Assembly (NCBI GenBank): GCA_039923495.1
Contig: JBDTCO010000006.1
Span: 35,066-99,065 of the forward strand
Direction: 5' to 3'
Length of the DNA stretch: 64,000 bases
From: Polyangia bacterium
Lineage (GTDB): Bacteria > Myxococcota_A > Polyangia > Palsa-1104
Part shown: positions 1-64,000 of the stretch, piece by piece
How the letters are laid out: every line of letters begins with the position of its first letter
Position numbering within the stretch: the stretch's first letter is position 1
Position numbers and translations under genes: made by a program
The notes under the pieces: generated by a model
What the model was told of the DNA's origin: nothing
Seen by the model: the letters and a program-made list of their open reading frames with translations, nothing else
Databases searched by the model: none

Positions 1-234
1 CAAGACTGGCGGCGCCTCGAGTCGGGCATGAACGCGAGCCACCTCAAGCACGGCGTGCTCCTGCGTGCCTACCTCACGAGCATCGTCGGCGGTGCGCGTG
101 GCGAGGGCAACGCGACGCCATGGCTCATGCAGCTCCGCACCAGCCCTGCGTCCGACACCGCGTTCATGTACGACGCGTGGCCCGAGCTCGCGACGTGGGT
201 GCAGGCGCAGGGCCTCGCCGCGCGCGCAGCCTAG
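1..234 (+). CDS. hypothetical protein, 5'-truncated at window edge
   Basis: ORF 28..234 stays open in frame back to nt 1 with no upstream stop; no recognisable family. Confidence 0.35.
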   Translation, partial: QDWRRLESGMNASHLKHGVLLRAYLTSIVGGARGEGNATPWLMQLRTSPASDTAFMYDAWPELATWVQAQGLAARAA

Positions 235-458
235 CGAGCGACCCGCGCGTGGCCGTCCCTTACGCATAGGCGAGCGCCAAGCTCGCCGTCTCGACGCGGC
301 TCATCAGGCCGGGCGTCGCATCCCGTCACTCCTCTTGCAGCGCGACACGATCCGGACATCGATGTCGTGGCCGGACCGGGGTGTCCGACCCGTGTCGCCT
401 CGCCGCGACTGATCGCGCACACCTGGCCACGAGCACGCGCCTTGCTCCAGGAAGTGGC

Positions 459-935
459 ATGCGGCTCTGCTTCTTCGCGTTCCTGCTCGTGGCCTGTGGT
501 GGTGCTCCGCCCGCGCCGGCGCACGCGCTCACGCTCGACGGGCTCGCTGCCGATGGGAGCGCCGCGCCACTGGTGGAGGGTCAGGAGGTCACGCTCGTCG
601 AGGGCGCGCAAGGTGGCTTCCACGTGTGGCTGCGGTACGCGTACGACGGCATCCCCGGCACGGACGCGACGCTCACGCGCACCGCGCACCGGGTGTCGGA
701 CGACGTGCTCGTGCTGCGCTCCACGGCCGATACCACCATCGAGGCGCTGAGCGAGCCGCTGCCGATGTTCATGTGTCCGAGCCCCGTCGGCATCGACGTC
801 ATCGACACGCCCATCGCCTACACGCTCGATCTCACCGACGGGGTGGGCACCGAGCTCGCGAAGGGGACCATCACGCTCGTCCCGCGTTGCCCCGTCGACG
901 AAGCCACGTTCTGTCAGCAGATCTGCACCGGTTGA
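459..935 (+). CDS. hypothetical lipoprotein
   Basis: Internal Met of ORF 381..935 opens a signal peptide MRLCFFAFLLVACGG with lipobox-like LVAC; no family recognised. Confidence 0.5.
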   Translation: MRLCFFAFLLVACGGAPPAPAHALTLDGLAADGSAAPLVEGQEVTLVEGAQGGFHVWLRYAYDGIPGTDATLTRTAHRVSDDVLVLRSTADTTIEALSEPLPMFMCPSPVGIDVIDTPIAYTLDLTDGVGTELAKGTITLVPRCPVDEATFCQQICTG

Positions 936-963
936 AGTCCCCCCGCTCGCTCGTAGGAGACCC

Positions 964-2658
964 ATGAACAAGCCCTGGAAGACAGCTCTCGCGCTCTCGG
1001 CGTTGCTGATGTCGCACGCGCCACGCCTCCTTGCGTGTGGTTGCTTCGCGCCGCCCAGCCCCGCGACGCCGGTCGTGCAAGCCGGCGAGCGCATCCTGTT
1101 CGCGCAGGATGGCGCGAACGTCACCGCGTACATCCAGCTCCAGTACCAGGGGGCGGCCGCGGACTTCGGCTGGCTCGTGCCCCTGCCCTCGGTGCCGACG
1201 CTGGAGGTGGGCTCGGACGAACTCTTCACGCAGCTCCTCGCCACGACGAGCCCGTCGTACGTCCTGTCCACCACGCGCGATTTCTGTGGCGGCGGCTCGT
1301 CGACATCGGTCGGCTGCGGCGGCGCCACGAGCCTCAACAGCGCGGGGAGCGCGACCTCGGCGGACGCCGGCGCGTTCGTGTCCGACGCCGGCACCAGCTC
1401 CGGCAGCCCGCTCGTGCTCTCGTCGAGCATCGGGCCGTACGACTACGCGGTGCTCAAGGCCGACAACAAGACGACGATGCTCGACTGGCTGACGGCCAAC
1501 CACTACTACGTGCCGGACGCGACGGGCACGGCGGTGACGCCGTACATCCACCCGGGCGCGTACTTCCTCGCGCTCAAGCTCGCGTCGGGCGAGGCGGCGG
1601 GCAACGTCGTGCCGATCGTGCTGCGCTACGAGTCGGACCTGCCAATGGTGCCGATCACGCTGACGCAGGTCGGCGCGATCCCCGACATGGGCATCCTCGT
1701 GTGGCTGCTCGGCGATGCGCGCGCCATCCCGCGCAACTACTACAGCGTGGTCCTCGACGAGATGCCGGTGTGGAACGACGTCACCACGTATCCGGCCGCG
1801 GCGATCCGCGCGGTGCACGACGCACCCAAGCGCCACGCCTTCTTGACCGAGTACGCAGGCCCGAGCTCCGTGATGGCCAACCAGCTCGACTACCCCGGCC
1901 GCTTCGGCAACCTCGCGCAGGCGCGCACGCTCACGAACCCGTACGACTACCTGGGGTTCCTTCGCTACAACGGTTTCACCTACGACTCGACGCTGTTCGC
2001 CATCCTCGAGAAGTACGTCCCGGAGCCGGCGTCCGCGATAGCGCAGGGCGTCTCGGAGGCACAGTACTACGCGTCCGCGTATCAGTACCTCTCGCCCGAG
2101 GCCCTCGATGCGGGCACCACCCCCTTCGACGCGGGCGCGCTGACCGATGAGATCACGAGCCGCATCGTCGTCCCCGACCAGCAGGCGTCGAAGCTGTTCT
2201 CCTCGTACCCGTACCTGACGCGCATGTACACTGCGCTGTCGCCGGCGGACATGAACGTCGATCCGGTGTTCAGCCAGAACCCGGATCTCCCCGAGGTGCC
2301 GCTCGTCCACTCGGCGCAGCTCACGTATCCCTGCGAGGGCGATGCATGGTTGCGCACCGACTCCGGCGAAGAGGCACAGTTCCTGTCCGGCACGCTCCGC
2401 ACGAGCAAGACGTTGCCGGGCGCGCTCCGCGTGGAGACGCTGCGCGAGGAAGGCCCGCCACTCGTCGTCACCGACAACAGCGCGAGCATCACCGCCGCGC
2501 TCGGCAAGGTCAGCCACGGCAGCTCGCCGGACTCCAGCTCGCATGGCGCCGGCAGTGGCTGCGACGTGCGTAGCCGCTTCCCGCGCAGCGCGGCCGGCAC
2601 GGCGCTGCTCGTCGCGGGCGCCATTTACTTGTCGCGTCGTCGTCGGAAGGTCGCGTGA
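964..2658 (+). CDS. secreted protein with MYXO-CTERM-type C-terminal sorting signal
   Basis: AGGAG RBS at about 951-955; N-terminal signal peptide; C-terminus GSGCDVRSRF...TALLVAGAIYLSRRRRKVA (Gly-Cys motif, TM helix, basic cluster) matches the Myxococcales MYXO-CTERM pattern. Confidence 0.65.
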   Translation: MNKPWKTALALSALLMSHAPRLLACGCFAPPSPATPVVQAGERILFAQDGANVTAYIQLQYQGAAADFGWLVPLPSVPTLEVGSDELFTQLLATTSPSYVLSTTRDFCGGGSSTSVGCGGATSLNSAGSATSADAGAFVSDAGTSSGSPLVLSSSIGPYDYAVLKADNKTTMLDWLTANHYYVPDATGTAVTPYIHPGAYFLALKLASGEAAGNVVPIVLRYESDLPMVPITLTQVGAIPDMGILVWLLGDARAIPRNYYSVVLDEMPVWNDVTTYPAAAIRAVHDAPKRHAFLTEYAGPSSVMANQLDYPGRFGNLAQARTLTNPYDYLGFLRYNGFTYDSTLFAILEKYVPEPASAIAQGVSEAQYYASAYQYLSPEALDAGTTPFDAGALTDEITSRIVVPDQQASKLFSSYPYLTRMYTALSPADMNVDPVFSQNPDLPEVPLVHSAQLTYPCEGDAWLRTDSGEEAQFLSGTLRTSKTLPGALRVETLREEGPPLVVTDNSASITAALGKVSHGSSPDSSSHGAGSGCDVRSRFPRSAAGTALLVAGAIYLSRRRRKVA

Positions 2659-5426
2659 TGAAGGCGCTCGCGCTGTCGCTGCTCGTCGGGCTCTGCGCCT
2701 GCGAGGGAGCACCCCCCACGTGGTCGGCGGTGACCCCGGCCCCGCTCGCCGAGGCGCTGCTCTCGGTCGGCGGCACGAGCGCGAGCGACGTGTGGGCGGT
2801 CGGGTCCGACAAGGGCTCGGGTCCGATCGTCCTGCACTTCGATGGCAGCACCTGGTCGCGCATCGCGACCAACACACGCGGCACGCTGTGGTGGGTCCAC
2901 GCCTTTGCCGATGGCACCGTGTACGCCGCGGGCGCGGGCGCCACGATCCTGCGCTGGGACGGCACCGCGTTCTCGCGCATGACCACACCCGGACTCGCCG
3001 CAGCGACGGTGTTCGGGGTGTGGGGCCGCAGCCCTTATGACGCATATGCCGTCGGTAGCGTCTCGGGCCGCGACGGCTTCGTGTGGCACTGGGATGGGAC
3101 CACGTGGGCAGTCGTCGACGTTCCGCACGACCTGCGCGGCGACACGAGCGAGGCCCCTGGCTTCTTCAAGGTCGCGGGCGATGCGACACATGTGTTCGTC
3201 GTCGGCGCGCACGGCAACCTCTTGCAACGCGACGGGGACGGCCCGTTCTCGCCGATCGCGACGGCCACCACGGACACGCTCTACACGGTGGCCACCGATG
3301 GCGATCACCACGCAGAGGTGGGTGGCGGCGCGACGGGCGTGCTCATCGATGACGCGCGAACCTCGACCCCGGTCGACGCGGGTCTTTTGCAAGGCCTCGC
3401 GTTCGGGCCGGGCGGCGCGGCGATCGCCACCGGCGCGGACGGCGCGATCTACGAGCGCTCGTCGAGCGGGTGGGCACGTCAGCACACCGGCCTTGCGATG
3501 AACATCGAGTCGCTGCACGCCGCCTGGATCGATCCTGACGGCGGTCAGTGGGCGGTCGGTGGCAACGTGCTGTCCTCGAGCCTCGACGGCGGCGTGTTGC
3601 TCCACCGCGGCGCGACCATCGCTGGCTACGCGGAGGTGCTCCCCGACATGGGTCCGCCGTCCACCGCGTGTCCCGAGGACCAGATCGATCCCCAGCCCGA
3701 GCGCTCGATCGCGCGCCGCTGGGACGAGCAGATCCTCGGCGCGATTCGCAGGGACGTGCCGCGCCCGACCGTGCACGCGCGCAACCTCTTCCACGTGTCG
3801 GCCGCGATGTGGGACGCGTGGGCCACGTACGACACCGTGGCAGATGGTGTGTTCTTCCACGAGCGTCACGTCGGCGCGCAGGTCGACCGCGAGCAGGCGC
3901 TCAGCTACGCGGCCTATCGCCTGCTCCAGCACCGCTACACGGGACAGGTCGGCGGCGCGGTGTCCAACGCGTGCTTCGACGCGTTCTTCGCGCGGCTCGG
4001 GTACGACGCGACGATCACCACCCCCGACGGAGATGCTCCGGCCGCCATCGGCAATCGCATCGCCGCGACGATCATCGCTGCGACCGTGGACGACGGCGCG
4101 AACGAGGCGAACAACTACGCCGACGAGACGGGCTTCGTCGCCGCGAACCCTCCGCTCTTCATCGATCTGCCCGGCACGACGATGACCGCTCCGGACGAGT
4201 GGCAGCCGCTCAACCTCGCGGTGGCCGAGACGCAGAACGGCCTCCTCGTCAGCTCCGGCGTGCAGTCGTACGTGGGCTCGAACTGGGATCGCGTCACGCC
4301 GTTCTCGCTCTCGCGTCCGTCGTCGGATGTGGCGTACTTCGACACCGGTCTCACGCCGACGGCCGCGCAGCCGGAGATGAAGGACTGGCTCGTCGACGTC
4401 CTCTCGAAGCAGGCGTGGCTCGATGCGAGCGACGGCGTCACGGTCGATCTGTCACCGGGCACGCTCGGCAACGACACGCTCGGCACCAACGATGGGCATG
4501 GTCGCGCGCTCAACCCGATCACGGGCGCGCCGTACGTTGCGCAGCCTGCGCTGCGTGGAGACTTCGGTCGCGTGCTCGCGGAGTTCTGGGCCGATGGTCC
4601 GAGCTCGGAGACGCCGCCGGGCCACTGGAACGTCATCGCCAACCAGGTGACCGATAGCGCGGGGTTTGCGCGTCGGCTCGGCGGCACCGGTGCATCGCTC
4701 GAGCCGCTCGAGTGGGACGTGAAGGTCTACCTCGCGCTCAACGGCGCGGTGCACGACGCGGCGATCACGTCGTGGGGAACGAAGCGCCGCACCACGACCG
4801 CGCGGCCGATCTCGCTCATCCGCTACATGGCCGGACTCGGTCAGTCGTCGGACCCGTCGCTGCCGCACTACGATGTGAACGGCCTCCCGCTCGTGTCCGG
4901 GCTCATCGAGCTCATCACGCCGCAGAGCTGCGCGCCGGGGCAGCGTCACGCACGGCTCGCGCGCCACACAGGGGAGCTCGCGATCTTCGCGTGGCGCGGC
5001 GAGCCCGGAGATCGCGTGCACCAGACGGCCGGCATCGGCTGGGTGCGCGCGCTCGAGTGGCTGCCGTATCAGCGCCGCACGTTCGTGACGCCGGCGTTCC
5101 CCGGCTTCACGTCGGGACACAGCACGTTCAGTCGCGCGGCCGCCGAGGTGCTCACCACGCTCACCGGCAGCGAGTACTTCCCCGGCGGCCTCGGGCAGTA
5201 CATCGCCAAGCAGGGCAGCCTCAAGTTCGAGGAAGGACCGACCGCGGATGTGCACCTGCAGTGGGCCACGTACTACGACGCCGCCGATCAGGCCGGACAG
5301 TCTCGTCTGTGGGGCGGCATCCACCTCGCGTCCGACGACTTCATCGGCCGGATCACAGGCAGCCTCGCGGGCAAGGCTGCTACCGCGCTGGCGATGAAGT
5401 TCTTCGCCGGCACCGCGCTTCCGTAG
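2655..5426 (+). CDS. lipoprotein with N-terminal WxDG-repeat beta-propeller-like region and C-terminal vanadium-haloperoxidase/PAP2-type domain
   Basis: Start GTG 2655 or ATG 2658 overlaps the upstream stop (GTGATGA); signal peptide MMKALALSLLVGLCAC; repeated W-DG-T-W blocks; C-terminal motifs K-x6-RP (KRRTTTARP), PGFTSGHS and SRLWGGIHLASD fit the PAP2/vanadium haloperoxidase signature. Confidence 0.65.
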   Translation: MMKALALSLLVGLCACEGAPPTWSAVTPAPLAEALLSVGGTSASDVWAVGSDKGSGPIVLHFDGSTWSRIATNTRGTLWWVHAFADGTVYAAGAGATILRWDGTAFSRMTTPGLAAATVFGVWGRSPYDAYAVGSVSGRDGFVWHWDGTTWAVVDVPHDLRGDTSEAPGFFKVAGDATHVFVVGAHGNLLQRDGDGPFSPIATATTDTLYTVATDGDHHAEVGGGATGVLIDDARTSTPVDAGLLQGLAFGPGGAAIATGADGAIYERSSSGWARQHTGLAMNIESLHAAWIDPDGGQWAVGGNVLSSSLDGGVLLHRGATIAGYAEVLPDMGPPSTACPEDQIDPQPERSIARRWDEQILGAIRRDVPRPTVHARNLFHVSAAMWDAWATYDTVADGVFFHERHVGAQVDREQALSYAAYRLLQHRYTGQVGGAVSNACFDAFFARLGYDATITTPDGDAPAAIGNRIAATIIAATVDDGANEANNYADETGFVAANPPLFIDLPGTTMTAPDEWQPLNLAVAETQNGLLVSSGVQSYVGSNWDRVTPFSLSRPSSDVAYFDTGLTPTAAQPEMKDWLVDVLSKQAWLDASDGVTVDLSPGTLGNDTLGTNDGHGRALNPITGAPYVAQPALRGDFGRVLAEFWADGPSSETPPGHWNVIANQVTDSAGFARRLGGTGASLEPLEWDVKVYLALNGAVHDAAITSWGTKRRTTTARPISLIRYMAGLGQSSDPSLPHYDVNGLPLVSGLIELITPQSCAPGQRHARLARHTGELAIFAWRGEPGDRVHQTAGIGWVRALEWLPYQRRTFVTPAFPGFTSGHSTFSRAAAEVLTTLTGSEYFPGGLGQYIAKQGSLKFEEGPTADVHLQWATYYDAADQAGQSRLWGGIHLASDDFIGRITGSLAGKAATALAMKFFAGTALP

Positions 5427-5478
5427 CGCTACTTACCGCCGCGCTGGTACTTCGTCACCGCCGCCTCGTGGGACGATC

Positions 5479-5503
5479 GAGGGGGACGTTCCCGTTCCCC
5501 CTC
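5479..5503. terminator. GC-rich hairpin between convergent genes (candidate bidirectional terminator)
   Basis: gagggggacgttcccgttccccctc forms a 7-bp stem gaggggg/ccccctc between the stops at 5426 (+) and 5560 (-). Confidence 0.4.
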
Positions 5504-5559
5504 CAGCAGCAAAGCTGCCGGAGCCTTCCCCCACCGCGCGTTTCTCGCGCGAGTCAGCG

Positions 5560-6651
5560 CTACTTACCGCCGCGCTGGTACTTCGTCACCGCCGCCTCGT
5601 GCTCTGCCACGGTCTTCGAGAAGTAGTGCGTGCCGTCGTTCTTCGACACGAAGTACAGGTACGGCGTGTCGTCGGGCTCGATGGCCGCGAGCAGCGCGGC
5701 GCGGCCGGGGTTCGAGATGGGGCCGGGCGGCAGCCCCGTGTGCTGGTACGTGTTGTACGGGTTGTCCTTGTCGTCGAGCTGCGCCCTGCGGAGGCGGCCC
5801 TCGAAGGTCGCGCACGCGGCGCTCTTGTCCTTCGGCACGGTGCAGCCGTAGACGATGGTGGGATCGGTCTGCAGCACGTGCGGCACGAACGTCGGCAGCC
5901 GAAGGCGGTTGTAGAAGACGCCGGCGATGCGAGGGCGCTCGTCGACGGCGGCGGTCTCCTTCTCGACGAGCGACGCCATGAGCACGAGCTCGCGATCGTC
6001 CATCTTGTCGAGCTTCGCGCGCAGGGCGACGGACTTGGCGTGCGTGGCCTTGAGGGCGTCGAAGACCTCGTGCGCGCGCCTCACGAGCGCGGTCGCGATG
6101 CGCAGCGCCGACGTCCCGCGAGGGAACCTGTACGTGTCGGGGAAGAGGTAGCCCTCGAGCGTCGGGCCCGGCACCCCGAGCCGCTGCGCCACCTGCGGAT
6201 CGCGCGCGACCTTCTCGAAGTCCTCCTTCGCGCACACGCCGGCCTCGTCGAAGAGCTCCGCGACCTGCACGAGGTTCTTGCCCTCGGGCAGCGTGACGGC
6301 GACCTCCTCGACGGGGACGCCCTCGATGAGCCGCGCGAGGATCTCGGACGGCGTCATGCTCGACGACAGCACGAACTGCCCCGCCTTCACCTTCTGAGAG
6401 AGGCCGCGCTCGTTCGCGTAGAAGCGGAACCAGCTCGGGTGCGTGATGAGCTTGGAATACGCGAGCCGGCGCGCGATCACCGCGAGCGTCGTGCCGCGCT
6501 CGATGATGATCTTCGCCTCGACGGCCGGCCCCGGCATCGCGCGCGACGGATACGACAGCGCCTGGTATGCGATGGCGCCCGCACCTGCGAACAGCGCCAC
6601 GGCGCTGAGTCCGACGACGATCGCCGCCTTCTTCTGATCAGCCACGCTCAC
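5560..6651 (-). CDS. mltG: endolytic murein transglycosylase MltG (YceG family)
   Basis: 363 aa with N-terminal TM anchor and a YceG-like body; 4-nt overlap with upstream ruvX, the conserved ruvX-mltG arrangement. Confidence 0.85.
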   Translation of the reverse strand: MSVADQKKAAIVVGLSAVALFAGAGAIAYQALSYPSRAMPGPAVEAKIIIERGTTLAVIARRLAYSKLITHPSWFRFYANERGLSQKVKAGQFVLSSSMTPSEILARLIEGVPVEEVAVTLPEGKNLVQVAELFDEAGVCAKEDFEKVARDPQVAQRLGVPGPTLEGYLFPDTYRFPRGTSALRIATALVRRAHEVFDALKATHAKSVALRAKLDKMDDRELVLMASLVEKETAAVDERPRIAGVFYNRLRLPTFVPHVLQTDPTIVYGCTVPKDKSAACATFEGRLRRAQLDDKDNPYNTYQHTGLPPGPISNPGRAALLAAIEPDDTPYLYFVSKNDGTHYFSKTVAEHEAAVTKYQRGGK

Positions 6652-7115
6652 TCCGGATCTCCATCATCCACCATGCTGGCACCGCGCTTCGTGTCGAGCC
6701 ACGCCGTGAGGATGACCTGCGCGGCCATGGAGTCGATGAGCTCCTTGCGACGCGCGCGCGACAGATCGGCCTCCATCAGCGTGGACGTGGCCTCCACCGT
6801 CGAGAAGCGCTCGTCCTGCGTCTCGACCGCGAAGCCCGCCTGCACGAGCGCGTCGATGAGCACGCGCACGCGGACCGCGCGGGGCCCCTCGTTGCCGTCG
6901 AGATCGTAGGGCATGCCGACGACGAGGGAGCGCGTCGAGTACTGCTTCGCGAGCTGCTCGACCTGCACGACGTCGCCACGCGTGCCCTTGCGATCGAGCG
7001 TCTTTATCGCGTGCGCGCACACGTTCAGCTCGTCGGTGACCGCGATGCCGATGGTCTTCGAGCCCACGTCGAGACCGAGCACGCGACCGGGTGGGAGTGC
7101 GGAGGGAGACGCCAC
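6648..7115 (-). CDS. ruvX: Holliday junction resolvase-like protein RuvX/YqgF
   Basis: 155 aa; VLGLDVGSKTIGIAVTD RNase H-fold motif typical of YqgF; overlaps mltG by 4 nt. Confidence 0.85.
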   Translation of the reverse strand: MASPSALPPGRVLGLDVGSKTIGIAVTDELNVCAHAIKTLDRKGTRGDVVQVEQLAKQYSTRSLVVGMPYDLDGNEGPRAVRVRVLIDALVQAGFAVETQDERFSTVEATSTLMEADLSRARRKELIDSMAAQVILTAWLDTKRGASMVDDGDPE

Positions 7116-7181
7116 GCGACCGCGTTATACGACAGCGCCCGCGCCTTGACAGCACCCGGCGCGTCGGTAGGCTCCGAAGTC

Positions 7182-7478
7182 ATGAGCGACGACGGCCAGA
7201 AGGCGGGTTCGCCTCGGATCCAGCTCCACATGGACGACTCGGTGTCGCAGGGGACGTACTCGAACCTGGTCGTGATCAACCACACCGAGAACGAGTTCGT
7301 CGTCGACTTCGCATATCTTCAGCCCCAGAGCCAGCACGCCAAGGTGCGCTCGCGCATCATCTCGAGCCCGCGCCACACGAAGCGCATGCTGCTCGCGCTG
7401 CAGAAGAACCTCGAGCGCTACGAGGCCCGCTACGGGGTCGTCGAGCTCTCCACCGACGACGACCCCATCATTCACTGA
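7182..7478 (+). CDS. DUF3467-family small protein
   Basis: 98 aa from internal Met of ORF 7011..7478; IQLHMDDSVSQGTYSNLVVINHTENEFVVDFAYLQP...AKVRSRIISSPRHTKRMLLALQKNLERYE matches DUF3467; divergent from ruvX. Confidence 0.6.
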   Translation: MSDDGQKAGSPRIQLHMDDSVSQGTYSNLVVINHTENEFVVDFAYLQPQSQHAKVRSRIISSPRHTKRMLLALQKNLERYEARYGVVELSTDDDPIIH

Positions 7479-8344
7479 GCAGCGGGCTCGAGGAACGTGA
7501 GCCGGCCAGGCTCCACCCGCACGCGGGCGCCGTGTGCGAGCGCGCGGTTGCGGGAGCCGTGACCGACGGGCAGCCCCGTCAGGATCGGGACGCCGAGCCC
7601 GCGCAGGCGCTCGGTCACGACCTCGAGCGCCGTCGGGCCTTCGGGTGCGTTGCAGTCCACGAGGTCACCGACCACGATGGCCACCACGCCGTCGAGCGCG
7701 CCGGTGAGGAGGAGCTGCGTGAGCTGGCGATCGATGCGGTACGGTCGCTCGCCGATCTCCTCGAGCAGCAGCACGTTGCCGCGCAGGGCGTAGGCCCACG
7801 GCGTGCCGACGAGGCTCGAGACGAGCTCGATGTTTCCCCCGACCAGGCATCCCTCGACGGTGGCCGAGGTGCCGGCGGAGTCGAGGCCCACGATCGGCGC
7901 GCCGAGGCTGCCTTCGAGCAGCGCCCACAGCGATGAGACGTCGTCGTCGGGAAGCTCGCCGAGCTGCGTGACGACCGGGCCGTGGACGCTGCGGACGCCG
8001 GCGCGTGCCATGACCGCGTGCAGCGCCGTGACGTCCGAGAAGCCGACGACGAGCTTGTCGGTGACCGGGGCCAGCCTGGCAAGGAGCCGCATGAGCCCGT
8101 AGCCGCCGCGCGCGCAGACGATCGCCTTTGCGTCGCTCGCGAAGGCGGCGTCGAGCTCGGCGAGGCGCGCGTCGTCGCCGCCCGCGAGGTAGCCGGTGCG
8201 CTCGAAGATGCGCGGCGTCGAGCGGACGTCGTAGCGTGCAGCGAGGCGCTCGAGCCCCGCTCGGTAGCGCGCCTCGGGGACGGGCCCCGATGGTGCGACG
8301 ACGACGATCGGATCGCCGGGCCGCAGCGCGGTGGGTGCGCGCAT
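7472..8344 (-). CDS. ldcA: LD-carboxypeptidase (peptidase S66, LdcA-like)
   Basis: Start at internal MRAPTALRPGDPIVVVAPSGP of ORF 7472..8587; nucleophile motif GFSDVTALH plus conserved E and H regions; about 290 aa as expected for LdcA. Confidence 0.75.
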   Translation of the reverse strand: MRAPTALRPGDPIVVVAPSGPVPEARYRAGLERLAARYDVRSTPRIFERTGYLAGGDDARLAELDAAFASDAKAIVCARGGYGLMRLLARLAPVTDKLVVGFSDVTALHAVMARAGVRSVHGPVVTQLGELPDDDVSSLWALLEGSLGAPIVGLDSAGTSATVEGCLVGGNIELVSSLVGTPWAYALRGNVLLLEEIGERPYRIDRQLTQLLLTGALDGVVAIVVGDLVDCNAPEGPTALEVVTERLRGLGVPILTGLPVGHGSRNRALAHGARVRVEPGRLTFLEPAAQ

Positions 8345-8349
8345 GGCGC

Positions 8350-8772
8350 TCAGCGACCGATGATGGTCTTGGCGGGACGACGACGCTTGCGCTTCGGATC
8401 GTCCGTCTTGCCGGAGCTGCCATCGGTGATGGCTTCCGGCGTGTCGGGCTCGGGGACCGGCTCCGCTGCGGCTGCGACGGGTGGCGTCATCGGAGCGGTG
8501 GGGATGTCGTCGATTGGTGTCGGTGTCGTCACGGCTGGCAGCACGGGAGCAGAGGTCGGCACCACCATGCCCTCTGACCAGAGCCACACACCCGACGTCG
8601 TGCCCTCTTCGACACGGGTCACGATGTGGAGCGTCTCGTCGACCAGCAAGGACGTGCCGACGGGCATCGGATCCGGGGTCGCGACGAAGCGCCCGAGTCG
8701 CGCATCTGTTCGCTCGGAGTCCTGGGCGTCTCCGAGCGTGACACCGAAGTAGCGAATCGTGGCCTGGCTCAT
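8350..8772 (-). CDS. hypothetical protein with Pro/Thr-rich linker and basic KRKRRRPAK tail
   Basis: C-terminal 141 aa of ORF 8350..9714 starting MSQATIRYFGV has protein-like composition while the upstream part is Arg/Ala-rich junk; ends 5 nt before ldcA. Confidence 0.4.
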   Translation of the reverse strand: MSQATIRYFGVTLGDAQDSERTDARLGRFVATPDPMPVGTSLLVDETLHIVTRVEEGTTSGVWLWSEGMVVPTSAPVLPAVTTPTPIDDIPTAPMTPPVAAAAEPVPEPDTPEAITDGSSGKTDDPKRKRRRPAKTIIGR

Positions 8773-9012
8773 TGCGGAGTCCACGCTAGCATCGCTGTCG
8801 AGATGGCAAAACTTTTGCGTATTTGCGACCCGGCTCGGCCTGCCGAGGGACCGAGCCGCGAACTCCCGGCAACAGCCCCGTCGTGAATTCTCGTTCACAC
8901 GACAGCACGAGTCGGCTACAAGCAATGGAGACCTTTCGTGTCGTCGGTGGCACGAGCACTGCTCTACTTGCCATCGGTTCTGCCCCGGTCCAACGCTCCA
9001 AGGAGCTCGTTC

Positions 9013-9711
9013 ATGCGGTCCACACTCGCGGTGCTCTCGGTCGTCCTCTTCGCTGCCGGCTGCAACCTCGGCAAGGAGTCGAACTACTCGTTCTGCGACT
9101 CGTCTGGCTGCTACACCTGCGACTCGAACGGTTGTATCGCCGCCACGCCGACCGATCCGAACGGCAACCCGATCGGCGACGGCTACTGCTACCAGGACAG
9201 TGACTGCCCGTCGGACAGCTTCTGCGACAACCGCTCTGGCTACTGCTACCCGGCGTACAGCTGCAGCGTCGACGCGGACTGCGGGCAGGGCATGGTGTGT
9301 GACGGACGGGACACGTGCGTCCCCGGCCCGAGCACCTGCAACGCGACCAGCCCGTGCGCCGAGGGCTGCTACTGTTCGAGCGGCAGCTGTGTGGAGACAA
9401 GCCTGTGCGCCTTCGACTCCGACTGCGAGTACCTCGGCTCGGGCTTCGCGTGCTCGAACGGCACCTGTGCGCCGGTCGCTACCGATGGTGGCACTGCGGA
9501 TGGGGGAACGGCAGACGGCGGCTCCGTCGGCAACAGCGACATGGGCTCGACCGATGGCGGCGTGTCCCCTGACGCCGGTCGCATGGCCTGCACGAGCGAC
9601 GGCGACTGCGCGTCGAGCGAGGTCTGCCACCATGGCTTCTGTCGCACGACGTGCGCCGTCGACTCCGACTGCAGCTCGGGCAAGTGCACGTCGAGCCACG
9701 TCTGCCGGTAA
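9013..9711 (+). CDS. Cys-rich secreted lipoprotein (myxobacterial cysteine-rich repeat type)
   Basis: AGGAG RBS at 9001-9005; signal MRSTLAVLSVVLFAAGC with lipobox; repeated C..DSDC...C...C modules; about 30 Cys in 232 aa. Confidence 0.6.
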   Translation: MRSTLAVLSVVLFAAGCNLGKESNYSFCDSSGCYTCDSNGCIAATPTDPNGNPIGDGYCYQDSDCPSDSFCDNRSGYCYPAYSCSVDADCGQGMVCDGRDTCVPGPSTCNATSPCAEGCYCSSGSCVETSLCAFDSDCEYLGSGFACSNGTCAPVATDGGTADGGTADGGSVGNSDMGSTDGGVSPDAGRMACTSDGDCASSEVCHHGFCRTTCAVDSDCSSGKCTSSHVCR

Positions 9712-10063
9712 CAACTGGGATCACCAGAATGGGGTCGGAAGACTGACTCTACCGATGAGCATCTGGTGAGAAAACTCCCACCGACATCGTCGCAGGTCAT
9801 CCCACCAATCACGACGGAATCGCTCATCCACCCCAACACTTAGCAAGACCTCCCACCTTACCCACATCGTCTCCGGTTGCGGCACAGCGGGTGCACCACC
9901 CCCCCTCGTTGCGAATGCTTCCGGAGGCCCCGTGATCGACAGCTTCGACTCGGACACGTACGTCGACGGTTCCAACAACGACAATCGCAGCGCCGAGGGT
10001 TATTGGCGAAACAGCTGGGAAGTCTCGCTCGATCCCGAGTCGTCTGGCGACGACCAGCCGACC

Positions 10064-11119
<1,056 letters not shown>

Positions 11120-11184
11120 CTCCTCGAGAACCTCTGGCTCGTCGAGAAGCTCTGGGCCGACGAGTCCGGTGATATAAGCGGGTC

Positions 11185-11847
11185 GTGCGACCCTCCCGGA
11201 CGACCGGCGTGGCCGTGGATCTCGTCGTCTTCACCGTCGACGAGGCCGAGCTGCGTGTCGCGCTCCTGCGCATGAAGCGCCCGTCGTTCCTGGGCAAGTG
11301 GGCGCTCCCCGGCGGCCGCATCGGGGACGAGGAGACGGTGGAAGACGCGGCCGTGAGGGAGCTCCGCGAGAAGGTCGGGCTCGACGACGTCTACCTCGAG
11401 CAGCTCTACACGTTCTCGAGGCCCGATCGCGATCCCGACGGTCGCTGTCTCTCCGTCGCCCACATGGCACTCGTGCCGCCGGGTACGGGTTTGCGTACGA
11501 CCGACAAGTACGACGGGGTCGGCTGGTTCTCCGCCCGCAGGCCACCGCAGCTCGCGTTCGATCACCGCGAGATCCTCGCCTACGCCGTGAAGCGCCTGCG
11601 CGGCAAGCTCGCCTACACCAACGTCGCCTACAGCCTCCTGCCCGCCGCGTTCTCGCTCGGCGAGCTGCAGCGGGTCTACGAGACGATCCTCGACGAGTCG
11701 CTCGACCCACGGAACTTCCAGCGCCGCGTCGTGCAGCTCGGCATGGTCGAGGAGACAGGCCATGTCCGCGAGGGCGCGCGCAACCGGCCCGCCCGCCTCT
11801 ACCGCTTCCATTCTCGTCGACCGCACGATCTTCCGGTGCTGTCTTGA
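11185..11847 (+). CDS. nrtR: NrtR-family Nudix-related transcriptional regulator
   Basis: Nudix box GRIGDEETVEDAAVRELREKVGL followed by a C-terminal winged-helix-like domain (LGELQRVYETILDESLDPRNFQRRVVQLG); sits directly upstream of pncA-pncB-nadE. Confidence 0.75.
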   Translation: MRPSRTTGVAVDLVVFTVDEAELRVALLRMKRPSFLGKWALPGGRIGDEETVEDAAVRELREKVGLDDVYLEQLYTFSRPDRDPDGRCLSVAHMALVPPGTGLRTTDKYDGVGWFSARRPPQLAFDHREILAYAVKRLRGKLAYTNVAYSLLPAAFSLGELQRVYETILDESLDPRNFQRRVVQLGMVEETGHVREGARNRPARLYRFHSRRPHDLPVLS

Positions 11848-11878
11848 CGATGTTCATGTATGGATTACAATAAGTACA
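11844..11878 (+). promoter_or_regulatory. sigma-70-like promoter TTGACG-N16-TACAAT with overlapping AT-rich palindrome (candidate NrtR operator) upstream of pncA
   Basis: ttgacg at 11844-11849 (contains the nrtR stop TGA); tacaat at 11866-11871; palindromic tgta-N14-taca at 11857-11878; the only AT-rich island in this region, 16 nt before the pncA ATG. Confidence 0.45.
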
Positions 11879-11893
11879 GGCCCGAGGCCGCCA

Positions 11894-12520
11894 ATGGAAA
11901 CTGCTGACGCGTTGCTCGTCGTCGATCTACAGCCCGACTTCATGCCCGGCGGCGCGCTCGCCGTCAGGGGCGGGGACGAGATCGTCGGCCCCATCTCGCG
12001 GATCGCTGGCCACTTCACGACGGTGGTCGCGACGCAGGACTGGCACCCCCGAGGCCACATCTCCTTCGCGTCGCGCCACGGCAAGCAGTCCTTCTCGAAG
12101 CTCGCACTGTACGGTGGCGAGCAGGCGATGTGGCCCGATCACTGTGTCCAGGGCACGCCGGGCGCCGCGCTGCACCACGGCCTCGATCTCGCGCACGTGA
12201 GCGTGATCCTACGCAAGGGCGCGCGCTGCGACGTCGACTCGTACAGCGCGTTCTTCGAGAACGTCGGCCCCGACGGCAAGCGTCCCTCCACCGGGCTCGC
12301 GGATCTCCTGCGCGCGCGCGGCATCGGGCGCGTGTTCGTCTGCGGCCTCGCTCGTGACGTGTGCGTCGCCGACACCGCCCTCGACGCGGCGGCCGAAGGG
12401 TTCGACGTCACGCTCATCGACGATCTCACGCGCGCGGTGGACGAGGGCAGCCGCGTCCGGGTGGACACGAGGCTGAAGAGCGCCGGTGTGAAGATCGAGA
12501 ACGCGGAGGTGCTCTCGTGA
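11894..12520 (+). CDS. pncA: nicotinamidase (isochorismatase family)
   Basis: METADALLVVDLQPDF..., catalytic D/K/C context (VDLQPDF, ILRKG, FVCGLARDVCV) typical of PncA. Confidence 0.8.
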   Translation: METADALLVVDLQPDFMPGGALAVRGGDEIVGPISRIAGHFTTVVATQDWHPRGHISFASRHGKQSFSKLALYGGEQAMWPDHCVQGTPGAALHHGLDLAHVSVILRKGARCDVDSYSAFFENVGPDGKRPSTGLADLLRARGIGRVFVCGLARDVCVADTALDAAAEGFDVTLIDDLTRAVDEGSRVRVDTRLKSAGVKIENAEVLS

Positions 12521-13932
12521 GCGAGCAGACGCTGACGGTCGACGCGTATCAGCTCACCACGCTCATCGCCCACGCGGACGCGGGCCGCCTCGAGCAGCAC
12601 ATGGCGATGACCGCGTTCTTCCGCAAGCTGCCGGTGAACCGTGGCTACGTCGTCGCGTGCGGGCAGCGCAGCATCGTCGAGCACGCGCGCCAGATGCGCG
12701 TGACGAAGGAAGAGTTCGATGTGCTGTTCACGCACCCGATCATCGGAGAGCGGCTGCGCAGTCGTCCGGCGATCGTCTCCGCGCTCTCGGCGCTCGACGG
12801 CTTCGTGGGCGAGATCGACGCGGTGCCCGAGGGACTGCCGGTGTTCGCGGGCCCGGGTCGTCGCTCCGACGGCACGCCGCTCCTCGTCGATGGTCGACCG
12901 CTCACGCTGTATGCACCGCTGCTGTCGATCCGCACCGACATGCTGCTCGCGAAGATGATCGAGACGCCGTGGCTCTCGCGCCTCAACCATCAGTCGATGG
13001 TCGCGTCGAAGGCCTCGCGCGTCGTGATCGCCGCGAAGGGCAAGCCGGTGCTCGAGTTCGGCGCGCGCCGCACGCAGACCCAGGCGGGGATCGACGCCGC
13101 GTGGGCGGCCGCGGTCGCGGGCTGCACCGGCACGTCGAACATGGCCGCGTGGATGCGCTACGGCATCCCCGCGGTCGGCACCATGGATCACTCCTTCGTG
13201 CAGGCGTCCGAGGAGCCGGGGCTGTCCACCGACGAGAGCGAGCGGCGCGCGTTCGCGGCGTTTCACGCGACCTACGGCGCCTCGGCGACCTACCTCGTCG
13301 ACACCTACGACACCGTGCGCGGCATCCGCAACGCGGTGCGTGCCTCGAACAAGCAGCTCGGTGGCATCCGCATCGACTCCAACGTCACCGTAGCGACCGT
13401 CGCGCAGGCCCGCGCGCTGCTCGACGAGCTCGGCGCGCCGCATGCGAAGATCATCGTGTCCGACGGCCTCGACGAGATGAAGGTTGCCAGGCTCGACGGC
13501 GCCGATGGCTTCGGCGTGGGCGAGCAGATCACGTGCAGCCCCGACTCCGCGACGGGCGTCGGCGCGGTGGCCAAGCTCACGGTGAACGGCTACGGTCGCG
13601 CCACGATGAAGCTCTCGCGCGGCAGCGCCAAGATGACGCTCCCCGGCCGCATCGCCGCGTGGCGCTACGCGGATCACGATCTCGTCGCGATCGACGGCGA
13701 GGCCGTGCCGGCCGGCGGCCGCGCGCTGCTCGAGCCGCTGTGGCGAGGGCGCGGGCCCGTTGTCGAGGAGCCGGCCGCTGCGGCGCTCCATCGTGCACAC
13801 GCGGTGTGTCGGCGCGAGCTCGCCGCGCTGCCCGCTGGCGTGCGCGACCTCGCATCACCCGAGCCGTACCCGCTCGTCGCGTCCGATGCGCTCGTCGACC
13901 TCGTGTCGAGTCGCGTGAAGGAGGCTGCATGA
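12517..13932 (+). CDS. pncB: nicotinate phosphoribosyltransferase
   Basis: GTG start overlapping the pncA stop (GTGA); TLTVDAYQLT and GARRTQTQAG...GTSNMAAW...GTMDHSF blocks align with E. coli PncB motifs (TDAYK, GTRRR, GTSN, GTQAH). Confidence 0.8.
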   Translation: MSEQTLTVDAYQLTTLIAHADAGRLEQHMAMTAFFRKLPVNRGYVVACGQRSIVEHARQMRVTKEEFDVLFTHPIIGERLRSRPAIVSALSALDGFVGEIDAVPEGLPVFAGPGRRSDGTPLLVDGRPLTLYAPLLSIRTDMLLAKMIETPWLSRLNHQSMVASKASRVVIAAKGKPVLEFGARRTQTQAGIDAAWAAAVAGCTGTSNMAAWMRYGIPAVGTMDHSFVQASEEPGLSTDESERRAFAAFHATYGASATYLVDTYDTVRGIRNAVRASNKQLGGIRIDSNVTVATVAQARALLDELGAPHAKIIVSDGLDEMKVARLDGADGFGVGEQITCSPDSATGVGAVAKLTVNGYGRATMKLSRGSAKMTLPGRIAAWRYADHDLVAIDGEAVPAGGRALLEPLWRGRGPVVEEPAAAALHRAHAVCRRELAALPAGVRDLASPEPYPLVASDALVDLVSSRVKEAA

Positions 13933-15818
13933 GGCTCGTCCGCATCGCGCTCGCCAACGTCGACACCATCGTCGGCGCGGTGGCGTCCAACCTCGACAAG
14001 GCCCTTTCGCTCGTGCCGGCTGCCATCGACGACGGCGCCACGGTCCTCGTGTTCCCCGAGCAGCTGCTCTCCGGGTACCCGCCCGAAGATCTCGTGCAGT
14101 GGCGTGGCTTCGTGCACGCGCAGTGGAAGGCGCTCGCCGAGATGGCGCGCGCCACGGCGGATCGACCCATCGCCATCGTGGCGGGCGTGACGGTGCAGCG
14201 CGGCAACGGCCTCTACAACTGCGCGGCGCTCCTGCACCGAGGCCGCATCTGTGGCCTCGTGCCGAAGGAGAAGCTGCCCACCTACAACGTGTTCTACGAG
14301 GGCCGCACGATGAACCGCGGCATCGCGGGGCTCTACGACGAGCTCGAGGGCGTCCCGTTCGGCGACCTCGTCTTCCAGCTCGACTTCGGCACGGTCGCGC
14401 TCGAGATCTGCGAGGACCTGTGGTCCCCCGACGGCCCGATGCGTCGTCGCTGCTACGCGGGCGCCGAGCTCGTGCTCAACCTGTCGGCGTCGCCGTTCCG
14501 GGTCGGCATCGTGGACACGCGGCGCGAGATGATCGCCACACGCGCCGCAGACAACCAGTGCGTCGTCGCCTACACCAACGCGGTCGGCGCCAACGACGGG
14601 CTCATCTTCGATGGCGGTGGCTTCATCGCGCAGAACGGGCGCGTGGTGCACGAGGCCAGGCGCTTCGAGTCGGGCATCACCGCAGCGACGGTCGATCTCG
14701 ATCGCACCGCGCGCCTCCGCGCCGAGAACACGACGTGGCGCAACGATCAGGAGGCCGCGCGCGGCGAGTCAGACAAGGTGCGGCGTATCCGCGTCGAGGG
14801 CGACACCGATCGTCGCGGGCTCACGTACCCTGTGCCCGCGCATGCGAGCTTCTTCCTGCCGTCACCTCCCGAGCCCGAGCCGACCGCGCGCGAGGCGTTC
14901 TGCGAGGAGCTGCTCGATGCGCTCGCCATGGGGATCGGCAGCTACTACGAGAAGGTCGGCGTCTTCGAGACCATCGGGGTCGCGCTGTCCGGTGGCCGCG
15001 ACAGCTTGCTCGTGATGCTGCTGTGCCGTCGCTGGATCGATCGACGCTTCCCCGACGAGGCCGAGGCGAAGGCGCGAAAGATGCTGCGCGCGTTCTTCAT
15101 GCCGAGCCGTTACTCGTCACCCGAGACGCGCGCCGCCGCCATCGAGACCGCCAACGAGGTGGGCGCGGCGCTCGAGATCGTCGACATCGACGAGACGGTC
15201 GCCGTCGAGCTCCTGGCCATCGAGAAGATGCTCCAGCCGGGGGAGACGCTCACGCGCGCCGCGAAGCAGAACATCCAGGCGCGCATCCGCGGGCAGCGGA
15301 TGTGGACGTGGTCGAACGTGGCCGCGGGCCTCTTCCTGCAGACCTCGAACATGAGCGAGAAGGCGGTCGGCTACTCGACCATCGGTGGCGACTCGGAGGG
15401 TGCGCTCGCGGTCATCGCCAACCTGCCGAAGACCGTCGTGAACTATCTGCTCGACTACCTGCTCGAGAAGACGAAGTCGGAGGCCATCCGTCTCACGCTG
15501 CTCAAGCCGGCGTCGGCCGAGCTCGACGAGTCGCAGGAGGACGAGCGCGACCTCATGCCGTTCCCGGTGCTCGACGCGTGCTTCGCGCTGTATGCCGGCG
15601 AGAAGATGACGCCTGGCGAGGTCGCCGAGGTGCTCGCCGTGATGTTCCCCGATCACGACGCCGCGCAGCTCTGTGCCTGGGCCGGGCGCTTCCAGCGCCT
15701 CTTCAACGCATCCATCTACAAGTGGGTGCAGGCGCCGGTGAGCTTGCACGTGGGCAACCTCGATCTCGAGCGCGAGCGCGCGCTACAGCTCCCGGTGGTG
15801 CAGAAGGCGGAGTGGTAG
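13929..15818 (+). CDS. nadE: glutamine-dependent NAD+ synthetase (N-terminal CN-hydrolase domain plus NAD synthetase domain)
   Basis: ATG overlaps the pncB stop (ATGA); nitrilase E-K-C triad (VLVFPEQ, PKEK, ALEICEDLW); P-loop GVALSGGRDS; 629 aa. Confidence 0.85.
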   Translation: MRLVRIALANVDTIVGAVASNLDKALSLVPAAIDDGATVLVFPEQLLSGYPPEDLVQWRGFVHAQWKALAEMARATADRPIAIVAGVTVQRGNGLYNCAALLHRGRICGLVPKEKLPTYNVFYEGRTMNRGIAGLYDELEGVPFGDLVFQLDFGTVALEICEDLWSPDGPMRRRCYAGAELVLNLSASPFRVGIVDTRREMIATRAADNQCVVAYTNAVGANDGLIFDGGGFIAQNGRVVHEARRFESGITAATVDLDRTARLRAENTTWRNDQEAARGESDKVRRIRVEGDTDRRGLTYPVPAHASFFLPSPPEPEPTAREAFCEELLDALAMGIGSYYEKVGVFETIGVALSGGRDSLLVMLLCRRWIDRRFPDEAEAKARKMLRAFFMPSRYSSPETRAAAIETANEVGAALEIVDIDETVAVELLAIEKMLQPGETLTRAAKQNIQARIRGQRMWTWSNVAAGLFLQTSNMSEKAVGYSTIGGDSEGALAVIANLPKTVVNYLLDYLLEKTKSEAIRLTLLKPASAELDESQEDERDLMPFPVLDACFALYAGEKMTPGEVAEVLAVMFPDHDAAQLCAWAGRFQRLFNASIYKWVQAPVSLHVGNLDLERERALQLPVVQKAEW

Positions 15819-15862
15819 CCCGAACGGTAAGGCCGAACGGTACGGCCGAACGGCAACCGGAA
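15819..15862. repeat. three tandem 13-bp direct repeats (ccgaacggtaNgg) immediately after the nadE stop
   Basis: cccgaacggtaagg ccgaacggtacgg ccgaacggcaaccgg read directly from the sequence. Confidence 0.6.
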
Positions 15863-16016
15863 ACGGTAGCGTGCGCTCCGTACGCGACGATCTGGGAGCA
15901 CGACGGTGTCGATGACGCCGCGAACGTGGAGACACGGGTCCACACGTCGCGGAGCGCCTCCTGCAGGATCTCGACCCCGTTTCGTGAGATGTTGCGAGCG
16001 AGGCGGAGGTGAGTGG

Positions 16017-16553
16017 TTGGAGTACGTCAGTCACGATCCGCGCGCCAAGGTGCGCTCACCCGACATCCTCTTTATCGTCGAGTCGTTCCAGTTCGCGCCG
16101 TCCCTCGTCGACGTGCTGCTGAAGAAGCATGGCCTGGACCGCAGCTCGTTCGGCGTCGCCGAGTACGTCCCGCTCCAGAACGCGCTCGACATGCTGAAGG
16201 AGATCGAGGAGCGCGTCGGCCGCGAGAAGCTCCGGCAGCTGGGCAACACGACGGTGGAGGCGGCGATGTTCCCGCCCCAGTTCGTCGACGTCGAGAGCGT
16301 GCTGCTCGCGCTCGACATGATCTACTCCATCAACCATCTCGGAGAGGTGGGTCACTACCACTCGAAGCAGCTCGTCGACGGCGCCATCGAGGTCCGCTGC
16401 GAGACCCCGTATCCACGCGCGTTCGAGCGCGGGGTCATCGAGGGGATCGCGCGCAACCCGAACCTCGTCAAGGGCAAGCGCTACGACGTCGAGTACATCG
16501 AGGGCCCGATGGGTGGGGACCTCAGCTGTACGTGCATCGTGCGGCGCCGCTGA
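16017..16553 (+). CDS. hypothetical protein, tandem paralog A (possibly a Myxococcales paralogous family of about 180 aa)
   Basis: TTG start 6 nt after ggaggtg RBS; 178 aa; near-identical blocks shared with the downstream copy (VRSP..FQFAPSL.DVLLKK, NHLG.VGHYHS.QL.DGAIEVRCETPYP, GVIEG.ARN). Confidence 0.5.
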   Translation: MEYVSHDPRAKVRSPDILFIVESFQFAPSLVDVLLKKHGLDRSSFGVAEYVPLQNALDMLKEIEERVGREKLRQLGNTTVEAAMFPPQFVDVESVLLALDMIYSINHLGEVGHYHSKQLVDGAIEVRCETPYPRAFERGVIEGIARNPNLVKGKRYDVEYIEGPMGGDLSCTCIVRRR

Positions 16554-16564
16554 TCATGGAGTAG

Positions 16565-17081
16565 GTGAGCCGCGACCCGAAGGCGAAGGTGCGATCGCCG
16601 AGCATCCGGTTCCTCGTCGAGTCGTTCCAGTTCGCGCCGTCGCTGATCGACGTGCTGCTGAAGAAGAACAACATCGAGCGCAGCGCCTTCGACTCTCACG
16701 ACTACACGCCGATGCAGAGCGCGCTCGATCTGTTGACGGGACATCGAGGAGCGAGTCGGTCGCGAGAAGCTGCGGCAGATGGGCGCAAACGCGATCCAGG
16801 AAGCGCTGTTTCCACCCGAGCTCGACAGCGTCGAGAAGCTGCTGCTCTCCTTCGACATCGTGTACTCGCTGAACCACCTCGGTGACGTGGGCCACTACCA
16901 CTCGAGGCAGCTCACCGACGGTGCCATCGAGGTCCGCTGCGAGACGCCGTACCCGCACACCTTCGAGCAGGGCGTCATCGAGGGCGTCGCGCGCAACGCG
17001 AGCCTCGCGAAGGTGCGTCGCTACGTCGACGGCCCGATCGGCGGCGACGTGAGCTGCATCTGCACCGTCCGCGCTCGGTAG
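16565..17081 (+). pseudogene. frameshifted tandem paralog B of the 16017..16553 gene
   Basis: ORF 16565..16885 matches the N-terminal half of A and ORF 16779..17081 matches its C-terminal half in another frame; a 1-nt insertion near 16740 (ctgttgacgggacatcgagga versus atgctgaaggagatcgagga in A) breaks the frame. Confidence 0.5.
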
Positions 17082-17100
17082 ACAGAAAGCGCGAGGCGCT

Positions 17101-18063
17101 TCAGTACGCGTCGCGGACCCAGCGGAACGGACGCAGCCGCGCGAGCGTCTCGGCAGACAGCGGGCCGTCGTCACCCGCGGCGCAGTTGTCGTCCACCTGC
17201 GCGTCCGACCGCATGCCGGGGATCACCGTCGAGACGGCGGGGTGCGACAGGCAGTAGCGCAGCGCGCCCTTTGCCATCGTGCCCGCGGCGCTCTCGAGGA
17301 TCGGTCGCATCTTCTCGACGGCGTCGACCGTCTTCGGAAGGAGGTCGCCCGCGAAGTAGTCCGTGCGAAAGTCACCATCCGGGAACTTCGTGTCCTTCGT
17401 GAGCTTGCCGGTGAGCGCGCCCTCGTCGAAGGGCACGCGCGACAGCACGCCGACGCCGTGCTCGAGACACGCGGGAAACAGCTCGTCCTCGGGCGACTGA
17501 TCGAAGATGTTGTGGAAGACCTGCAGCGCGTCGACGCGGCCCGACTTCACGAGGCGCACCGCGCTTCCTGGATCGTGCGAGTTGATCGACACGCCGATGA
17601 ACCGGATCTTGCCGGCCTTCTGCAGGTCCTGCATCGCCGAGAACCACTCGTCCTCGTCGGTCCACGCGTCCGCCCACACGTGGAGCTGCAGCAGATCGAT
17701 GGTGTCGACGCCGAGGTTCACGAGGCTCTTCTCGGCGCAGCGGACGATCCAGTCCGCAGGAAAGTTGTCCGCGAGCTTCGCGCCCGGACGCACCGGCCAC
17801 TGCGACGACTTGGGTGGCACCTTGGTGGCGACGGTGAGCCCCTGGTGCTTGCGCAACACCTCGCCGACGAGCTTCTCGGAGTGGCCGCTTCCGTACACGA
17901 GGGCGGTGTCGATGAACGTGACGCCGTGGTCGACGGCGCGCGAGAGCGCACGTCGCGCGTCGTCGTCGCGCTTGCCACCCCACATGCCGCCGCCGATGGC
18001 CCAGCTCCCGAAGCCAATCTCCGAGACGGAGAGGCCGGTCTTGCCCAGGGTTCGCGTGCGCAT
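17101..18063 (-). CDS. aldo/keto reductase family oxidoreductase
   Basis: Start at internal MRTRTLGKTGLSVSEIGFGSW; AKR signatures (GxxxxDTAxxYG, catalytic K in TKVPP context, C-terminal NADP-binding region). Confidence 0.8.
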   Translation of the reverse strand: MRTRTLGKTGLSVSEIGFGSWAIGGGMWGGKRDDDARRALSRAVDHGVTFIDTALVYGSGHSEKLVGEVLRKHQGLTVATKVPPKSSQWPVRPGAKLADNFPADWIVRCAEKSLVNLGVDTIDLLQLHVWADAWTDEDEWFSAMQDLQKAGKIRFIGVSINSHDPGSAVRLVKSGRVDALQVFHNIFDQSPEDELFPACLEHGVGVLSRVPFDEGALTGKLTKDTKFPDGDFRTDYFAGDLLPKTVDAVEKMRPILESAAGTMAKGALRYCLSHPAVSTVIPGMRSDAQVDDNCAAGDDGPLSAETLARLRPFRWVRDAY

Positions 18064-18165
18064 GAGCGATTCGTACCACGCCGGATAGGGCCGGGCGGGC
18101 TCGAGAAGCTGCGCTGAACCCTTTCCCAACGGGCCGGCTCTCACCGTGGATCGGGAGGGGTTCTC

Positions 18166-18324
18166 ATGTGTCGAAGAGTCGAGTGTTCAGTTTGCAAGAA
18201 GCCCACGTACGCGGGCTGCGGGAAGCACGTGGAGCAGGTGCTTGGGGACGTGCCGACGAAGGAGCGGTGTACGTGTGAGCGCGTGGCTAGCGCAGGCTGG
18301 CTCGCGCGTCTGCTCGGCAGGTGA
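18166..18324 (+). CDS. small Cys-rich (zinc-ribbon-like) protein, 52 aa
   Basis: GGGAGGGG RBS at 18153-18160 then ATG; MCRRVECSVCKKPTYAGCGKHVEQVLGDVPTKERCTCE with 7 Cys and 1 His; below the ORF-track length cut-off; its 3' end overlaps the convergent sigma factor by about 38 nt. Confidence 0.3.
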   Translation: MCRRVECSVCKKPTYAGCGKHVEQVLGDVPTKERCTCERVASAGWLARLLGR

Positions 18325-18991
18325 GCGTGGGGTCGCCCTCGAGGGAACGCGCGGACGCATCGACGACGTCGGCCGGCCTCGCGTCGATGAGAGGTGCGAG
18401 CGCAGCCCGCATCGCGGCGCGCGCGCGGTGGAGTCGGCTCTTCACCGCGTCGACCGACGCGCCAACGACCGCGGCCACCTCGGGTGCGGTGAGGCCCTCG
18501 CCATCGCGCAGGACGAGGACCTCACGCTGCGCGGGATCGAGCGTCGCGAGGGCCCGGAGCATCGCACGCTCGATCTGGCGGCTCGCCGCGGACGCCTCGG
18601 GATCGGGCGCGGACGTGGCGAGGTCGCGGGCCTCGTCGAGCGAAGCCTCGTCGAGCGGCGCGAACTTCGAGCGACGGTGGCGCTTGATGCAGAAGCTGCG
18701 CGCGATCGTGTACATCCACGTCGAGAGCGACGCCCCTCCGCGGAAGTCGCGGATCGTGCGCGCCGCAGCGATGAGCGTCTCCTGCAGGACCTCGCTCGCG
18801 TCCTGTGGGTCGCGACACATGCGCATACCGAACCGATACACGCGCGGCTCGTAGCGGGCGAGGAGTTGCTCCAGCGCACGGCGATCGCCCGTACGACTCG
18901 CGGCCAGCAGCTGTTCGTCGGTGTGCACGAGCGTGGAGTGTAGCCGAACCCGCGGTTTGCGGTACCGGCACGGCCTGTGCTCGATGTCCAC
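18287..18991 (-). CDS. ECF-family RNA polymerase sigma factor
   Basis: Region 2 (LLARYEPRVYRFGMRMCRDPQDASEVLQETLIAA) and region 4 (LTAPEVAAVVGASVDAVKSRLHRAR); start may be GTG 18928 (VHTDEQLLAAS) rather than ATG 18991. Confidence 0.75.
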   Translation of the reverse strand: MDIEHRPCRYRKPRVRLHSTLVHTDEQLLAASRTGDRRALEQLLARYEPRVYRFGMRMCRDPQDASEVLQETLIAAARTIRDFRGGASLSTWMYTIARSFCIKRHRRSKFAPLDEASLDEARDLATSAPDPEASAASRQIERAMLRALATLDPAQREVLVLRDGEGLTAPEVAAVVGASVDAVKSRLHRARAAMRAALAPLIDARPADVVDASARSLEGDPTLTCRADARASLR

Positions 18992-19043
18992 GTGCGCGTC
19001 CCGATCCCGTGAACGAGTGACAGCATTCGGTTCCGACAGCGGC

Positions 19044-19724
19044 CTAGCTCACGTGCCCGATGCGGATGCGGCGGACGTCGTGCTGCTGCTCGATCTCGGC
19101 GATCAAGTTCTCGAGGCCGAGCTCGCGAGGAAACGTCACGTCGAGCGTGACGTCGAGGTGCCGGTCGGCGACGTGACGATCGTAGCGGAGCGTCGTGAGC
19201 GTCACGCCGCGTGCCCCGAGTGCTGCTGCGATGTCGGCGAGCTTCCCGTCGGGTCCGAGCATGAGCTCGACGTGACGACGGAGCTGGCGGTCGTCCTTGT
19301 CCTCGAAGCGTCGCAGCAAGGTGAGCGCGATGACGCCGCAGACCGTGACGAAGCAGGCGACGGGGTACATCCCTGCGCCGGACGCCATGCCGATGGCGCC
19401 GACCAGCCACAGCCCGGCCGCGGTCGTGAGGCCCTGGATCGAAGTGCCCTGCCGCAGGATCGCGCCACCGGCGAGGAAGCCGATGCCCGTGACGATCGAA
19501 GCCGCGATGCGCGAGGGATCGATCGCGACCAGGTCGGTCGAGTGGTAGTGCTGCGCGAAGACGAAGTTGGTGGAGACCACCATGAAGGTCGCCGACGCGA
19601 GCGCCACGAGCATGTGCGTTCGTAGACCCGCCGGACGACCATGGCGGTCGCGCTCGTAGCCGATGATGCCGCCGAGCGACATCCCGATGACGATGCGAAG
19701 CAGCAACGTGGCGAAGGGTTCCAT
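19044..19724 (-). CDS. mgtC: MgtC/SapB-family membrane protein
   Basis: MEPFATLLLRIVIGMSLGGIIGYERD... multi-TM N-domain plus soluble C-terminal domain typical of MgtC. Confidence 0.75.
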   Translation of the reverse strand: MEPFATLLLRIVIGMSLGGIIGYERDRHGRPAGLRTHMLVALASATFMVVSTNFVFAQHYHSTDLVAIDPSRIAASIVTGIGFLAGGAILRQGTSIQGLTTAAGLWLVGAIGMASGAGMYPVACFVTVCGVIALTLLRRFEDKDDRQLRRHVELMLGPDGKLADIAAALGARGVTLTTLRYDRHVADRHLDVTLDVTFPRELGLENLIAEIEQQHDVRRIRIGHVS

Positions 19725-19784
19725 GACAATTCGTAACGAATCGCTGGCCACGCCGCAACGTCCTTGGCGGTCGACTCAGTGCGC

Positions 19785-20040
19785 GCCGCCGATGTCGACG
19801 GTGCACCACGAACGTGACGAGCGAGGTCGTGGAGACGCCCGCGAGCTCCGTGATGAGGCGGCTGTCCCACCGGCCCTCGAGGACGTACTGCAGCGTCGCC
19901 ATACCGACGGTGAGCAGGCCGATGCCGAAGAGATCGATGGGATCCTTCCGGCTCGCGATGTCGATGAGGTAGCCGCCGATCCTCGGGCCGAGGTGCCGCC
20001 GTGGATGATGACCACGGGTCGTCAGCCCACTTGAAAGGCA
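19785..20040 (-). pseudogene. remnant of an MFS (EmrB/QacA-like) transporter gene, about 85 codons
   Basis: Minus-strand frame reads LGPRIGGYLIDIASRKDPIDLFGIGLLTVGMATLQYVLEGRWDSRLITELAGVSTTSLVTFVVHRR, resembling the TM6-TM7 region of EmrB-type transporters; flanks are occupied by mgtC and the + strand gene at 20066, so only a fragment can exist. Confidence 0.35.
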
Positions 20041-20065
20041 CGGTCGCACGCGGTAGCACGCGAGC

Positions 20066-20536
20066 ATGGAGACCAACATGGCGATCACCGACAGGCTGCG
20101 CACCCTCGTGGGCGAGGCACTCGCGTCCAACCGCTTCGATCACGTCGTGCCCGTGCGCAAGGCACGCGAGGCGCTGGCGACGGTGAACGACCTCGCGGGT
20201 CGTCCGTTCTGCACCGCGACGGAGCTCTCCGAGCGCACCGCCGCCGAGGTGAAGCGCGCCGCCGACCTGCGCGAGCCCGCGCCGGTCATCGTGTACTTCG
20301 ACGGCAAGGATCACCGCACGAAGGTGAAGGTCGAGGAGCTGCTCTCCAGCCGCTCCATCGCCTTCCGCGTGCTCGACGTCTCCGAGGACGAGGCCACGCG
20401 CTCGTTCGCCGAGACCGCGTCGAAGGCCAAGGAGTTCCCGCTCGTGTTCATCGCCGGCAACGCGGTCGGTGGCCTGCACGAGCTCATGCAGCTCGACGTC
20501 AACGGCGAGCTCGCGCGCCGCGTCTTCGGCGCATGA
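20066..20536 (+). CDS. glutaredoxin-fold protein lacking active-site cysteines
   Basis: C-terminal half APVIVYFDGKDHRTKVKVEELL...FPLVFIAGNAVGGLHELMQL resembles the Grx fold but has no Cys; stop overlaps the next start (ATGA). Confidence 0.45.
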   Translation: METNMAITDRLRTLVGEALASNRFDHVVPVRKAREALATVNDLAGRPFCTATELSERTAAEVKRAADLREPAPVIVYFDGKDHRTKVKVEELLSSRSIAFRVLDVSEDEATRSFAETASKAKEFPLVFIAGNAVGGLHELMQLDVNGELARRVFGA

Positions 20537-21909
20537 AGCACCTCGGGCTGCTGCTCTGTGCGGCTGCGGGAGCGCTGTTGCTCCGTGCCTCCGCACTGGC
20601 AGCGCCCCCGTCGCTGGCCGAGCGCGCGCTCGCGTCCCACGTTGCCTACGATCACGCGGTGCGCATCGCCGACGAGGTCGGTGAACGCATGGCCGGCACA
20701 CCCGCGGCCGATCGCGGCGTCGCGTGGGCGCTCGCGGAGCTCAAGGCGCTCGGCTTTGCCGACGCGCACACCGAGCCGGTGACGCTGGCGACGTGGCAGC
20801 GCGGGTCGAACGATCTCGTCGAGCTGGTCGCGCCGTACCCGCACACGCTGCACGCGCTCGCCCTCGGGCACAGCCCTCCGACGGCAGCGGGTGGCCTCAC
20901 CGCCGAGGTCGTCGAGGTCACGTCCTTCGAGGAGCTCGCGAAGCTCGGCGACAAGGTGCGCGGCAAGATCGTCTTCTTCGACGGCGTGATGAAGCGCAGC
21001 CAGACCTTCGACGAGTACGGCCGTGTCGGCCAGACGCGCTTTCACGGTGGCGTCGCGGCCGGAAAGCTCGGCGCCGTCGGTGCGCTCGTGCGCTCCGCAG
21101 GGACAGGCGCTCACCGCCTGCCGCACACGGGCTGCACGTTCTACGACCCGAAGGTCCCCGCGATCCCGTTCGCGGCGCTTGCTGCCGAGGACGCCGGCCT
21201 CCTTCACCGAGCGCTGGTGAAGGGTCCGGCGCGCATCAAGATGGTGCTCGGCGGTGGCATGCACCCACAGGTGACCTCGGCCAACGTCGTCGCGGAGGTC
21301 CGCGGTCGCGAGAAGCCCGACGAGATCGTGCTCGTCGGCGCGCACCTCGACTCGTGGGACGTCGGTGACGGCGCGATCGACGACGGCGCCGGGGTCGGTA
21401 TCGCGATGCAGACGATGACGCTCGTGAAGGCACTGCGACCAAGGCGCACCGTGCGCATCGCGCTGTTCATGAACGAGGAGTGCGGCACCGATGGCTCGGC
21501 GGCGTACGGCAAGGCGCACGCCGCCGAGGCTGGCAAGTACGTGGCTGCGATGGAGGCCGACGAGGGCGCCGGCGCGCCGCTGCACTGGTCGGTGAGCGGC
21601 GACGAGAAGTCACGAGCGCTCGTGACCCGGCTCGCCGGTCCGATCGCCTCGATCGTGAAGGACGACGTCAGCGTGAGCGACCAGGCCGGCACCGATCTCG
21701 CGCCGCTGCGTCTGCTCGGTGTGCCCGGCGTGAACCTGTCGCAGGACGCCACCGACTACTTCGAGTGGCACCACACCGACGGCGACACGGCCGACAAGAT
21801 CGACCCCATACAGATGAACCACGCCGCGGCGGCCTTCGCCGCGATGGTCGTCCAGCTCGCCAACAGCGACGAGACCCCGACCCGATCGTTCCCCAGGCCG
21901 CGGCCCTAG
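20533..21909 (+). CDS. M28-family secreted peptidase (aminopeptidase-like, PA domain)
   Basis: Signal peptide; GAHLDSWDVGDGAIDDGAG metal-binding motif and NEECGTDGS typical of M28. Confidence 0.8.
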   Translation: MKHLGLLLCAAAGALLLRASALAAPPSLAERALASHVAYDHAVRIADEVGERMAGTPAADRGVAWALAELKALGFADAHTEPVTLATWQRGSNDLVELVAPYPHTLHALALGHSPPTAAGGLTAEVVEVTSFEELAKLGDKVRGKIVFFDGVMKRSQTFDEYGRVGQTRFHGGVAAGKLGAVGALVRSAGTGAHRLPHTGCTFYDPKVPAIPFAALAAEDAGLLHRALVKGPARIKMVLGGGMHPQVTSANVVAEVRGREKPDEIVLVGAHLDSWDVGDGAIDDGAGVGIAMQTMTLVKALRPRRTVRIALFMNEECGTDGSAAYGKAHAAEAGKYVAAMEADEGAGAPLHWSVSGDEKSRALVTRLAGPIASIVKDDVSVSDQAGTDLAPLRLLGVPGVNLSQDATDYFEWHHTDGDTADKIDPIQMNHAAAAFAAMVVQLANSDETPTRSFPRPRP

Positions 21910-21913
21910 CGGG

Positions 21914-22249
21914 TCACGGCGTTCTCTGGAAGCGGGCGATGAACGCGGAGACACACTCGCGCGACTCTTCGTCCTCGTCGGTGAAGTGAGCGCCGAACCC
22001 GACGCCCGGCTCGACGTGCACGACCTTTGCGACGGCGCGCAGCGCGGCCGACGAGCGCATCGAGCCGACGAAGAGCTGCACCTCGTCGCCGATCTTCACG
22101 ACGGCGTTCGACTCGACGAAGATGCCCGACTTCGATAGGTTGCGCGAAGTGCCGAGCACCGTGCGCACGCCTTCGGGGTGGCTTTCGACGATGAGCGTCT
22201 CCGTGCGAACGAGCTCTCGCGAGAAATCACGGCGGGCGTCGTCACTCAT
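21914..22249 (-). CDS. PilZ-domain protein (candidate c-di-GMP receptor)
   Basis: 111 aa from internal MSDDARRDFSREL; RxxxR and D/NxSxxG-like elements (RRDFSR, GTSRNLSKSGIFVE). Confidence 0.65.
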   Translation of the reverse strand: MSDDARRDFSRELVRTETLIVESHPEGVRTVLGTSRNLSKSGIFVESNAVVKIGDEVQLFVGSMRSSAALRAVAKVVHVEPGVGFGAHFTDEDEESRECVSAFIARFQRTP

Positions 22250-23417
22250 GCCGCCATTGTACCGCGGCCTCGCGGTCTGCTCGACATTGCTCTGTGTCCT
22301 CGTCGCTGCGCCACATCCTGCGCGCGCCGACGGCGTCCTGCGCACCGCCATCAACACGGGGTACGAGCCGGCTCTCGCGGGTGACTTCGGCGGCCACGGC
22401 TGGGTGCTCGTGCGCGCCGATCGCGAAGGCGCGCTCCCTCGCGGCGCGCGCATGTCCATCGAGTACAACACCGACACGCTGCGCCTCAGCATCGATCGCG
22501 CCCGCTTCGATCGCGTCGAGCTCGGCATCGGGGTCGTCGGCGAGGCGATCCTCGCCGGCGTGCTCACCGACTACTGGCGCGACGGCCACGAGGAGGGCTC
22601 GCATGCCTTTTCGGCCAGCTACGTCGGCGCGATCGGAGGCGCCAAGGTGGATCTCCGACCGCACTACCTCGAGATCACTGCGGGCGCTCGTCGCTGGCTG
22701 TTCGGTCGCTGGACGGGGACCTCGCCCGATCTCGTGCTGCCGCCGAGCGCGTGGGTGGGCGAGCTCCGCATGCGCTACACGTACTGGAAGATCGCGCCCG
22801 ATCCGTCGACGTACGAGGCGCAGCGCGCGTTCTGGCGCGTGCGCGGCGTGGGCTTCGGGCTCGAGGTGTCCGGCGATCTGCGCTCCGAGGCCCACGCGTG
22901 GGGCGCGATCGGTCCGTCGTTCGCTCTGACCGATCCGCGCAACGATCCGTCGCGCGTCGTCGTCGGTGCGCACCAGTGGCTGAGGCTCGGCTGGCAGGTG
23001 GCGTCGCGCGTGCGGCTGCAGGCGCGCGAGGAGGCGCACTGGATGCACGGCGAGGACGATCTCGATCGCCAGCGCATCGGTGGCATGAACCCGTACGTCG
23101 TGCCGCTCGCGGGCGCGCCCTGGCCGTCCTACCTGTCGGGCAAGCTGCTCGCGCTCGAGGGCTCGGTCCACCTCCGCGTCAAGAACCAGCAGGAGCTCGG
23201 CATGCTCGTCGACGGCGTGCTCACCGAGGACGTGCGTCGGGTCGGGGCCACCGACGCGCGCTGGCTCGCGGGCATCGGCGTCTTCGCGGATCTACGCCTG
23301 CGTGGCTTCCAGCTCGACATCCGCGCCGGCTGGTCCCCGACGACGCAGCCCGGCAACCACCGTGGCTCCGGCACGCTGCTGGTCGCCATCGGCTGGGGCG
23401 GCGTGCGCGCGCGGTAG
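22248..23417 (+). CDS. hypothetical secreted (outer-membrane-like) protein
   Basis: Internal Met gives signal peptide MPPLYRGLAVCSTLLCVLVAAPHPARA; alternating amphipathic strands; start codon overlaps the divergent PilZ start (CATG). Confidence 0.45.
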   Translation: MPPLYRGLAVCSTLLCVLVAAPHPARADGVLRTAINTGYEPALAGDFGGHGWVLVRADREGALPRGARMSIEYNTDTLRLSIDRARFDRVELGIGVVGEAILAGVLTDYWRDGHEEGSHAFSASYVGAIGGAKVDLRPHYLEITAGARRWLFGRWTGTSPDLVLPPSAWVGELRMRYTYWKIAPDPSTYEAQRAFWRVRGVGFGLEVSGDLRSEAHAWGAIGPSFALTDPRNDPSRVVVGAHQWLRLGWQVASRVRLQAREEAHWMHGEDDLDRQRIGGMNPYVVPLAGAPWPSYLSGKLLALEGSVHLRVKNQQELGMLVDGVLTEDVRRVGATDARWLAGIGVFADLRLRGFQLDIRAGWSPTTQPGNHRGSGTLLVAIGWGGVRAR

Positions 23418-23421
23418 TCGG

Positions 23422-24153
23422 CTACCTGGCGCAGCGAAAGCCGAGATCCGTGTCGCGGTAGTCCTCGGGCCAGCCGACGCGGTTGGCGGTGCGTGGCGCC
23501 GCCAGGATCGAGCAGCACGCACCGCCACGCACGCTGCGGCGCGGTGCACGCCCGAGCTCCTCTGCGCCACGCGGCGTCGGCGCGGTGTGCGAGCGGCCGT
23601 AGTAGTCGGCGGTCCACTCCCAGACGTTGCCGGCGAGATCGTAGAGGCCGTCGCTGCTGGGTGGATAGCTGGCGACCGCGACGGGGCGCCCGGGGTTGTC
23701 CGGGCAGCGACCCTCGCCCTCGTAGTTGCCCCAGTTGGCGCGCGCGCAGTCGGGCGCGTCACCCCACGGGTAGGTTTGCGAGCCGGTCCCGCGGGCCGCG
23801 CGCTCCCACTCGAGCTCGGTGGGGAGCCGCCCACCGACCGCCCTGCAGTAGGCCGCGGCCTCGCTCCAGCGGACGTCGGTCATCGGTAGCCGCGAGAGGA
23901 GATCGGTCCACATCACCTGGCGACGAACACACGCCCCTGCGAGCACGCAGGCCGTGTACGCGCCGCGCGTGACCTCGGTTCGATCGAGCGTAAACGCGGC
24001 GACCTCGACGAGGCGCGCGGGTCCTTCGTCTTGTTCCGGGCGATCGATCCCGGTTCGCACGCTCGCGCCCATGCGTACACGCGCGCGCGGGAGCGACACC
24101 GGGGAGGGGTCGAACGTGGCGATGGCGAGCAGCAGCCGGAGCAGCGCGAGCAC
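23422..24153 (-). CDS. formylglycine-generating enzyme (FGE/SUMF1) family protein
   Basis: Signal peptide; motifs LPTELEWERAARG, GNVWEWTADYY, RSVRGGAC and GFRCAR. Confidence 0.75.
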   Translation of the reverse strand: MLALLRLLLAIATFDPSPVSLPRARVRMGASVRTGIDRPEQDEGPARLVEVAAFTLDRTEVTRGAYTACVLAGACVRRQVMWTDLLSRLPMTDVRWSEAAAYCRAVGGRLPTELEWERAARGTGSQTYPWGDAPDCARANWGNYEGEGRCPDNPGRPVAVASYPPSSDGLYDLAGNVWEWTADYYGRSHTAPTPRGAEELGRAPRRSVRGGACCSILAAPRTANRVGWPEDYRDTDLGFRCAR

Positions 24154-24217
24154 GACCTACATTATGACAAATGGCCGCATCGAGGCGCTTCGCCCCGGCG
24201 GTGCGATCATGTGTGAA

Positions 24218-24508
24218 TCAGGCGCGCCCACGCATCGGCGAGGGGACCGGCTCCTTCATCGCATCGATCGGGTTGCACTCGTCGATGTCGTCGGCGAGCT
24301 CCTGCCCGATGGTCGAGATCACGAACGGACCGCCGAGCTCCTCGGCAAGTGGTTGATCTCGAATGTCTTCGGAGGCGTCCTCGCCGGTGAGGGCGTCGCG
24401 CATGAACTCCTCCGCCATCTCCTCGTCGACACTCCCCGTGGTGTGGAACGCCCCACCCTGCGGGTCGGGAAGAAATGCGTTGGCGTCGTCTTTTCTCTGC
24501 TTGGCCAT
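24218..24508 (-). CDS. small acidic hypothetical protein, 96 aa
   Basis: MAKQRKDDANAFLPDPQGG...EEFMRDALTGEDASEDIRD; protein-like part of ORF 24218..24823; divergent from radC. Confidence 0.35.
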   Translation of the reverse strand: MAKQRKDDANAFLPDPQGGAFHTTGSVDEEMAEEFMRDALTGEDASEDIRDQPLAEELGGPFVISTIGQELADDIDECNPIDAMKEPVPSPMRGRA

Positions 24509-24696
24509 GGTGATTGCTCCCTGGCGATGCTCTGCCGCCTTCATCTGCTGCGAGGATGGGGCCACCTTCGCTGCCGCGCCGCGTGGCATGCCGTCCGTGC
24601 GCCGGACGTGCGCGTCCGGTGGGCGGACGGTCTCGGACACCGATGCTGCGATCTCCAGCGCTTGCGCCTGGCGACGTGCTTGCAGCGGCCTGTCCC

Positions 24697-25320
24697 ATGA
24701 ACGACGCGCTCGTTGCTCGCCTCGCGCTCCGCGGGGTCGACGCCCTCTCGGACGCCGAGCTCCTCGCGGTCGTGTGCAGCTGGCCCGTGGACGAATCGCA
24801 GCGGCTGCTCGATGGCGAGCCACCGATGAAGCGACGCGGCGACGATCCGCAGCTCCGCATCACGGCGCTGCTCTCGCTCGCGCGCCGCCGCGATCGACCG
24901 GTCGCCGAGCTCCCGACGCTCGACAGCGCGGCGGCCGTGGCGGCGCTGCTGTTCGAGCTCGGCCACGCGGAGGTCGAGGAGCTGCACGCGCTCGCGCTCG
25001 ACTCGCGGAACCGACTCGTGCGCCGCGTCGTGGTCGCGCGCGGTGCGGTGAACCAGGTGGCCACGTCGGCGCGCGAGGTGTTCCGGCCGCTCGTGCTCGC
25101 GGGCGCGACGCGAGCCATCGTCGTGCACAACCATCCGAGCGGCGATGCGCAGCCCAGCCCCGAAGATCGGCAGCTCACCAGTCGACTCGGCGCGGCCGGT
25201 GAGCTCCTCGGGATCGCGCTGCTCGATCACGTCATCGTCGCCAGCGGGGGATATTTCAGCTTTGCGGAGGAGGGCGGCTCGCCGCTCCGTCGTCAGGGCG
25301 CTCGACGTGCGAATCGCTGA
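24697..25320 (+). CDS. radC: RadC-family JAMM-motif protein
   Basis: Internal Met MNDALVARLALRGVDALSDAELLAVV (HhH-like N-term) and JAMM motif VVHNHPSGDAQPSPEDRQLT. Confidence 0.75.
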   Translation: MNDALVARLALRGVDALSDAELLAVVCSWPVDESQRLLDGEPPMKRRGDDPQLRITALLSLARRRDRPVAELPTLDSAAAVAALLFELGHAEVEELHALALDSRNRLVRRVVVARGAVNQVATSAREVFRPLVLAGATRAIVVHNHPSGDAQPSPEDRQLTSRLGAAGELLGIALLDHVIVASGGYFSFAEEGGSPLRRQGARRANR

Positions 25321-25368
25321 AATGTTGGACACCCGATCGGCATTGGCTAGGATGGCAGAATTCTTAGC

Positions 25369-26343
25369 GTGCGCACCCCCCTCATCACGATCTTCCTGGC
25401 GCTCGTTGCGGTGCTTTGTCTCGGTGCTGGCCGCGCAGAAGCGCAGGCCGACTACGTCGGTACGCGCGCGCTCGGCATGGGCGAGGCACTGCGCGCGAAC
25501 GCCGCCGGTGCGTCCGCCATCCTCCTCAATCCGTCGGGCATGTCGCTGTCGCGAGGCTACGTCGTCGAGGCGGGCTATGGCATTCGCGTGGAGGACGTCG
25601 GTCACCACGCGTTCGTGGCCATCGTCGACTCGGTCACCTCGCGTGTCGCCGCCGGCCTCTACTACGAGTACATCCATGCGAACCCGAAGCTCGGCTTCGA
25701 CTGGGCCGGCGGCCGTGTCGCCGACGACAAGCTGACGCGCAGCGGCCACGCGGCCGGCATCTCGCTGTCGATCGCGCTCGGCGAGCGCTTCCTGCTCGGC
25801 GCGAGCGTGAAGTACCTGCACTTCGACACCAACGCGCCGCTGCCCGCCGGTACGCACCCCTCCAAGCTCAGTTTAGATCACATCAACGGCGTGACGTTCG
25901 ATGTCGGTGCCACCTTCAAGCTCCATCCCAAGTTCCAGATCGCTGCCGTCGGTTACAACCTCTGGAACCACGGGAGCCGCGAGACGCCGACCTCGGCGGG
26001 CTTCGGCCTGTCGTTCATCCCCATCCCCACGCTGCTCATCAACTTCGACGGCGTGGCCAACTTCACGGGGTACAAGACGCTCGTGGTCACCGACGATCCC
26101 AGCGTCGTGAAGTACAAGTTCAAGCCGACCGGCCGCTTCGGCCCCGGCATCGAGTGGCTCATCGCCAGCAAGGTCCCTGTCCGCGCGGGCTTCGTGTACG
26201 ACACCGGCCTCAACGCGGCGTACGTCACCGCAGGCACGGGCTACTTCGGTCAGTCGTTCGCGGTCGACCTCAGCTACCGCGGCAAGGTCACGGGCGGCGT
26301 CGAGAACTTCCTCATGATCGGTCTCCGCCTCTTCATCAATTAG
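25369..26343 (+). CDS. outer-membrane beta-barrel protein (porin-like), hypothetical
   Basis: Signal peptide; alternating hydrophobic beta-strand pattern; C-terminal LRLFIN ending in aromatic/hydrophobic residues. Confidence 0.55.
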   Translation: MRTPLITIFLALVAVLCLGAGRAEAQADYVGTRALGMGEALRANAAGASAILLNPSGMSLSRGYVVEAGYGIRVEDVGHHAFVAIVDSVTSRVAAGLYYEYIHANPKLGFDWAGGRVADDKLTRSGHAAGISLSIALGERFLLGASVKYLHFDTNAPLPAGTHPSKLSLDHINGVTFDVGATFKLHPKFQIAAVGYNLWNHGSRETPTSAGFGLSFIPIPTLLINFDGVANFTGYKTLVVTDDPSVVKYKFKPTGRFGPGIEWLIASKVPVRAGFVYDTGLNAAYVTAGTGYFGQSFAVDLSYRGKVTGGVENFLMIGLRLFIN

Positions 26344-26348
26344 ATCGT

Positions 26349-26385
26349 GGGGCATCGCGTCCGCAGGCCTGCGTGCGTCTGCCCC
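26349..26385 (+). terminator. GC-rich stem-loop after the beta-barrel gene
   Basis: ggggcatcgcgtccgcaggcctgcgtgcgtctgcccc has outer stem ggggca/tgcccc and inner gcag/ctgc; starts 6 nt after the stop. Confidence 0.4.
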
Positions 26386-26433
26386 GTCGCGAGGCGTGTG
26401 CACCCCGTGGTAGAGTCGTAACGGGGGTGCGGG

Positions 26434-27738
26434 ATGGCCGAGTTCGAGATCGCTGCCGGCGTTGGGGAACAGCGCGTTCCGGTGGTTCCCGACGAGACTC
26501 GGCCTGCGAAGGCGTCTACCGCAGCGGCGGGTCGAGCGGCGGTGCAACGCATGCTCGTCCATACCGAACACACAGGCCTCAACCTTCGTTCGGCTCCTAG
26601 CACCGCGGCCGACGTACTCGGGACGCTCGTACGGGGCTCCGAGGTCGAGACATCCGGCGCGCCCGAGAGCGGCTTCGTCGCGGTGAATGATACCGCTTCG
26701 GGAAAGCGCGGCTGGGCCTCCACGAGTTACTTGCGCGCAGTTCCGTCGGGCTTCAGTCGCCCGCCGCTGACGTTGCCGCCCGCGAAGCCGCCCGCAGTTG
26801 CAGGGGCGATCGCAGCCCACGTCGTCAGCCAGACGCTTCCACGAGCCGCCCAGGACAATACTCGCGTCGCGATGACGCCGAGGTTGCTCTCCGCTGCCGT
26901 GAACGTGTCCGCGTTGCCGAAGGACGATCACAAGTACGAGACGATCGCCGGACGCGCGTTCGTGAAGGGCGCTGGCGATGCGAGCGACATCGACCCGAAC
27001 GACGTCGCACAAGGCGGGCTCGGTGATTGTTACTTCCTCTCGGCGGCGGCCGCCGTCGCGCGCGCGAACCCCGAGCTCATCCGGCGACTCATCAAGCAGG
27101 TCGGACCGCATGCCTACGAGGTCACGCTCTACGGGGAGGATCACTTCTGGTCGTCGAGCACGCCGCACAAGTTCGTCGTCAGTGACCAGTTTGCCACCGA
27201 TGGGCACGGGCACGCCGTCTATGCACAACCGGGTGACGTCGGTCGGGAGGGTCCGGAGCTCTGGGTGATGCTCCTCGAGAAGGCCTTCGCCACGATGAAG
27301 GGCAGCTCGAAGGCGCTCGAAGGCGGCCTCGGCTCCACCGGGCTCGGGCTCTTGCTCCAGGGCGGCGGCAAGGACTACCAGACCGGAGACTACACGCCCG
27401 ACCAGCTCATGAAGCTCATCAACGACGCGATGCACGCGCACCTGCCGGTGACGACCGGAACGGGGGTGGTGATCAGCAATGGGGCCTCCTTACTCGACGA
27501 GCTGAAGGCGAAACATCCGTCGCTGCCGGACTGGTTCATCAGCAAGGAGAAAGAGCGGCAGCTCGCAGCGATGGCGAAGGTCGGTGCGGTACAGCCGCAC
27601 GAGTACTCGATCGCCAGCATCGATCTCAAGACACGGCACGTGAAGATCCAGAACCCATGGGGTTTCGCCCACCTCGATCTCTCGTTCGAGGACTACAAGG
27701 CAGCATTCACCGAGTTCTCGATCGGCGCTGCCCAATGA
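26434..27738 (+). CDS. calpain-like (C2-family) cysteine protease with N-terminal bacterial SH3-like domain
   Basis: Active-site Cys motif QGGLGDCYFLSAAAAVA (calpain QG.LGDCW.LAA); candidate His (GHGHAVY) and Asn (QNPWG) sites; N-terminal LNLRSAPS...GWASTSYL resembles SH3b. Confidence 0.7.
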   Translation: MAEFEIAAGVGEQRVPVVPDETRPAKASTAAAGRAAVQRMLVHTEHTGLNLRSAPSTAADVLGTLVRGSEVETSGAPESGFVAVNDTASGKRGWASTSYLRAVPSGFSRPPLTLPPAKPPAVAGAIAAHVVSQTLPRAAQDNTRVAMTPRLLSAAVNVSALPKDDHKYETIAGRAFVKGAGDASDIDPNDVAQGGLGDCYFLSAAAAVARANPELIRRLIKQVGPHAYEVTLYGEDHFWSSSTPHKFVVSDQFATDGHGHAVYAQPGDVGREGPELWVMLLEKAFATMKGSSKALEGGLGSTGLGLLLQGGGKDYQTGDYTPDQLMKLINDAMHAHLPVTTGTGVVISNGASLLDELKAKHPSLPDWFISKEKERQLAAMAKVGAVQPHEYSIASIDLKTRHVKIQNPWGFAHLDLSFEDYKAAFTEFSIGAAQ

Positions 27739-28103
27739 GATGGGCGGCGCCTCTCACTGCGCTCCTGCTCTCCGCCTGCAGCACGCACTCGTCCGCCGCC
27801 TCCCCTGTACAAGGAAACTCCGTGACAGAAGAACGCTTGGAGCTCGTCTCGACGACGGTCGCGTGGATCGGCGATGCCCGATGCGGGATCGGCAACATCC
27901 ATCGTGCGAGCTACGTCGACGGCACGGGACGGTCGCAGGAGGGCCTCGTGGTCGACCTGCTCCCTGCTCCCTCTGCCGGTGAGAAGGAGCGTGTCTTCTC
28001 CGTCGGCAAGGACAGCTCGTTCGAGCTCGGCGGCGCACGCTGGGTGGTGCTGAGCATCGAACCCGGCACCCGCGGCAGGGTCACCCTTCGCAAGACCCGC
28101 TGA
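27735..28103 (+). CDS. small lipoprotein start-coupled to the calpain-like gene
   Basis: ATG overlaps the calpain stop (ATGA); signal and lipobox MRWAAPLTALLLSACS; 122 aa; no family recognised. Confidence 0.5.
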   Translation: MRWAAPLTALLLSACSTHSSAASPVQGNSVTEERLELVSTTVAWIGDARCGIGNIHRASYVDGTGRSQEGLVVDLLPAPSAGEKERVFSVGKDSSFELGGARWVVLSIEPGTRGRVTLRKTR

Positions 28104-28175
28104 GCTTTTCCGGGTCGTGACGCATCGGGAACTTTTCCTGATGCGCGGTGTCTGCTCGGGTAAGGTGCGGGCTCC

Positions 28176-28787
28176 ATGAGCGAAGCCGCAGGGCCGCTGC
28201 AAGCGATACGCGAGGCGCTGCTCATCCGGCGGCTCCGGCAGCGCGACGAGAAGGCGTTCGAAGAGGTCGTCGTGCTGTACCGCGACAAGGTCTTCGGGCT
28301 CGTGCTGCGGATGGTAGGCAACCGCGAGGAGGCCGACGACCTGTCGCAGGAGGTCTTCATCACGGTGCTGAAGTCGATCCACACGTTCCGTGGCGACTCG
28401 AAGTTCTCGACGTGGCTCTATCGCATCGCGTCCAACCACACCAAGAACCGCATGAAGTACCTGCACCGTCGGGCCTACAAGACCACGGGCGAGCTCGACG
28501 AGGCGGCCGAGCATGCGATGACGCGCGGCGATGCCCAGGCGAAGGGTCGCGAGCAGACGCCCGAGTCGGCGATGGCGGGCCGGCAGATCGATCGAGTGGT
28601 GCAGGACGCGATCGCGCAGCTCGACGACGACCACCGCGAGATCATCGTGCTGCGCGACATGGAAGAGCTGTCGTACGAGGAGATCGTCGAGATCACCGGG
28701 CTCGCGGAGGGCACCGTGAAGTCCAGGCTGCACCGCGCGCGAACCGCCTTGAAGGAGCACGTGCAGAAGCGGCTCGGTGAGGGGTAA
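28176..28787 (+). CDS. ECF-family RNA polymerase sigma factor (RpoE-like)
   Basis: Region 2 FEEVVVLYRDKVFGLVLRMVGNREEADDLSQEVFI and region 4 LSYEEIVEITGLAEGTVKSRLHRAR. Confidence 0.85.
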   Translation: MSEAAGPLQAIREALLIRRLRQRDEKAFEEVVVLYRDKVFGLVLRMVGNREEADDLSQEVFITVLKSIHTFRGDSKFSTWLYRIASNHTKNRMKYLHRRAYKTTGELDEAAEHAMTRGDAQAKGREQTPESAMAGRQIDRVVQDAIAQLDDDHREIIVLRDMEELSYEEIVEITGLAEGTVKSRLHRARTALKEHVQKRLGEG

Positions 28788-28797
28788 CGTGAGCGCG

Positions 28798-29148
28798 ATG
28801 GACCACGAGGCCACCCAGGCGCTGTTCTCCGCCTACGTCGATGGCGAGCTCACCGCCGCCGAGCGCGCCGTCGTGGACGCGCACCTCGCCGGCTGTGAGG
28901 CGTGCACCGCCGAGCTCGCGACGTTCCGCTCGACGCTCGCGGCGATGCGCGGCGCCGTGCCGGTCGCACCGCCCGATGCGTTCATGGACGAGCTGAAGGC
29001 GCAGATTCGCGCGCGCTCGAGAGGCCGCTTCTTCGGCGCGCGTCGTCGCGGCTACGGCCCCGAGATCGCGTCGCTCGTCACGCTGCTCATCGCGGTCGGC
29101 GTGTACGTGCTGCTCTCGGTGATGCAGCCGACGTGGCTTCTTCGCTGA
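28798..29148 (+). CDS. zinc-binding (ZAS-type) anti-sigma factor with C-terminal TM helix
   Basis: MDHEATQALFSAYVDGELTAAE...HLAGCEAC (HxxxCxxC) then TM IASLVTLLIAVGVYVLLSV; starts within a few nt of the sigma factor stop (alternative GTG at 28789). Confidence 0.7.
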   Translation: MDHEATQALFSAYVDGELTAAERAVVDAHLAGCEACTAELATFRSTLAAMRGAVPVAPPDAFMDELKAQIRARSRGRFFGARRRGYGPEIASLVTLLIAVGVYVLLSVMQPTWLLR

Positions 29149-29268
29149 GAATCGAAAGGGAACAGGGCGACCAGCGTGGTCGTCGCTGCGCGGCCGCATG
29201 GTCGATGAGCTCAGCCGCGGAGCGACACCGCCGGCTTCCTGTCGCCGCGTTCCGTTCCGTGTTGCGAT

Positions 29269-30804
29269 TCAGTGGCAATCCGGCGGCAAGAGCCCCGGCC
29301 GCTCGAGCGCACAGACCCAGCGCCGCCCATCGGGGATGCACCGCGTGAGGTAGCCCGCGCGCACGTACTCGACGGGCGTGCGCGGGACGAGTGGCCCCGT
29401 CTCGTCGGTGGCTGCGAAGTGCGGGTGGTTGAGCACGAGGTCCGGCATCCACGCGACGACCTGCGCCGCGGACGCTTCCTTCGTGTGGCCGGGATCGTAG
29501 TCGCGCGTGATGCCGGGATGCATCGCGACCTCGCGGGTGTTGAGGCCGAGCGTGTCGAAGGTGCGAAAATCGGTCTCCCACGGGATGACGCCGGCGGGCC
29601 GGACGCTCATCGACGTCGATGGCGGATAGCAGCGCGCGAACGCCCGCCCGGCCCCGCGCCACTGCCGGGCGTAGCTCTTGACCGACACGATGACCTTGCC
29701 CGAGTCGAGCAGACCCTTCGAGACATCGTGCAGGCCTTGCATCTCGACGATCGCGAGCGCCGCGCAGGCGATCCCGACGACCATCTGCACGATGCGCTGT
29801 CCCGGTAGCTTCACGAGCACGAGGCCGAGGCCGGCCGCGATGAACGCCCACGCGGCCGGCACGAGCGGCTGGTAGAACCGGTGGCCCTCGAGGTAGTCGC
29901 CGCCGGCCGCTGCATACGTCCAGCACGACGCGAGCAGCCACGGCATGAACGCGAACGTCGCCGCACGACGCCGCGGCCCGCCGAGGATCGCCACCACCGG
30001 CGCCGCGAGCAGCACCGCGCCGATGTAGCGCGCCTTTGCGAACTCCTCGAGGTCGGGCACGCCGCGCTTGAAGAAGCGCACGCCCGAGAGCTTCGCGTAG
30101 TACGTGTTGGGCAGCGGGTAGCCGTAGTAGAGCCAGTGCCCGAAGAACAGTGTGGAGATCAGCAGCACCGTGAGCCCGAACCAGCCGGCCGCGCGACGTC
30201 GCTCGTCACCATGGCTGCGCAGCACGACGAGCGCGTCGTGCAGCAGCGCGACGGCGACGAGGATCACGCACTCGGGCCGCGCGAGGTACGCGAGCACGCA
30301 CGCGCCCGCGCGAGCCGCGTTCGGCAGGCGATGCACCGCGAGGCTGAGCAGCAGCAGCACCGCACAGACCGCAGCGAACGGGGTCTCCATGCCGGGCGCG
30401 GCCCACGTGATCCAGTCGCCCGAGGACAGCGTCATCGCGCACGCACACAGCGCGAGCGCGAACGACGCACCGAGGCGACGCGCGAGCAGGACTGCCATCC
30501 ATCCGCCGAGCAGCCCGAAGAGGTTGGAGGCGAGCACCGCCACGCGCGGACCGTTGAAGCCGAGCTTGAGCAAGAGCGCGAGAAAGAGCGTCCAGCCCGG
30601 GCTCGTGAACCCATCGACGCGGTCGTCGAGGTTGAACGACAGGTGCCCGTGCACGGCGAGGTTGCGCGCGTAGCGCAGCGTGATGAAGGTGTCGTCGAAG
30701 TCGAAGTCTCCGACGAGCCTGACCTCGCGAACCCAGTAGATCGCGAACCCGACGAGCGCGGCCAGGACCGCGAGCTGGGCGACGCGGCGCTCGGGGATCT
30801 TCAC
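29269..30804 (-). CDS. polytopic membrane protein, GT-C-like glycosyltransferase candidate
   Basis: 511 aa with 10 or more predicted TM helices in the N-terminal two-thirds and a soluble C-terminal domain. Confidence 0.5.
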   Translation of the reverse strand: MKIPERRVAQLAVLAALVGFAIYWVREVRLVGDFDFDDTFITLRYARNLAVHGHLSFNLDDRVDGFTSPGWTLFLALLLKLGFNGPRVAVLASNLFGLLGGWMAVLLARRLGASFALALCACAMTLSSGDWITWAAPGMETPFAAVCAVLLLLSLAVHRLPNAARAGACVLAYLARPECVILVAVALLHDALVVLRSHGDERRRAAGWFGLTVLLISTLFFGHWLYYGYPLPNTYYAKLSGVRFFKRGVPDLEEFAKARYIGAVLLAAPVVAILGGPRRRAATFAFMPWLLASCWTYAAAGGDYLEGHRFYQPLVPAAWAFIAAGLGLVLVKLPGQRIVQMVVGIACAALAIVEMQGLHDVSKGLLDSGKVIVSVKSYARQWRGAGRAFARCYPPSTSMSVRPAGVIPWETDFRTFDTLGLNTREVAMHPGITRDYDPGHTKEASAAQVVAWMPDLVLNHPHFAATDETGPLVPRTPVEYVRAGYLTRCIPDGRRWVCALERPGLLPPDCH

Positions 30805-30851
30805 GACGGCACGTATCTCCCGTCGTTCACCCCACCGTCAAGGAATCAAAG

Positions 30852-31346
30852 CTAGTCACACGCGTGCAGGTCGCAGCGACGGAAGCTCCAGCCGACGGGC
30901 TCCATCCACGAGACCTCGCCGGCGACGGCGCGGACGGTGACCTGCGACAGCGCGGTGGTGCCGTTGCCGAAGTCGAGCGTGATGTCGCGCGCGATGCCGT
31001 CGGTGCACTCGCCGCCGACGAGGACGGTGGAGGCGTCCGCGCTGTACCAGTCGGTGCCGAACGCGCACGAGACGCCGGTCTTCGTGTTGTGCACGAGGCC
31101 TGCGCCCTGCATCGGGGCGACCGTGTTGCCTTCGATGACCGACCGCAGCGTCGTGAGCGTGCCGCCGCCCTGGAAGACGTAGTCGGAGAACGACGTCGCA
31201 TCGTTCGATGCGGTCGCGCGCCACGAGCCGACATAGCGCTGCGCGTACGAGTCGTTTGCAGGTAACGAGGCTCCAGCATCGCACCCGGTAGCGAAGCCGG
31301 CAGCGACGGGGAACAGCGTGGCGAGGACGAGAGCAATCCGGGTCAT
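30852..31346 (-). CDS. hypothetical lipoprotein
   Basis: MTRIALVLATLFPVAAGFATGC signal and lipobox; 164 aa. Confidence 0.45.
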   Translation of the reverse strand: MTRIALVLATLFPVAAGFATGCDAGASLPANDSYAQRYVGSWRATASNDATSFSDYVFQGGGTLTTLRSVIEGNTVAPMQGAGLVHNTKTGVSCAFGTDWYSADASTVLVGGECTDGIARDITLDFGNGTTALSQVTVRAVAGEVSWMEPVGWSFRRCDLHACD

Positions 31347-31429
31347 GGTGTCTCCTTGTTTCGAGGCACCGTAACCGGGCAGATCGAGGGTCGCGAGTTT
31401 TTGGTCTCTCGAAAGACGACCGGGCGTGG

Positions 31430-31657
31430 CTACTTCGGCGCGGCGGGGTTGAAGAACAGCGTGATGGCGAGGCAGTGGAACGCTTCGTCACTCGACTGGG
31501 TGACGATCTTGTCGACGACCTGCACGGCCGGGTTCGCGGTGAGCCATGCGGTGATCTTTTCGCCGAGCTGATCACGCTCCGCGGCCATGGTCGCGGAGAA
31601 AACCTTCACGGCGGTGAAGTTGAGGGCGTTGCTGCCCGAGCTGCTTGAAGAGGCCAT
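31430..31657 (-). CDS. small hypothetical protein, about 75 aa
   Basis: Internal Met 6 nt after GGGAAGAAG-like RBS; 21 nt downstream of the LeuA-family gene stop. Confidence 0.3.
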   Translation of the reverse strand: MASSSSSGSNALNFTAVKVFSATMAAERDQLGEKITAWLTANPAVQVVDKIVTQSSDEAFHCLAITLFFNPAAPK

Positions 31658-31678
31658 TTTGATTCTTCTTCCCGTCAC

Positions 31679-32971
31679 CTACGGCGCCTTCGCGCCTCGA
31701 TGATCCTGTTGTTGTCGGTGCTGCGCGACGATGGTGCGGATCTCCACTTCGCTGAGGATGTGATCGCCCGCCTTCGCGGCCGCAAAGATCGCAGCGACGA
31801 GCGCCGGTGCGGGATCGATGCCACGCTTGGTCAGCCAGTAGACGACGTTGGACTCGCCGCTCATGTGGCCGATCTCGATCTCTTGCTCGCGTCCGAAGAG
31901 GCCCGCGGGCACCCCGGAGTAGATGCGGTCTGCGAGGAAGGCGTCGCCCTTCTTCTCCGCTTTTATGATCGCCGCCGCGTGCACACCGGTGGCCGTGCGA
32001 AAGGCATCGCTCCCGACGAGTGGATAGTTGTAGGCGATCGGTACCTCGCAGGCCTCGGACACCTTCGTGCAGAGCTCGATGAGGTGCGTGAGGTCGCGAT
32101 CACCGAGCTCGCCGAGGAGCTTCAGGTTCACGAGGATCTGGTCGAGCGCCGCATTGCCGACGCGCTCGCCGACGCCGAGCATCGTGCCGTGCACGCGGTC
32201 GGCGCCGAACTCGAGCGCGTAGATCGCGTTGGTCACGCCGAGGCCGCGGTCGTTATGGCCGTGCCAGTCGATGGCGACGTGGTTGGCACCGCGCTCCGCG
32301 AGGAAGCGCTGGGTCCAGCCGATGAGCGTGCGGATGCCGTCGGGCGTGGCGTGTCCGACCGTGTCGCACAGGCAAAGGCGCGTGGCGCCGTGCTCGATGG
32401 CGTTGTCGAACAGCGCGGAGAGCACCTCGGGCCGCGAGCGCGTGGTGTCCTCGGTGACGTAGGTGACCGGCAGCCCGTTCTTCACGGCGAGCGAGATCGC
32501 CTGGCCGGAGAGCTCGAGCATGCGCGGCAGCTCCCAGTTCTCGGCGTACGCGCGCACGGGCGACGAGCCGATGAACGCCATCACCTCGAGCGACATGCCG
32601 GTGCGCTGGCTGACCTCGATGATCGCGGCGATGTCGTTCACATGCGTGCGCCCCGCACAGGCGGGCCGGATCTTCAGCTTCTCGTCGCGGATGGCCTCCG
32701 CGATGCGCACGCAATCATCCACGGCGCGCTTGCCCGCGCCGGGCAGGCCGATGTCGACCGCGTCGATCCCGATCTGCTCGAGCAGGCGCAGGATCGTGAG
32801 CTTGTCCTCGATGCCGGGATCGCGCACCGATGGCGACTGGATGCCATCGCGCAGCGTCTCGTCGAAGAACGAGAACGGCTTCTTGAGGAGTGGGCCCTTT
32901 CTTTCGACCTCGTTCCAGTCGTAGATGATGTCGGCCTCGGACAGAGGCCCGTTGCTGCCGGGGTTGCTCAC
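31679..32971 (-). CDS. LeuA-family (2-isopropylmalate/homocitrate/citramalate synthase-like) acyl-CoA:2-oxoacid condensing enzyme without the LeuA regulatory domain
   Basis: GTG start overlaps the thiolase stop (GTGA); motifs FFDETLRDGIQSP, DTVGHATP, HGHNDRGLGVTNAIYALEFGADRVHGTMLGVGERVGN align with the LeuA DRE-TIM core; about 430 aa; the upstream 247 aa of ORF 31679..33712 are out-of-frame overlap with the thiolase. Confidence 0.75.
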   Translation of the reverse strand: MSNPGSNGPLSEADIIYDWNEVERKGPLLKKPFSFFDETLRDGIQSPSVRDPGIEDKLTILRLLEQIGIDAVDIGLPGAGKRAVDDCVRIAEAIRDEKLKIRPACAGRTHVNDIAAIIEVSQRTGMSLEVMAFIGSSPVRAYAENWELPRMLELSGQAISLAVKNGLPVTYVTEDTTRSRPEVLSALFDNAIEHGATRLCLCDTVGHATPDGIRTLIGWTQRFLAERGANHVAIDWHGHNDRGLGVTNAIYALEFGADRVHGTMLGVGERVGNAALDQILVNLKLLGELGDRDLTHLIELCTKVSEACEVPIAYNYPLVGSDAFRTATGVHAAAIIKAEKKGDAFLADRIYSGVPAGLFGREQEIEIGHMSGESNVVYWLTKRGIDPAPALVAAIFAAAKAGDHILSEVEIRTIVAQHRQQQDHRGAKAP

Positions 32972-34161
32972 GCCTCGATGACCACCGCGATGCCCTGACC
33001 GCCGCCGATGCACGCCGAGCCGACCGCGCGCTTGCCGCCGCGACGACGCAGCTCGTGCGTGAGGTGCGCCATGATGCGCGCGCCCGAGGCGCCGAGCGGA
33101 TGACCGAGCGCGATGGCGCCACCGTCCACGTTGGTGCGTTCGCGGATGAGGCCGAGCTCCTTTTCGACCGCGAGGTACTGCGGCGCGAAGGCCTCGTTGA
33201 CCTCGACGAGATCGAAGTCGGCGATCTTGGTGTTCGTGCGGTCCATGACCTGGCGGATCGCGGGCACCGGCCCGATGCCCATGATCTTCGGATCGACGCC
33301 GGCGATGCCCCAGCTCGTGATCTTGGCGAGCGGCGTCCAGCCGTTCTTCTCGCCGGCCTCCTTCGAGCACAGCACGAGCGCAGCGGCACCGTCGCAGATG
33401 CCCGACGCGTTGCCGGCGGTGACGACGCCATCCTTCTTGAACACGGTCGGCAGCTTGGCGAGGATCTCGGGCGTCGTGGTGGGACGCGCGTGCTCGTCGA
33501 CGGAGAAGGCCACGGGACCCTTCTTGCTCTTGAGCTCGATGGGCGCGATCTCCTCCTTGAAGCGACCGGCCTCGTTCGCCGCGGCCCATGTCTGCTGCGA
33601 GCGCAGCGCGTAGTCGTCGCACTCCTTGCGGGTGATCTTGTGCTGCTCGGCGAGGTTCTCGGCGGTCATGGCCATGGGCAGGCCCGTGAACGTGTCGGTG
33701 AGCGAGTCCCACAAAGAGTCGGACAGCTGACCCGGACGACCGAACGGCAGGCCCGTGCGCGCGCCGTAGATGACGTGCGGCGCCTGCGACATCGACTCCG
33801 TACCACCGACGAGCGAGACCTCGGACTCACCGAGCAGGATGCTCTGTGCGCCCTGCACGATGGCCTCGAAGCCGGAGCCGCACAGCCGGTTGACCGTGAG
33901 CGCGGGGACGGGGATCGGCACGCCCGAGCGCAGGCCGACGTGGCGCGCCAGGTAGATCGCGTCGCGCGAGGTCTGCTGCACGTTGCCGAAGAAGACGCTG
34001 TTCACGCGCTCCGGAGAGACCTTGCCGGCGGTGAGCGCGGCCTTCGCGGCCTCGACGGCGAGATCGGTGGCGGACAGATCCTTGAGGGCACCGGAGAACG
34101 CACCGAACGCGGTGCGCTTGGCGGCGACGATCCAGATTTCGCGGGAGAGCTTGTGGGCCAT
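32968..34161 (-). CDS. acetyl-CoA C-acetyltransferase (thiolase II)
   Basis: 397 aa; catalytic Cys region VNRLCGSGFEAI, NEAFA, and C-terminal GHPLGASGARI...CIGGGQGIA. Confidence 0.85.
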   Translation of the reverse strand: MAHKLSREIWIVAAKRTAFGAFSGALKDLSATDLAVEAAKAALTAGKVSPERVNSVFFGNVQQTSRDAIYLARHVGLRSGVPIPVPALTVNRLCGSGFEAIVQGAQSILLGESEVSLVGGTESMSQAPHVIYGARTGLPFGRPGQLSDSLWDSLTDTFTGLPMAMTAENLAEQHKITRKECDDYALRSQQTWAAANEAGRFKEEIAPIELKSKKGPVAFSVDEHARPTTTPEILAKLPTVFKKDGVVTAGNASGICDGAAALVLCSKEAGEKNGWTPLAKITSWGIAGVDPKIMGIGPVPAIRQVMDRTNTKIADFDLVEVNEAFAPQYLAVEKELGLIRERTNVDGGAIALGHPLGASGARIMAHLTHELRRRGGKRAVGSACIGGGQGIAVVIEA

Positions 34162-34173
34162 GGGTGGTACTCC

Positions 34174-36153
<1,980 letters not shown>

Positions 36154-36334
36154 GGGAACCTCGAACCGAGCAGGCAAAATATGCTTTGTATGCGGGCTCT
36201 TGCAAGGTGGATCCGCGTCGAGCAAAGCCTGCATAAGACTGCGAGCTCGCGGCAAACCCGCGCAGGCACGACAAAGGTCGAGTGACGAGCGGCGCTGGCG
36301 ACGCGCATTACATGATGGGAAATTGCAGGTCCTG

Positions 36335-36988
36335 ATGCCGAAGCTGCCCCTCATCCTCATCCTCGACTTCGACGGCACCGTCACCGAGCGCGACATCGGT
36401 GACGAGATCTGCGAGCGCTTCGCCCACGAGAGCTGGAAGGCGATCGACGACCTCTGGGTGAAGAACGAGATCACGCTCCCGGAGGCGCAGCGCCGCATGT
36501 GGGCGCTCGCTCGCTGCACGCGCGACGAGGCCGTGCAGCACGCGCGCGACGTGGGGCACCGACGCCCGGGCCTGCACGCGCTGCTCGATGCCGTCGAGAA
36601 GATGGGTGCAGAGGTGTGGCTCGCGTCCGGCGGCTTCGACTTCTACGTCGAGGCGCTGCTCGCCGAGGAGAGCCCGCGCTTCGCACGCCGCTATTACAAC
36701 GCCACGCGCTTTGCCGATGGCCTCGTCGAGGTCTCGTTCCCGCACGAGGCGCTCGCGTGCGACCGGTGCGCGGTCTGCAAGGGCAAGGTCTGCGACGAGG
36801 CGCGGTTGCTCGCGGAGCGCGTCATCTTCGTCGGCGACGGCTCGTCCGATCGCTGCGCGGTCGGGCGCTGCGACGCGCTCTTCGCCGTCGAGGGCGGCAT
36901 CCTCGATCGACACTGCAAGGAGCGCCGTGCCGAGGTCACGCGCTTCCGCACGTTCGACGAGGTGACGCGTGCTATCATGAATCCGTGA
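36335..36988 (+). CDS. HAD-superfamily hydrolase (phosphatase, PSP/MtnX-like)
   Basis: MPKLPLILILDFDGTVTERD (HAD motif I DxDGT), later VIFVGDGSSD (motif IV); divergent from the aconitase-family gene. Confidence 0.7.
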   Translation: MPKLPLILILDFDGTVTERDIGDEICERFAHESWKAIDDLWVKNEITLPEAQRRMWALARCTRDEAVQHARDVGHRRPGLHALLDAVEKMGAEVWLASGGFDFYVEALLAEESPRFARRYYNATRFADGLVEVSFPHEALACDRCAVCKGKVCDEARLLAERVIFVGDGSSDRCAVGRCDALFAVEGGILDRHCKERRAEVTRFRTFDEVTRAIMNP

Positions 36989-37221
36989 GCGACGAGGAAC
37001 GACGCGCACGAGCCGAGGCCCGACAGGCGTGGCCCATCCTGCGCGCTGAGCTGGCGGATGAGCAGGCGCCCGACGTGAGCGGTTTGTCGGCGGGAGAACG
37101 AGTGGCGATGGTGTGGGCGCTCACGCTCGATGCGTGGGCCTCCTCGGGGCGAGAGCTTCCCGTGTACGAGCGTCGTGATGTTCCTGGAAAGTTGCGACGC
37201 CTCGCCGATGACCGTTGCTGA
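36985..37221 (+). CDS. small hypothetical protein, 78 aa
   Basis: GTG start overlapping the HAD stop (GTGA); not in the ORF track as a separate entry. Confidence 0.3.
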   Translation: MSDEERRARAEARQAWPILRAELADEQAPDVSGLSAGERVAMVWALTLDAWASSGRELPVYERRDVPGKLRRLADDRC

Positions 37222-37675
37222 GCTCAACGATGACTTTCGAGACATGTTCACCTGTCTCATCGAGCAAGGCGTGGACTATGTCGTCGTCGGGGCTCACGCC
37301 CTGGCAATGCACGGCATCCCGCGGGCGACTGGCGACATCGACATCCTCGTGAGACCCAGCGCCGACAATGCTGCGCGTGTCGTTCGTGCGCTCGAACGCT
37401 TCGGTGCGCCGCTGGAAGCGCATGGCATCGCGGCATCCGACTTCGAGCGCGAGGGCAACGTCTATCAGGTGGGCCTGCCTCCTCGCCGGATCGATCTGTT
37501 GACCTCCATCACGGGAGTCGACATCGAGGACGCCTTCAGGACGCGCGTCGAGGCCAGCGTCGGTGCACTGCGCTTGCAGTTCATCGGGCGGGCCGCGCTG
37601 CTGCAGAACAAGCGCGCGACGGACCGCCCCAAGGACCGCGCCGACGTGATCGAGCTCGAGAAGCTCGGCCGCTGA
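37208..37675 (+). CDS. minimal nucleotidyltransferase-fold protein (MNT-like)
   Basis: MTVAELNDDF...GIPRATGDIDILV matches the G[SX]-x9-13-DxD NTase motif; overlaps the preceding small ORF by 14 nt (alternative start ATG 37178). Confidence 0.45.
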   Translation: MTVAELNDDFRDMFTCLIEQGVDYVVVGAHALAMHGIPRATGDIDILVRPSADNAARVVRALERFGAPLEAHGIAASDFEREGNVYQVGLPPRRIDLLTSITGVDIEDAFRTRVEASVGALRLQFIGRAALLQNKRATDRPKDRADVIELEKLGR

Positions 37676-37676
37676 G

Positions 37677-38438
37677 TCAGGCCTTCTTGCGGTCGATCGC
37701 GAACGGCGAGAAGGCCTGGCACACCGGCATGAGCTGCATGCCGTTCACGTTCATGTGCGCGGGCAGCGTCGTGACCCACAGCACCGCCTCGGCGATGTCC
37801 TCCGACGTGAGCGGCTGCGTCCCCTCGTAGACCTTGTCCGCACGCGCCTGATCGCCGCCGAAGCGCACCGTCGAGAACTCGGTGCCGCCGCACAGGCCGG
37901 GCTCGAGGTTGGTGACGCGCACCGGGGTGCCGAGCAGGTCCGCGCGCAGGTTGAGGCTGAACTGATCCACGAAGGCCTTCGTCGCGCCGTACACGTTGCC
38001 GCCTGGATACGGATAGCGCCCCGCGACGGAGCCGATGTTCACGACGTGGCCGCGACCGCGCTCGACCATGCCGGGCAGGAGCGCGCGCGTGACGTACGCC
38101 AGGCCCTTGACGTTGGTGTCGATCATGCGGTCCCAGTCGTCGAGGTCGGCCTCGTGCGCCCTGGCGAGCCCGAGCCCGAGGCCGGCGTTGTTGACGAGCA
38201 CGTCGACGGCTGCGAACTCCGCGGGCAGCGAGTCGACACACGCGCTCACGCCTGCGCGATCACGCACGTCGAGCACCCGCGCAAGGAGGTTCGGCCCGAG
38301 CTGTCGGGCGAGCTCGTCGAGGCGATCTTGCCTGCGACCGGTGGCGACGACTCGGTCGCCGCGATCGATGAAGCGCTTCGCGATCGCGGTGCCGAAGCCC
38401 GCGGTGGCACCGGTGACGAAGACGGTGAGATGGCTCAT
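37677..38438 (-). CDS. short-chain dehydrogenase/reductase (SDR) family oxidoreductase
   Basis: Internal Met MSHLTVFVTGATAGFG (TGxxxGxG), NNAG, catalytic YxxxK region (YGATKAF). Confidence 0.8.
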   Translation of the reverse strand: MSHLTVFVTGATAGFGTAIAKRFIDRGDRVVATGRRQDRLDELARQLGPNLLARVLDVRDRAGVSACVDSLPAEFAAVDVLVNNAGLGLGLARAHEADLDDWDRMIDTNVKGLAYVTRALLPGMVERGRGHVVNIGSVAGRYPYPGGNVYGATKAFVDQFSLNLRADLLGTPVRVTNLEPGLCGGTEFSTVRFGGDQARADKVYEGTQPLTSEDIAEAVLWVTTLPAHMNVNGMQLMPVCQAFSPFAIDRKKA

Positions 38439-38484
38439 CCGAGTCGAGTAGCACAGGTCGGCGCAGGAGCGGCGACCGGCTGGT

Positions 38485-38690
38485 GCGAGGTCAGAACGCG
38501 CGCGAGCAACGCGCGGAGGGAGACGTGAGGTCAGAACGCGCGCGAGCAACGCGCGGAGGGAGACGTGAGGTCAGAACGCGCGCGAGCAACGCGCGGAGGG
38601 AGGCGTGAGGTCAGAACGCGCGCGAGCAACGCGCGGAGGGAGGCGTGAGGTCAGAACGCGCGCGAGCAACGCGCGGAGGGAGGGGAGGCT
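38485..38690. repeat. five tandem copies of a 40-bp unit (ggtcagaacgcgcgcgagcaacgcgcggagggaRRcgtga), each with an internal cgcgcg-agcaa-cgcgcg palindrome
   Basis: Copies begin near 38488, 38528, 38568, 38608 and 38648; the first two are identical, copies 3-4 differ by one base (gagac to gaggc), copy 5 diverges at its end; intergenic. Confidence 0.85.
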
Positions 38691-38766
38691 CATCGGGCTC
38701 CGCCCGATGAGGGGAGGCGGGAAGGCCGCCCCCTAAAAGAAGCGGAGGCGGAAGGCCGCCCCCTAA
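38689..38766. repeat. 10-bp-arm hairpin (ctcatcgggc tcc gcccgatgag) followed by a duplicated 17-mer ggaaggccgccccctaa at the 3' end of the DUF2237 gene
   Basis: Arms at 38689-38698 and 38702-38711; 17-mer at about 38720-38736 and 38750-38766; candidate terminator. Confidence 0.55.
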
Positions 38767-39140
38767 TTAATATCCACCGCGTGGGCCTTGAGCGCCTCGA
38801 GCGACACGATGTCGAGCGTGTCGACGTGCGTCGCGGCGATGAAGACCTTAGGCGCCTTGCCGGCGTCGTACGCCTCTTTCCAGCGCGCGGCGCAGAGGCA
38901 CCACTTGTCGCCGGGCTTGAGGCCCGCGAAGCCGTGCGCGGGCGCGGCCGTCGAGAGGTCGTTGCCGCGCGCGCGGCTGTACGCGAGGAAGTCCTCGGTC
39001 ACCTGCACGCAGACGGTGTGGACGCCGCGATCGGTGTCGTCGGTGTCGCAGCAGCCGTTGCGGAAGTAGCCGGTCTTGGGGCGCTCGCTGCACATCGCGA
39101 GCGGTGTGCCGAGGACGTTGAGCGAGGGTCGCATGCACAC
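38763..39140 (-). CDS. DUF2237-family small Cys-rich protein
   Basis: LGTPLAMCSERPKTGYFRNGCCDTDDTDRGVHTVCVQVTEDFLAYSRARGNDLSTAAPAHGFAGLKPGDKWCLCAARWKEAY matches the DUF2237 pattern. Confidence 0.6.
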   Translation of the reverse strand: MCMRPSLNVLGTPLAMCSERPKTGYFRNGCCDTDDTDRGVHTVCVQVTEDFLAYSRARGNDLSTAAPAHGFAGLKPGDKWCLCAARWKEAYDAGKAPKVFIAATHVDTLDIVSLEALKAHAVDIN

Positions 39141-39163
39141 CTCCTACGCCAACGAGGTGTGCC

Positions 39164-40315
39164 TTACAACCCTGCGTCCACTGTCACAGGCGGGCACGAG
39201 GCGACGTCGGTGGAGGTGCACACCCCCGGACCGACGCCGAGATCGTCGCCATACGTCGAGCACACGAGCCCGGGCTCGCACAGGGTCGCGGCCGCGCCGC
39301 TGCAGCTGCCGGCGCGTGGGTGCAGCCAGTCGCACACCTGCGTCAGGCTGCACCCCAGCCCCGCCGCACACGGGGTGGTCACGCAGCGCTCGGCGGCGTA
39401 CGGCACGAACGAGGGGGCGGTGCACACGCCGCCTTCGCAGGTCTGGCTCCGAGGACAGCCGCTCACGCCCGTCGAGCTGCACGACGAGCCGACGTCGCCC
39501 CAGTCGGTGCACGTGCCGGTCGTGCCGCCGACGAGCCCCAGGCACGCGAGACCATCCTGGCAGGCGAGCGCGGTGTCGCACGCAACACCCCTTTGCAGCT
39601 GCTTCGTGCAGACGTGCGCGGCGGGATCGCAGTAGCGGCCGCTCTTGCACGGCTCGCTACCATCGCACGTCGTGCCGTCGTCGAGGATGATGGGATCGGC
39701 GCACGTGCCGTCGACGCACACGAAGCCGATGGCGCACGCGACGTCGTCACTGCACGCCTTGCCTCGGGCCCGCTTCGGCTGGCAGGTGCCGCTGCACCAC
39801 GCGACGGTGGGATCACAGGTGTGCTCGACATCGCTGGTGCCGCACGGGGCGCCATAGCTCGCGTAGGCGACGCACGTGCCTTTGCACGACGGTTCGTGCA
39901 CGCAGACTCCGCCCTCGCACTCGAGGTCGGACGTGCATAGCGCTCCCACCTGGGCGCGCGGCCGTACGACCACATCGCAGATGCGGCCCCGCTTTCGCGC
40001 GGCCAGCACGGGATCGCACGGCGAGCGCTCGACCGCATCGAGGCAGCTCTGCGCATCGACCGAGTCGTAGCCGAGGCGATGCTCGTCGATGGACGCAGGC
40101 AGATCGAGCGCGTCGGGTGCCGCGCGATCGGCGGCAGCGTCATGCAGGATGGCCAGCACGCCGTCGGTGCCGCACGAGGCGCGCTCGCCGCGTCCCGCCT
40201 GGCCGCAGCGCCTCGCCCATGCGCAGCTCGAGTCGACGAGCTGGTTGCGAAAAGCCTCGTAGCGCCCCGGCCCGCAGGCGCTCGCGAGCAGCAGCACGAC
40301 GAACGCGGCGCGCAT
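39164..40315 (-). CDS. large Cys-rich secreted lipoprotein
   Basis: Internal Met MRAAFVVLLLASACG lipobox; about 60 Cys in repeated C..G.C/CxDG.C modules over 384 aa. Confidence 0.55.
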   Translation of the reverse strand: MRAAFVVLLLASACGPGRYEAFRNQLVDSSCAWARRCGQAGRGERASCGTDGVLAILHDAAADRAAPDALDLPASIDEHRLGYDSVDAQSCLDAVERSPCDPVLAARKRGRICDVVVRPRAQVGALCTSDLECEGGVCVHEPSCKGTCVAYASYGAPCGTSDVEHTCDPTVAWCSGTCQPKRARGKACSDDVACAIGFVCVDGTCADPIILDDGTTCDGSEPCKSGRYCDPAAHVCTKQLQRGVACDTALACQDGLACLGLVGGTTGTCTDWGDVGSSCSSTGVSGCPRSQTCEGGVCTAPSFVPYAAERCVTTPCAAGLGCSLTQVCDWLHPRAGSCSGAAATLCEPGLVCSTYGDDLGVGPGVCTSTDVASCPPVTVDAGL

Positions 40316-43300
40316 CAGACCGCGATCGCGAGCCCGAGCTGCGCGCGTGCCTGCAGGTACGCCTCGCCGAGCGCGAAGTCGATGAGGTCGTCTTCCGCGC
40401 CGGGTGCGCACTCGTCGCCGACGACGCGCGCGGCCGTCGGCAGATCGTTGCACAGCAGGAGGCCGACGCGATCGGCCGTGCGCGCGAGACTCGTCACGTA
40501 ACGTCCGAGGTGGATGCGTTCGCGGCGCGCGCCGAGCAGCGCGTCGACCGTGGGGCGGATCGTCTTCGCGAGCTGCGACGCACGACCCGCGATCGCCTTG
40601 CGCAGCTCGGCCACTCGCCCGTCGGCGTCGTCAAAGCGCAGGCCCGGCTGAACGAGCGTGAGCGCGGCGCCGAGGTAGTCCTTGAGCTGGCTCGTCGGCA
40701 ACGCACCCGCGAGCGCGCGTCCCGGTCGCAGGTAGGACAGCGCGCGACCGAGCCGGAACACGAGCAGCACGAGGTCGGTGCACGCGAGCGCCTGCGGGCC
40801 GACGATGAGCACCGGCGGGCGCGATGCACCGACGTGGATCTCGGCGCCGAAGTCGGCGCGCGTGTGCACGTGTGGCGCCGGCACCGTCAGCTCGTGACAG
40901 GCGTAGGCGAGCGCCCGCGAGAATAGCTCGGGCAGCGCATCTTCGGGCATCACGGGACCGACCTCGAGCGCCTCGAGCGAGATCTCGGGCGCGCTGACCG
41001 AGAACACGTCGGCGAACAGCGCACCGAGCGCGCGATCGTCATCGACGTGGCGCAGCGAATCGAACACCGGCGACGACAGCGCGGCGTGCGCACGGACGAG
41101 GAAGCGCGGGCGATGTGCGCGCAGGTACTGCGTGGAGGACAGGTCGCTCTCGCCGCGGCACGCGAGCGCCATCGCGGAGACCAGCGCGGCATCCCAGCGC
41201 TCCGCGTCGCGGTGTGTCGAGAACAGCGCGAGGCCCGGCGAGGGGTCTTCGGGCTGCAGGCGCCACGCCTCGCGCAGGATGCTCGCCGTCTCCACGGAGC
41301 TCGCTGGATCGCGGTGCAGCAGTGCGGCGAGCGCGCGACGCGGGCGCGGATCGTCGGGCGAGAGCCGCGCGACCGTCTCGTACGCGACCTGGGCGGCGGA
41401 GAGATCGCCGAGGCGCGTGCGGTACAGCTCGGCGAGGCGCCACCACACCATGAGCGGCCGCTCCGTGGCGTCATCGGCGAGACGATGGATCAGGCGACGG
41501 TAGAGCTGCTCGAGCCGACGCCACTCGCCGCGTCGACCGAGGGCGGCCTCGACGAGCGTCAGCGCCTCCGCGCGCGTCGGTGCGTGATCGAGCACGATCT
41601 CGAGGTGACCGGCCGCTTGCTCGTCGTTGCCCTCGGCCGCGTCGATGCGGCCCGCGAACTCGTGCGCGTCCGTGTGATCGGGATCGATGGACAGTGCCGT
41701 GTCGAGGAACGGCCGGGCGAGGATCGCGGCCGCGCGGATGCGGTCGGAGCTCGCCGACTCGCGACCCGGACCGAGCGCGGTGAGGTACGTGGCCCAGCCG
41801 AGGAGCGCGTGATAGTCGGGCTGCTCCCCGTCGGCGTCGACGGCGAGCTGCAGCTTCTGCCGCGCCGCCGCGTGCTCACCGCGCGCGAGCTTTCCCTGGC
41901 CCTGGTGCGCGTGGACCTCGGCGTCGAGGCGCGGGTCGCTGCGTTTGCCCATCGGGATCGACGCGCCGAGCAGGCGATCGTAGGTCTGCCTCCGCTCGTG
42001 GTTGCCGAGCGTGTCCCAGGCGAGCCGGATGCGCGCGTCGATCTCCTTCAGGCGGCCATAGTCGCGCCCGAGATCGACTGCGGCGAACCGCTCGAAGCGG
42101 AAGCGCTTCGCGAGCGCGGCGTGAGCGAGCGCGAGGTCCTGCGTCGCAGCATCACGCGGCACGCCGAGCAGCTGGTAGTGATCCTTCGCGTGCAGCGCGA
42201 GGTACTCGGCCAGCACCTCGTTGCGCAGCGCATCGGTGTCCGCGTCGACGACGCGCGGCACCTCGGTGGGCGTGTTCGGCAGCGGGATCGAGAACACGCC
42301 GGAGTCCTCCTGCATCGGCATGTCGTCGTCGGACACGAGGTCGCGCACGGCGGTGTCGATGTCGGCGAACAGACCCTCGTCGCTCGCTCGCGGCGGTAGC
42401 TGCTGGGAGGCGCGCTCACGCCCGAGCTCGACGAGCGCGAGTGGATCTCGTGTGGGCGTGGCCTGCGCACCCGCACCGAGCGGCTCGAGCTGCGCGCAGC
42501 CGGTCTGGAGGAGCACGTCTGCCACCACGAGGAGGCTGGCTGCCTCGCGGTGCGCAACGAGCTCGGCCACGAGCGGCCGCTGATCGAAGATTCCGAGCCC
42601 ATCGCTTCCGAAGACCTTCGCGAGGGTTGCGCGGTAGCGCTCGGCGACGAGCGTCAGGGAGAAGCGCGCCGGGTGTGACCGCATGCGCGGCACGATCTCG
42701 TCGAGACGAGCGGTGCGACGCAGGCCCGAGAACACGAGGCGCGGCGTCTCGAACGGCAGCTCGAGGCGCTCGCCCTCGGGCTCACCCGGCTCGAATCGAA
42801 ACTCCCCATCGGGCCAGCGCAGCGTCGTGACGAGCTTGTGCCGCATCTGCGCCGCGAGCTCGTCGAGCAGCGCCTGTTCGTGCAGGTAACCGAGACGCAC
42901 GAGCACGCGACCGAGGCGCACGTTCTCGCGCTGCGCGAGGCCTATTGCGTGCTGGTGCTGCGCGTCCGAGATGCGTCCGCGCGTGACGAGCAGGTGTCCC
43001 AGCGTCTCGGGCCGCAGGTTCGAGCCGACGGCCACGGCTGCACCGCGCCTGAGCGTGACCTCCTTTTGGACGCGGCCGCGCACGAGCTGGAGCGTGCCGG
43101 TACGCCGCTGTTCCCACAGCTCGAGCAGGAGGCGCGGCACCGTCAGCTCCGCGAGCGAGCCTACCTCCACCTCGCCGTCGAGCTCGAGCGTCGGTACCTC
43201 GTCAGTCACCGCGGTGACGAGCGCCGTCACGAGCTCGGGCAGGTCGAGCGGTGTCGAGAACACCTGCGCTCCGAGCGCACTGGCCCGCTCACGCGTGTGC

Positions 43301-43569
43301 TCGTCGATGTGGCCCGCACCGAGGAAGAACAGCCTCACGGGCGCGAGCTGGGCCAGCTCGCTCGCGAGCTGGAGGCCATCCTTCTTGGGCAGGCGCAGGT
43401 CGCAGACGACGAGCTCTGCGGCGCGGGTCGTCATCTCCCGCAGCGCGCCGTCTGCGCTATCGACGTAGCGGATCTCGAGCTCTCCTGCGACGACGTGCGG
43501 GGCGAGGAGGTTCTCGAGGGCCCGTTGGGTCAGCGGGTCGTCTTCTACGATGAGGACCGACGGTGGCAC
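40315..43569 (-). CDS. multidomain response regulator (receiver, DUF4388-like region, J-domain-like segment, TPR repeats), 1084 aa
   Basis: N-terminal receiver VLIVEDDPLTQ...VVCDLRLPKKDG; DHYQLLGVPRDAATQDLALAHAALAKRF resembles a J-domain without a clear HPD; C-terminal TPR-like helices. Confidence 0.65.
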   Translation of the reverse strand: MPPSVLIVEDDPLTQRALENLLAPHVVAGELEIRYVDSADGALREMTTRAAELVVCDLRLPKKDGLQLASELAQLAPVRLFFLGAGHIDEHTRERASALGAQVFSTPLDLPELVTALVTAVTDEVPTLELDGEVEVGSLAELTVPRLLLELWEQRRTGTLQLVRGRVQKEVTLRRGAAVAVGSNLRPETLGHLLVTRGRISDAQHQHAIGLAQRENVRLGRVLVRLGYLHEQALLDELAAQMRHKLVTTLRWPDGEFRFEPGEPEGERLELPFETPRLVFSGLRRTARLDEIVPRMRSHPARFSLTLVAERYRATLAKVFGSDGLGIFDQRPLVAELVAHREAASLLVVADVLLQTGCAQLEPLGAGAQATPTRDPLALVELGRERASQQLPPRASDEGLFADIDTAVRDLVSDDDMPMQEDSGVFSIPLPNTPTEVPRVVDADTDALRNEVLAEYLALHAKDHYQLLGVPRDAATQDLALAHAALAKRFRFERFAAVDLGRDYGRLKEIDARIRLAWDTLGNHERRQTYDRLLGASIPMGKRSDPRLDAEVHAHQGQGKLARGEHAAARQKLQLAVDADGEQPDYHALLGWATYLTALGPGRESASSDRIRAAAILARPFLDTALSIDPDHTDAHEFAGRIDAAEGNDEQAAGHLEIVLDHAPTRAEALTLVEAALGRRGEWRRLEQLYRRLIHRLADDATERPLMVWWRLAELYRTRLGDLSAAQVAYETVARLSPDDPRPRRALAALLHRDPASSVETASILREAWRLQPEDPSPGLALFSTHRDAERWDAALVSAMALACRGESDLSSTQYLRAHRPRFLVRAHAALSSPVFDSLRHVDDDRALGALFADVFSVSAPEISLEALEVGPVMPEDALPELFSRALAYACHELTVPAPHVHTRADFGAEIHVGASRPPVLIVGPQALACTDLVLLVFRLGRALSYLRPGRALAGALPTSQLKDYLGAALTLVQPGLRFDDADGRVAELRKAIAGRASQLAKTIRPTVDALLGARRERIHLGRYVTSLARTADRVGLLLCNDLPTAARVVGDECAPGAEDDLIDFALGEAYLQARAQLGLAIAV

Positions 43570-43584
43570 CGGGTCACGACCGTA

Positions 43585-44568
43585 TCATGTCGACGACGGG
43601 AAATGACAGGCGCAGAGGTGGTCGTCCGTCGCCGCGATGAGCGTGGGTGCGGACTCCACACACACCGACGGACGACCGCGCTCGACGTAGCGGGCACAGC
43701 GCGGGTGGAAGTGGCACCCTGACGGCGGATCGGCGGGCGACGGCGGCTCGCCGAGGAGCGGCAGGCGCAGGCGACGGCGCGTCGGATCGGGCACCGGCAC
43801 CGCCGAGAGCAGCGCGCTCGTGTACGGGTGCAGCGGTGTGGCGAACAAGGCGCGCGGCCGACCCGACTCGACCACTCGCCCGAGGTACATGATGAGGACG
43901 CGATCGCAGAGGTGCCGCACCATCTTGAGGTCGTGCGAGATGAAGAGCATCGACAGGCCGCGCGCGGCCTTCTCGGCGGTGAGCAGGTTGACGATCTGTG
44001 CCTGGATCGACACGTCGAGCGCGGAGAGCGGCTCGTCGGCGACGACCAGCTTCGGATCGGTGGCGAGCGCGCGCGCGATGCCGATGCGCTGACGTTGTCC
44101 ACCGGAGAACTCGTGCGGCTTGCGCTGCGCCGAGTCCTTCGGTAGGCCCACCTGCGCGAGCAGCGCGGCGACGCGCTCGGTACGCTCCGCCGAGGTGCCG
44201 AGGTCGTGCACCACGAGCGGCTCGGCGACGATGTCCCCGACGCACATGCGCGGGTTCAGGGACGCGTACGGGTCCTGGAAGATCATCTGCGCGTTGCGAC
44301 GAAAAGCGCGCAGGGGGCCGGGGGCGAGCGCGGTGACGTCGACGCCGTCGATGGTGACGCGACCCTCGTCGGGCTCGACGAGCCGCAGGATCGCGCGCCC
44401 CAGCGTGGACTTGCCGCAGCCCGACTCCCCCACGAGCCCGAGGCTCTCGCCCTTTGCGATCGAGAACGAGACGCCGCTCACGGCCTGGACCGGGCGCGCC
44501 TTCTTGAAGAGGCCGCTCTGCCCTGGATAGCGCTTCACGAGCGACTGCACGTCGACGAACGCCATCAC
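43585..44568 (-). CDS. oppF: oligopeptide/dipeptide-type ABC transporter ATP-binding protein (OppF/DppF-like)
   Basis: Walker A GESGCGKST, signature LSGGQRQR, Walker B LVVADEP, C-terminal oligopeptide-type extension with CHFHPRC. Confidence 0.8.
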   Translation of the reverse strand: MMAFVDVQSLVKRYPGQSGLFKKARPVQAVSGVSFSIAKGESLGLVGESGCGKSTLGRAILRLVEPDEGRVTIDGVDVTALAPGPLRAFRRNAQMIFQDPYASLNPRMCVGDIVAEPLVVHDLGTSAERTERVAALLAQVGLPKDSAQRKPHEFSGGQRQRIGIARALATDPKLVVADEPLSALDVSIQAQIVNLLTAEKAARGLSMLFISHDLKMVRHLCDRVLIMYLGRVVESGRPRALFATPLHPYTSALLSAVPVPDPTRRRLRLPLLGEPPSPADPPSGCHFHPRCARYVERGRPSVCVESAPTLIAATDDHLCACHFPSST

Positions 44569-45584
44569 GTCACCGGATAGAAGCAGCGGACGAGGCGGCT
44601 GGGATCGTCGGAGGGCGAGGCGGCGAGCGTGCTTTCGAGCTGTGGCTCTTCCGCGACGCAGCGCGGCTGCGCACGATCGCAGCGTGCGGCGAAGCGGCAG
44701 TGAGTGGGCAGCTCGTGGAGGCGCGGGACCATGCCCGGGATCTCGGTGAGTGGCTGCGTGGCGAGCTCGTCGTCGAGAGAGAAGGGTGGGATGGAGCGCA
44801 GGAGACCGCGCGTGTACGGGTGGCGCGGCGCCGAGAACACGACGTTCACCGGTGCGCGCTCCACGACCTGACCCGCGTAGAGCACCACGACCTCGTCACA
44901 CGTCTCGGCGACCACGCCGAGATCGTGCGTGATGAGCAGCAGCGCCGCGCCGGTCTCTTTGCGTAGCGTGCCGAGCAGCGCGAGGATCTGCGCCTGGATC
45001 GTGACGTCCAGCGCGGTCGTCGGCTCGTCGGCGATCACGAGCCGCGGCGAGCACGCGATGGCCATCGCGATCATCACGCGCTGCCGCATGCCGCCCGACA
45101 GCTCGTGTGGATAGGAGAGCACACGTCGCTCCGGATCGGCGATCCCGACCTTCTTGAACAGCTCGACCGCCTGCGCGCGCGCGTCCTTGCGCGAGAGCCC
45201 GCGGTGCAGGACGAGCGGCTCGCCCACCTGATCGCCGACGCGCACGACCGGGTTCAGCGAGGTCATCGGCTCCTGGAAGATCATCGTGAGACGATCGCCC
45301 CGGACCGCGCACATCTCGCGCTCGGTCAGCGACAGCAGATCACGTCCCTCGAAGATCACCTGGCCCGACGCCACGCGGGCGGGCGGATCGTGGAGCAGCC
45401 GCGCGATCGACAGCGCCGTCACGGACTTGCCGGAGCCCGACTCGCCGACGAGGCCGAGCGCGGCACCCGGTGCCAACGAGAGCGACACGCGGTCGAGCGC
45501 GGTGACCTCGCCGTGCGGCGTGGAGAAGCGCGTCACCAGCTCCTTCACGTCGAGGAGCGGCGCAGAGGCGGGCGCTGTTACCAC
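44565..45584 (-). CDS. oppD: oligopeptide/dipeptide-type ABC transporter ATP-binding protein (OppD/DppD-like)
   Basis: Walker A GESGSGKS, signature LSGGMRQR, Walker B VIADEP; 4-nt overlap with oppF. Confidence 0.8.
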
Positions 45585-45835
45585 TCGTGATCGTCGCAGC
45601 CGCCGCCGGGGCGGTTGGAGCGCTTGCAGGGATCGAACGTGGCCTCTTTGGCCTCGCGCCCGTCGCCGCGGATCATGCCCATCGAGAACACGCGCTCGAC
45701 GGCGCCGCTACCGTGCACGGGCGCTTCACCCTCGACTCGCACGCAGAGCTCTGCGCAGCGCTCGCGCGGGGCTCCGACCTTCTCCAGCGACTCGAGGCGA
45801 GCGCCGCACTCGCACCTGTATTCGTAGATCGGCAT
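45578..45835 (-). CDS. FmdB-family zinc-ribbon protein
   Basis: Internal Met MPIYEYRCECGARLE is the FmdB N-terminal signature (MPIYEYxCxxCG); second Cys pair downstream; overlaps the oppD start by 7 nt. Confidence 0.6.
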   Translation of the reverse strand: MPIYEYRCECGARLESLEKVGAPRERCAELCVRVEGEAPVHGSGAVERVFSMGMIRGDGREAKEATFDPCKRSNRPGGGCDDHEW

Positions 45836-45924
45836 CACGGAAAGCATGCGCTGTCTTGTGGGAGCGGTCAAAGCGCGGGTCGAAACTGCTTGTGTCGTAT
45901 GACCGGAGTCGCTAGCAACGCGGC

Positions 45925-47364
45925 GTGAAGAACCTCGTCGCTCTCGGTCTCCTGGTGCTCGGTGCTGGCTGTGGTGGCAGCAACCATCCTGTCGATGACG
46001 GCGGCGTCGGCGATGCTGCGATTGCCGGTGACGCGGGCTGCACCGACGACGGCGGCTGCGGCGCGAAGCAGGCCGGTCAGGCGCTGCTCGTGCACGAGTA
46101 CGCGGACGCGTTTCAGGCCGGCACCGCGTGCGCCGCGCCGATCGACTGGACCGCGCTCGCGAACGGCGCCGCGCAGACGGTGCTCGACGGCGACGGCTCG
46201 AGCGCGGTCCTCTATCGCGCGATGCGCTCGATCCAGCTCGGCGTGCCCGAGGGTCACCAGGAGCTCTTCTACCCGGGTTGCGGCGACGAGGGCTCGACGC
46301 CGTATCAGGAGAGCACGTGGTACGGCGTGTGTGGACGTCCGCACGGCAACGCGGTCGTCGTCACGCAGGCACGTTCCGGTAACACGCTCGGGCTCGCCGT
46401 CGGCGATCAGATCGTCGGCACGTCGCGCTGGACGGCGGGCGCCACGTTCTTCGATCAGATCGCGAAGGAACCCGTGTGCGGCTCGTCGATGCCATCGGTG
46501 GGTGCGCAGCACGAGAACGCCGCCGCCTCGCTCTTTGGCCTCGTGCGCGCGGGCGACACGCTGACGGTGCAGGACGTAGGCGGCACGCTGCGCACGGTGA
46601 CCGCGCCCACGCACGACGCGATGAGCGCGTGGTGCATCGCGCCGTTCGGCGGCGTCGACGACTTCGAGGCGAAGGCCATGACGCGGGGCGATGGCGTGGT
46701 CGTGATCCGGGTGCCCGGCTTTCTCTCGTCGGCGCATCCGCTGCCCGACCCCGCCACGCAGGCGAGCTACGCCCAGTGGGTCTCGGACTACGTCGCGCGC
46801 CTGGCGACCACGCTCGATGGCGTGAAGGATGCGCCGGCGATCGTGTGGGACGCGCGCTCCAACACAGGTGGCTCGCCCGAGGTCGCGCTCGCGATCGTCG
46901 CCGGCATGCCCGGTGCGAAGGCGGGCGTGCTCTCGAAGGGCTTCCGCCGCGTCGAGGGGAGCGATCCGTTCGCATACCAGCCGGCGCCCATCGCCTCCTA
47001 CTCGTTCAATGCCACCGTCGGCGGACCGCTCGCGTACGGGGGCAAGGTCGCCGTGCTCATCGACGGGCTCACGTACAGCGCGGGCGACTTCTTCGCGTAC
47101 GCCGTGCACCACTTCTCGGGCGCGTTGCTCGTGGGGCGGCCCAGCGCGGGTGCGTTCGGCTACGGCGGCAGCGCGTCGGTGACCATCGGGACGCCGCCCG
47201 AGTTCGCGTACACGGTCGACTTCATGAAGTCGGTCGACGACCAGGGCGTGCCGCTCGAGGCGAACGAGGTGATGCCGGATCTCGTCGTCGAGTACGACCC
47301 CGCCGACCTTGCCGCAGGCCGCGACACCGTGCTCGAGGCCGCGGTGAGCGCGCTCCTGAAATAG
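45925..47364 (+). CDS. S41-family (C-terminal processing/tail-specific-like) peptidase lipoprotein
   Basis: Lipobox LVLGAGCGG; S41 motifs WDARSNTGGS and GLTYSAGDFFA (catalytic Ser region). Confidence 0.7.
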   Translation: MKNLVALGLLVLGAGCGGSNHPVDDGGVGDAAIAGDAGCTDDGGCGAKQAGQALLVHEYADAFQAGTACAAPIDWTALANGAAQTVLDGDGSSAVLYRAMRSIQLGVPEGHQELFYPGCGDEGSTPYQESTWYGVCGRPHGNAVVVTQARSGNTLGLAVGDQIVGTSRWTAGATFFDQIAKEPVCGSSMPSVGAQHENAAASLFGLVRAGDTLTVQDVGGTLRTVTAPTHDAMSAWCIAPFGGVDDFEAKAMTRGDGVVVIRVPGFLSSAHPLPDPATQASYAQWVSDYVARLATTLDGVKDAPAIVWDARSNTGGSPEVALAIVAGMPGAKAGVLSKGFRRVEGSDPFAYQPAPIASYSFNATVGGPLAYGGKVAVLIDGLTYSAGDFFAYAVHHFSGALLVGRPSAGAFGYGGSASVTIGTPPEFAYTVDFMKSVDDQGVPLEANEVMPDLVVEYDPADLAAGRDTVLEAAVSALLK

Positions 47365-47378
47365 CCGGTGCCTCCGGC
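47364..47378 (+). terminator. short GC hairpin gccgg-tgcct-ccggc overlapping the S41 stop codon
   Basis: Read directly from the sequence; weak. Confidence 0.25.
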
Positions 47379-47534
47379 AGTCTGACCGTTGGCGTCGTCG
47401 GGAACGACCGTCACGTGAAACATTTCCCACGCCATCGATATCGCGTGGATGCGAGCGTGCTGTCGCGCGGACACGATGGCCCGCGAGCTGCACCGAGGGA
47501 GAGACACCAGCTCACTTCCCCCGGAGGCTCCCCC

Positions 47535-47945
47535 ATGAACAAGTTCATCACGCTCGTCATCCTCGCGTCCTCGTCGCTCGCGTCGTCTGTCGCGCTTGGC
47601 GACAACTCGGGGCAGCGCCCCGGTCCGTCCGCCTGGGTCACGGCGAGGAACCAGCCGCAGTACAACAGCCTGAGGGCGCAGTCGTCGCAGCTGGGTGCGC
47701 GGCTGAATTCCTACAACACGCGTGCGATGACGCCGGCTTCGACCCCCGCCGCGTACAACGCGCTCAAGTCCGAGCAGCGCACGCTGGCCGCACAGGTCCA
47801 GTCGTACAACAGCACCGTGCAGCAGTTCGCGCAGCGCAACCCGGTCTCGCCGTACAACACGCCGGCTGCCACCGCCGCGCGCACGGCTCAGGCGCAGCAG
47901 AACAAGTTCATCATGAACCTCGTCGCGTCGCGCGCGCGTCGCTGA
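47535..47945 (+). CDS. small secreted Asn/Ser/Gln-rich protein, 136 aa
   Basis: GGAGG RBS at 47523-47527; signal peptide MNKFITLVILASSSLASSVALG; overlaps the convergent MerR gene end by about 35 nt. Confidence 0.45.
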   Translation: MNKFITLVILASSSLASSVALGDNSGQRPGPSAWVTARNQPQYNSLRAQSSQLGARLNSYNTRAMTPASTPAAYNALKSEQRTLAAQVQSYNSTVQQFAQRNPVSPYNTPAATAARTAQAQQNKFIMNLVASRARR

Positions 47946-48756
47946 GCGCAGCGTTCCGCGTGATCGCGGCGCGAGCGATCGGCGACGAGCGATCTGCGCA
48001 CAGCTCCGCCCATAGCGAGAGTGCGCGCTCGACGGAGCCTTCTTCCTCGTGCAGCAGCGCACGGCTCATGCGGGCCTGCACGGAGGTCGGATCGAGGACG
48101 AGCGCCTGATCGAGGTGCGTCACCGCTTCCACCTTGTCGCCGCGCGACGCGAGCAGCGCACCGAGGTTGGCGTGCGCCGGTCCGAGGCTCGGATCGAGCG
48201 CGAGCGCGCGACGGTACGCCTCGATCGCCGCGGTGTGGTTGTGCGCCGTCGTCTCGTGCAGCGCGGTGTCGAACCAGCCGAGCGCGGTCGTCGGCACGGC
48301 GTTCGGACCCGACGTCTCCCGGCGCGTGTGCTCGATGGACGTCACCGCACGCGGCACCGCGCGCGCCTCGAGCGCCGCGACCTCCTGCGACAGCTCGTCG
48401 AGCGCGAAGTCCATCACGCGCTGCCCGGTGAGCGGCTCGAAGGGCTGGTCACCCGCCACGACGAGGCGCTCCCCGTCGGAGAGCACGCGGAGGTGGAGCA
48501 GGGGACGATCGAGCGCGGGCAGCTGCGCCCGGAGCGCGTGGATCGCTTCTCGCACGCGCCGCGCGGGGACGCCACGTTCGGTGAGCTCGCGAGCGGCCTT
48601 GGCAGCGACGAGGTCCGTGAAGGCGTACATCGCGCGGCCGCCGTCGGCTGGCCTGTACGATGGACCCACGAGGCCGATCTGCGCCCAGTAGCGCACGCGG
48701 CTCTCGGGCACCCCGATGATGGACGCGACGTCGCGCGTCGACAGGCCGTCGTTCAT
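47911..48756 (-). CDS. MerR-family transcriptional regulator with C-terminal TPR-like domain
   Basis: Internal Met MNDGLSTRDVASIIGVPESRVRYWAQIGLVGPS is the MerR HTH; C-terminal TPR-like helices (AIEAYRRALALDPSLGPAHANLGALL). Confidence 0.7.
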   Translation of the reverse strand: MNDGLSTRDVASIIGVPESRVRYWAQIGLVGPSYRPADGGRAMYAFTDLVAAKAARELTERGVPARRVREAIHALRAQLPALDRPLLHLRVLSDGERLVVAGDQPFEPLTGQRVMDFALDELSQEVAALEARAVPRAVTSIEHTRRETSGPNAVPTTALGWFDTALHETTAHNHTAAIEAYRRALALDPSLGPAHANLGALLASRGDKVEAVTHLDQALVLDPTSVQARMSRALLHEEEGSVERALSLWAELCADRSSPIARAAITRNAALSDARATRRGS

Positions 48757-49214
48757 GGCTGCTCCTTGGCGGAGCCGGACTCCAGGCAGGGGCCCGACTC
48801 CAGATCGAGGTCGACGAGGAGCTTGTGGTCGTCGACGCGGCAGCGCAGCTGACCGGCGCGTACGTCGTCGGGTAGATCCATGCGCGCGCGACCGATCTCG
48901 AGCGCGCGCTGCACCACCGCCTTGCGCGCACGCGCGTCGTCGTGGAGCGCCTCGCACAGCCGGCGGCACATCGCCTCGTCTTGCGGCAGGCGCAGCCGTT
49001 CGTGGCGCAGATCGATCGTGAGCATCGCGGAGCCGAAGAACGCGCCGCCTGCGGAGCTGCCCGAGCTCGCCCCGCCCTCGACGAAGATCTCCGCGTGCTG
49101 GAGCAAGAGGTCGAGCGCGGTGAGGCTCAGGCGCTCGCGAACCTCGCGACGAAAGAGCGGCAGCGTCGGCTCCTCTGGATACGGCGGATGCGCTGTCACG
49201 GCCAAGGCACACAT
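48753..49214 (-). CDS. hypothetical protein, 153 aa, start-coupled to the MerR-family gene
   Basis: Protein-like composition unlike the surrounding Arg-rich frames; its stop overlaps the MerR start (ATGA). Confidence 0.35.
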   Translation of the reverse strand: MCALAVTAHPPYPEEPTLPLFRREVRERLSLTALDLLLQHAEIFVEGGASSGSSAGGAFFGSAMLTIDLRHERLRLPQDEAMCRRLCEALHDDARARKAVVQRALEIGRARMDLPDDVRAGQLRCRVDDHKLLVDLDLESGPCLESGSAKEQP

Positions 49215-49277
49215 TGTCTTACATGGTCCGGCCGACGTGGCGCCGGAGCAACTTTCGGAGACAGTCGCCTGCCGTTT

Positions 49278-50924
49278 TCAGTGTCCGCGTTCCGTCGGGC
49301 AACGGTCGACGAGCGAGGAGACGAACGCATCATCCGGCGACGCAGCACGACGCCGAAGCTGCGTCATGGCCTCGGAGAGCGACGTCGGCGGCGCGCCCAT
49401 GCGACACAGCTGATCGAGGTGCAGCACCGCCTGCCAGACGGCGTAGCGACGGGTCTGGAGCTCGGTGTACGTCCCGAACGTCGGCACCGTCGCCGCCTTG
49501 CCGCAGAGCGTGTAGTCGAGGTCGAGGTCGTACTCGAGGACGATGGGCCGCGCGCTCGTGCGCACCGCCTCCGGAACGATGTCGCGCGCCCCGAGCAGCG
49601 GCGACAGCGAAGGATCTCGACGCAGCAGCGAGGCGCGCACGCCGGGCTGCACGAGGAAGTGTCGCGGGACGAACGTCAGGTCGGGGCGAGCGCCCTCGAC
49701 GACGCGGAGGTAGTCGAACGCGAACGTCGTCTGGAAGTACGACGTGATGACGACCGCGTGCGGTGGGCTCTCGTCGAGCAGCGGCGCGAGGATCGCGCGC
49801 GCGTCGTCGAAGCGAGCGAGCGACAGCGATGGTGCCACCCACGCTGCACGCACGCCGACGAGCGCGAGCGCTGCTCCGGCGATCACCGTGCCGCGCGCCT
49901 TGGCCAGGTGTGCAGCCACGGCGACGAGCGGCACGCACAGGAGCGCGAGCGCTGCGACGCCGGTGCCGAGGTACGCAAACGCGTCGGGGTTGCCCGAGTC
50001 GAACGTGACGAAGAGCCGACCGAACACGGGGCCGAACAGCATGAGCGCGAGCACGACGGCGAGCCGCGGGAAGCGACGCGCGCACAGGTAGAGGCCGCCG
50101 AGCGCCAAGAAGAGCGCGACGGGCGTGAGCTGATCGAGCAGCGCACCGACGAGCAAGGTCGCGTCACCGTGCGCGCCGCCGCTGGCCGACTTCTGGAACG
50201 ACTGCGCGCTCACGACCCAGAAGAAGTTCGCAAGCGTGGTGGGATGACCCCAGTCGAAGATCGGATCGTGGGCAGCGCGGAGCGGCAGATACAGGTAGAC
50301 ACAGAGGCCGAGTGCCGTCGCCAAAGCGGCCCTTGCGAGCGCCTTCCAGAAACCGGGGCGGGCGTGCTCGGGGACGATCAACGCGAGCGCGGGCGGTGCT
50401 GCACCGACGAGCACGAGGTAGTGGTGATCGGTGAGCCCGAGCCCGAAGCACAGGCCCGCCCACGCGAGCCAGCGCGGCTCGCCAGTCTCGGTGTAGCGCA
50501 CGCACAGGGCTATCGTGCCGAGCACCATCAGCGCCGAGAGCGCGTAGACCTCGGGGCGCACCGCCTGGAAGGCCGCTGCGTAGCTCGACGCCCACAGGAG
50601 CCCCGCCGCGATGCCGAGGACCGCAGCGGATCGACCCTGCACGAAGCGCCGCGCGATGCGCTCGCCGAGCCAGGTCACGACCGAGGCTGCGGCCGCGCCG
50701 CACACGAGCTGCGAGAGGCCAGCGCGCAAGGAGACGTCGCCGAGCGGGAGCAGCATGAAGAGCTTCTCGACGAGCACGGCGAGCGGCTGGCCCGGTGCGT
50801 GCGCGATGCCGAGCTCGAAGCCCGCACCCGCGAGCTCGCCCGAGTCGAGCCAGTACAGCGACGGGCAGAGGCCGAGCGCGTAGGCACACGCCGTCAGGAC
50901 GAACGTCAACGCCGCGGGGCTCAT
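49278..50924 (-). CDS. polytopic membrane protein (DUF2723/GT-C-like)
   Basis: Start MSPAALTFVLTACAYALG after a GAGG RBS; about 11 TM helices then a soluble C-terminal domain; the upstream 183 codons of ORF 49278..51473 are Arg/Glu-rich junk. Confidence 0.55.
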   Translation of the reverse strand: MSPAALTFVLTACAYALGLCPSLYWLDSGELAGAGFELGIAHAPGQPLAVLVEKLFMLLPLGDVSLRAGLSQLVCGAAAASVVTWLGERIARRFVQGRSAAVLGIAAGLLWASSYAAAFQAVRPEVYALSALMVLGTIALCVRYTETGEPRWLAWAGLCFGLGLTDHHYLVLVGAAPPALALIVPEHARPGFWKALARAALATALGLCVYLYLPLRAAHDPIFDWGHPTTLANFFWVVSAQSFQKSASGGAHGDATLLVGALLDQLTPVALFLALGGLYLCARRFPRLAVVLALMLFGPVFGRLFVTFDSGNPDAFAYLGTGVAALALLCVPLVAVAAHLAKARGTVIAGAALALVGVRAAWVAPSLSLARFDDARAILAPLLDESPPHAVVITSYFQTTFAFDYLRVVEGARPDLTFVPRHFLVQPGVRASLLRRDPSLSPLLGARDIVPEAVRTSARPIVLEYDLDLDYTLCGKAATVPTFGTYTELQTRRYAVWQAVLHLDQLCRMGAPPTSLSEAMTQLRRRAASPDDAFVSSLVDRCPTERGH

Positions 50925-51003
50925 GCGCGCCTCATCTTCACCCCTGGCACGGAGGAGGCGAAGGATTTCGTCCTCCACGCGTTTGGGGAGGTGGAGGTCG
51001 TCA

Positions 51004-51881
51004 TGAAACTGCGCGACAGGATGTGGACCACGTCTCGGATCGGGGAGCTCGTGGGGGTGGTGGCGTGCTCGGTGGTGGCAGCGTCGGCGATCCACGCCGG
51101 CCTCGCGCACCTGCTCACGACCCTCGACGGGCTGGGGCTCGCTCCTCCGCTCACCGACATCCTCGCGCCGCGCGCGCTCGGTCCCGCGGCGCACGAGGCG
51201 CGGCGGCTCTTCGTCGAGCTGGGCGTCGTATTCGGGGCGCTCATCGCGGCGTGGCGGACCCGCGCCTCGACGTGGACCGCGCGCTTCTTCTCCTGGACGG
51301 GCGCGGCGGTGCTGTTCTCGGGCTGCTCCTGCGTGCTCACGAGGCTGCTCGAGCGGCAGCTCGGCTTCGTGCCGTTCGGCCTCGCGACCGCGTGTCTCGT
51401 GCAGGTGCCCATCGCGGGGCTCGGCTGCGCGTCCGTCCTCGTTGGTGTGGAGCGCGCAGCAGGCCACGATCATCCGGGCGGCATGGCGTCGCTGGGTGGT
51501 GCGATGCTCGTCGTCCTGCTGGGGCTATCGGGCTACGCGATGCGCCCCGTCTCGTACCAGCCTCGCCCTGCGCACACCGCGACCATGATCCCGTGTCGAG
51601 CATCGCAGCACGACGCGCTCGTGCGCCTGCTCGGCAGCCTCTACCCGATGCTCTCGCTGCAGCAGCGCCACGTGCTCGCCAACCGGCTCGAGGCGCAGCG
51701 GGTCTACGGTCCACCTTGCCGCCCGCCGTCCGGTGTGAGCATCCGCGGGGCTCGTGGCGTGAGCGTCGAGCCGCCCCCGCAGCGTCATGCGCTGTCACTT
51801 TCGCTCGCCGCGATGGGCATCGCGGCGGCCGTCGTGGCGGCGGGCGTGCTGCGCCACCGGACGGCGCGCGCGCACTTTTGA
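51004..51881 (+). CDS. hypothetical integral membrane protein, 292 aa
   Basis: ATG 6 nt after GGAGGTGGAGG RBS; multiple TM helices; no kinase motifs; 40 nt upstream of the NtrC-family gene. Confidence 0.45.
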
Positions 51882-51921
51882 CGTCTGTTTTTTGATACCG
51901 TGGAGCCGCGATGGCGACTCG

Positions 51922-53393
<1,472 letters not shown>

Positions 53394-53394
<1 letters not shown>

Positions 53395-54344
53395 TGCGCA
53401 TCCTCGTGGTCATGGATCCGCCCGAGCTCGTGAACCCCGACGGAGACACGACGCTCGTCATCATGATGGAGGCGCTCGGGCGCGGTCACGAGGTCGCGAT
53501 CTGCGAGCCACGTCACCTCGAGCTCGACGGCGAGCACACGTTCGCGACGGTCACGAGGGTGGAAAAGGCCGAGCGCGCACGACCGCCGTTCGTGCTGTCG
53601 GCGGGCAGGCGCGAGGCACTCTCGAGCTACCAGGTCGTGCTCATGCGCAAGGATCCGCCGTTCGACGTGGATTACTTCACGTCCACGCTGCTGCTCGATC
53701 GCGCCAGGGGCAGGACGCTCGTCGTCAACGATCCGGCGTCGCTGCGCACGTGGAACGAGAAGCTCGCCATCTTCGAGTTTCCGAAGCTCATCGCCGAGAC
53801 GTATGTCACGCGCTCGGTCGCGCGCCTCCGCGAGCTGCTCGGTCAGCTCGGCGGCGAGATGATCGTGAAGCCGCTCGATGGTGCGGGCGGCGCGGGCGTC
53901 TTCTTCGTGAAGCAGGAAGACCGCAACGCGCAGGTCATCTTCGAGTCGGTGTCTATGGGCGAGCGCAAGTGGGTCATGGCGCAGCGCTACCTGCCCGCCG
54001 CGCGCGAGGGCGACAAGCGCATCCTGCTCCTCGACGGCGAGCCCATCGGTTCGGTGCTGCGCGTGCCGCGCTCCGACGACAACCGCGGCAATCTGCACGT
54101 CGGCGGCTCCGCGGTGAGGTCGCCGCTCTCGTCGCGCGAGCAGCAGATCTGCGACGAGGTCGGCGCGTGGTGCAAGCAGCACGGCCTCTACTGGGTCGGC
54201 CTCGACGTCATCGGCGGTCACCTCACCGAGGTCAACATCACGTCACCCACGGGCGTGCAGGAGATCAATCGCCTCGAGGGTCACAGCGGCAAGGCGATGC
54301 TCGAGTCGCGCTTCGTCGACTGGATCGAGCGCCGCGTCGCCTGA
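53394..54344 (+). CDS. gshB: glutathione synthetase (prokaryotic ATP-grasp type)
   Basis: Collinear with E. coli GshB: RILVVMDP, VVLMRKDPPFD, LVVNDPASLRTWNEKL, IVKPLDGAGGAGVF, MAQRYLPAAREGDKRILLLDGEPIG, LTEVNITSPTG; ATG overlaps the regulator stop (TGATG). Confidence 0.9.
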
Positions 54345-54345
54345 C

Positions 54346-56070
54346 GTGAGCGGTCGCTTCCGCACGCTCGCGCTCGTCACGCTCGCGCTCGTCGCGACCG
54401 CCGCGCTGTGGCAGCACCCCGGCTTCCTCTCGGGCGGCTACGACTTTCGCTACTTCGAGAGCGCGATGGAGGCCGCGCGCCGCAACATCGCCTGGTTCCA
54501 CCAGGCGCCGCTCTACGATCCGTGGATGTGCGGAGGCGAGGCGCAGCTCGCCAACCCGCAGTCCATCGCAGGCTCGCCCGCGTTTCTGCTCGTCGTGCTG
54601 TTCGGTACCGCGGTCGGTACGAAGCTCATGATGGTGCTGTTCATCGCGCTCGGCCTCGACGGCATGTATCGCCTCGCGCGACAGAGCGGCCTCGGCGGCG
54701 AGGCGTCCCTCGCCAGCGCGCTGACGTTCGGGCTGTCGGGCTGGGTCGTCGCACACTTCGCGATCGGCCACGTCTCGTTCTTCGGTGCGACGCTGCTGCC
54801 GTACCTCGTGTGCTTTTACCGTCGAGGACTCGATGATCTCCGCTGGGCCGTCGCAGCCGGTGCAGTGGCCGCGCTCATCGTCCTGACGGGCGGAACGTCG
54901 ACGGCCGTGATGGCCGCGGTGTGCCTCGCGGCCATCATCGTCGTCGATGTCGTGACGTTGAAGACCGCGCGGCCGCTGGGCGTCGCCGTCACGGCCGGCG
55001 TGTGCGCGCTCGCGTTCGGTGCGTACCGCATCCTGCCCGCGCTCGAGTTCGCGATCGATCACCCGCGCCACACCGTCGAGACTGATCGCTTCGGCCTCGT
55101 GTCGTTGCTGCGGGCTGCGGTGAGCCTCGACGTCGCCGGCAAGCTCCCGGGGCAGCGCTACGCGCTGCACGAGTATGTCTGGCGCTTGCCGCTCCTCGCG
55201 TGGCCGCTCATCGTCCTCGGCGGGATCGCGCTGTGGAAGCGCACGCTCCCGACGCAGCGCCTCGACCTCACGGTGCTGCTCGTCGCGCTCGTCGGCGTTG
55301 GCGTGGCGATGGGCGACGCGTTGCCGTACGGACCGTGGTGGGTGATGCGGCACGTGCCGGTGCTTCGTGATCTGCGTGCGCCGTCGCGCTACGTGCTGCT
55401 GGTCGCGCTCGCGCTCTCCTTGCTCGCGGGCGCCGGTGTCGAAGCGTTGCGGGAACGGATCTCCGGGCGCTCCATCGTTCTCGTCGTGCTCGGCCTGCTC
55501 GCGCTCGACGGCGTCGTCTTCGCGAACCGCGCGTTCACAGGGGTGTTCATGCTGCCGGCGCCCCCGATCTCCCACGCGAGCTTCCAGCAGGTGCAGGGCC
55601 ACTGGAGCCAGATGCTCCCGCTCGTCTACGCCAACCGCGGCGACGTCGGCTGCGACGAGGAAGCGCCGCTCACCCGGGCGAAGGCGCTCGAGCTCGGCGA
55701 CGTGCCGCAGGCGCGCCTCGAGGATCCGTCCGCGGGTCGCGTGGATCGTATCGAGTGGACCCCCAACGGCTACACGGTGACACTCACCACCACGCGCCCC
55801 ACGACCCTGTTGCTCGACATGAACTGGAGCGAGCACTTCCACGCCAGCGTCGGCAGCGTGAAGCGCTGGGGCGACAAGTGGCCCGCAGACAAGGACGGCG
55901 GCCGCCTCGCGGTCGAGCTCCCCCCGACGGCGGGCACCGTCACCGTCCGCTACCTCCCGCGTACCTTCGTGCTGGGCTGCATCGTCACCCTGCTCGCGGC
56001 ACTCTCGACGCTCTTCCTGGCCCGTCGCGCACGCCCCCGGAAAGGGGACGCGACGCGCACCATCGGCTAG
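54346..56070 (+). CDS. large polytopic membrane protein (GT-C-like candidate), 574 aa
   Basis: GTG start 2 nt after the gshB stop; about 12 TM helices, a soluble domain and a C-terminal TM plus RRARPRK. Confidence 0.5.
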   Translation: MSGRFRTLALVTLALVATAALWQHPGFLSGGYDFRYFESAMEAARRNIAWFHQAPLYDPWMCGGEAQLANPQSIAGSPAFLLVVLFGTAVGTKLMMVLFIALGLDGMYRLARQSGLGGEASLASALTFGLSGWVVAHFAIGHVSFFGATLLPYLVCFYRRGLDDLRWAVAAGAVAALIVLTGGTSTAVMAAVCLAAIIVVDVVTLKTARPLGVAVTAGVCALAFGAYRILPALEFAIDHPRHTVETDRFGLVSLLRAAVSLDVAGKLPGQRYALHEYVWRLPLLAWPLIVLGGIALWKRTLPTQRLDLTVLLVALVGVGVAMGDALPYGPWWVMRHVPVLRDLRAPSRYVLLVALALSLLAGAGVEALRERISGRSIVLVVLGLLALDGVVFANRAFTGVFMLPAPPISHASFQQVQGHWSQMLPLVYANRGDVGCDEEAPLTRAKALELGDVPQARLEDPSAGRVDRIEWTPNGYTVTLTTTRPTTLLLDMNWSEHFHASVGSVKRWGDKWPADKDGGRLAVELPPTAGTVTVRYLPRTFVLGCIVTLLAALSTLFLARRARPRKGDATRTIG

Positions 56071-56593
56071 AGCTTTTCGAGGGCGATGGCGGCTGCCAGC
56101 TGGGCGGACTCACCGACCGCTGCGCTGGTGACGCTGATGTCGACGGTGTGCTCGGTGCCGACGAGGACGTAGGCCTCGCTCGTCATCGGGGTGGTGTGCG
56201 GCTCGCCGATGCGGGTGCGGAAGCCGCGCGTCGACGTCGTGCGCCAGGCCTCGGGCGAGTCGGCGCGGAACGGATGCTCGACGTCGGGGTCGAGGAACGC
56301 ATGCTCGACGCTGAGCTCACCGCCGACGACATCGATCGTGGCGACCTTGCCGTCCGGCCCGTGGTAGATGCGCTCGGCCATGAGGCGCGAGGCCTGCGTC
56401 TTGCGCTCGGTGACGAGGCGCGCGCGCTCGATCGACAGCTTCGGCGCGCCGCTCGACGTCCATCCCCCGGGCAGCGTGGCGGGCAGGAGCGCGGCCATGC
56501 GCTCGATCTCGACCTGATCGTCGGTCCACACGGCCTTGTGCGGCTTGTGTGCGATGCAGCCGGCGAGCAACGCAAACAGGGCGAGGTACCTCA
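56067..56593 (-). CDS. hypothetical lipoprotein
   Basis: GTG start giving MRYLALFALLAGC lipobox; C-terminal protein-like part of ORF 56067..57008, whose upstream part is Arg/Ser-rich junk. Confidence 0.4.
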
Positions 56594-56736
56594 CGAGATG
56601 CGCTTCGTCATCGGAGAGGCGATCCACGCGTGCCCGAGCCGCGCTTCGGTGAGCAGCTGCGCGAGCCCGCGATGCACGGCCTTCGAGTCGAACGGGATGC
56701 GATCGTGCGCGTCGTCGGGCCTGGTCTCGCGCAGCA

Positions 56737-57108
56737 TCAGACCTTGCCGCCCCCGCGCGCGAGCCACTCGGACCAGCCGCCGGCCATCGAGCGGACGTTG
56801 GTGTAGCCCATCTTCTGGATGCTCTCGGCTGCGAGCGCGGAGCGAAAGCCACCTCCGCAGTAAAGGACGATGGGCGTGCCCTTGTCGGGGACGACCATCT
56901 CGATGTCGCGCTCGATGACGCCGCGCCCCATGTGCTCGGCGCCGGTCGCGTGGCCGGCGTGCCACTCGCCGTCCTCACGCACGTCGAGGAGGTGGAACGC
57001 ATCGCCACGCGTGCGTCGGGCGAGGACCTCGTCGACGGTGATCTCGGTGATGCGCTGCTTTGCTGCGTCGACCAGCTTCAGAAACTCGGGGGAATGGGTC
57101 TTGGCCAT
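56737..57108 (-). CDS. single-domain rhodanese-like sulfurtransferase
   Basis: Active-site loop IVLYCGGGFRSA with catalytic Cys. Confidence 0.8.
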   Translation of the reverse strand: MAKTHSPEFLKLVDAAKQRITEITVDEVLARRTRGDAFHLLDVREDGEWHAGHATGAEHMGRGVIERDIEMVVPDKGTPIVLYCGGGFRSALAAESIQKMGYTNVRSMAGGWSEWLARGGGKV

Positions 57109-57135
57109 GGGTCACCTTCCAGGCTACACAAACAC

Positions 57136-58236
57136 ATGGGACTGTCGCTGAGTTACATCGAGAAGCTACCGAAGACGGACCTCCACTGTCACCTCGATGG
57201 ATCGCTCCGCATCTCCACGATCCTCGATCTCGCGGCGCAGCAGAAGGTGCGACTTCCCGCCGAGGATCCGGAAAAGCTGTTCGCGCACATCTACGCGGGT
57301 GACGTGTGCGGCTCCCTGGAAGACTACCTCAAGGCGTTCGACGTCACGCTCTCGGTGTTGCAGACGGAGGAGGCGCTGTTTCGTGCCGCGTACGAGCTCG
57401 CGGAGGACTGCGCGCGCGAGAACGTTCAGTACATCGAGGTCCGCTACTCTCCGATGCTGCACACGCAGAAGGGGCTACGGCTCGCCGAGATCGTCGAGGC
57501 CGTGATCCAGGGGTTGCGCAGGGGTGAGCGCGACTTCGGCGTGCGCTCGGGCGTCATCCTCTGCGGCATCCGCAGCATCAGCCCCGAGGCGTCGCTGCGC
57601 ATGGCGGAGCTGTGCATCGCGTTCAAGAACCGCGGCGTCGTCGCCTTCGATCTCGCGGGCGCCGAGTACAACTATCCAGCGAAGGATCACCGGCAGGCGT
57701 TCCAGCTCATCCTCGACAACAACGTCAACTGCACTGCGCACGCGGGAGAGGCGTACGGTCCGGAGTCGATCGCACAGGCGATCCACGCCTGCGGCGCGCA
57801 TCGCATCGGTCACGGAACGCGTCTTCGCGAGAATGGTGACCTCCTCAATTACGTGAACGACCACCGCATCCCGCTCGAGATCTGCCTGTCGTCGAACATC
57901 CAGACCGGCGCGGCGCCCGACCTCGCATCGCACCCGCTGCCGTTCTTCTACAGCTACGGTCTGCGCGTCACGATCAACACCGACAACCGCCTCGTCACGG
58001 ACACCACGGTGTCGAAGGAGCTGCACCTCGTGCACCGCACGTTCGGGCTCGAGCTCGCCGACCTCAAGGAGATCATCGTGGATGGCTGGAAGTCCACATT
58101 CCTGCCCTACCGTGAGAAAGCGGACATGCTGCGCAAGATCACGCGCGAGCTCGAGCTCTTCACCGGAGATGAGGTGGAAGATGCGCGGCTTCGATCGGAT
58201 CGAGCGGCGCAATCCCCGTCGCTCAGGCGCTCCTGA
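57136..58236 (+). CDS. add: adenosine deaminase
   Basis: Internal Met MGLSLSYIEKLPKTDLHCHLDGS (HxHxDG metal site), catalytic AHAGE, ICLSSN, TINTDN. Confidence 0.85.
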   Translation: MGLSLSYIEKLPKTDLHCHLDGSLRISTILDLAAQQKVRLPAEDPEKLFAHIYAGDVCGSLEDYLKAFDVTLSVLQTEEALFRAAYELAEDCARENVQYIEVRYSPMLHTQKGLRLAEIVEAVIQGLRRGERDFGVRSGVILCGIRSISPEASLRMAELCIAFKNRGVVAFDLAGAEYNYPAKDHRQAFQLILDNNVNCTAHAGEAYGPESIAQAIHACGAHRIGHGTRLRENGDLLNYVNDHRIPLEICLSSNIQTGAAPDLASHPLPFFYSYGLRVTINTDNRLVTDTTVSKELHLVHRTFGLELADLKEIIVDGWKSTFLPYREKADMLRKITRELELFTGDEVEDARLRSDRAAQSPSLRRS

Positions 58237-58331
58237 ACACACGCGTCGTCACCGGTACAATTTGAAGGGCTCCGTCGGACCGCGTACACTTCGCAGCGCG
58301 GTGAGCGTGTGAGCGCCTCGGCGCAAACCAC

Positions 58332-59108
58332 ATGAGCGAATCGAACGAACCGGCCCTGTTGCCGCATCTCCCCGCCGTGTTCAACCTCTGCTCGCGCATG
58401 ACGTTGTCTGCCATCGATGCGCAGCGTGCGACCTACCAGACGTTCCAGCGCGCCGTCATCGGCAAGCCACCCACGGATGCGAACGAGCGCGAGCTGTGGC
58501 TGCTCAAGATCGCGGCGCACCTCGTGACGTCGCGGCTGCCGAGCGAGCCGGAGGTCGACTTCGATCTGCTCGACGACACGCTGCGCTCCGAGGCGACGCG
58601 CACCAACGAGGTCGCGTCGCTCACGTCTCCGCAGCGCGAGTTCCTGCTGTGGGAGCTCAAGCAGGGCTGCATGACCTCGGTCATCAACTGCCTCTCGCCC
58701 GGCGAGCGCGTCGCGTTCGTGTTCTCGTCGGTGATGGGCAAGACTGACGCGGAGGCCGCCATCGCGCTCGACATCAAGGAGAGCGCCTTCAAGGTGCGCC
58801 TCTCGCGCGCGCGCAAGAAGATCGGCGATCACCTCGCGCCGCGCTGCGAGCACATCGATCCGCGCAACCCGTGTCACTGCCCGTCGCGCATCGGGGTCGC
58901 GCTGCGCAAGGGCTTCATCGCGCCGCCGCTCAACGCCGAGGCCACGCTCCGCAAGAACCTTCGGCCGTTCAACAACGAGATCAAGTCGCACGACGCCGTG
59001 GACATCTTCCGCACGCTGCCGCCGGTCGAGGTGCCGGAGGCGCTCGTGCGCCGGATCACCGACTCGCTGCACACCGGAACCTGGGACGACGAGCTCGCGC
59101 AGAAGTAG
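58332..59108 (+). CDS. ECF-like sigma factor with C-terminal Cys/His-rich extension (CorE-like metal-sensing candidate)
   Basis: Region 2-like ATYQTFQRAVIG and region 4 LSPGERVAFVFSSVMGKTDAEAAIALDIKESAFKVRLSRARKKI, then LAPRCEHIDPRNPCHCPSR and about 60 further residues; extra Cys in ELKQGCMTSVINC. Confidence 0.55.
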   Translation: MSESNEPALLPHLPAVFNLCSRMTLSAIDAQRATYQTFQRAVIGKPPTDANERELWLLKIAAHLVTSRLPSEPEVDFDLLDDTLRSEATRTNEVASLTSPQREFLLWELKQGCMTSVINCLSPGERVAFVFSSVMGKTDAEAAIALDIKESAFKVRLSRARKKIGDHLAPRCEHIDPRNPCHCPSRIGVALRKGFIAPPLNAEATLRKNLRPFNNEIKSHDAVDIFRTLPPVEVPEALVRRITDSLHTGTWDDELAQK

Positions 59109-59165
59109 TATCGCCCGCGCTGGCCGCTGCCTCGCAGAACGTCCAGCCAAACAGGAGCACATCCC

Positions 59166-59975
59166 ATGACCGTCATCGGCCACCTGGCCACCGCCGGCGT
59201 CGTCGCCGGCACGACCGGGCTCATTCCCGTTCGCACGACCTTCCGCCTCATCGCCTACTACATCCTCGTGATGGCGTTCTTCGTCTTCTGGATCCACCAC
59301 GCGGATCCGAAGGAGGCGGCCGCGCTCTACATCGACTGGACCGGCAACATCGCCGGGCTCTACTTCGTGTGGAAATACTGGCGCGGCACGCAGGGCCAGC
59401 GGTTCTTCGTCGCGATGCTCGTCGGCAGCCAGCTGCTCGGAGGGTTCAGTCATCCCTTCGACATGCTCGTGCTGAAGATCAATGGCGCGGTCCCCGTCGG
59501 CAAGTGGGAGCCGCAGAACTTCTGGCACACGCCGCTGTTCGGCCTTGCCTATTGCACCCTCGTCTCGCCGCTCATCTGGTGGGTGCTGAAGATCCCGTAC
59601 CGACGCGCGCTCGGCGGGCTCGTGTTCGGCTACGCGCTGCACATCTGCATGGACACCATCACGTACAACTTCCCGATCTACTGGTTCTGGCCGTTCTCGG
59701 GGTGGGGCTGGGCCTTCGCGCAGGCGTGGATTCCCGAGACCACGGGCGCCGCGACGACGTTCGGCGGCGTGCTCTATCGCTTCCGCGACACCGACTACAA
59801 CCCGCACTGGGGCTGGGTCATCTACCAGACCGAGCCGCTCATCAACGTGCTGCTCTCGTTCCTGTTCGCGGCGCAGCAGTGGATGCGCCACTGGGGCCTC
59901 GCGCTGCCCGTCGAGAACCGGACACCTGCCGTCGAGACCCCAACGTCCTTGGACACCCGCAAGGAGTCCGCGTGA
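59166..59975 (+). CDS. Trp/His-rich integral membrane protein
   Basis: 269 aa, about 8 TM helices with conserved His inside helices (WIHHADP, HPFDM, YALHICMD). Confidence 0.45.
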   Translation: MTVIGHLATAGVVAGTTGLIPVRTTFRLIAYYILVMAFFVFWIHHADPKEAAALYIDWTGNIAGLYFVWKYWRGTQGQRFFVAMLVGSQLLGGFSHPFDMLVLKINGAVPVGKWEPQNFWHTPLFGLAYCTLVSPLIWWVLKIPYRRALGGLVFGYALHICMDTITYNFPIYWFWPFSGWGWAFAQAWIPETTGAATTFGGVLYRFRDTDYNPHWGWVIYQTEPLINVLLSFLFAAQQWMRHWGLALPVENRTPAVETPTSLDTRKESA

Positions 59976-59976
59976 G

Positions 59977-60477
59977 TTACTCGCAGTGCGTGCCGGTGCA
60001 GTCGGTGACGCAGCCATTGTCGCAGTGGGTCGTCTTCGTGCCGCACCACAGCTGATCCTCGCGACCGTAGCCCTGCTGTAGATCGTTGCCGACGCACTTT
60101 GCGGCGTTATCGCAGCTGATCGCGGGCGGCACGTTCGCGCTCCACCAGCCGCACGTGTCGATGTCGAGGCGTGCGTCCGCGCAGAAGCGGACCTGTGCCT
60201 TCGTGTCGACTCCGGTGACCTGCTTGCTCGATGCGCACTCGATCCCGGCCTGGCAGTCGGTGCTGGCGTCGCAGGTCTTCACGCACGCGGCGAGCGTCTG
60301 CTCCTTGACCGCGAGCTCGACACACACCTCGTCGGCCCCGCAGCGGGCGCACGTGACCTCGGGCGATGCGCACGCGACGTCGGGGATGTTGTGGGTCTCG
60401 TCGTAGGGCTGCTGGCCTCCACCCGGCTGACAGGCGGCGAGCGAGGCGACGAGGGCGAAGGACACGAGGATCTTCAT
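59977..60477 (-). CDS. Cys-rich secreted lipoprotein
   Basis: Internal Met MKILVSFALVASLAAC lipobox; 24 Cys in 167 aa. Confidence 0.5.
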   Translation of the reverse strand: MKILVSFALVASLAACQPGGGQQPYDETHNIPDVACASPEVTCARCGADEVCVELAVKEQTLAACVKTCDASTDCQAGIECASSKQVTGVDTKAQVRFCADARLDIDTCGWWSANVPPAISCDNAAKCVGNDLQQGYGREDQLWCGTKTTHCDNGCVTDCTGTHCE

Positions 60478-60583
60478 GCCTCGCTCCAGTGCAGCGAGCG
60501 GGCCGCGGTGGTTCACAGAGGCAACGTGTCGAGATCACTCGATCCGCGTGTCTGGAGCACGCGACGCGACCCGGACAATGATG

Positions 60584-61762
60584 TCAGTGGTCCGCGAGAA
60601 CCAGAGCCTGCTCGAGGTCCGCGATCTGATCGTCGATGTGCTCGATGCCCGCGGAGACGCGCACGAGCCCGTCCGCGATCCCGAGCTGCTCGCGCGTGGC
60701 CTGCGGGATGGACAGGTGGGTCATGAGCGCGGGCGCCTCGATGAGCGACTCGACACCGCCGAGGCTCTCCGCGCACGCGAACAGCTTCGTCGCGCGCAGC
60801 ATGCCGCGCGCCCGCTCGAGCGCGCTCTTGTTGAGGGACGGCTTGAGCACGAACGCCAGCATGCCGCCGGGCGCCTTCATCTGCTTCTGCGCGAGCGCGT
60901 ACTGCGGGTGCGACGGCAGGCCGGGGTACGTGACCTTCTCGACAGCCGGGTGCGACTCGAGCCAGAGCGCGAGCTTCATCGCGTTCTCGACGTGGCGCTG
61001 CATGCGCACGGCGAGGGTCTTGGTGCCGCGCAGCACGAGGAAGCAGTCGAGCGGCGAGGGCACCGCGCCGATCGCGTTCTGCATGAACTGGAGCCGCTCG
61101 CAGATCGTCTCGTCCGACGTGATGACCGCGCCACCCACGACGTCCGCGTGCCCGTTGAGGTACTTCGTCGTCGAGTGCACCACCATCGTCGCGCCCAGAT
61201 CGAGCGGGCGCTGCAGCATCGGCGTCATGAACGTGCTGTCGACGGCGAACGGCACCCTCTTGTCGCGGCAGATCTGCGCGACGGCCGCGATGTCGCAGAG
61301 CTTGAGCAGCGGGTTGGTCGGCGTCTCGACCCACACGAGCTTCGTGTTGGGCCGCATCGCCTCGCGGAAGCCATCGGTGTGGCGCGGATCGACGTACGTC
61401 GTCGAGATGCCGAGCTGCTTCATCACGCGCTCGAAGATGCGGTACGTGCCGCCGTACAGATCGTCGCCAGCGACGACGTGATCACCCGCCGACAAAAGGT
61501 GCAGAACCGTCGTGGTCGCCGCGCAGCCGGATGCGAACGCGAAGCCGTGCTTGCCGCCCTCGAGCGCCGCAAGGTTGGCCTCGAGCGCGTAGCGCGTGGG
61601 GTTGTGCGAGCGCGAGTACTCGAAGCCCTTGTGCTCGCCGGGTCCGTTCTGCACGTACGTCGAGGTCAGGAAGATCGGTACCGAGATGGCGCCGGTGATC
61701 GGCTCGGGCGCCTGCCCCGCGTGAACCGCCAGCGTCTCGAGGTGCTTGGATTCGGTGTGCAT
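60584..61762 (-). CDS. PLP-dependent cystathionine gamma-lyase/synthase family enzyme (MetB/MetC/CGL)
   Basis: Start MHTESKHLETLAVHAG; Lys region VVHSTTKYLNGHADVVGG and the overall Cys/Met-metabolism PLP fold. Confidence 0.8.
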   Translation of the reverse strand: MHTESKHLETLAVHAGQAPEPITGAISVPIFLTSTYVQNGPGEHKGFEYSRSHNPTRYALEANLAALEGGKHGFAFASGCAATTTVLHLLSAGDHVVAGDDLYGGTYRIFERVMKQLGISTTYVDPRHTDGFREAMRPNTKLVWVETPTNPLLKLCDIAAVAQICRDKRVPFAVDSTFMTPMLQRPLDLGATMVVHSTTKYLNGHADVVGGAVITSDETICERLQFMQNAIGAVPSPLDCFLVLRGTKTLAVRMQRHVENAMKLALWLESHPAVEKVTYPGLPSHPQYALAQKQMKAPGGMLAFVLKPSLNKSALERARGMLRATKLFACAESLGGVESLIEAPALMTHLSIPQATREQLGIADGLVRVSAGIEHIDDQIADLEQALVLADH

Positions 61763-61766
61763 CGCC

Positions 61767-62270
61767 TTACAGCTCGTCCACGAGATCGGCGCCCTCTTCG
61801 ACGCCGAAGAGCTGCTGCATCGCGGTGCGCTCGACGACGTCCTGCATGCGGGCCCCTCCGTAGCGAGCGACGATGCGATCGTCGTACTCGTCGGCGACGA
61901 CGGCGACATCGTGCACGGTGGCGATGAGCTCGCGCTCGTCCATCGTGACGCCGCCCAGCATCGAGTGGTGGAAGAGGATGACGTTGCCGTCGGGCACGTA
62001 GGCGAAGGCGCCGAAGCGCAGCTTGCCGTTGAGGATGAGGAGCTGACGGAACAGCGACGCCTCGGGCCGGATGCCCGACGCCACCTGCGCGACCGTGCGC
62101 ACGATCGCCTTGTCGTCGTGCTTCGAGCCCTTGCCCGTGGGGACGACGCTGATCATGACGTAGCTCGAGCCCTGGCGAACCAGGTACAGGTGCTCGTCGA
62201 TCTTCTGGAACGCCTGGCTCTTGCCAAGCGCGTGCTCGATGATCTTCTTGCTCTCGGAGACGGCGCTCAT
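61767..62270 (-). CDS. YbjN-domain (T3SS-chaperone-like) protein
   Basis: 167 aa; two-lobed YbjN-like sequence; 5 nt upstream of the PLP enzyme gene. Confidence 0.5.
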   Translation of the reverse strand: MSAVSESKKIIEHALGKSQAFQKIDEHLYLVRQGSSYVMISVVPTGKGSKHDDKAIVRTVAQVASGIRPEASLFRQLLILNGKLRFGAFAYVPDGNVILFHHSMLGGVTMDERELIATVHDVAVVADEYDDRIVARYGGARMQDVVERTAMQQLFGVEEGADLVDEL

Positions 62271-62315
62271 GGTCGTCGTGGTACCACGGCGCCGCGACTG
62301 GCGGCAACGCGGCGG

Positions 62316-63181
62316 CTAGAAGCGGAGCGCCGGCGTCGAGAAGATCGTCTGCGGCGCACCACCGTATGGACGGACCTGCGGCACCGCGAGGTCGAGCGCG
62401 GCCTTGCGTGCCGTCGAGCCGTCATCGGGCGCTCGGCGTGCTGCGTTGAGCTGCGTCTGACCCGTACCCCACACGACGGCGCCCGCGATCGTGAGGGGCA
62501 CGCCGAGGAGCTCGGCGAAGGCGCCACCATATGCGAGCCCGAGCTTGGCGCTGTAGGAGTGGTCGTCGTTGATGACGGTGCCGATGCAGATGCCGCCGAT
62601 GATCACGAGCCCGAGCCCCGTGGCGGTGAGCGCGATCCCGGTGTTGCGCCGATGCCGCGCCCTCGTGATGTGCTGCTGCTTCGTGACGGGCGGGATCGCG
62701 CGCGGCATCGAGTAGGGATAGCCGTAGCCGTAATACGGATACGGCGCGTACGGAGCGCCAGCCTGCTGCACGACGGGCTGCGGCGGCACGACCGGCTGCG
62801 GCGGTGGCTCCAGCGACGGGCGCACGCCGCGCGCGTGATCGGCCGAGGCGCGAGCGCGCAGGTTGTCCTGAAAGGTGCGATCCCCGTCGTTCTGCGGCGG
62901 AGGAATCTGCTGAAGGTACAGATCGAAGGCGTGCGCCGCGTCTTCGTAGCGGCCGAGGCGCTCGTCCGCCATGCCGATGTTGTAGTGGAGGCTCGGCGCC
63001 GGCGACAGGCGTTGCGCGCGCTGGAAGAGCGCGAGCGCGAGCTCGAACTCGCCGCGCTCGTAGGCCGATTTTCCATCGGCGAAGGCCTGCTTCGCCTCGG
63101 GCGGCGGCGCGTCGGCCGCGAGCGCGAGCTGCGAGGCACCAAGAAGGATGCAGAGCGGAGCTGCGATACGCCGGGTCTTCA
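62316..63181 (-). CDS. secreted TPR-containing Pro/Tyr-rich protein with C-terminal TM segment
   Basis: Internal Met MKTRRIAAPLCILLGASQLALAAD signal; TPR-like AFADGKSAYERGEFELALALFQRAQRLSP; YPYYGYGYPY low-complexity; TM ALTATGLGLVIIGGICIGTVI. Confidence 0.45.
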
Positions 63182-63276
63182 TCGGCGGCCATCTTACATG
63201 GGTGGGCCTGCGGCGGCGCGGCGGCCACGTCGACTGCGCGTTGCGATGCCGTGGTGTCGAGAGAGATACTCGTGAC

Positions 63277-64000
63277 GTGCTCCGCCGCACGCGCGTCCTC
63301 GTCGCCTCGCTCGTGATGACGCTCGCGCTCGTCGCGGCGTCCGCGCAGGAGCCAGAGCCAGAGTCCGAGGGCGGGGGCTCGACGATCCACATCCTCGGCG
63401 AGGAGCCGAAGCCTCCTGTCGTGCCACCCGCTGCGCCACTGCCGCTGCCCGACGATCCGGATCAGCCGAAACACGCGCCGCCAGAGGGTGAGCACATGCA
63501 GGAGATCTTCGTGCCCGCCGGCAAGAGCGTCGACGACGTCGTCGCGCCTCCGACCGCGATCACGTCGAAGGTCGAGGGCCTCGGGCAGCCGATCGCGGAG
63601 ATCCGCGTCGATGACAACTCGCGCACGCTGAGCAACACCATCGAGTACGTGTCGGGACTGCGCGTGGGGCAGGTGCTCTCGGGGTCGATGATCGAAGAGG
63701 CCACGGTGCGCCTCTACTCGACAGGGCTCTTCAAGGACGTCGCGATCACCTGGGAGGCGCCGTCGCCGAAGAACGCGGGCAGGGGCGTGCGCGTCGTCAT
63801 CCGCGCGAAGGACAAGTTCCCGTGGGTGGTGGCACCGATCTTCTCGTACCAGGCGCGCAACTACGGCGGCGGCGCGGCGTTCGCGCACAACAACCTGCTG
63901 GGCCGCGGCATCAAGCTGCTCGTCTACGCCGACTACACCACCGCCGAGAAGATGCTGCTCGCGGTGTGGATCGACCCGTCGATCCACAACACGCCGTTCT
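63277..64000 (+). CDS. BamA/Omp85-family outer-membrane protein, 3'-truncated at window edge
   Basis: GTG start gives signal MLRRTRVLVASLVMTLALVAASAQE; POTRA-like KVEGLGQPIAEIRVDDNSRTLSNTIEY...GLFKDV then surface-antigen-like WVVAPIFSYQARNYGGGAAFAHNNLLGRGIKL; open to nt 64000. Confidence 0.55.
   Translation, partial: MLRRTRVLVASLVMTLALVAASAQEPEPESEGGGSTIHILGEEPKPPVVPPAAPLPLPDDPDQPKHAPPEGEHMQEIFVPAGKSVDDVVAPPTAITSKVEGLGQPIAEIRVDDNSRTLSNTIEYVSGLRVGQVLSGSMIEEATVRLYSTGLFKDVAITWEAPSPKNAGRGVRVVIRAKDKFPWVVAPIFSYQARNYGGGAAFAHNNLLGRGIKLLVYADYTTAEKMLLAVWIDPSIHNTPF

Follow-up and report, generated by a model that had tools for sequence, protein, structure and literature searches.

NrtR boxes are 21-bp palindromes with a GT-N7-AC core, which overlap promoter elements or lie between the promoter and the start codon (PMC2330246). 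ADP-ribose suppresses the DNA binding of the Synechocystis and Shewanella NrtR proteins in vitro, and the described gene layouts include nrtR-#pncA-pncB in Lactobacillus and <#>pncA-pncB-nadE in Pseudomonas (PMC2330246). In P. aeruginosa, NrtR was found experimentally to repress pncA-pncB1-nadE (Okon et al. 2017, cited in PMC6363681). The mycobacterial NrtR binds GTTTTCGA-N7-TCGAAAAC and is released by ADP-ribose (PMC6800001). In their 2008 survey, Rodionov et al. gave NAD regulation in delta-proteobacteria as unknown and had no NrtR regulon from that group (PMC2330246), and our literature search on myxobacterial NrtR found nothing specific. Here, we analysed a 64-kb stretch of DNA from a Polyangia bacterium (the window), in which an nrtR gene is followed by pncA, pncB and nadE.

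In the window, a gene for an NrtR-family regulator was found on the plus strand at 11185-11847, with a GTG start and a TGA stop (11845-11847), encoding 220 amino acids. Its product matches the Pfam families NUDIX (PF00293, 3.8e-15) and NrtR_WHD (PF21906, 2.3e-22), corresponding to an N-terminal Nudix-like domain and a C-terminal winged-helix DNA-binding domain. Against the NCBIfam model for ADP-ribose-responsive equivalogs (NF050029), the protein scored 136.5 bits, far below the cut-off of 400, indicating that effector specificity is not simply transferable to this NrtR. Judged by its sequence, the protein is thus a member of the family by domain architecture and no equivalog of the NF050029 seed proteins. 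The closest solved structures, both aligning over the full length, are BtAraR (5bs6, 4.8e-38) and the Shewanella NrtR (3gz5, 1.3e-27). Some family members, among them BtAraR, the best structural match, respond to other effectors. The Nudix box reads G44-x5-E50-x7-R58-E59-L60-x-E62-K63-x-G65-L66 and is degenerate, with REL-R-EK in place of REUxEE, the second glutamate of the EE pair being replaced by K63, which is invariant in the clade. Such degenerate Nudix motifs are usual among non-catalytic NrtR proteins (PMC6800001). A side observation concerns codon D83 of nrtR (11431-11433, in an R-D-P motif), which is GAT instead of GAC in 13 of 17 orthologues at a GC3 of 0.93, so that GATC or CGATC is conserved at this place.

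Directly upstream of nrtR and co-directional with it lies a gene for a Ser/Thr protein kinase (9932-11119; Pkinase, 9.3e-45), and the gene at the same place in the Myxococcales metagenome-assembled locus L001, whose product ends in YIEDV before the stop, appears related to it. The spacer between the kinase gene and nrtR contains an extended -10-like element, TGaTATAAG (plus strand, 11170-11178), ending 6 nt upstream of the nrtR GTG, and there is no clear Shine-Dalgarno sequence before this GTG. A stretch around the element, GGTGATATAAGCGGG (11168-11182), is common to the window and L001, the rest of the spacer being different; in more distant orthologous loci GGTGATATAAGCGGG was not seen. This arrangement suggests that TGaTATAAG could be the promoter of nrtR and that the mRNA would be leaderless.

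Downstream of nrtR, three genes follow on the plus strand. The first gene of the predicted regulated operon, pncA (11894-12520), encodes a nicotinamidase scoring 176.3 bits against NF008623 (cut-off 174) and matching the Pfam family Isochorismatase. The second, pncB (12517-13932), encodes a nicotinate phosphoribosyltransferase (NAPRTase match), and the third, nadE (13929-15818), a glutamine-dependent NAD synthetase with the Pfam domains CN_hydrolase and NAD_synthase. The GTG start of pncB overlaps the pncA stop (GTGA), and the ATG of nadE, preceded by GGAGG, overlaps the pncB stop (ATGA). These overlaps of 4 nt each support a single, translationally coupled operon, which on the assignments above is one for nicotinamide salvage and the last step of NAD synthesis. 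A longer reading frame with an ATG at 11762 (11762-12520) was rejected as the pncA start, the orthologue alignments beginning at ATG 11894.

The junction of nrtR and pncA holds a sigma-70-like promoter. On the plus strand, 11840-11899 reads tgtcTTGACGatgttcatgtatggatTACAATaagtacaggcccgaggccgccaATGgaa, with a -35 hexamer TTGACG at 11844-11849 and a -10 hexamer TACAAT at 11866-11871, both found by direct reading and by a consensus scan. With a 16-nt spacer, inside the usual 16-18 nt, and hexamers near TTGACA and TATAAT, the pair matches the sigma-70 consensus at 10 of 12 positions. It was the only such match on either strand of the region scanned (positions 5000-20000, 15 kb), where shuffled sequence gives 0.6 matches per 15 kb. 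The nrtR stop codon forms positions 2-4 of the -35 hexamer. The 35-mer at 11844-11878 has a GC content of 0.31 against 0.69 for the window, and it is the sole 35-nt stretch with a GC content of 0.40 or less in all 64 kb. A first-pass annotation made from the same DNA had described TTGACG-N16-TACAAT as lying in the region's only AT-rich island, with the nrtR stop inside the -35, and each of these descriptions holds. The promoter lies 23-50 nt upstream of the pncA ATG, and its geometry predicts a transcription start at 11877-11879, 6-8 nt past the -10. A Shine-Dalgarno-like GAGG (plus strand, 11884-11887) stands 6 nt before the ATG, and most orthologues have GAGG or GGAG at the equivalent spot. 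A terminator scan found no terminator-like site between nrtR and pncA, so that transcription running on from the nrtR promoter may be a second source of operon expression.

To place this junction in a phylogenetic footprint, orthologous loci were collected. A scan of a genome collection with the single NrtR protein returned three loci (L001 and two from Thiotrichales), a protein search returned many Polyangia-type NrtR homologues of 60-96% identity, and a metagenome scan with an alignment of NrtR homologues added 80 more loci. The footprint comprises 19 loci from Polyangia/Myxococcales metagenomes that keep the order nrtR-(pncA)-pncB-nadE and whose NrtR proteins are 54-90% identical to that of the window. 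A GT-N7-AC box was present at the same place in the nrtR-pncA spacer in all 19 syntenic loci, a co-occurrence that is partly built into the sample because the loci were collected by nrtR homology. The 25-bp clade consensus of these loci is ACTTATTGT-N7-ACAATAAGT; the conserved dyad, centred on 11863 in the window, can also be written (A)(C/G)TTATTGT-N7-ACAATAAG(T). About 9 of the 19 loci carry a perfect 9+9 palindrome (listed for L010-L015, L017-L019 and L024).

When 14 distinct spacers were aligned, the invariant columns were the -35 TTGA, T11853, G11858, T11859, A11867, C11868, T11871, A11872 and A11873, and those conserved in at least 90% were the -35 C, T11854, T11857, A11869 and T11875. 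Around 11863 the invariant columns show, for the most part, mirror symmetry, and the mirrored positions include bases of the promoter spacer, where promoters have no sequence requirement. Between AAGT and the start codon, the same alignment showed no conservation. Most of the 19 loci also retain the -35 TTGAC and a TACAAT-like -10 (TACAAT, TACAGT, TACACT, TACATT or TACGTA) at a spacing of 16-17 nt, with weaker or displaced elements in L016 and L020. Counting the window, 15 of 20 loci have the nrtR stop within the -35. In L005, a locus without pncA, the promoter and the box stand directly upstream of pncB, suggesting that both follow the start of the operon.

In the window, the predicted operator is the 25-bp dyad TGTTCATGT-ATGGATT-ACAATAAGT at 11851-11875 (both strands), supported by the 19-locus footprint and by a weight matrix. 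Its 21-bp core spans 11853-11873, with GT at 11858-11859 and AC at 11867-11868. The right half-site, which includes the -10 hexamer, agrees with the clade consensus at 9 of 9 positions. The left half-site, which occupies the promoter spacer, agrees at 5 of 9, and 5 of the 9 palindromic pairs are kept. This degenerate left half is shared with L001, and NrtR affinity may consequently be lower in the window than in relatives. A position weight matrix built from 13 distinct orthologous sites, the window excluded, scored 11851-11875 at 31.1 bits (plus strand) and 23.0 bits (minus strand). The second-best site in the 64 kb scored 12.0 bits, and in 50 shuffles of the window the maximum averaged 7.2 bits, the highest being 22.7 bits. 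The scan found no other NrtR box above 12 bits in the 64 kb and none upstream of nrtR, and hence no evidence of classical autoregulation or of other regulon members within the 64 kb.

The dyad therefore carries the features by which NrtR boxes are described: a GT-N7-AC core in a palindrome of about 21 bp, a location in the regulatory region of NAD genes with overlap of the promoter spacer and the -10, a cognate nrtR whose product combines the Nudix-like and winged-helix domains, and a box at the orthologous position in 19 of 19 syntenic loci. Read from sequence and synteny, 11851-11875 is a lineage-specific version of the NrtR box on the pncA promoter. The earlier proposal of a pncA-pncB-nadE promoter at the nrtR 3' end with an NrtR-type operator over its -10 is thus borne out, as a prediction, by conservation across the 19 loci.

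Several relatives differ from the window upstream of nrtR. L006 (about 2455-2480), L009 (about 55-80), L016 (2409-2433) and L020 (138-162) have a GT-N7-AC box just in front of nrtR, which would give autoregulation in these loci; the window and L001 have no box there. In L007 and L011-L015, an upstream gene overlaps nrtR instead.

Related boxes also occur beyond the footprint. In distant nrtR clades, with proteins 43-53% identical, TTAGTGT-N7-ACACTAA or TTCGTGT-N7-ACACGAA boxes stand beside nrtR, upstream of nadA, of a gene for a NadM-like Nudix/cytidylyltransferase protein and of nadV (NAMPT). They were found on both sides of nrtR, in L002 (560-600 and 1325-1385), L021-L037, L056 and L061. In the Thiotrichales locus L002, both boxes are inside TTGACT-N17-TAATAT promoters; downstream of nrtR this locus has two overlapping boxes (1331 and 1356). 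The box thus tracks nrtR genes across three sequence clades, its half-sites changing in step with NrtR divergence, and the presence of related boxes beside nrtR and NAD genes indicates that the motif follows both across clades.

Together, these observations lead us to propose that the pncA-pncB-nadE promoter is occluded by NrtR, with ADP-ribose as the probable releasing signal, a reading to which we give a probability of roughly 85%. RNA polymerase with the housekeeping sigma factor would transcribe pncA-pncB-nadE from TTGACG-N16-TACAAT, starting at about 11877-11879. An NrtR dimer on 11851-11875 would exclude the polymerase from the spacer and the -10; since the right half-site holds the -10 and the left half fills the spacer, bound NrtR would repress the operon. 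ADP-ribose, a breakdown product of NAD and a signal of NAD consumption, would bind the degenerate Nudix domain and lower the affinity for DNA, whereupon NrtR release would allow nicotinamide to be recycled and NAD to be resynthesised. In addition, bound NrtR might roadblock polymerases reading through from the nrtR promoter. We infer the binding of NrtR, the repression, the role of ADP-ribose as effector and the transcription start from analogy with the characterized systems.

Other explanations of the conserved dyad were weighed against occlusion by NrtR. A strong promoter alone might account for it, the dyad then being incidental to the conservation of -35, spacer, -10 and discriminator. Both hexamers are indeed near consensus and conserved, and the best-conserved half-site coincides with the -10. 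However, the spacer bases T11853, T11854 and TGT (11857-11859) exactly mirror those on the -10 side, and the perfect 9+9 palindromes of about half the loci are difficult to reconcile with a promoter alone, as are similar boxes in other promoter contexts, upstream of nrtR in L006, L016 and L020 and upstream of nadA, nadM-like and nadV genes in the distant clades. We consider a promoter lacking an operator improbable. The first-pass annotation had instead read the operator as a 22-bp palindrome, TGTA-N14-TACA, overlapping the -10. This palindrome does exist at 11857-11878 (both strands; centre between 11867 and 11868), and its single occurrence in the window compares with 0.02 expected by chance. 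Despite this rarity it was rejected as the operator, since all 19 orthologous loci lack it: its distal TACA (11875-11878) is conserved in 0 of 19, and the sequence 3' of AAGT is fully divergent even in L001, whose NrtR is 90% identical and which departs from the window right after ACAATAAG, losing that TACA. The N14 spacing also misfits the published GT-N7-AC within a 21-bp dyad (PMC2330246). By coincidence the true GT core falls within the left TGTA, and only the first T of the right TACA is part of the conserved box. TGTA-N14-TACA is most simply a chance or partial register outside the conserved dyad, so that the palindrome stands as a feature of the window and falls as a conserved operator; that it is nevertheless what NrtR recognizes is very unlikely.

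The dyad might also belong to NadR, NadQ, NiaR or an unrelated factor encoded elsewhere, as other NAD regulators likewise use AT-rich palindromes and the window displays 64 kb of the genome. Yet it matches neither the NadR consensus TGTTTA-N6-TAAACA (PMC2330246) nor the NadQ consensus ttATRCTCannntGAGYATaa (PMC5343134), and the box tracks nrtR across three clades with matching changes of the half-sites, which leaves little room for a regulator other than NrtR. Being intergenic and palindromic, the dyad could in principle form part of an RNA-level element between nrtR and pncA, such as a terminator, an attenuator or a riboswitch. Against this, there was no Rfam match at E <= 1 and no terminator-like site, the AT-rich dyad has a 7-nt centre and lacks a T-run, and the predicted transcription start is downstream of it, making an RNA element hardly credible. 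Occlusion of the promoter by NrtR remains the reading that we prefer.

Besides the main operator, a weak NrtR-like box was found inside nrtR at 11488-11512 (both strands), where a conserved cluster of rare codons (11491-11508) belongs to TTG CGT ACG ACC GAC AAG TAC, encoding L-R-T-T-D-K-Y (11491-11511). This GT-N7-AC box scores 12.0 bits in the window; at the same codons of 9 orthologous loci (among them L004, L006, L008, L010, L017, L018, L019 and L024) the scores are 12-21 bits. Its distance upstream of the main operator is 331-364 bp. The seven codons keep rare choices (TTG in 14 of 17 loci, CGT in 13, AAA in 9, and also ACT) though the mean nrtR GC3 is 0.93. In 14 of 15 loci the observed codons outscored their synonymous resamples, and of 150 column-permuted, equally AT-rich matrices a single one matched the codon effect, in statistics that rest on sequences related to each other. 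The box may serve as an auxiliary operator that either forms a loop with the main site or stops transcription started at the nrtR promoter, a possibility that we regard as tentative and rather unlikely. If true, it would provide a form of autoregulation for nrtR, which has no upstream box in the window, and would restrict read-through into pncA; with the -10 in a half-site and the stop codon in the -35, this would make an unusually compact overlapping regulatory design.

These results extend the NrtR regulon model to Polyangia/Myxococcales-type bacteria with a concrete operator consensus, which can be used to scan genomes of these groups for further members of the NAD regulon, and the 25-mer with its defined core positions is a testable substrate for binding assays. 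The locus is otherwise an expected case of a well-described mechanism; less routine are how closely the gene end, the -35, the operator and the -10 are packed together, and the possible second box within nrtR.

Compared with the described systems, the locus resembles the NrtR operator family in having GT-N7-AC in a 21-bp dyad over the promoter of NAD genes with nrtR adjoining (PMC2330246). Different from the operators of the 2008 survey, its half-sites are ACTTATTGT and ACAATAAGT, from a Polyangia/Myxococcales clade, and ACTTATTGT-N7-ACAATAAGT appears to be new as a motif, not as a mechanism. Also in contrast to the family, the right half-site here also serves as the -10, and the -35 takes in the nrtR stop. 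The co-directional nrtR with the site between it and its target is shared with nrtR-#pncA-pncB of Lactobacillus casei/delbrueckii and nrtR-#prs-nadV of Shewanella (PMC2330246 Table 1), but those layouts are from other phyla with other motifs, and here the operon includes nadE. The M. smegmatis NrtR has the same N7 between half-sites and a degenerate Nudix motif (PMC6800001). That protein is without hydrolase activity and releases DNA upon ADP-ribose (PMC6800001); its targets are the de novo genes nadABC, and it represses its own gene from a box between divergent genes, whereas the window nrtR has no upstream box. In gene content, the operon corresponds to PA4918-4920, the target of the P. aeruginosa NrtR (PA4916), which has the same pncA-pncB-nadE composition. 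In Pseudomonas, however, the operon is divergent from nadD2-nrtR and the box is among the most divergent of the family (PMC2330246), whereas in the Polyangia locus the genes are co-directional and the predicted box has the canonical GT-N7-AC core.

Follow-up and report, generated by a model that had tools for sequence, protein, structure and literature searches.

A calpain-type cysteine protease and a small lipoprotein encoded by overlapping genes form a conserved bacterial pair that may be an effector-immunity cassette

Introduction

Why would a bacterium carry a gene for a calpain-type cysteine protease whose stop codon lies over the start codon of a small lipoprotein gene? Bacterial homologues of calpain lack complete calcium sites, and no bacterial calpain has been biochemically characterised, according to Rawlings 2015 (PMC4631099). 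Bacterial calpains are proteins with a recognisable catalytic domain (Peptidase_C2, C2 hereafter) and without known function. Calpain is absent from the polymorphic toxin domains of Zhang et al. 2012, and supplementary tables that catalogue eCIS-associated genes or predicted eCIS toxins include Peptidase_C2. We found no paper that describes the pairing of a C2 protease with a lipoprotein, and no paper that mentions DUF6406, the family to which the lipoprotein is related in our analysis.

Here, we analysed such a pair in a 64-kb stretch of DNA from a Polyangia bacterium (the window) and compared it with 85 homologous loci, which gives a set of 86 loci including the window. A scan of genome contigs with the protease sequence alone returned no match, and an alignment-based scan was needed. 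Among ~185,000 species genomes, the alignment-based scan found 431 homologous genome loci, and 80 genome loci were examined.

Results

The protease contains a calpain core and lacks a signal peptide

The protease gene (positions 26434-27738 of the window, forward strand, as for all features of the pair given below) is an open reading frame of 434 residues. Peptidase_C2 (PF00648) matches this protein with 79.3 bits against a Pfam cut-off of 23.8, and the matched calpain core spans residues 185-413 (26986-27672). The preliminary description had pointed out a calpain catalytic-Cys motif together with plausible His and Asn sites. The motif is QGGLGDCYFLSAAAAVA, and the three residues of the triad, Cys199 (27028-27030), His389 (27598-27600), and Asn407 (27652-27654), fall on the catalytic positions of the C2 profile and align with the GDC, GHAYS, and RNPWG motifs of human calpain-9. 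In an alignment of 36 sequences, Gln193, Cys199, His389, Asn407, and Trp409 are invariant, with Gln193 corresponding to the oxyanion Gln.

The AF2 model of the protease has a pLDDT mostly above 90 over approximately residues 165-434, with a dip to ~70 at residues 341-370, and a pLDDT below 50 for residues 1-27. When this model was searched with Foldseek, all of the top 40 PDB matches were calpain cores, from mammalian calpains throughout, with E values of ~1e-14 and target-normalised TM scores of 0.6-0.65 against isolated protease cores. The predicted structure of the C2 domain is thus the two-lobed fold of the calpain protease core.

The region preceding the core contains an SH3_3 domain (PF08239; residues 47-100, 26572-26733). 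Its score of 40.5 bits (E value 3.2e-10) exceeds the cut-off of 27, in agreement with the SH3b-like N-domain suggested earlier. The SH3 domain is also present in the homologues P0002, P0004, and P0005. By analogy with known SH3b domains, it may bind peptidoglycan. The claim that the protease has no signal peptide was also borne out, as none was found in the 434-residue protein and the maximum N-terminal hydrophobicity is 1.0. Instead, residues 1-46 (26434-26571) form a hydrophilic region, which is a candidate region for Sec-independent export or loading. This region carries the motif AAAGRAAVQRML, which aligns with LQxxAGNxAVxxLL in many homologues. LQxxAGNxAVxxLL is nevertheless confined to part of the loci: of 89 C2 open reading frames, 9 match it strictly and a few others loosely. 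LQxxAGNxAVxxLL presumably often precedes DUF4157 domains, and we have set this association aside as evidence. The start of the protein, M-A-E-F-E, is kept in P0002. We note that the NCBI call of this gene is only 288 residues long and loses the SH3b domain.

The small gene encodes a predicted lipoprotein related to DUF6406

The second gene (27735-28103) encodes a protein of 122 residues. Its ATG (27735-27737) lies over the protease stop codon TGA (27736-27738), forming an ATGA overlap at 27735-27738 as the preliminary description had stated, and this arrangement is indicative of translational coupling of the two genes. Between positions 26200 and 28400, we found no sigma-70 promoter and no intrinsic terminator.

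The N-terminus of the small protein is MRWAAPLTALLLSA-C15. It begins with a positively charged n-region followed by a hydrophobic h-region, and its lipobox (LLSA-C15) fits the pattern [LVI][ASTVI][GAS]C. Residues 1-14 would be the signal peptide and Cys15 (27777-27779) the lipobox cysteine, so that the protein is predicted to be a bacterial lipoprotein processed by Lgt and LspA. Two other start codons were considered. The longer, 148-residue version starting at 27657 was rejected, because the additional in-frame codons upstream of the ATG have a third-position GC of only 0.42, compared with 0.80 from 27735 onward. The GTG start annotated by NCBI gives a protein of 93 residues and loses the lipoprotein signal. 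We favour the ATG at 27735 over this GTG because the homologous loci nearest to the window, L001 and L002, keep the lipoprotein signal in their protein sequences (VLAA-C and GVGG-C, respectively). The public record therefore shortens both genes of the pair, and these annotation errors should be corrected.

The AF2 model of the small protein (pLDDT 88) contains an eight-strand all-beta domain at residues 34-121 (27834-28097). DUF6406 (PF19944) matches the small protein with 13.8 bits and an E value of 0.07, which is under the cut-off of 26.9. A profile built from the small protein and P0116 found 92 relatives, and DUF6406 matches 28 of 62 small-protein relatives at E ≤0.01. At L003 and L004, the gene in the slot after the C2 gene is labelled DUF6406 by precomputed Pfam annotation. 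Through these intermediate sequences and the shared position, the small protein appears to be a remote relative of DUF6406 rather than a formal member of the family. The model of the DUF6406-like fold showed no fold match to staphostatin or chagasin, and neither a solved structural relative nor a known inhibitor relative of this fold was found.

The two genes are paired across bacterial phyla

In 63 of the 86 loci, from at least eight bacterial phyla, the C2 gene is immediately followed by a DUF6406-like open reading frame, and no relatives of the small protein were found elsewhere in the flanks (up to 8-10 kb) of these loci. Of 64 pairs, 34 show a 4-nt overlap between the partner start and the C2 stop and another 7 show a 1-nt overlap, or 41 pairs in total. 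The linkage that the preliminary description proposed to look for in other genomes is therefore present. Neither of the two findings that would have spoken against that description, a triad off the C2 catalytic positions or a small gene absent or unlinked at all homologous loci, was observed. When two profile matches to the small protein were picked blind to their context, both were located directly after C2 C-termini, and tandem C2-partner pairs are present in L037 and L060. Furthermore, the pairwise identities of the C2 domains and of the partners are correlated (r = 0.84, Mantel p = 0.001). The mean identity is 29% for the partners and 40% for the C2 domains, indicating that the partner evolves faster. 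The pairing of the C2 gene with the small gene is not a product of chance.

Lipoprotein or signal-like N-termini are found in 39 of the 64 partners. The remaining 25, some of which come from Alphaproteobacteria MAGs, lack a signal peptide, and some start choices among them may be wrong. These 25 partners suggest that the site of action varies across the family.

The slot after the C2 gene can also hold other proteins. Giant C2 proteins are followed by a different small open reading frame, also overlapping. The partner at L080 matches the chagasin (I42) family of cysteine-protease inhibitors with an E value of 2.4e-4, below the Pfam cut-off. A relationship between the DUF6406-like family and this chagasin-like partner was considered and rejected, as hhalign showed no relation between them. 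The DUF6406-like family, the co-divergence, and the chagasin-like protein in the same slot lend weight to the earlier proposal that the protease has its own partner or inhibitor.

Homologous proteases carry the C2 domain behind variable N-terminal modules

The C2 domain is always C-terminal in the homologues, and the distance between GDC and the C-terminus has a median of 220 residues. The modules located N-terminal to it include eCIS_core, Annexin, and SH3b, and some of the proteins are longer than 2000 residues. The combination of eCIS_core with a C-terminal C2 domain is found in P0022, P0052, P0106, and L012. Only 1 of 96 C2 homologues has a hydrophobic N-terminal stretch, and this stretch is not signal-peptide-like. 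At L002, whose protease is 48% identical to that of the window, the pair is adjoined by a VgrG-like Phage_base_V gene (E 2e-18) and by a PAAR gene (33 bits). In the window, where genes were called by third-position GC and scanned with Pfam, the context consists of housekeeping genes, and no T6SS, eCIS, or other secretion or injection genes were found. With no apparatus genes within these 64 kb, an export route is unsupported for the source genome. A PADLOC search with the protease, its partner, and the two upstream genes gave no match to anti-phage defence.

Taking together the protease identity, the conserved, coupled, and co-diverging pair, the exchangeable slot, the topology of a signal-less protease with a lipoprotein partner, and the C-terminal C2 domain behind eCIS-core, Annexin, or giant modules, with the neighbours at L002 and the published eCIS tables as hints, we favour the reading that the pair is a two-gene effector-immunity (protease-inhibitor) cassette, and we regard this reading as fairly probable. 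Against it stand the lack of apparatus genes in the window, the 25 partners without a signal peptide, the scores of the small protein and of the L080 partner under the Pfam cut-offs, and the absence of calpain from the toxin domains of Zhang et al. 2012. Judging from sequence features, the architecture of the cassette suggests an effector-immunity function rather than a housekeeping protease. In such a cassette, the calpain-type protease would be a cytoplasmic product with no Sec signal, and its hydrophilic and poorly ordered N-terminus would allow export independently of Sec, most likely through a phage-tail-like contractile injection system or a type VI-like system whose genes would lie in another part of the genome. 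The SH3b domain would tether the protease to peptidoglycan, and the C2 core would cleave proteins in the envelope of the recipient cell. The lipoprotein, translated in step with the protease through the ATGA overlap, would place its all-beta domain of the extended DUF6406 family in the periplasm of the producer, and would bind and block protease arriving from sister cells or by leakage. Inhibition, toxicity, action in the cell envelope, and the export route are inferred.

Alternative explanations of the pair

The alternative that fares best, although we consider it unlikely, is a digestive or predatory protease that is released into the medium or into vesicles, where it would break down prey or substrate proteins, instead of being injected from cell to cell, with the lipoprotein as a self-protecting inhibitor that guards only the producer's own envelope. 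There is a precedent for an inhibitor gene co-transcribed downstream of a clan CA protease gene in staphylococci, where the staphostatin gene lies directly downstream of the staphopain gene in one operon. Many carriers of the pair are predatory or gliding bacteria (Myxococcota, Herpetosiphon, Aureispira/Saprospiraceae, and Oligoflexia), and the missing injection system in the window would also agree with release. However, the protease has neither a Sec signal nor a lipoprotein signal, and hydrophobic N-termini are nearly absent from its homologues. The fusions to eCIS-core and to giant toxin-like proteins, and the VgrG-like and PAAR neighbours at L002, point to an injection apparatus, and the fold of the small protein is unlike that of staphostatin or chagasin.

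It is less probable still, in our estimation, that the small protein helps the protease, for instance by assisting its folding, by activating it, or as an outer-membrane receptor that anchors it. Coupling and co-divergence show a specific partnership and are silent on whether its effect is positive or negative, and the lack of a known inhibitor relative of the small-protein fold would suit a helper as well. On the other hand, a chagasin-like inhibitor occupies the same slot at L080, and a small downstream gene that varies between clades is in the usual position of an immunity gene. A secretion adaptor would normally be a cytoplasmic protein, in many cases with its gene upstream, whereas the partner here is a predicted lipoprotein.

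The preliminary description had also placed an ECF sigma/anti-sigma pair immediately downstream, and these genes are indeed there (ECF sigma gene, 28176-28787; zf-HC2 anti-sigma gene, 28777-29148). At L001, an ECF sigma gene and a zf-HC2 anti-sigma gene lie directly upstream of the pair. These neighbours could suggest a signalling module in which the pair senses envelope stress and cleaves the adjacent anti-sigma factor, but we consider this very improbable. The sigma factors of the window and of L001 are only 28% identical and their anti-sigma factors are 123 and 271 residues long, so they are not orthologues. The sigma gene of the window has its own sigmaE-like promoter motif, which is unique in the 64 kb. 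The window contains three ECF-type sigma genes, which makes a chance adjacency likely, and no sigma/anti-sigma genes adjoin the pair at the annotated loci L002-L005. The ECF sigma link was rejected as the main explanation on the basis of the low sigma identity and the separate promoter motif, and the neighbour is probably incidental.

Finally, a cytoplasmic housekeeping calpain-like protease that merely shares an operon with an unrelated lipoprotein would fit the missing export signal and the cytoplasmic location of eukaryotic calpains, but it is hardly credible in view of the pairing in at least eight phyla without unpaired copies in the flanks, the conserved overlap and co-divergence, the patchy distribution (the 431 loci mentioned above), and a third-position GC (0.81) that is lower than that of the neighbours (~0.90).

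Discussion

The effector-immunity reading of the pair can be compared with several known systems. T6SS effector-immunity pairs that act in the periplasm, such as Tse1-Tsi1 and Tae-Tai, consist of papain-like NlpC/P60 amidases and periplasmic or lipoprotein immunity proteins. The window pair shares with them a Sec-less Cys-His effector of the papain superfamily, a small downstream gene for a periplasmic or lipoprotein neutraliser (putative here), and the same gene order and topology. It differs from them in its catalytic domain, which is predicted to be a two-lobed calpain C2 core and not NlpC/P60, in its DUF6406-like partner without a solved relative, and in the absence of T6SS genes from the window.

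Cpe1-Cpi1 is a papain-like cysteine protease that serves as an interbacterial toxin, together with an adjacent and co-evolving immunity protein (PMC12136450). The window pair resembles it as a cysteine protease with a co-diverging partner encoded alongside, to which we assign putative toxin and neutraliser roles. Cpe1, however, belongs to another peptidase family, targets GyrB and ParE in the cytoplasm, and has a cytoplasmic immunity protein (PMC12136450), whereas the partner of the window protease is predicted to be a lipoprotein.

The toxins of eCIS and PVC contain a disordered N-terminal loading region, an optional DUF4157/eCIS-core domain, and a variable C-terminal effector (PMC3482391, bioRxiv 10.64898/2026.05.27.728243). 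Relatives of the window protease with eCIS_core and a C-terminal C2 domain follow this plan, and the window protein itself has a hydrophilic N-terminus predicted with low confidence. Other relatives combine Annexin with C2, an architecture noted for PVC toxins of Haliangium. An eCIS_core domain is missing from the window protein, and eCIS genes are absent within the 64 kb. PVC-type toxins often have no immunity genes, whereas the clade of the window protease has a putative one.

Inhibitors of related proteases provide a further comparison. Like staphopain-staphostatin and the chagasin (I42) systems, the window pair combines a clan CA cysteine protease with a small all-beta protein, here a putative inhibitor. 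The topology in staphylococci is the reverse of that in the window, with a signal peptide on the protease and a cytoplasmic inhibitor. The window protease also shares with the calpain-calpastatin system the Cys/His/Asn triad and, in the predicted structure, the core fold, and a dedicated inhibitor is proposed here as well. Calpastatin, in contrast, is intrinsically disordered and unrelated to DUF6406, and EF-hand and CIII domains are missing from the bacterial homologues.

The C2-DUF6406 pair suggests a protease toxin with its cognate inhibitor and thereby provides a testable hypothesis for both families. The pair is small and easily cloned. If the effector-immunity reading is true, it would add a new family of protease toxins and a new immunity or inhibitor fold to the bacterial conflict systems, it would account for the C-terminal position of the C2 domain and the missing signal peptides of bacterial calpains, and it would make a natural protein scaffold available for the inhibition of calpain-type proteases. 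We tentatively extend this reading to the whole class, with slightly more doubt than belief: bacterial calpains may be injected or exported protease weapons rather than housekeeping enzymes, and DUF6406 proteins may be inhibitors of calpain-type proteases with a new fold, cytoplasmic or present as periplasmic lipoproteins depending on the site of delivery. If so, the calpain core and a dedicated inhibitor would have arisen in bacterial conflict before being adopted by eukaryotes.

A calpain-type protease and its overlapping lipoprotein gene

The window comes from a metagenome-assembled genome (MAG) of Polyangia (Myxococcota), has a GC content of ~69%, and lies on a contig of 104,574 bp. The protease gene, an ORF at 26434-27738 on the forward strand, encodes 434 residues with two Pfam domains: an SH3_3 (SH3b) domain (residues 47-100; 40.5 bits, cut-off 27) and a calpain-type Peptidase_C2 domain (hereafter C2; residues 185-413; 79.3 bits, cut-off 23.8). 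When PDB sequences were searched with phmmer, only calpains were matched, and the GDC, HEYS, and QNPWG motifs of the protease align with GDC, GHAYS, and RNPWG of calpain-9. The catalytic triad (Cys199, His389, and Asn407) is invariant in an alignment of 36 sequences, as are Gln193 and Trp409. In the AlphaFold2 model, approximately residues 165-434 have a pLDDT that mostly exceeds 90, with a dip to ~70 at 341-370, and residues 1-27 and the linkers are poorly ordered. A Foldseek search of the PDB placed calpain protease cores in all of the top 40 positions (E ~1e-14). No signal peptide was found in the protease, and among 96 complete homologues, in which the C2 domain is C-terminal throughout, only one has a hydrophobic N-terminus.

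The protease stop codon overlaps the start of a 122-residue ORF (ATGA, 27735-27738), whose N-terminus is MRWAAPLTALLLSAC. Third-position GC is 0.80 downstream of this ATG versus 0.42 in the in-frame extension upstream. The lipoprotein signal is retained at the protein level in the two closest homologous loci (L001, VLAAC; L002, GVGGC), where the partner starts likewise overlap the protease stop (TGATG and GTGA). The domain, triad, and fold, together with the overlap and the evidence for this start, therefore confirm in every detail the preliminary description of a calpain catalytic motif and triad in a protease without a signal peptide, coupled through ATGA to a 122-residue lipoprotein. The small protein by itself matches DUF6406 weakly (E 0.07); its predicted structure is confident (pLDDT 88) and contains eight beta strands, and no solved structural relative of the model was found.

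We note that the NCBI annotation shortens both products: the protease to 288 residues (P0001), losing the SH3b domain, and the partner to 93 residues with a GTG start (P0115), losing the lipoprotein signal. In the interval 26001-28000, the pair has a GC of 0.655 against ~0.69 and a third-position GC of 0.81 against ~0.90 in its neighbours, which is compatible with horizontal acquisition. Directly upstream is a signal-peptide-bearing outer-membrane beta-barrel gene (25369-26343; PorV/PorQ-family NCBIfam, E 9e-16, 58 bits, below the 90-bit cut-off), and a RadC-like JAB gene is also found upstream (24514-25320); neither showed a link to the pair in other loci.

Conservation of the pair

A profile built from the small protein and its homologue P0116 found 92 relatives among 1.84 billion representatives, and 28 of 62 small-protein relatives match DUF6406. 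For genomic context, 80 loci were fetched out of 431 confirmed to encode C2 relatives. They span Myxococcota, other Pseudomonadota, Actinomycetota, Chloroflexota (including Herpetosiphon aurantiacus DSM 785), Bacteroidota (Saprospiraceae and Aureispira), Planctomycetota, and others. Ten loci (L007, L012, L023, L026, L043, L045, L064, L070, L075, and L078) are titled as Klebsiella pneumoniae, Enterobacteriaceae, or Enterobacterales MAGs; their GC is 62-73%, so these labels look wrong.

The small-protein family HMM was run on every six-frame ORF of 86 loci, window included. Matches were found in 63 loci; without exception they share the strand of a C2 gene and lie directly 3′ of it, and the flanks contain no others. 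Of the 64 partner ORFs, 34 start inside the C2 stop codon with a 4-nt overlap and 7 with a 1-nt overlap, and most of the remainder start at most 17 nt away. The linkage anticipated in the preliminary description thus extends to other genomes, commonly with overlapping starts. In two loci with distant protease homologues (L003 and L004), the gene directly 3′ of C2 is labelled DUF6406 by precomputed Pfam, again with overlapping starts. In the reverse direction, two context-blind profile matches of the small protein both lie directly after C2 C-termini. C2 domains and partners show correlated pairwise identities (r = 0.84, Mantel p = 0.001; r = 0.67 among pairs with C2 identity below 60%), with the partner diverging faster. 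We conclude with high confidence that the two genes form a real, conserved, coupled two-protein module.

Tandem double pairs occur in L037 (1173-4496), where the second partner has 202 residues and two DUF6406-like domains, and in L060 (4458-9140); in L061, a single partner accompanies two tandem C2 genes.

Where a DUF6406-like partner is missing, other small genes occupy the same slot after C2. Giant C2 genes in L006, L009, L010, L011, and L012 are followed by an ORF of 96-110 residues beginning MAFFHPATE (8759-9088 in L009). It overlaps the C2 stop by 1-4 nt, matches no Pfam family, and may represent a second family of partners or immunity proteins. In Chloroflexia/Herpetosiphon, the slot holds a lipoprotein of 126-128 residues, and that of L077 matches DUF6406 weakly. 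In a Saprospiraceae MAG (L080, 2319-2654), it holds a match to chagasin I42 (E 2.4e-4, 21.8 bits, below the Pfam cut-off of 27.2), an inhibitor family of papain-like cysteine proteases. Such exchange of small genes beside a single catalytic domain typically marks immunity or inhibitor genes.

N-terminal modules and proposed mechanism

The C2 domain terminates very different proteins, including short forms with a hydrophilic N-terminus, the SH3b form of the window, and giants of ~2000 to more than 2900 residues, several of which run off the contig end. It is joined to the core domain of eCIS (extracellular contractile injection systems) in homologues P0022, P0052, and P0106 and in L012, and to Annexin (E 1e-20 to 1e-27) in proteins of ~1200-1300 residues in L017, L023, L028, and L067; in three of these loci a lipoprotein-type DUF6406-like partner comes next. 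The pair of L002, with a protease sharing 48% identity with that of the window, is adjoined by a PAAR gene and a VgrG-like gene (Phage_base_V, E 2e-18). No secretion or injection genes were found in the 64-kb window, the remaining content of which is housekeeping, and PADLOC gave no match.

The architecture points to a weapon with its antidote. The protease would be produced in the cytoplasm and exported by a Sec-independent route; for the window clade, the SH3b domain and lipoprotein partner suggest that it acts in the cell envelope. The lipoprotein, synthesized in step with the protease via the overlapping start, would bind and block protease reaching the producer's periplasm. This proposed topology resembles that of periplasm-acting T6SS effector-immunity pairs. 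We regard such an effector-immunity mechanism as moderately probable, and any particular export route as less so. A signal peptide is absent from 25 of 64 partners, most from Actinomycetota or Chloroflexota and some from Alphaproteobacteria MAGs; where the protease acts thus seems to differ between delivery modules. This apparent variation could reflect a broad-specificity protease or wrong start calls.

The protease may also be a released digestive or predatory enzyme with an inhibitor for self-protection; many carriers belong to predatory lineages. The partner may be a helper instead of an inhibitor. The adjacent ECF sigma and anti-sigma genes are unlikely to be linked to the protease-lipoprotein pair: identity is only 28% between the sigma factors that adjoin this pair in the window and in L001, no sigma/anti-sigma gene adjoins it in L002-L005, the other loci annotated, an upstream motif of its own precedes the window sigma gene, and the window contains three sigma-70 family genes (18290-19048, 28176-28787, and 58305-59105; two with full ECF-type domains and one with region 4 only), so that adjacency could easily arise by chance. 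This motif, GGAACTT-N16-TCTG (28128-28154), lies in the 72-nt spacer directly upstream of the ECF sigma gene at 28176-28787, is the sole match in 64 kb (0.02 expected), and is reminiscent of an autoregulated promoter of the sigmaE/ECF type.

Relation to known systems

Bacterial calpains are mostly C-terminal, seldom have a signal peptide, and in some cases are joined to WXG100 or Tox-PL domains, and no partner gene was described for them (Rawlings 2015, PMC4631099). The PVC-metallopeptidase (Pfam DUF4157, or eCIS_core) marks PVC-type polymorphic toxins, with which Annexin repeats are listed in Haliangium; calpain is never mentioned there (Zhang et al. 2012). In recent work, eCIS cargo is described as having a disordered loading region at the N-terminus, optionally a DUF4157 domain, and a variable effector at the C-terminus; Peptidase_C2 is confined in the eCIS literature to supplementary tables that list eCIS-associated genes and predicted toxins. 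Our literature search found no paper pairing bacterial calpains with a partner gene and none mentioning DUF6406. The system type, an effector with a cognate immunity or inhibitor protein, is well known, but its C2 and DUF6406-like members are not.

Follow-up and report, generated by a model that had tools for sequence, protein, structure and literature searches.

A tandem array between the DUF2237 and SDR genes of a Polyangia bacterium, probably an expanded module of a dispersed three-hairpin repeat element

Introduction

A tandem array lying between two genes raises the question of whether it serves its neighbors or is simply carried along with them. Herein, we address this question for a five-copy 40-bp array located between a DUF2237 gene and an SDR gene of a Polyangia bacterium. 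The array lies in a 64-kb stretch of DNA, which was analysed as a whole and is referred to as the window. An earlier note on this DNA had suggested that the array is an iterated regulator-binding array, a REP-like element, or a source of slipped-strand phase variation of the SDR promoter. Enterobacteria, pneumococci and mycobacteria all have small interspersed palindromic repeats whose tandem modules vary, and these have been described in detail. No example from Polyangia or Myxococcota is described in Rfam or in the literature that we searched, which also gave no relevant description of REP-like elements in myxobacteria.

Results

The array and its units

The DUF2237-SDR spacer in the window is 324 bp long. 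The following features make up the spacer and its flanks:

37677..38438, minus strand: SDR gene (YdfG-like 3-hydroxy acid dehydrogenase), downstream of the insert; Pfam adh_short, E = 4.8e-51
38439..38486, minus strand: stretch from the array to SDR, 48 nt up to the SDR ATG at 38438
38487..38683, minus strand: tandem array with the unit TCACGYCTCCCTCC-GCGCGTTGCTCGCGCGCG-TTCTGACC, that is, hairpin h3 plus a C-rich spacer
38499-38515, 38539-38555, 38579-38595, 38619-38635 and 38659-38675: the five h3 hairpins, CGCGCG-N5-CGCGCG, exact matches
38689..38711: hairpin h2, CTCATCGGGC-TCC-GCCCGATGAG, with 10-bp arms and a 3-nt loop; -11.5 kcal/mol, z = -4.1
38712..38736, minus strand: proximal hairpin h1, GGGGGCGGCCTTCCCGCCTCCCC; it holds the first 17-mer and aligns with h1 of the other copies
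38734..38766, minus strand: distal duplicate of hairpin h1; it holds the second 17-mer and the TAG stop of DUF2237
38763..39134, minus strand: DUF2237 gene, upstream of the insert; Pfam PF09996, E = 5.5e-53

Tandem Repeats Finder reported a period-40 array of 4.9 copies at 38487..38683 (99% matches, score 380), by far the strongest tandem array of the 64-kb window. The window has five exact copies of a 33-nt core, GGTCAGAACGCGCGCGAGCAACGCGCGGAGGGA, spaced 40 bp apart (starts at 38489, 38529, 38569, 38609 and 38649), and no others; none of 100 shuffles matched it. The 40-bp units differ at one position only, where the first two have A and the next two have G, and the fifth unit ends after 35 nt. 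The five copies of the earlier note were thus recovered, with a single variable position, although the count of five comes from one MAG assembly only. The near-identity of the units points to a recent tandem expansion, as the earlier note had proposed, and so do the arrays of relatives, which differ from it at this site.

Each unit carries the CGCGCG-AGCAA-CGCGCG stem-loop that had been noticed before, with a 6-bp stem of about -9 kcal/mol. Owing to the GC-rich background, the z values of the unit hairpins reach only -1.4 to -1.8. The array region folds better than its shuffles (z = -3.8), and a covariance model of the element, described below, recognises h3 repeatedly. The earlier view that the array is not coding also holds: no frame is open throughout, ORFs across the array do not exceed 43 aa, and the one longer frame is solely a TTG extension of SDR, which is unsupported. 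Each 40-bp unit has a TGA in one frame, and since 40 is not a multiple of 3, the reading frame rotates along the array. Spacer RNA read from the minus strand shows a C/G ratio of ~1.9 over ~280 nt, compared with ~1.0-1.3 in the flanking genes, and only 5% of it is A.

The remainder of the spacer

Since both flanking genes are on the minus strand, the array is intercistronic, with DUF2237 upstream and SDR downstream of it. The earlier note had placed the array upstream of SDR, which is correct, but the distance to the gene is 48 nt rather than 47. Read along the minus strand, the spacer consists of a terminator-like h1 with a T run, a second h1, h2 flanked by CCTCCCC, and five repetitions of the C-rich spacer with h3.

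Hairpin h2, the 10-bp-arm hairpin of the earlier note, is among just five perfect stems of at least 9 bp in the 64 kb. It is also the best-conserved core of the element family, CCCTCATCGGGC-RGA-GCCCGATGAG-CCTCCCC (core sequence CCCTCATCGGGCRGAGCCCGATGAGCCTCCCC), and alignments show it to be kept in contigs L004, L008, L010, L011, L031 and L063-65. The 17-mer GGAAGGCCGCCCCCTAA, correctly described as duplicated, has exactly two copies (38720-38736 and 38750-38766), the second of which contains the DUF2237 stop, a minus-strand TAG at 38763-38765. The distal h1 consists of an 8-bp GC-rich stem followed by GCTTCTTTTA and has the look of an intrinsic terminator placed directly after DUF2237 (38763-38744 plus GCTTCTTTTA). 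It is the sole terminator-like site in 38300-38900; h2 and h3 have no U tract.

The 48 nt between the array and SDR have no visible Shine-Dalgarno motif and no similarity to the 3' end of DUF2237 or to the empty junction described below. Their SDR-proximal part, CCTGTG-TA-TCGAC-CGGATGAGCCA, is common to L010 and L011 in the alignment. A promoter scan of 38300-38900 found no sigma-70-like site on either strand, and none for SDR. With no promoter-like site found and units of 40 bp, classical slipped-strand phase variation of the SDR promoter is unlikely.

The DUF2237 protein is identical on Logan contig L001, and the SDR protein is 100% identical to a record named as belonging to the MAG of a Polyangia bacterium. 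No independent contig on the SDR side of the array was returned by exact-protein look-ups with SDR in its 253-aa form, P0121, the TTG-extended form of 290 aa, and the neighboring protein of 155 aa, and P0257, a Polyangia acyltransferase, had no exact-protein record.

The same junction in relatives

Orthologous loci were reached via homologues of the DUF2237 and SDR proteins. Among them, two outgroup lineages have an empty junction, and the closest relatives of the window have a filled one. Only 2 bp separate the DUF2237 stop from the SDR start in L012, L013 and L014 (Myxococcales MAG GFS_3369 and two ENA assemblies), and 3 bp do so in a JGI contig (L058). The filled junction of L010 and L011 is 205 bp long and holds h1, h2 and h3 together with ~2.5 degenerate h3-like units. 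In L008 the spacer is at least 262 bp long and is occupied by a 56-bp h1+h2 unit in at least 4.6 copies of 98% identity; these are lower bounds, as the contig stops inside the array. The L008 array follows the same DUF2237 stop codon, and its DUF2237 protein is 98% identical to that of the window, where the layout is two copies of h1, one of h2 and five of h3. The copy-number comparison among relatives that the earlier note had proposed thus revealed differences in both the number and the identity of the repeated unit, with ~2.5 degenerate h3 units in L010/L011 and a 56-bp unit instead in L008. Variation of array length between lineages is real.

At the DNA level, DUF2237 of the window, L008 and L010 group together with 93-96% identity, while identity to L012 is 86-88% and to L058 ~80%. 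This grouping makes the insert a shared derived character of the clade to which the window belongs. Judged from sequence, the empty and filled sites establish that the element inserted into the DUF2237-SDR junction. Within the clade, repeat layouts differ between lineages whose DUF2237 genes have 93-96% DNA identity; the sequence-identical L001 ends inside h2. In all, five independent contigs end in or just past the element (L001, L004, L008, L009 and L011). At the main locus there is no long flanking direct repeat and no relic of the DUF2237 3' end above chance.

A dispersed family with three hairpins

The 40-mer is one part of a larger element, namely its h3 and C-rich spacer. The family unit is ~85-95 bp long and contains three different GC-rich hairpins, ordered h1, h2, C-rich spacer and h3 on the C-rich strand. 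The three are distinct palindromes in series, not inverted copies of one sequence. A full h1-h2-h3 copy, 90-96% identical to that of the window, lies directly after tRNA-Val in MAG GFS_3369 (L004). This is the genome in which the DUF2237-SDR junction is empty, the element being found after tRNA-Val instead. The tRNA-Val copy is also present in three further assemblies of that species (L063-65). JGI contig L031 has two inverted copies that have the h2 core in common and differ in their h1 and h3 stems, and a Kofleriaceae MAG (L005) has an h3-bearing relative of the element. Hosts of the family proposed here are a Polyangia MAG, an unclassified 'Myxococcales' MAG and the Kofleriaceae MAG.

RNAalifold recovered the three hairpins from eight copies, and all copies of the element fold with z between -2.8 and -4.9. 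A covariance model, R1, was built from eight aligned copies. Element copies occupy two loci in the 64 kb, and none was found elsewhere in ~190 kb of related loci. All are intergenic, and they lie in both orientations relative to the neighboring genes. No terminal inverted repeats are visible in the element alignments. Rfam gave no match at the gathering threshold across the whole window, and chance-level matches only at E up to 10 in 37900-39400; a tRNA scan of the window found none.

The h3 21-mer was scanned against 185,579 species representatives, one genome per species. Six exact matches were obtained, just two of them in relevant genomes; in MAG GFS_3369 the 21-mer has one match, which led to the copy after tRNA-Val. 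The matches in Streptomyces (two), Dermatophilaceae and Halobellus were provisionally taken as chance. A metagenome scan with the h2 19-mer gave 43 loci, mostly in apparent coding sequence. A recurrent group among them represents the LIGQSP codons of sigma-54 activators rather than family members, and L031 and, weakly, L022 are the only real members. The h3 and h2 patterns had no matches in viral contigs.

The element has dispersed to unrelated loci, and both its three-hairpin architecture and its lineage-specific arrays are established. Of the suggestions made earlier, the REP-like option is the one borne out, as the h3 module recurs at 5471-5555 of the window, after tRNA-Val and on other contigs. 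The earlier note had held that membership in a dispersed REP family with no local function would overturn its reading; of these two properties, it is the dispersal that was found.

The second copy in the window

A second locus of the window provides a diverged copy, with two further features:

5471..5555, plus strand: second, diverged three-hairpin copy, between the convergent genes 2655..5426 (plus strand) and 5560..6651 (minus strand)
5425-5470 and 5556-5601: perfect 46-nt direct repeat flanking the second copy, 100% identical, spacing 131

Model R1 matched this copy over its full length at 5474..5564 (52 bits, E ~6e-11), also with filters off. Its h3, CGCGCGTTTCTCGCGCG, is one mismatch away from the array hairpin. 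Its h2 is wholly different in sequence, and a hairpin is still found at the same position. The copy folds as three hairpins with z = -4.5. The 46-nt repeat duplicates the 3' end of the minus-strand gene 5560..6651. The genes around this copy are a 923-aa gene and an MltG-like gene.

The family is associated with tandem duplications of several periods. The main locus of the window has a 40-bp period in five copies and a 30-bp period (h1) in two. L008 has a 56-bp period in at least 4.6 copies, and window positions 5425-5601 form a 131-bp period in 1.35 copies. In L005, a duplication of 181-190 bp, present twice, comprises the 3' end of a gene together with the element.

Discussion

Proposed origin of the array

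The reading that we consider likely is that the array arose from module h3 of a mosaic element that is low in copy number and resembles REP, BOX and MIRU, the module having expanded after the element was inserted between two formerly abutting genes. The ancestor of the window's clade would have acquired the element at a junction where the genes were 2-3 bp apart, and before that the DUF2237-SDR pair was probably translationally coupled. A single insertion would then have been followed by lineage-specific tandem duplication of individual modules. In the window, the h3 module would have grown to five copies and h1 to two. Expansion most likely proceeded via replication slippage or unequal recombination, for which the stable hairpins, together with short direct repeats of the CCTCC type on either side of h3, may have served as starting points.

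The element is probably a largely selfish or neutral passenger. Its presence would uncouple SDR from the upstream operon. The terminator-like h1, the hairpins in series and a C-rich, G-poor stretch of RNA of ~200 nt, a possible site of Rho loading, could reduce or set the transcription that reaches SDR, and this transcription could depend on array length. From sequence, we infer that the element is mobile. As terminal inverted repeats and short target-site duplications were not identified, the case for mobility comes from the empty and filled sites only. Copying between loci could have occurred by recombination rather than transposition. Among the points against this origin is the density of copies in the sequences covered, which is far below that of classical REP, BOX or MIRU.

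A bolder reading, possible but doubtful, is that the element belongs to an undescribed family of small mobile or copy-pasted Myxococcota elements. Such elements would insert with a target duplication of tens of bases, rebuild the gene end, and then seed duplications that rewire operons. Evidence for this route comes from two duplications, the perfect 46-nt repeat at 5425-5601 and, in L005, the 181 bp made up of a gene end and the element. The site of the second copy would then have held, before insertion, one 46-nt copy with abutting stop codons (TAGCGCTA).

Function or mutational bias

Next, we consider whether the array was shaped by selection rather than by expansion of an inserted module. 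It could be an adaptive contingency locus, in which copy number tunes or switches SDR, the array serving either as an intercistronic attenuator (through hairpins and C-rich RNA that loads Rho) or as an enhancer whose effect depends on length; heritable, reversible variation would come from slippage. Several observations fit: the three closest lineages have three different arrays at the site, the minus-strand spacer RNA is rich in C relative to the flanking genes, a terminator-like hairpin directly follows DUF2237, and expression is correlated with length at the mycobacterial rnc-fpg1 VNTR (PMC2734929). However, h3 is amplified in the window but h1+h2 in L008, a difference that speaks against selection for a single functional unit, and 40-bp units are unlike classical phase-variation tracts. 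Moreover, the family duplicates at unrelated loci too. Taken with the differing modules, this fits a mutational bias better than locus-specific selection, and we consider a contingency locus unlikely.

An operator or iteron array for an SDR regulator, with CGCGCG-N5-CGCGCG as the recognition site, is another reading, suggested by five identical palindromes at even spacing, 48 nt upstream of SDR. This corresponds to the iterated regulator-binding array of the earlier note, and the comparative evidence weighs against it. Together with its flanks, this palindrome is also found after tRNA-Val in a related genome, and it lies between the unrelated convergent genes of the window as well, so that both loci have nothing to do with SDR. 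Relatives with an 88-89% identical SDR have no array or degenerate units only, L008 amplifies other modules in its place, and no regulator gene is adjacent. A palindrome at unrelated loci and an array that is absent or different in close relatives make a dedicated operator array very unlikely.

The array might instead have been inflated by the assembly, with a true locus of one or two units, since the window comes from a MAG and several short-read contigs break at the element. However, independently assembled relatives have arrays at this site too. Tandem repeats tend to be collapsed, not expanded, during assembly. In addition, the variant order A, A, G, G limits the longest perfectly periodic stretch to ~120 nt, which large k-mers should resolve, and we regard an artefact as highly improbable.

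A plus-strand small RNA that exposes single-stranded GGA/GGAGG between hairpins, as a CsrB/RsmZ-like sponge for a protein or for ribosomes, would account for units made of a hairpin and then GGAGGGAGG and for a region that folds better than its shuffles, but with no promoter-like site on either strand, no Rfam match, no T-rich terminator on the plus strand, family copies in both orientations and no array in relatives, it is hardly credible. We ruled out a CRISPR array (the units abut without spacers), a coding repeat (no open frame), a retron (no adjacent reverse transcriptase) and a riboswitch (no Rfam match).

Likeness to known repeats

The inserted element with its expanded h3 module was compared with four kinds of bacterial repeat. 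The first comprises the MIRU-VNTR and ETR loci of mycobacteria. MIRUs reportedly overlap stop and start codons, with units that carry a small ORF continuous with the flanking codons. The element described here has no small ORF that reads through, and only the DUF2237 stop lies within a repeat. There are also several likenesses. MIRU-VNTR/ETR loci such as ETR-F/VNTR3239 (rnc-fpg1) likewise consist of head-to-tail units of 40-100 bp in a high-GC genome, their layout likewise differs between close lineages, and the repeat likewise abuts or overlaps a flanking stop codon. They also lie between same-strand operon genes, with repeat-free relatives in which the spacer is a few bp long (PMC2734929). 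In the M. tuberculosis complex, the rnc-fpg1 spacer holds VNTR repeats of 279-358 bp, compared with 1-6 bp in many non-MTC mycobacteria and 20-54 bp in M. avium, M. a. paratuberculosis and M. leprae, and repeat length correlates with downstream expression (PMC2734929). MIRUs are not hairpin-based, whereas the 40-bp unit forms part of a palindromic element with three hairpins, and H37Rv has 41 MIRU loci versus two loci in the 64-kb window. Phylum and unit architecture differ too, and the likeness is read as one of analogy, not homology.

The pneumococcal BOX element, boxA-(boxB)n-boxC, is likewise a modular interspersed repeat in which one module varies in tandem: the boxB module is present in variable number, the length of BOX varies between strains, and slippage or unequal crossover has been proposed (PMC3049150). 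Module variation of this type is seen here, with five copies of h3 in the window, ~2.5 in L010 and one in L004, and with at least 4.6 copies of h1+h2 in L008. The amplified module folds alone, so its number can change while the rest of the structure is undisturbed. BOX differs in that it has no sequence relation to the element and amplifies its middle module, while here it is the end (h3) or the front (h1+h2, in L008) that is amplified. BOX also has terminal inverted repeats, short target duplications and more than 100 copies per genome, none of which is seen for the present element in the sequence covered.

BIMEs are extragenic palindromes that combine motifs in mosaic fashion. The element shares with REP/BIME a makeup of GC-rich extragenic palindromes, mostly at gene 3' ends or between convergent genes, mosaic combinations of motifs, both orientations, and possible roles as mRNA 3'-end stabiliser or terminator. 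It differs from REP in having no conserved GTAG-type head and in not being an inverted pair of identical REPs. REPs number tens to hundreds per genome, compared with two copies in 64 kb here, and the 46-nt direct repeat that flanks one copy is not a REP feature. REPINs are inverted REP pairs that form one long hairpin and are mobilised by RAYT (PMC3337134, PMC3116915).

SPRITE, a pneumococcal interspersed repeat, resembles a Rho-independent terminator and lies close to gene 3' ends (PMC3049150). One h1 copy here is likewise terminator-like. However, SPRITE has one long AT-rich stem and a U tract; the present element has three short GC stems, and its U tract, unlike that of SPRITE, is confined to the junction between two h1 copies.

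Neither its sequence nor the stricter criteria place the element within MIRU-VNTR, BOX or REP/BIME. It is a new example of a familiar kind of repeat, with no new mechanism, and the current understanding of how such repeats work is unchanged. The value of the locus lies in the natural series that it provides, from empty through filled junctions to three expansions that all differ, in which an element splits a tight, probably coupled gene pair and then diversifies fast. If array length does tune SDR, the array would join the mycobacterial rnc-fpg1 VNTR as a second minisatellite that sets how strongly a bacterial gene is expressed. The elements also break short-read assemblies of these MAGs, and they could serve as strain markers.

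Duplications and contig ends at element copies

The second copy of the three-hairpin element in the window lies between the two copies of a direct repeat.

Window 5471-5555: second three-hairpin element copy, with a perfect 46-nt direct repeat on either side (whole structure, 5425-5601)

The 46-nt repeat is the duplicated 3' end of a minus-strand MltG/YceG-like gene, and its start falls within the TAG codon that terminates the convergent 923-aa gene. In the ancestral arrangement, 2 nt would have separated the two stop codons (TAGCGCTA). The present arrangement suggests either that the element inserted and duplicated a very long stretch of its target, or that the segment was tandemly duplicated in place.

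Tandem duplications were also observed in other genomes. Past the same DUF2237 stop codon, where the window has its 40-bp h3 array, the close relative L008 (ENA ERZ27272721 k141_1209469, 10379-10634) has a 56-bp tandem array whose unit is composed of the h1 and h2 modules. Its copies are 98% identical and number 4.6 or more, the contig ending within the array. In a Kofleriaceae MAG (L005, CAXNMK010000015.1, 4884-5253), a tandem duplication of 181-190 bp repeats the final ~100 bp of a gene together with a hairpin element carrying the same CGCGCGAGCAACGCGCGGAGG.

Five independent short-read contigs end inside the element or at most ~100 bp away from it: L008, L009, L001 (identical DUF2237 protein), L004 (MAG GFS_3369) and L011 (a close relative with a filled DUF2237-SDR junction). 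The three-hairpin element thus interrupts assembly of these MAGs and metagenomes.

Discordant divergence around the element

At the tRNA-Val locus, the elements of L004 (5468-5560) and of a further assembly, L063 (10917-11004), are 85% identical, while their upstream flanks are 98% identical. The two assemblies appear to be one species; the L004 element is nearer to the DUF2237-SDR copy of the window (90%) than to that of L063 (85%). Gene conversion among element copies could explain this mismatch, as could a chimeric contig end.

The two sides of the DUF2237-SDR spacer (window 37677-39134) were likewise discordant when compared with L010, whose junction is filled, and L012, whose junction is empty. 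DNA identity to the window was 93.3% (L010) and 86.6% (L012) for DUF2237, and 87.6% and 88.0%, respectively, for SDR; gene content downstream of SDR also differs among these genomes. The repeat spacer may be a recombination breakpoint.

SDR start region and coding matches

Directly 5' of the SDR ATG, ~30 nt are common to the window (38439-38470) and L010/L011 (L010 2262-2297), reading CCTGTG-TA-TCGAC-CGGATGAGCCA. No Shine-Dalgarno motif was found in these ~30 nt in either. The TGTGMTAYT upstream of the ATG could be a candidate extended -10 of a short-leader transcript.

The h2 19-mer, CCTCATCGGGCRGAGCCCG, doubles as code for the LIGQSP motif of sigma-54 enhancer-binding proteins, and hence a coding-sequence group recurs among its metagenome matches.

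L016, L021, L026, L038, L039, L043, L053, L054, L056 and others: LIGQSP-type metagenome matches, h2 19-mer scan

Follow-up and report, generated by a model that had tools for sequence, protein, structure and literature searches.

How can an ECF-type sigma factor be kept under control when no anti-sigma factor is encoded beside it, and how far can a cysteine-rich tail be trusted as the mark of a metal sensor? Within the sigma family, the one-component systems are those ECF proteins that carry an on-board sensor; to our knowledge, the ones studied comprise only CorE, CorE2, OrbS and a few ECF41 and ECF42 proteins. Both questions are raised by a locus in the window (the whole stretch of 64,000 nucleotides analysed here, from a member of the Polyangia), where a sigma-factor gene whose product carries a C-terminal cluster of Cys and His residues is followed by a gene for a membrane protein. 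A preliminary description of this DNA had read the pair as a CorE/CorE2-type (ECF44) sensor and its metal-handling target.

Domain organisation of the sigma factor

The gene lies at 58332..59108 on the forward strand, with an ATG start in the ORF list, and encodes an ECF-type sigma factor of 258 aa with a C-terminal regulatory extension. The ORF coordinates are those first described, and the ECF type is borne out by two matches: Pfam Sigma70_r4_2 (PF08281) covers residues 113-164 (E 5.4e-10), and the family profile matches M. tuberculosis SigE end to end over sigma2 and sigma4 (E 2.5e-13). Because of these two matches, the protein is taken to be a real ECF-type sigma factor built of sigma2 and sigma4 only. 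The divergent sigma2 spans residues 5-68 (58344..58535, forward strand); it aligns to the SigE sigma2 in the family profile and is modelled by AlphaFold2 as helices 5-22, 27-43 and 50-68 at pLDDT 89-98. The linker that follows (residues 69-99, PEVDFDLLDDTLRSEATRT..., 58536..58628, forward strand) is conserved to a degree unusual for a linker, with F77, L80, D81, T83, L84, R85, T89 and R90 invariant or near-invariant in the alignment; AlphaFold2 confidence is low at residues 81-100. Pfam and AlphaFold2 together place sigma4, with its -35-binding helix-turn-helix, at residues 100-168 (58629..58835, forward strand), of which residues 121-160 reach pLDDT 94-97.

Beyond sigma4 the chain continues for 90 aa (residues 169-258, starting PRCEHIDPRNPCHCPSR). 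The preliminary description had reported here the string LAPRCEHIDPRNPCHCPSR and some 60 further residues: the string is present, at residues 168-186, but 72 residues follow it. A Cys knot, C172-E-H174-x6-C181-H-C183 (58845..58880, forward strand), sits right behind sigma4 and carries the superfamily motif C-x8-C-x-C, and the helical rest of the extension, conserved across phyla, occupies residues 184-258 (58881..59105, forward strand). Confidence of the model is above pLDDT 90 in tail helices 222-228 and 236-248 and low, at about 48-60, in the Cys knot, as would be expected if a metal loop is modelled with the metal left out. The AlphaFold2 model as a whole takes up the closed sigma2/sigma4 geometry of the anti-sigma-bound SigW-RsiW complex, a result to be read in the knowledge that AlphaFold2 may give compact ECF sigma factors whatever their true state.

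Conservation of the cysteine positions and of the tail

In addition to the Cys knot, the protein carries a Cys pair, Cys113-x6-Cys120 (58668..58691, forward strand), which is invariant among 86 orthologues. The motif GCMTSVINC (residues 112-120) had been noted before as a source of extra cysteines in the region 2-4 linker; the motif is there, but its cysteines belong to the N-terminal edge of sigma4 instead, because residue 113 is where the region-4 match of Pfam begins and residues 113-119 form a helix in the model. Since six positions (C113, C120, C172, H174, C181 and C183) do not vary among 86 Polyangia orthologues of 48-100% identity, the Cys/His cluster is far beyond chance; H182 is frequent in the same clade, in which H174 never varies.

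A more distant set of 107 representatives, clustered at 50% identity, comes from Actinobacteria, Clostridia and Acidobacteria; Actinophytocola and Planomonospora are among its named members, next to Clostridia and Acidobacteria. Retention is nearly complete for C113 (99%), C172 (98%), C181 (100%) and C183 (99%), and falls to 84% for C120 and to only 32% for H174. As motifs, Cx6C is kept in 87 of the 107 representatives and Cx8CxC with an NPC core in 104.

The preliminary description had considered that poor conservation of the extension among homologues would speak against its reading; the tail is strongly conserved, and profile comparisons find it homologous along its whole length across phyla. 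Pfam searches of the tail gave nothing meaningful even at E 10, and no zf-HC2, leaving it a domain without a Pfam model. A profile built from the extension only, used to look for stand-alone tails, returned 74 matches and no independent module among them, all being either truncated or mis-started sigma genes that retain sigma4 or fragments on very short contigs.

Resemblance to anti-sigma domains and to described ECF groups

Within the tail profile, residues 221-246 (DAVDIFRTLPPVEVPEALVRRITDSL, 58992-59069, forward strand) are similar to helices III-IV of class-I anti-sigma domains. Among 177,635 PDB sequences the top match of the tail-only profile is the RsiW anti-sigma domain (E 0.036, 18 bits), and shuffled sequences reached the real score in 0 of 2000 cases for RsiW and in 0-1 of 2000 for the fused-ZAS tail of a M. 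xanthus protein; three of the five anti-sigma domains tested were not significant against shuffles. The last two tail helices thus show a weak resemblance to helices III-IV of RsiW and similar anti-sigma domains. Anti-sigma-like tails fused to ECF sigma factors are described for ECF48, ECF52, ECF53 and ECF270 and for M. xanthus ABF87529.1. The last helices of the window tail carry the pattern l..l.R.lP...(a/v)P..l...i, which RsiW and the ZAS tail fused in ABF87529.1 show past the zinc site. Unlike RsiW, the window tail lacks the class-I zinc motif (H/C...HxxxCxxC): its cysteines precede the first tail helix, and one of the proposed ligands comes from sigma4 itself. Nor does it have the transmembrane segment of RsiW-type proteins, so that one would not expect a membrane anchor to be cleaved by regulated proteolysis. 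What it would share with ZAS-type systems is the pairing of a thiolate site with an inhibitory module, the inhibition being our inference for the window protein.

Judged by the group descriptions, the closest described architecture is that of ECF287 and ECF288. In the 2021 ECF reclassification (Casas-Pastor et al., PMC7826278; 10.1101/2019.12.11.873521), ECF287 is a group of Actinobacteria and ECF288 of Firmicutes, both with an ECF core followed by a C-terminal extension of 80-100 aa without a Pfam domain (10.1101/2019.12.11.873521), and the descriptions propose regulation through Cys and give no experimental characterisation (PMC7826278, 10.1101/2019.12.11.873521). The ECF288 entry lists Cx6C(x5C) in sigma4 and Cx7CxC or CGx2GxGxCxC in the tail. 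The window protein has in common with both groups two sigma4 cysteines, a tail motif ending in CxC, an extension of 90 aa and no anti-sigma gene nearby, and actinobacterial and clostridial proteins with the same layout match the window family profile over its full length (E 1e-24 to 1e-30). The likeness has limits: Myxococcota, the phylum of the window protein (Polyangia), is absent from the ECF287 and ECF288 lists; the protein's tail motif, Cx8CxC, is one residue longer than the Cx7CxC of ECF288 and lacks the Gly-rich CGx2GxGxCxC; and its locus has neither the DUF2461 gene of ECF288 nor the MerR/TetR and hydrolase genes of ECF287. Its sigma2 is divergent, unlike theirs.

OrbS of Burkholderia cenocepacia (ECF243) offers a further comparison, as an ECF sigma factor that likewise has no anti-sigma factor and whose C-terminal Cys cluster is an on-board sensor: with Fe(II) bound, OrbS interacts less well with core RNA polymerase. 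It differs in its motif (Cx2Cx3Cx5C in a short tail), its FecI-like clade and its siderophore gene context.

Locus and promoter

Adenosine deaminase is encoded immediately upstream, at 57136..58236 on the forward strand (Pfam A_deaminase, E 4e-97; start approximate, from the ORF translation), and keeps this position and orientation relative to the sigma gene in 68 of 85 related loci; in a 69th locus (L085) it lies downstream on the other strand. Directly past its stop codon, and about 70 nt before the sigma start, stands a Sigma70-like promoter candidate recognised by sequence match (TGAACA-16-TACAAT, 58234..58261, forward strand), the only such match in 56500-61000, where shuffles lead one to expect 0.3. 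A conserved ECF-type or housekeeping promoter was sought in the upstream regions of 15 loci: these align poorly, and the TACAAT element recurs in some only (L008, L010 and L012). The sigma gene of the window thus appears, from its candidate elements, to have a housekeeping-type promoter of its own, which would fit control at the protein level.

Around the gene lie those for an NtrC-like regulator, gshB, a membrane protein, a rhodanese, the adenosine deaminase, a Cys/Met (cystathionine-type) PLP enzyme, a YbjN-like protein and a TPR protein. Neighbouring ORFs were clustered across the 85 loci, where high G+C yields many spurious ORFs, and the real recurrent neighbours come down to adenosine deaminase, the Cys/Met PLP enzyme and the YbjN-like gene, joined in Kofleriaceae only by a divergently oriented lipoprotein gene. 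The sigma orthologue itself occurs once per locus and in synteny (149 genome hits in Polyangia, Haliangiales and Kofleriaceae). That no anti-sigma-like gene follows, a point made from the window at the outset, holds across about 90 loci, in which neither a linked anti-sigma gene nor an anti-sigma Pfam domain was found; a separate anti-sigma factor, which the preliminary description had set down, as a feature of a different ECF group, against its own reading, was therefore not encountered as a linked gene in any of them. The same loci have no conserved co-directional neighbour, and the gene downstream differs in every locus examined.

Proposed mechanism

The idea of a sigma factor controlled through its own Cys-bearing tail survives from the preliminary description, on the strength of a conserved tail, cysteines ahead of sigma4 and the missing anti-sigma gene. 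With moderate confidence, we favour a one-component sigma factor in which a Cys4 site, binding a metal or responding to redox, staples the fused regulatory domain to sigma4. C113, at the start of sigma4, and C172, C181 and C183, in the loop that leaves it, would together make up one tetrathiolate site that fastens the tail to sigma4. Zn(Cys)4 would be its simplest form and an Fe-S cluster a possible one; among the Polyangia proteins, the invariant C120 and H174 are further ligand candidates. The tail would pack between or against sigma2 and sigma4 and keep the protein closed, and whether it opens onto RNA polymerase would depend on how the thiolate site is occupied or oxidised. Metal binding by the cysteines, inhibition by the tail and a redox or metal signal are the parts of this proposal that we infer.

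A more specific version can be offered only tentatively. The tail may be a degenerate anti-sigma domain that lost its HxxxCxxC and had the site rebuilt as a Cys4 with C113 of sigma4, giving a thiol-redox one-component sigma factor in which oxidation or metal loss at one inter-domain site would unlatch the sigma factor.

The alternative that survives best, although we regard it as rather unlikely, is that the Cys4 site is a purely structural zinc staple that folds the tail of a constitutively competent, housekeeping-like sigma factor, whose control would lie in its abundance or in an unlinked partner and not in metal or redox. Structural roles are common for invariant Cys4 sites, and a syntenic orthologue present once per locus among housekeeping genes (adenosine deaminase, gshB and the cystathionine-type PLP enzyme), with an identity, 48-91%, that is unusually high for an ECF sigma factor and a sigma70-like promoter candidate upstream, is what such a protein might look like. 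Against it, the extensions of ECF sigma factors without an anti-sigma factor are regulatory in every group tested (ECF41, ECF42, CorE and OrbS), and a tail of 90 aa with conserved surface motifs exceeds the need of a staple.

Comparison with CorE and CorE2, and the downstream membrane gene

CorE and CorE2 of Myxococcus xanthus belong to ECF44, now in or near ECF238, and are compared here by their published motif positions. ECF44 proteins have a strictly conserved CxC between sigma2 and sigma4.2 (PMC4937300, PMC6851896) and a Cys-rich domain of 21-50 aa with four invariant cysteines, Cx2Cx7CxC (PMC4937300, PMC3107203, PMC6851896). In CorE the CxC is C120/C122 and the tail cysteines are 181, 184, 192 and 194, and the upstream and tail cysteines are thought to bind metal jointly and set the active conformation. 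CorE-like Cys-rich domains allow His ligands, and most CorE-like members lie in a metal-related genomic neighbourhood. Deletion of the Cys-rich tail inactivates rather than activates CorE and CorE2, so that control by the window tail may run in either direction. Expression of CorE and CorE2 does not depend on the metal signal, a trait whose counterpart in the window gene is only suggested, by the housekeeping-type promoter candidate.

A sensor of this type would be switched on by Cu, Zn or Cd bound to the Cys/His cluster and the upstream cysteines, and its targets would be metal-handling genes such as the downstream gene for a His-rich membrane protein. The logic is indeed the same (an ECF core, cysteines just before sigma4, a cluster behind it that ends in CxC and no anti-sigma factor), and the invariant H174 and frequent H182 of the Polyangia would add His ligands. 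The particulars differ at nearly every point. The upstream pair is CxC in CorE and Cx6C in the window protein, and none of 104 superfamily representatives has a CxC at a distance of 40-85 residues before the tail motif. Four tail cysteines spaced Cx2Cx7CxC stand against three conserved ones spaced Cx8CxC, of which only the terminal CxC and one upstream cysteine are analogous, and a tail of 21-50 aa stands against one of 90 aa with a helical domain. The SigZ (ECF238s9) NCBIfam model, which is only a proxy for ECF238, gives the window protein 22.8 bits, no more than generic ECF models do (28.4 bits for the SigE model), and SigZ models score below generic ECF models in the distant relatives also. 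Whereas CorE-like genes lie among metal-homeostasis genes, none was found near the window sigma gene, with no copper, zinc or cadmium genes within about 10 kb.

The membrane gene fares no better as a target. The ORF of 269 aa that had been described as following the sigma gene is there, at 59166..59975 on the forward strand with an ATG start in the ORF list; it begins 57 nt past the sigma gene on the same strand, as a linked target might, and no terminator was found between the two, so that here the genes are probably co-transcribed. The ORF itself has no Pfam match, even at E 10, and no NCBIfam match, and only 6 homologues were found in 5.8 billion clusters. PF04307 (YdjM / DUF457) matches 2 of these 6 (best E 1.1e-6) and does not match the window protein; H6, H96, D99, H121, H159 and D163 are invariant, and these His and Asp residues would fit a metal-dependent hydrolase. 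On this evidence the product looks like a predicted membrane hydrolase of the YdjM type. None of the 85 related sigma loci has the gene, and in more distant relatives its homologues occur in other contexts without the sigma gene; its absence from those 85 loci argues that it is a lineage-specific local insertion and not a conserved partner or target. The gene that follows the sigma orthologue in one related locus (L001) was compared as a candidate counterpart of the membrane ORF and is unrelated.

Assignment to the CorE/CorE2 type is accordingly not upheld, given the missing CxC, the Cx8CxC spacing, the 90-aa tail and the lack of metal genes, and the proposed role of the YdjM-like protein as a metal-handling target finds no support, given its 6 homologues, its absence from 85 of 85 loci and the occurrence of its relatives elsewhere. 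We consider a CorE-type sensor improbable.

Divergence of sigma2 in the Polyangia

Pfam Sigma70_r2 has no match in the window protein and a strong one in the distant relatives, and the ECF superfamily model TIGR02937 scores the window protein at 25.4 bits, below its cut-off of 42.9, whereas distant relatives of the same architecture pass at 68-77 bits. The failure to reach these curated models reflects how far the Polyangia clade has diverged, and not absence of the sigma2 domain. The divergence nevertheless casts some doubt on the protein working as a sigma factor. The PhyR sigma-like domain binds another regulator rather than RNA polymerase, and the Polyangia protein could be a comparable sigma-like decoy or adaptor instead of a working sigma factor, as the failed sigma2 models and canonical sigma2 motifs altered relative to the distant relatives would allow; this is very improbable, given that the profile runs end to end with SigE and reaches only E 0.17 with PhyR-type chains, that the orthologue alignments preserve W56, the IA pair and the helix-turn-helix of sigma4, and that there is neither a receiver domain nor a linked NepR-like gene.

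Distribution and significance

The family is large. At least 750 clusters (50% identity) from several phyla match its profile with E-values of 1e-10 or lower. Among the 150 best matches, the layout of sigma4 cysteines, Cx8CxC and helical tail is kept by nearly every full-length protein, and it extends over Actinobacteria, Firmicutes, Acidobacteria and Myxococcota. The layout is already catalogued in several phyla, without an experimental representative. Highly conserved and syntenic, the Polyangia orthologue is a clean entry point to the control of a sigma factor by an inter-domain thiolate site. For annotation, a Cys-rich tail by itself is insufficient for the label of a CorE-like metal sensor, and the adjacent YdjM-like gene should not be counted as part of the sigma system.

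A last observation concerns the company that the gene keeps. In the Polyangia it is a core, syntenic gene beside genes of thiol and sulfur metabolism (gshB, the rhodanese and the cystathionine-type PLP enzyme), and, on the tentative reading of the tail as a rebuilt anti-sigma domain, these neighbours hint at a role in the control of thiol homeostasis, as in SigR-RsrA but contained in one polypeptide.

A sigma factor with a conserved cysteine-containing tail

The ORF at 58332-59108 (+) encodes a 258-aa protein whose sole Pfam match is Sigma70_r4_2 at residues 113-164 (E 5.4e-10); NCBIfam returned weak generic ECF matches only, all well under cut-off. A profile of 22 homologues matched SigE of M. 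tuberculosis from sigma2 through sigma4 (E 2.5e-13), and likewise matched SigW, AlgU, RpoE and CnrH, and an AlphaFold2 model of the protein (mean pLDDT 78, pTM 0.78) is confident over sigma2 (residues 5-68) and sigma4 (residues 100-168). Because of the SigE match and the confident modelling of both domains, sequence and model identify the product as a real ECF-type sigma factor, with a sigma2 that has drifted from the Pfam consensus. The linker between the two domains (PEVDFDLLDETLRSEATRT; 58536-58628 (+), residues 69-99) shows almost no variation within Polyangia; in ECF sigma factors this region is as a rule variable. Linker residues 81-100 are of low confidence in the model. Two further ECF sigma genes in the window, at 18290-19048 (-) and 28164-28784 (+), are ordinary, each having both Sigma70_r2 and Sigma70_r4_2 and lacking a Cys-rich tail.

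The preliminary description of a sigma factor with a Cys/His-containing extension, followed by a membrane protein, was confirmed at the level of ORFs, motif strings and conservation. GCMTSVINC occupies residues 112-120, and LAPRCEHIDPRNPCHCPSR forms residues 168-186, after the region-4 helix and with 72 more residues to follow. Homologues of the sigma factor numbered 992; the best 120, with 59-91% identity and lengths near 260 aa, belong to metagenome bins of Polyangia or Myxococcales. When 185,579 species genomes were scanned, 149 stretches proved to hold an orthologue, the named taxa among them all being Polyangia, Haliangiales or Kofleriaceae. The Cys/His cluster is real: C113, C120, C172, H174, C181 and C183 are invariant in all 86 orthologues compared (48-100% identity), of which 62 have Arg at position 182 (His in the window protein), and the extension is conserved over its full length.

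Judged by profile, the family is far bigger than the Polyangia clade. Exhaustive searching of 1.84 billion cluster representatives yielded 7,727 matches at E <= 1e-3 and 750 at E <= 1e-10, with named distant members in Clostridia, Actinophytocola, Planomonospora and Acidobacteria. Distant relatives have a normal Sigma70_r2 and Sigma70_r4_2 and pass the ECF superfamily model. Representatives at E 1e-22 to 1e-30 have 270-300 aa and match the profile from end to end, including the tail, with Cx6C opening sigma4 (typically GCTxxMLLCLDR) and Cx8CxC directly after it (typically CGLVNPxNPCRC). Among 107 full-length representatives, C113 is kept in 99%, C172 in 98%, C181 in 100% and C183 in 99%, compared with 84% for C120 and 32% for H174; because of this conservation, the alignment defines a universal core of four cysteines, one in sigma4 and three in the tail. 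The remainder of the tail, which no Pfam family covers, is also homologous across phyla, comprising a helix ending G-(F/W/R)-(V/I), a variable loop, a helix ending (Y/F)R(S/T)xP and a last helix.

A possible regulatory role for the tail

Of the four universal cysteines, one belongs to sigma4 and three to the loop that follows it; in the simplest reading, they would make up a single tetrathiolate site anchoring the tail to sigma4. The Cys loop after sigma4 has low pLDDT in the AlphaFold2 model, as is usual for metal loops modelled without metal. The best match of a tail-only profile among 177,635 PDB sequences was the RsiW anti-sigma domain (E 0.036), over a segment of helix III, Pro and helix IV (DAVDIFRTLPPVEVPEALVRRITDSL in the window protein versus EMEKSIALVRSTSHVEAPADFTANVMAKL in RsiW). 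Shuffle controls of this anti-sigma resemblance were mixed: the real score was reached by 0 of 2000 shuffles for RsiW and by 0-1 of 2000 for the fused-ZAS tail of M. xanthus ABF87529.1, and the control was not significant for three other anti-sigma domains. With moderate confidence, the tail can be regarded as a fused regulatory domain that plausibly descends from an anti-sigma domain or has converged on one, and that would need a Cys4 metal or redox site in order to dock. Both the nature of the signal (oxidation of thiols, Zn, Fe-S or some other metal) and the direction of control are inferred; in CorE, loss of the Cys-rich tail can abolish activity instead of releasing it (PMC4937300, PMC6851896). 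A serious alternative is that the site is a structural zinc staple only, in a housekeeping-like alternative sigma factor; the sigma gene behaves as a core gene, is highly conserved and has a sigma70-like promoter candidate, all of which would fit.

Relationship to described ECF groups

The protein had been proposed as a CorE-like metal sensor. ECF44 sigma factors, to which CorE and CorE2 belong, have a strictly conserved CxC between sigma2 and sigma4.2 (C120/C122 in CorE, C108/C110 in CorE2), a C-terminal Cys-rich domain of 21-50 residues with invariant cysteines 181, 184, 192 and 194 in CorE (Cx2Cx7CxC), no anti-sigma factor and a mostly metal-related neighbourhood (PMC4937300, PMC3107203, PMC6851896). 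Compared on these published motif positions, the window protein resembles CorE in having Cys before sigma4, a Cys cluster after it that ends in CxC, and no anti-sigma factor. It differs in its upstream pair, which is Cx6C rather than CxC (upstream CxC occurs in 0 of 104 relatives), in its three conserved tail cysteines (Cx8CxC) rather than four, and in a tail of 90 aa with a helical domain; no metal-homeostasis gene lies near the sigma gene. As the defining Cx motifs, tail length and gene context all differ, ECF44 membership is not supported. Both the motif mismatches and the genomic context weaken the reading as a CorE-type heavy-metal sensor. The preliminary interpretation is partly supported: the sigma factor does have a Cys-containing tail of its own, probably regulatory, but its motifs place it outside the CorE family. 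SigZ models (ECF238s9) scored no better than generic ECF models. A PhyR-like sigma mimic, to which the degraded sigma2 signature might point, is disfavoured by the end-to-end match to SigE.

The closest described counterparts of this tailed sigma factor are ECF287 and ECF288, two groups described in the supplementary material of the 2021 ECF reclassification, where the entry for ECF287 gives Actinobacteria, a tail of about 80 aa of unassigned function, no anti-sigma factor and "2C in sigma4, C in C-ter extension" (10.1101/2019.12.11.873521). Both groups are uncharacterised, and the literature searched mentions them only in the classification paper and a review. By these descriptions the window family shares their architecture and has actinobacterial and clostridial relatives; its own taxon differs, and its tail motif is longer by one residue than the Cx7CxC of ECF288. 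On group descriptions, the sigma factor is therefore filed as a myxobacterial member of the ECF287/ECF288 kind, under no specific numbered group: a new, Polyangia-wide member of an ECF kind that is known bioinformatically and experimentally untouched.

Genomic neighbourhood and the downstream membrane gene

After a 57-nt gap, the sigma gene is followed on the same strand by an ORF for a 269-aa YdjM-like membrane protein (59166-59975 (+)), which had been suggested as a metal-handling target. Only six homologues were found among 5.8 billion clusters; two of the six carry PF04307 (YdjM), and the invariant H6, H96, D99, H121, H159 and D163 fit that family's annotation as a membrane-embedded metal-dependent hydrolase. 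Given the short gap, and as no terminator was detected, the two genes may be co-transcribed in the window genome. The proposed target relationship is not supported: none of the 85 related sigma loci has the membrane gene, the pairing of the two genes was seen only in relatives with about 90% identity to the window, and the homologues of 56% and 49% identity adjoin OmpA and MMPL/methyltransferase genes, away from any sigma gene. Comparative evidence thus makes it neither a conserved partner nor a conserved target of the sigma factor. Relative to L004, a related locus with 78% sigma identity, the window has a 1.5-kb insertion, absent from all 85 loci, which holds the membrane ORF and a Cys-rich ORF of 179 aa (59977-60516 (-)) with a lipoprotein-type signal (MKILVSFALVASLAAC), many cysteines and no Pfam or NCBIfam family. 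In L088, a long-read contig of low coverage that comes from a close relative, gene calling gives one 401-aa protein (5001-6206) for the sigma and YdjM-like genes, probably a frameshift or assembly error and not a true fusion.

The gene 3' of sigma varies by locus: a 384-aa protein unrelated to the membrane ORF (L001), a Laminin_G_3 protein (L002), a 365-aa protein (L003) or HSP70 (L005), with L004 passing directly to a convergent Cys/Met PLP enzyme gene. No co-directional neighbour recurs across the related loci and therefore there is no linked anti-sigma factor, in agreement with the preliminary description.

Upstream, five long orthologue contigs share with the window a conserved block of NtrC-type sigma54 activator, glutathione synthetase, ~580-aa membrane protein, rhodanese (opposite strand), adenosine deaminase and sigma gene. 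In 68 of 85 loci adenosine deaminase precedes the sigma gene on the same strand; in one more, L085, it lies downstream on the other strand. This Polyangia-conserved block spans 51787-58236 and 60584-62270 and is rich in thiol/sulfur metabolism genes, namely glutathione synthetase (53394-54344), rhodanese (56737-57108 (-)) and the Cys/Met PLP enzyme (60584-61909 (-)), alongside the sigma54 activator, adenosine deaminase and a YbjN-like protein; such surroundings may reflect function or merely synteny. The membrane protein at 54346-56070 (+) is a 574-aa multi-pass protein without a Pfam family, found directly after gshB in 13 related loci (38-58% identity). In the more distant loci of Kofleriaceae and Haliangiales (L020-L085), adenosine deaminase and the sigma gene are separated by an insertion of 1-2 kb, which in 26 loci carries a divergent Cys-containing lipoprotein-like ORF (e.g. 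L047, 3083-5041 (-)). Elsewhere in the window, 47911-49212 (-) encodes a MerR-type HTH fused to TPR repeats, and a similar gene lies at the edge of L003.
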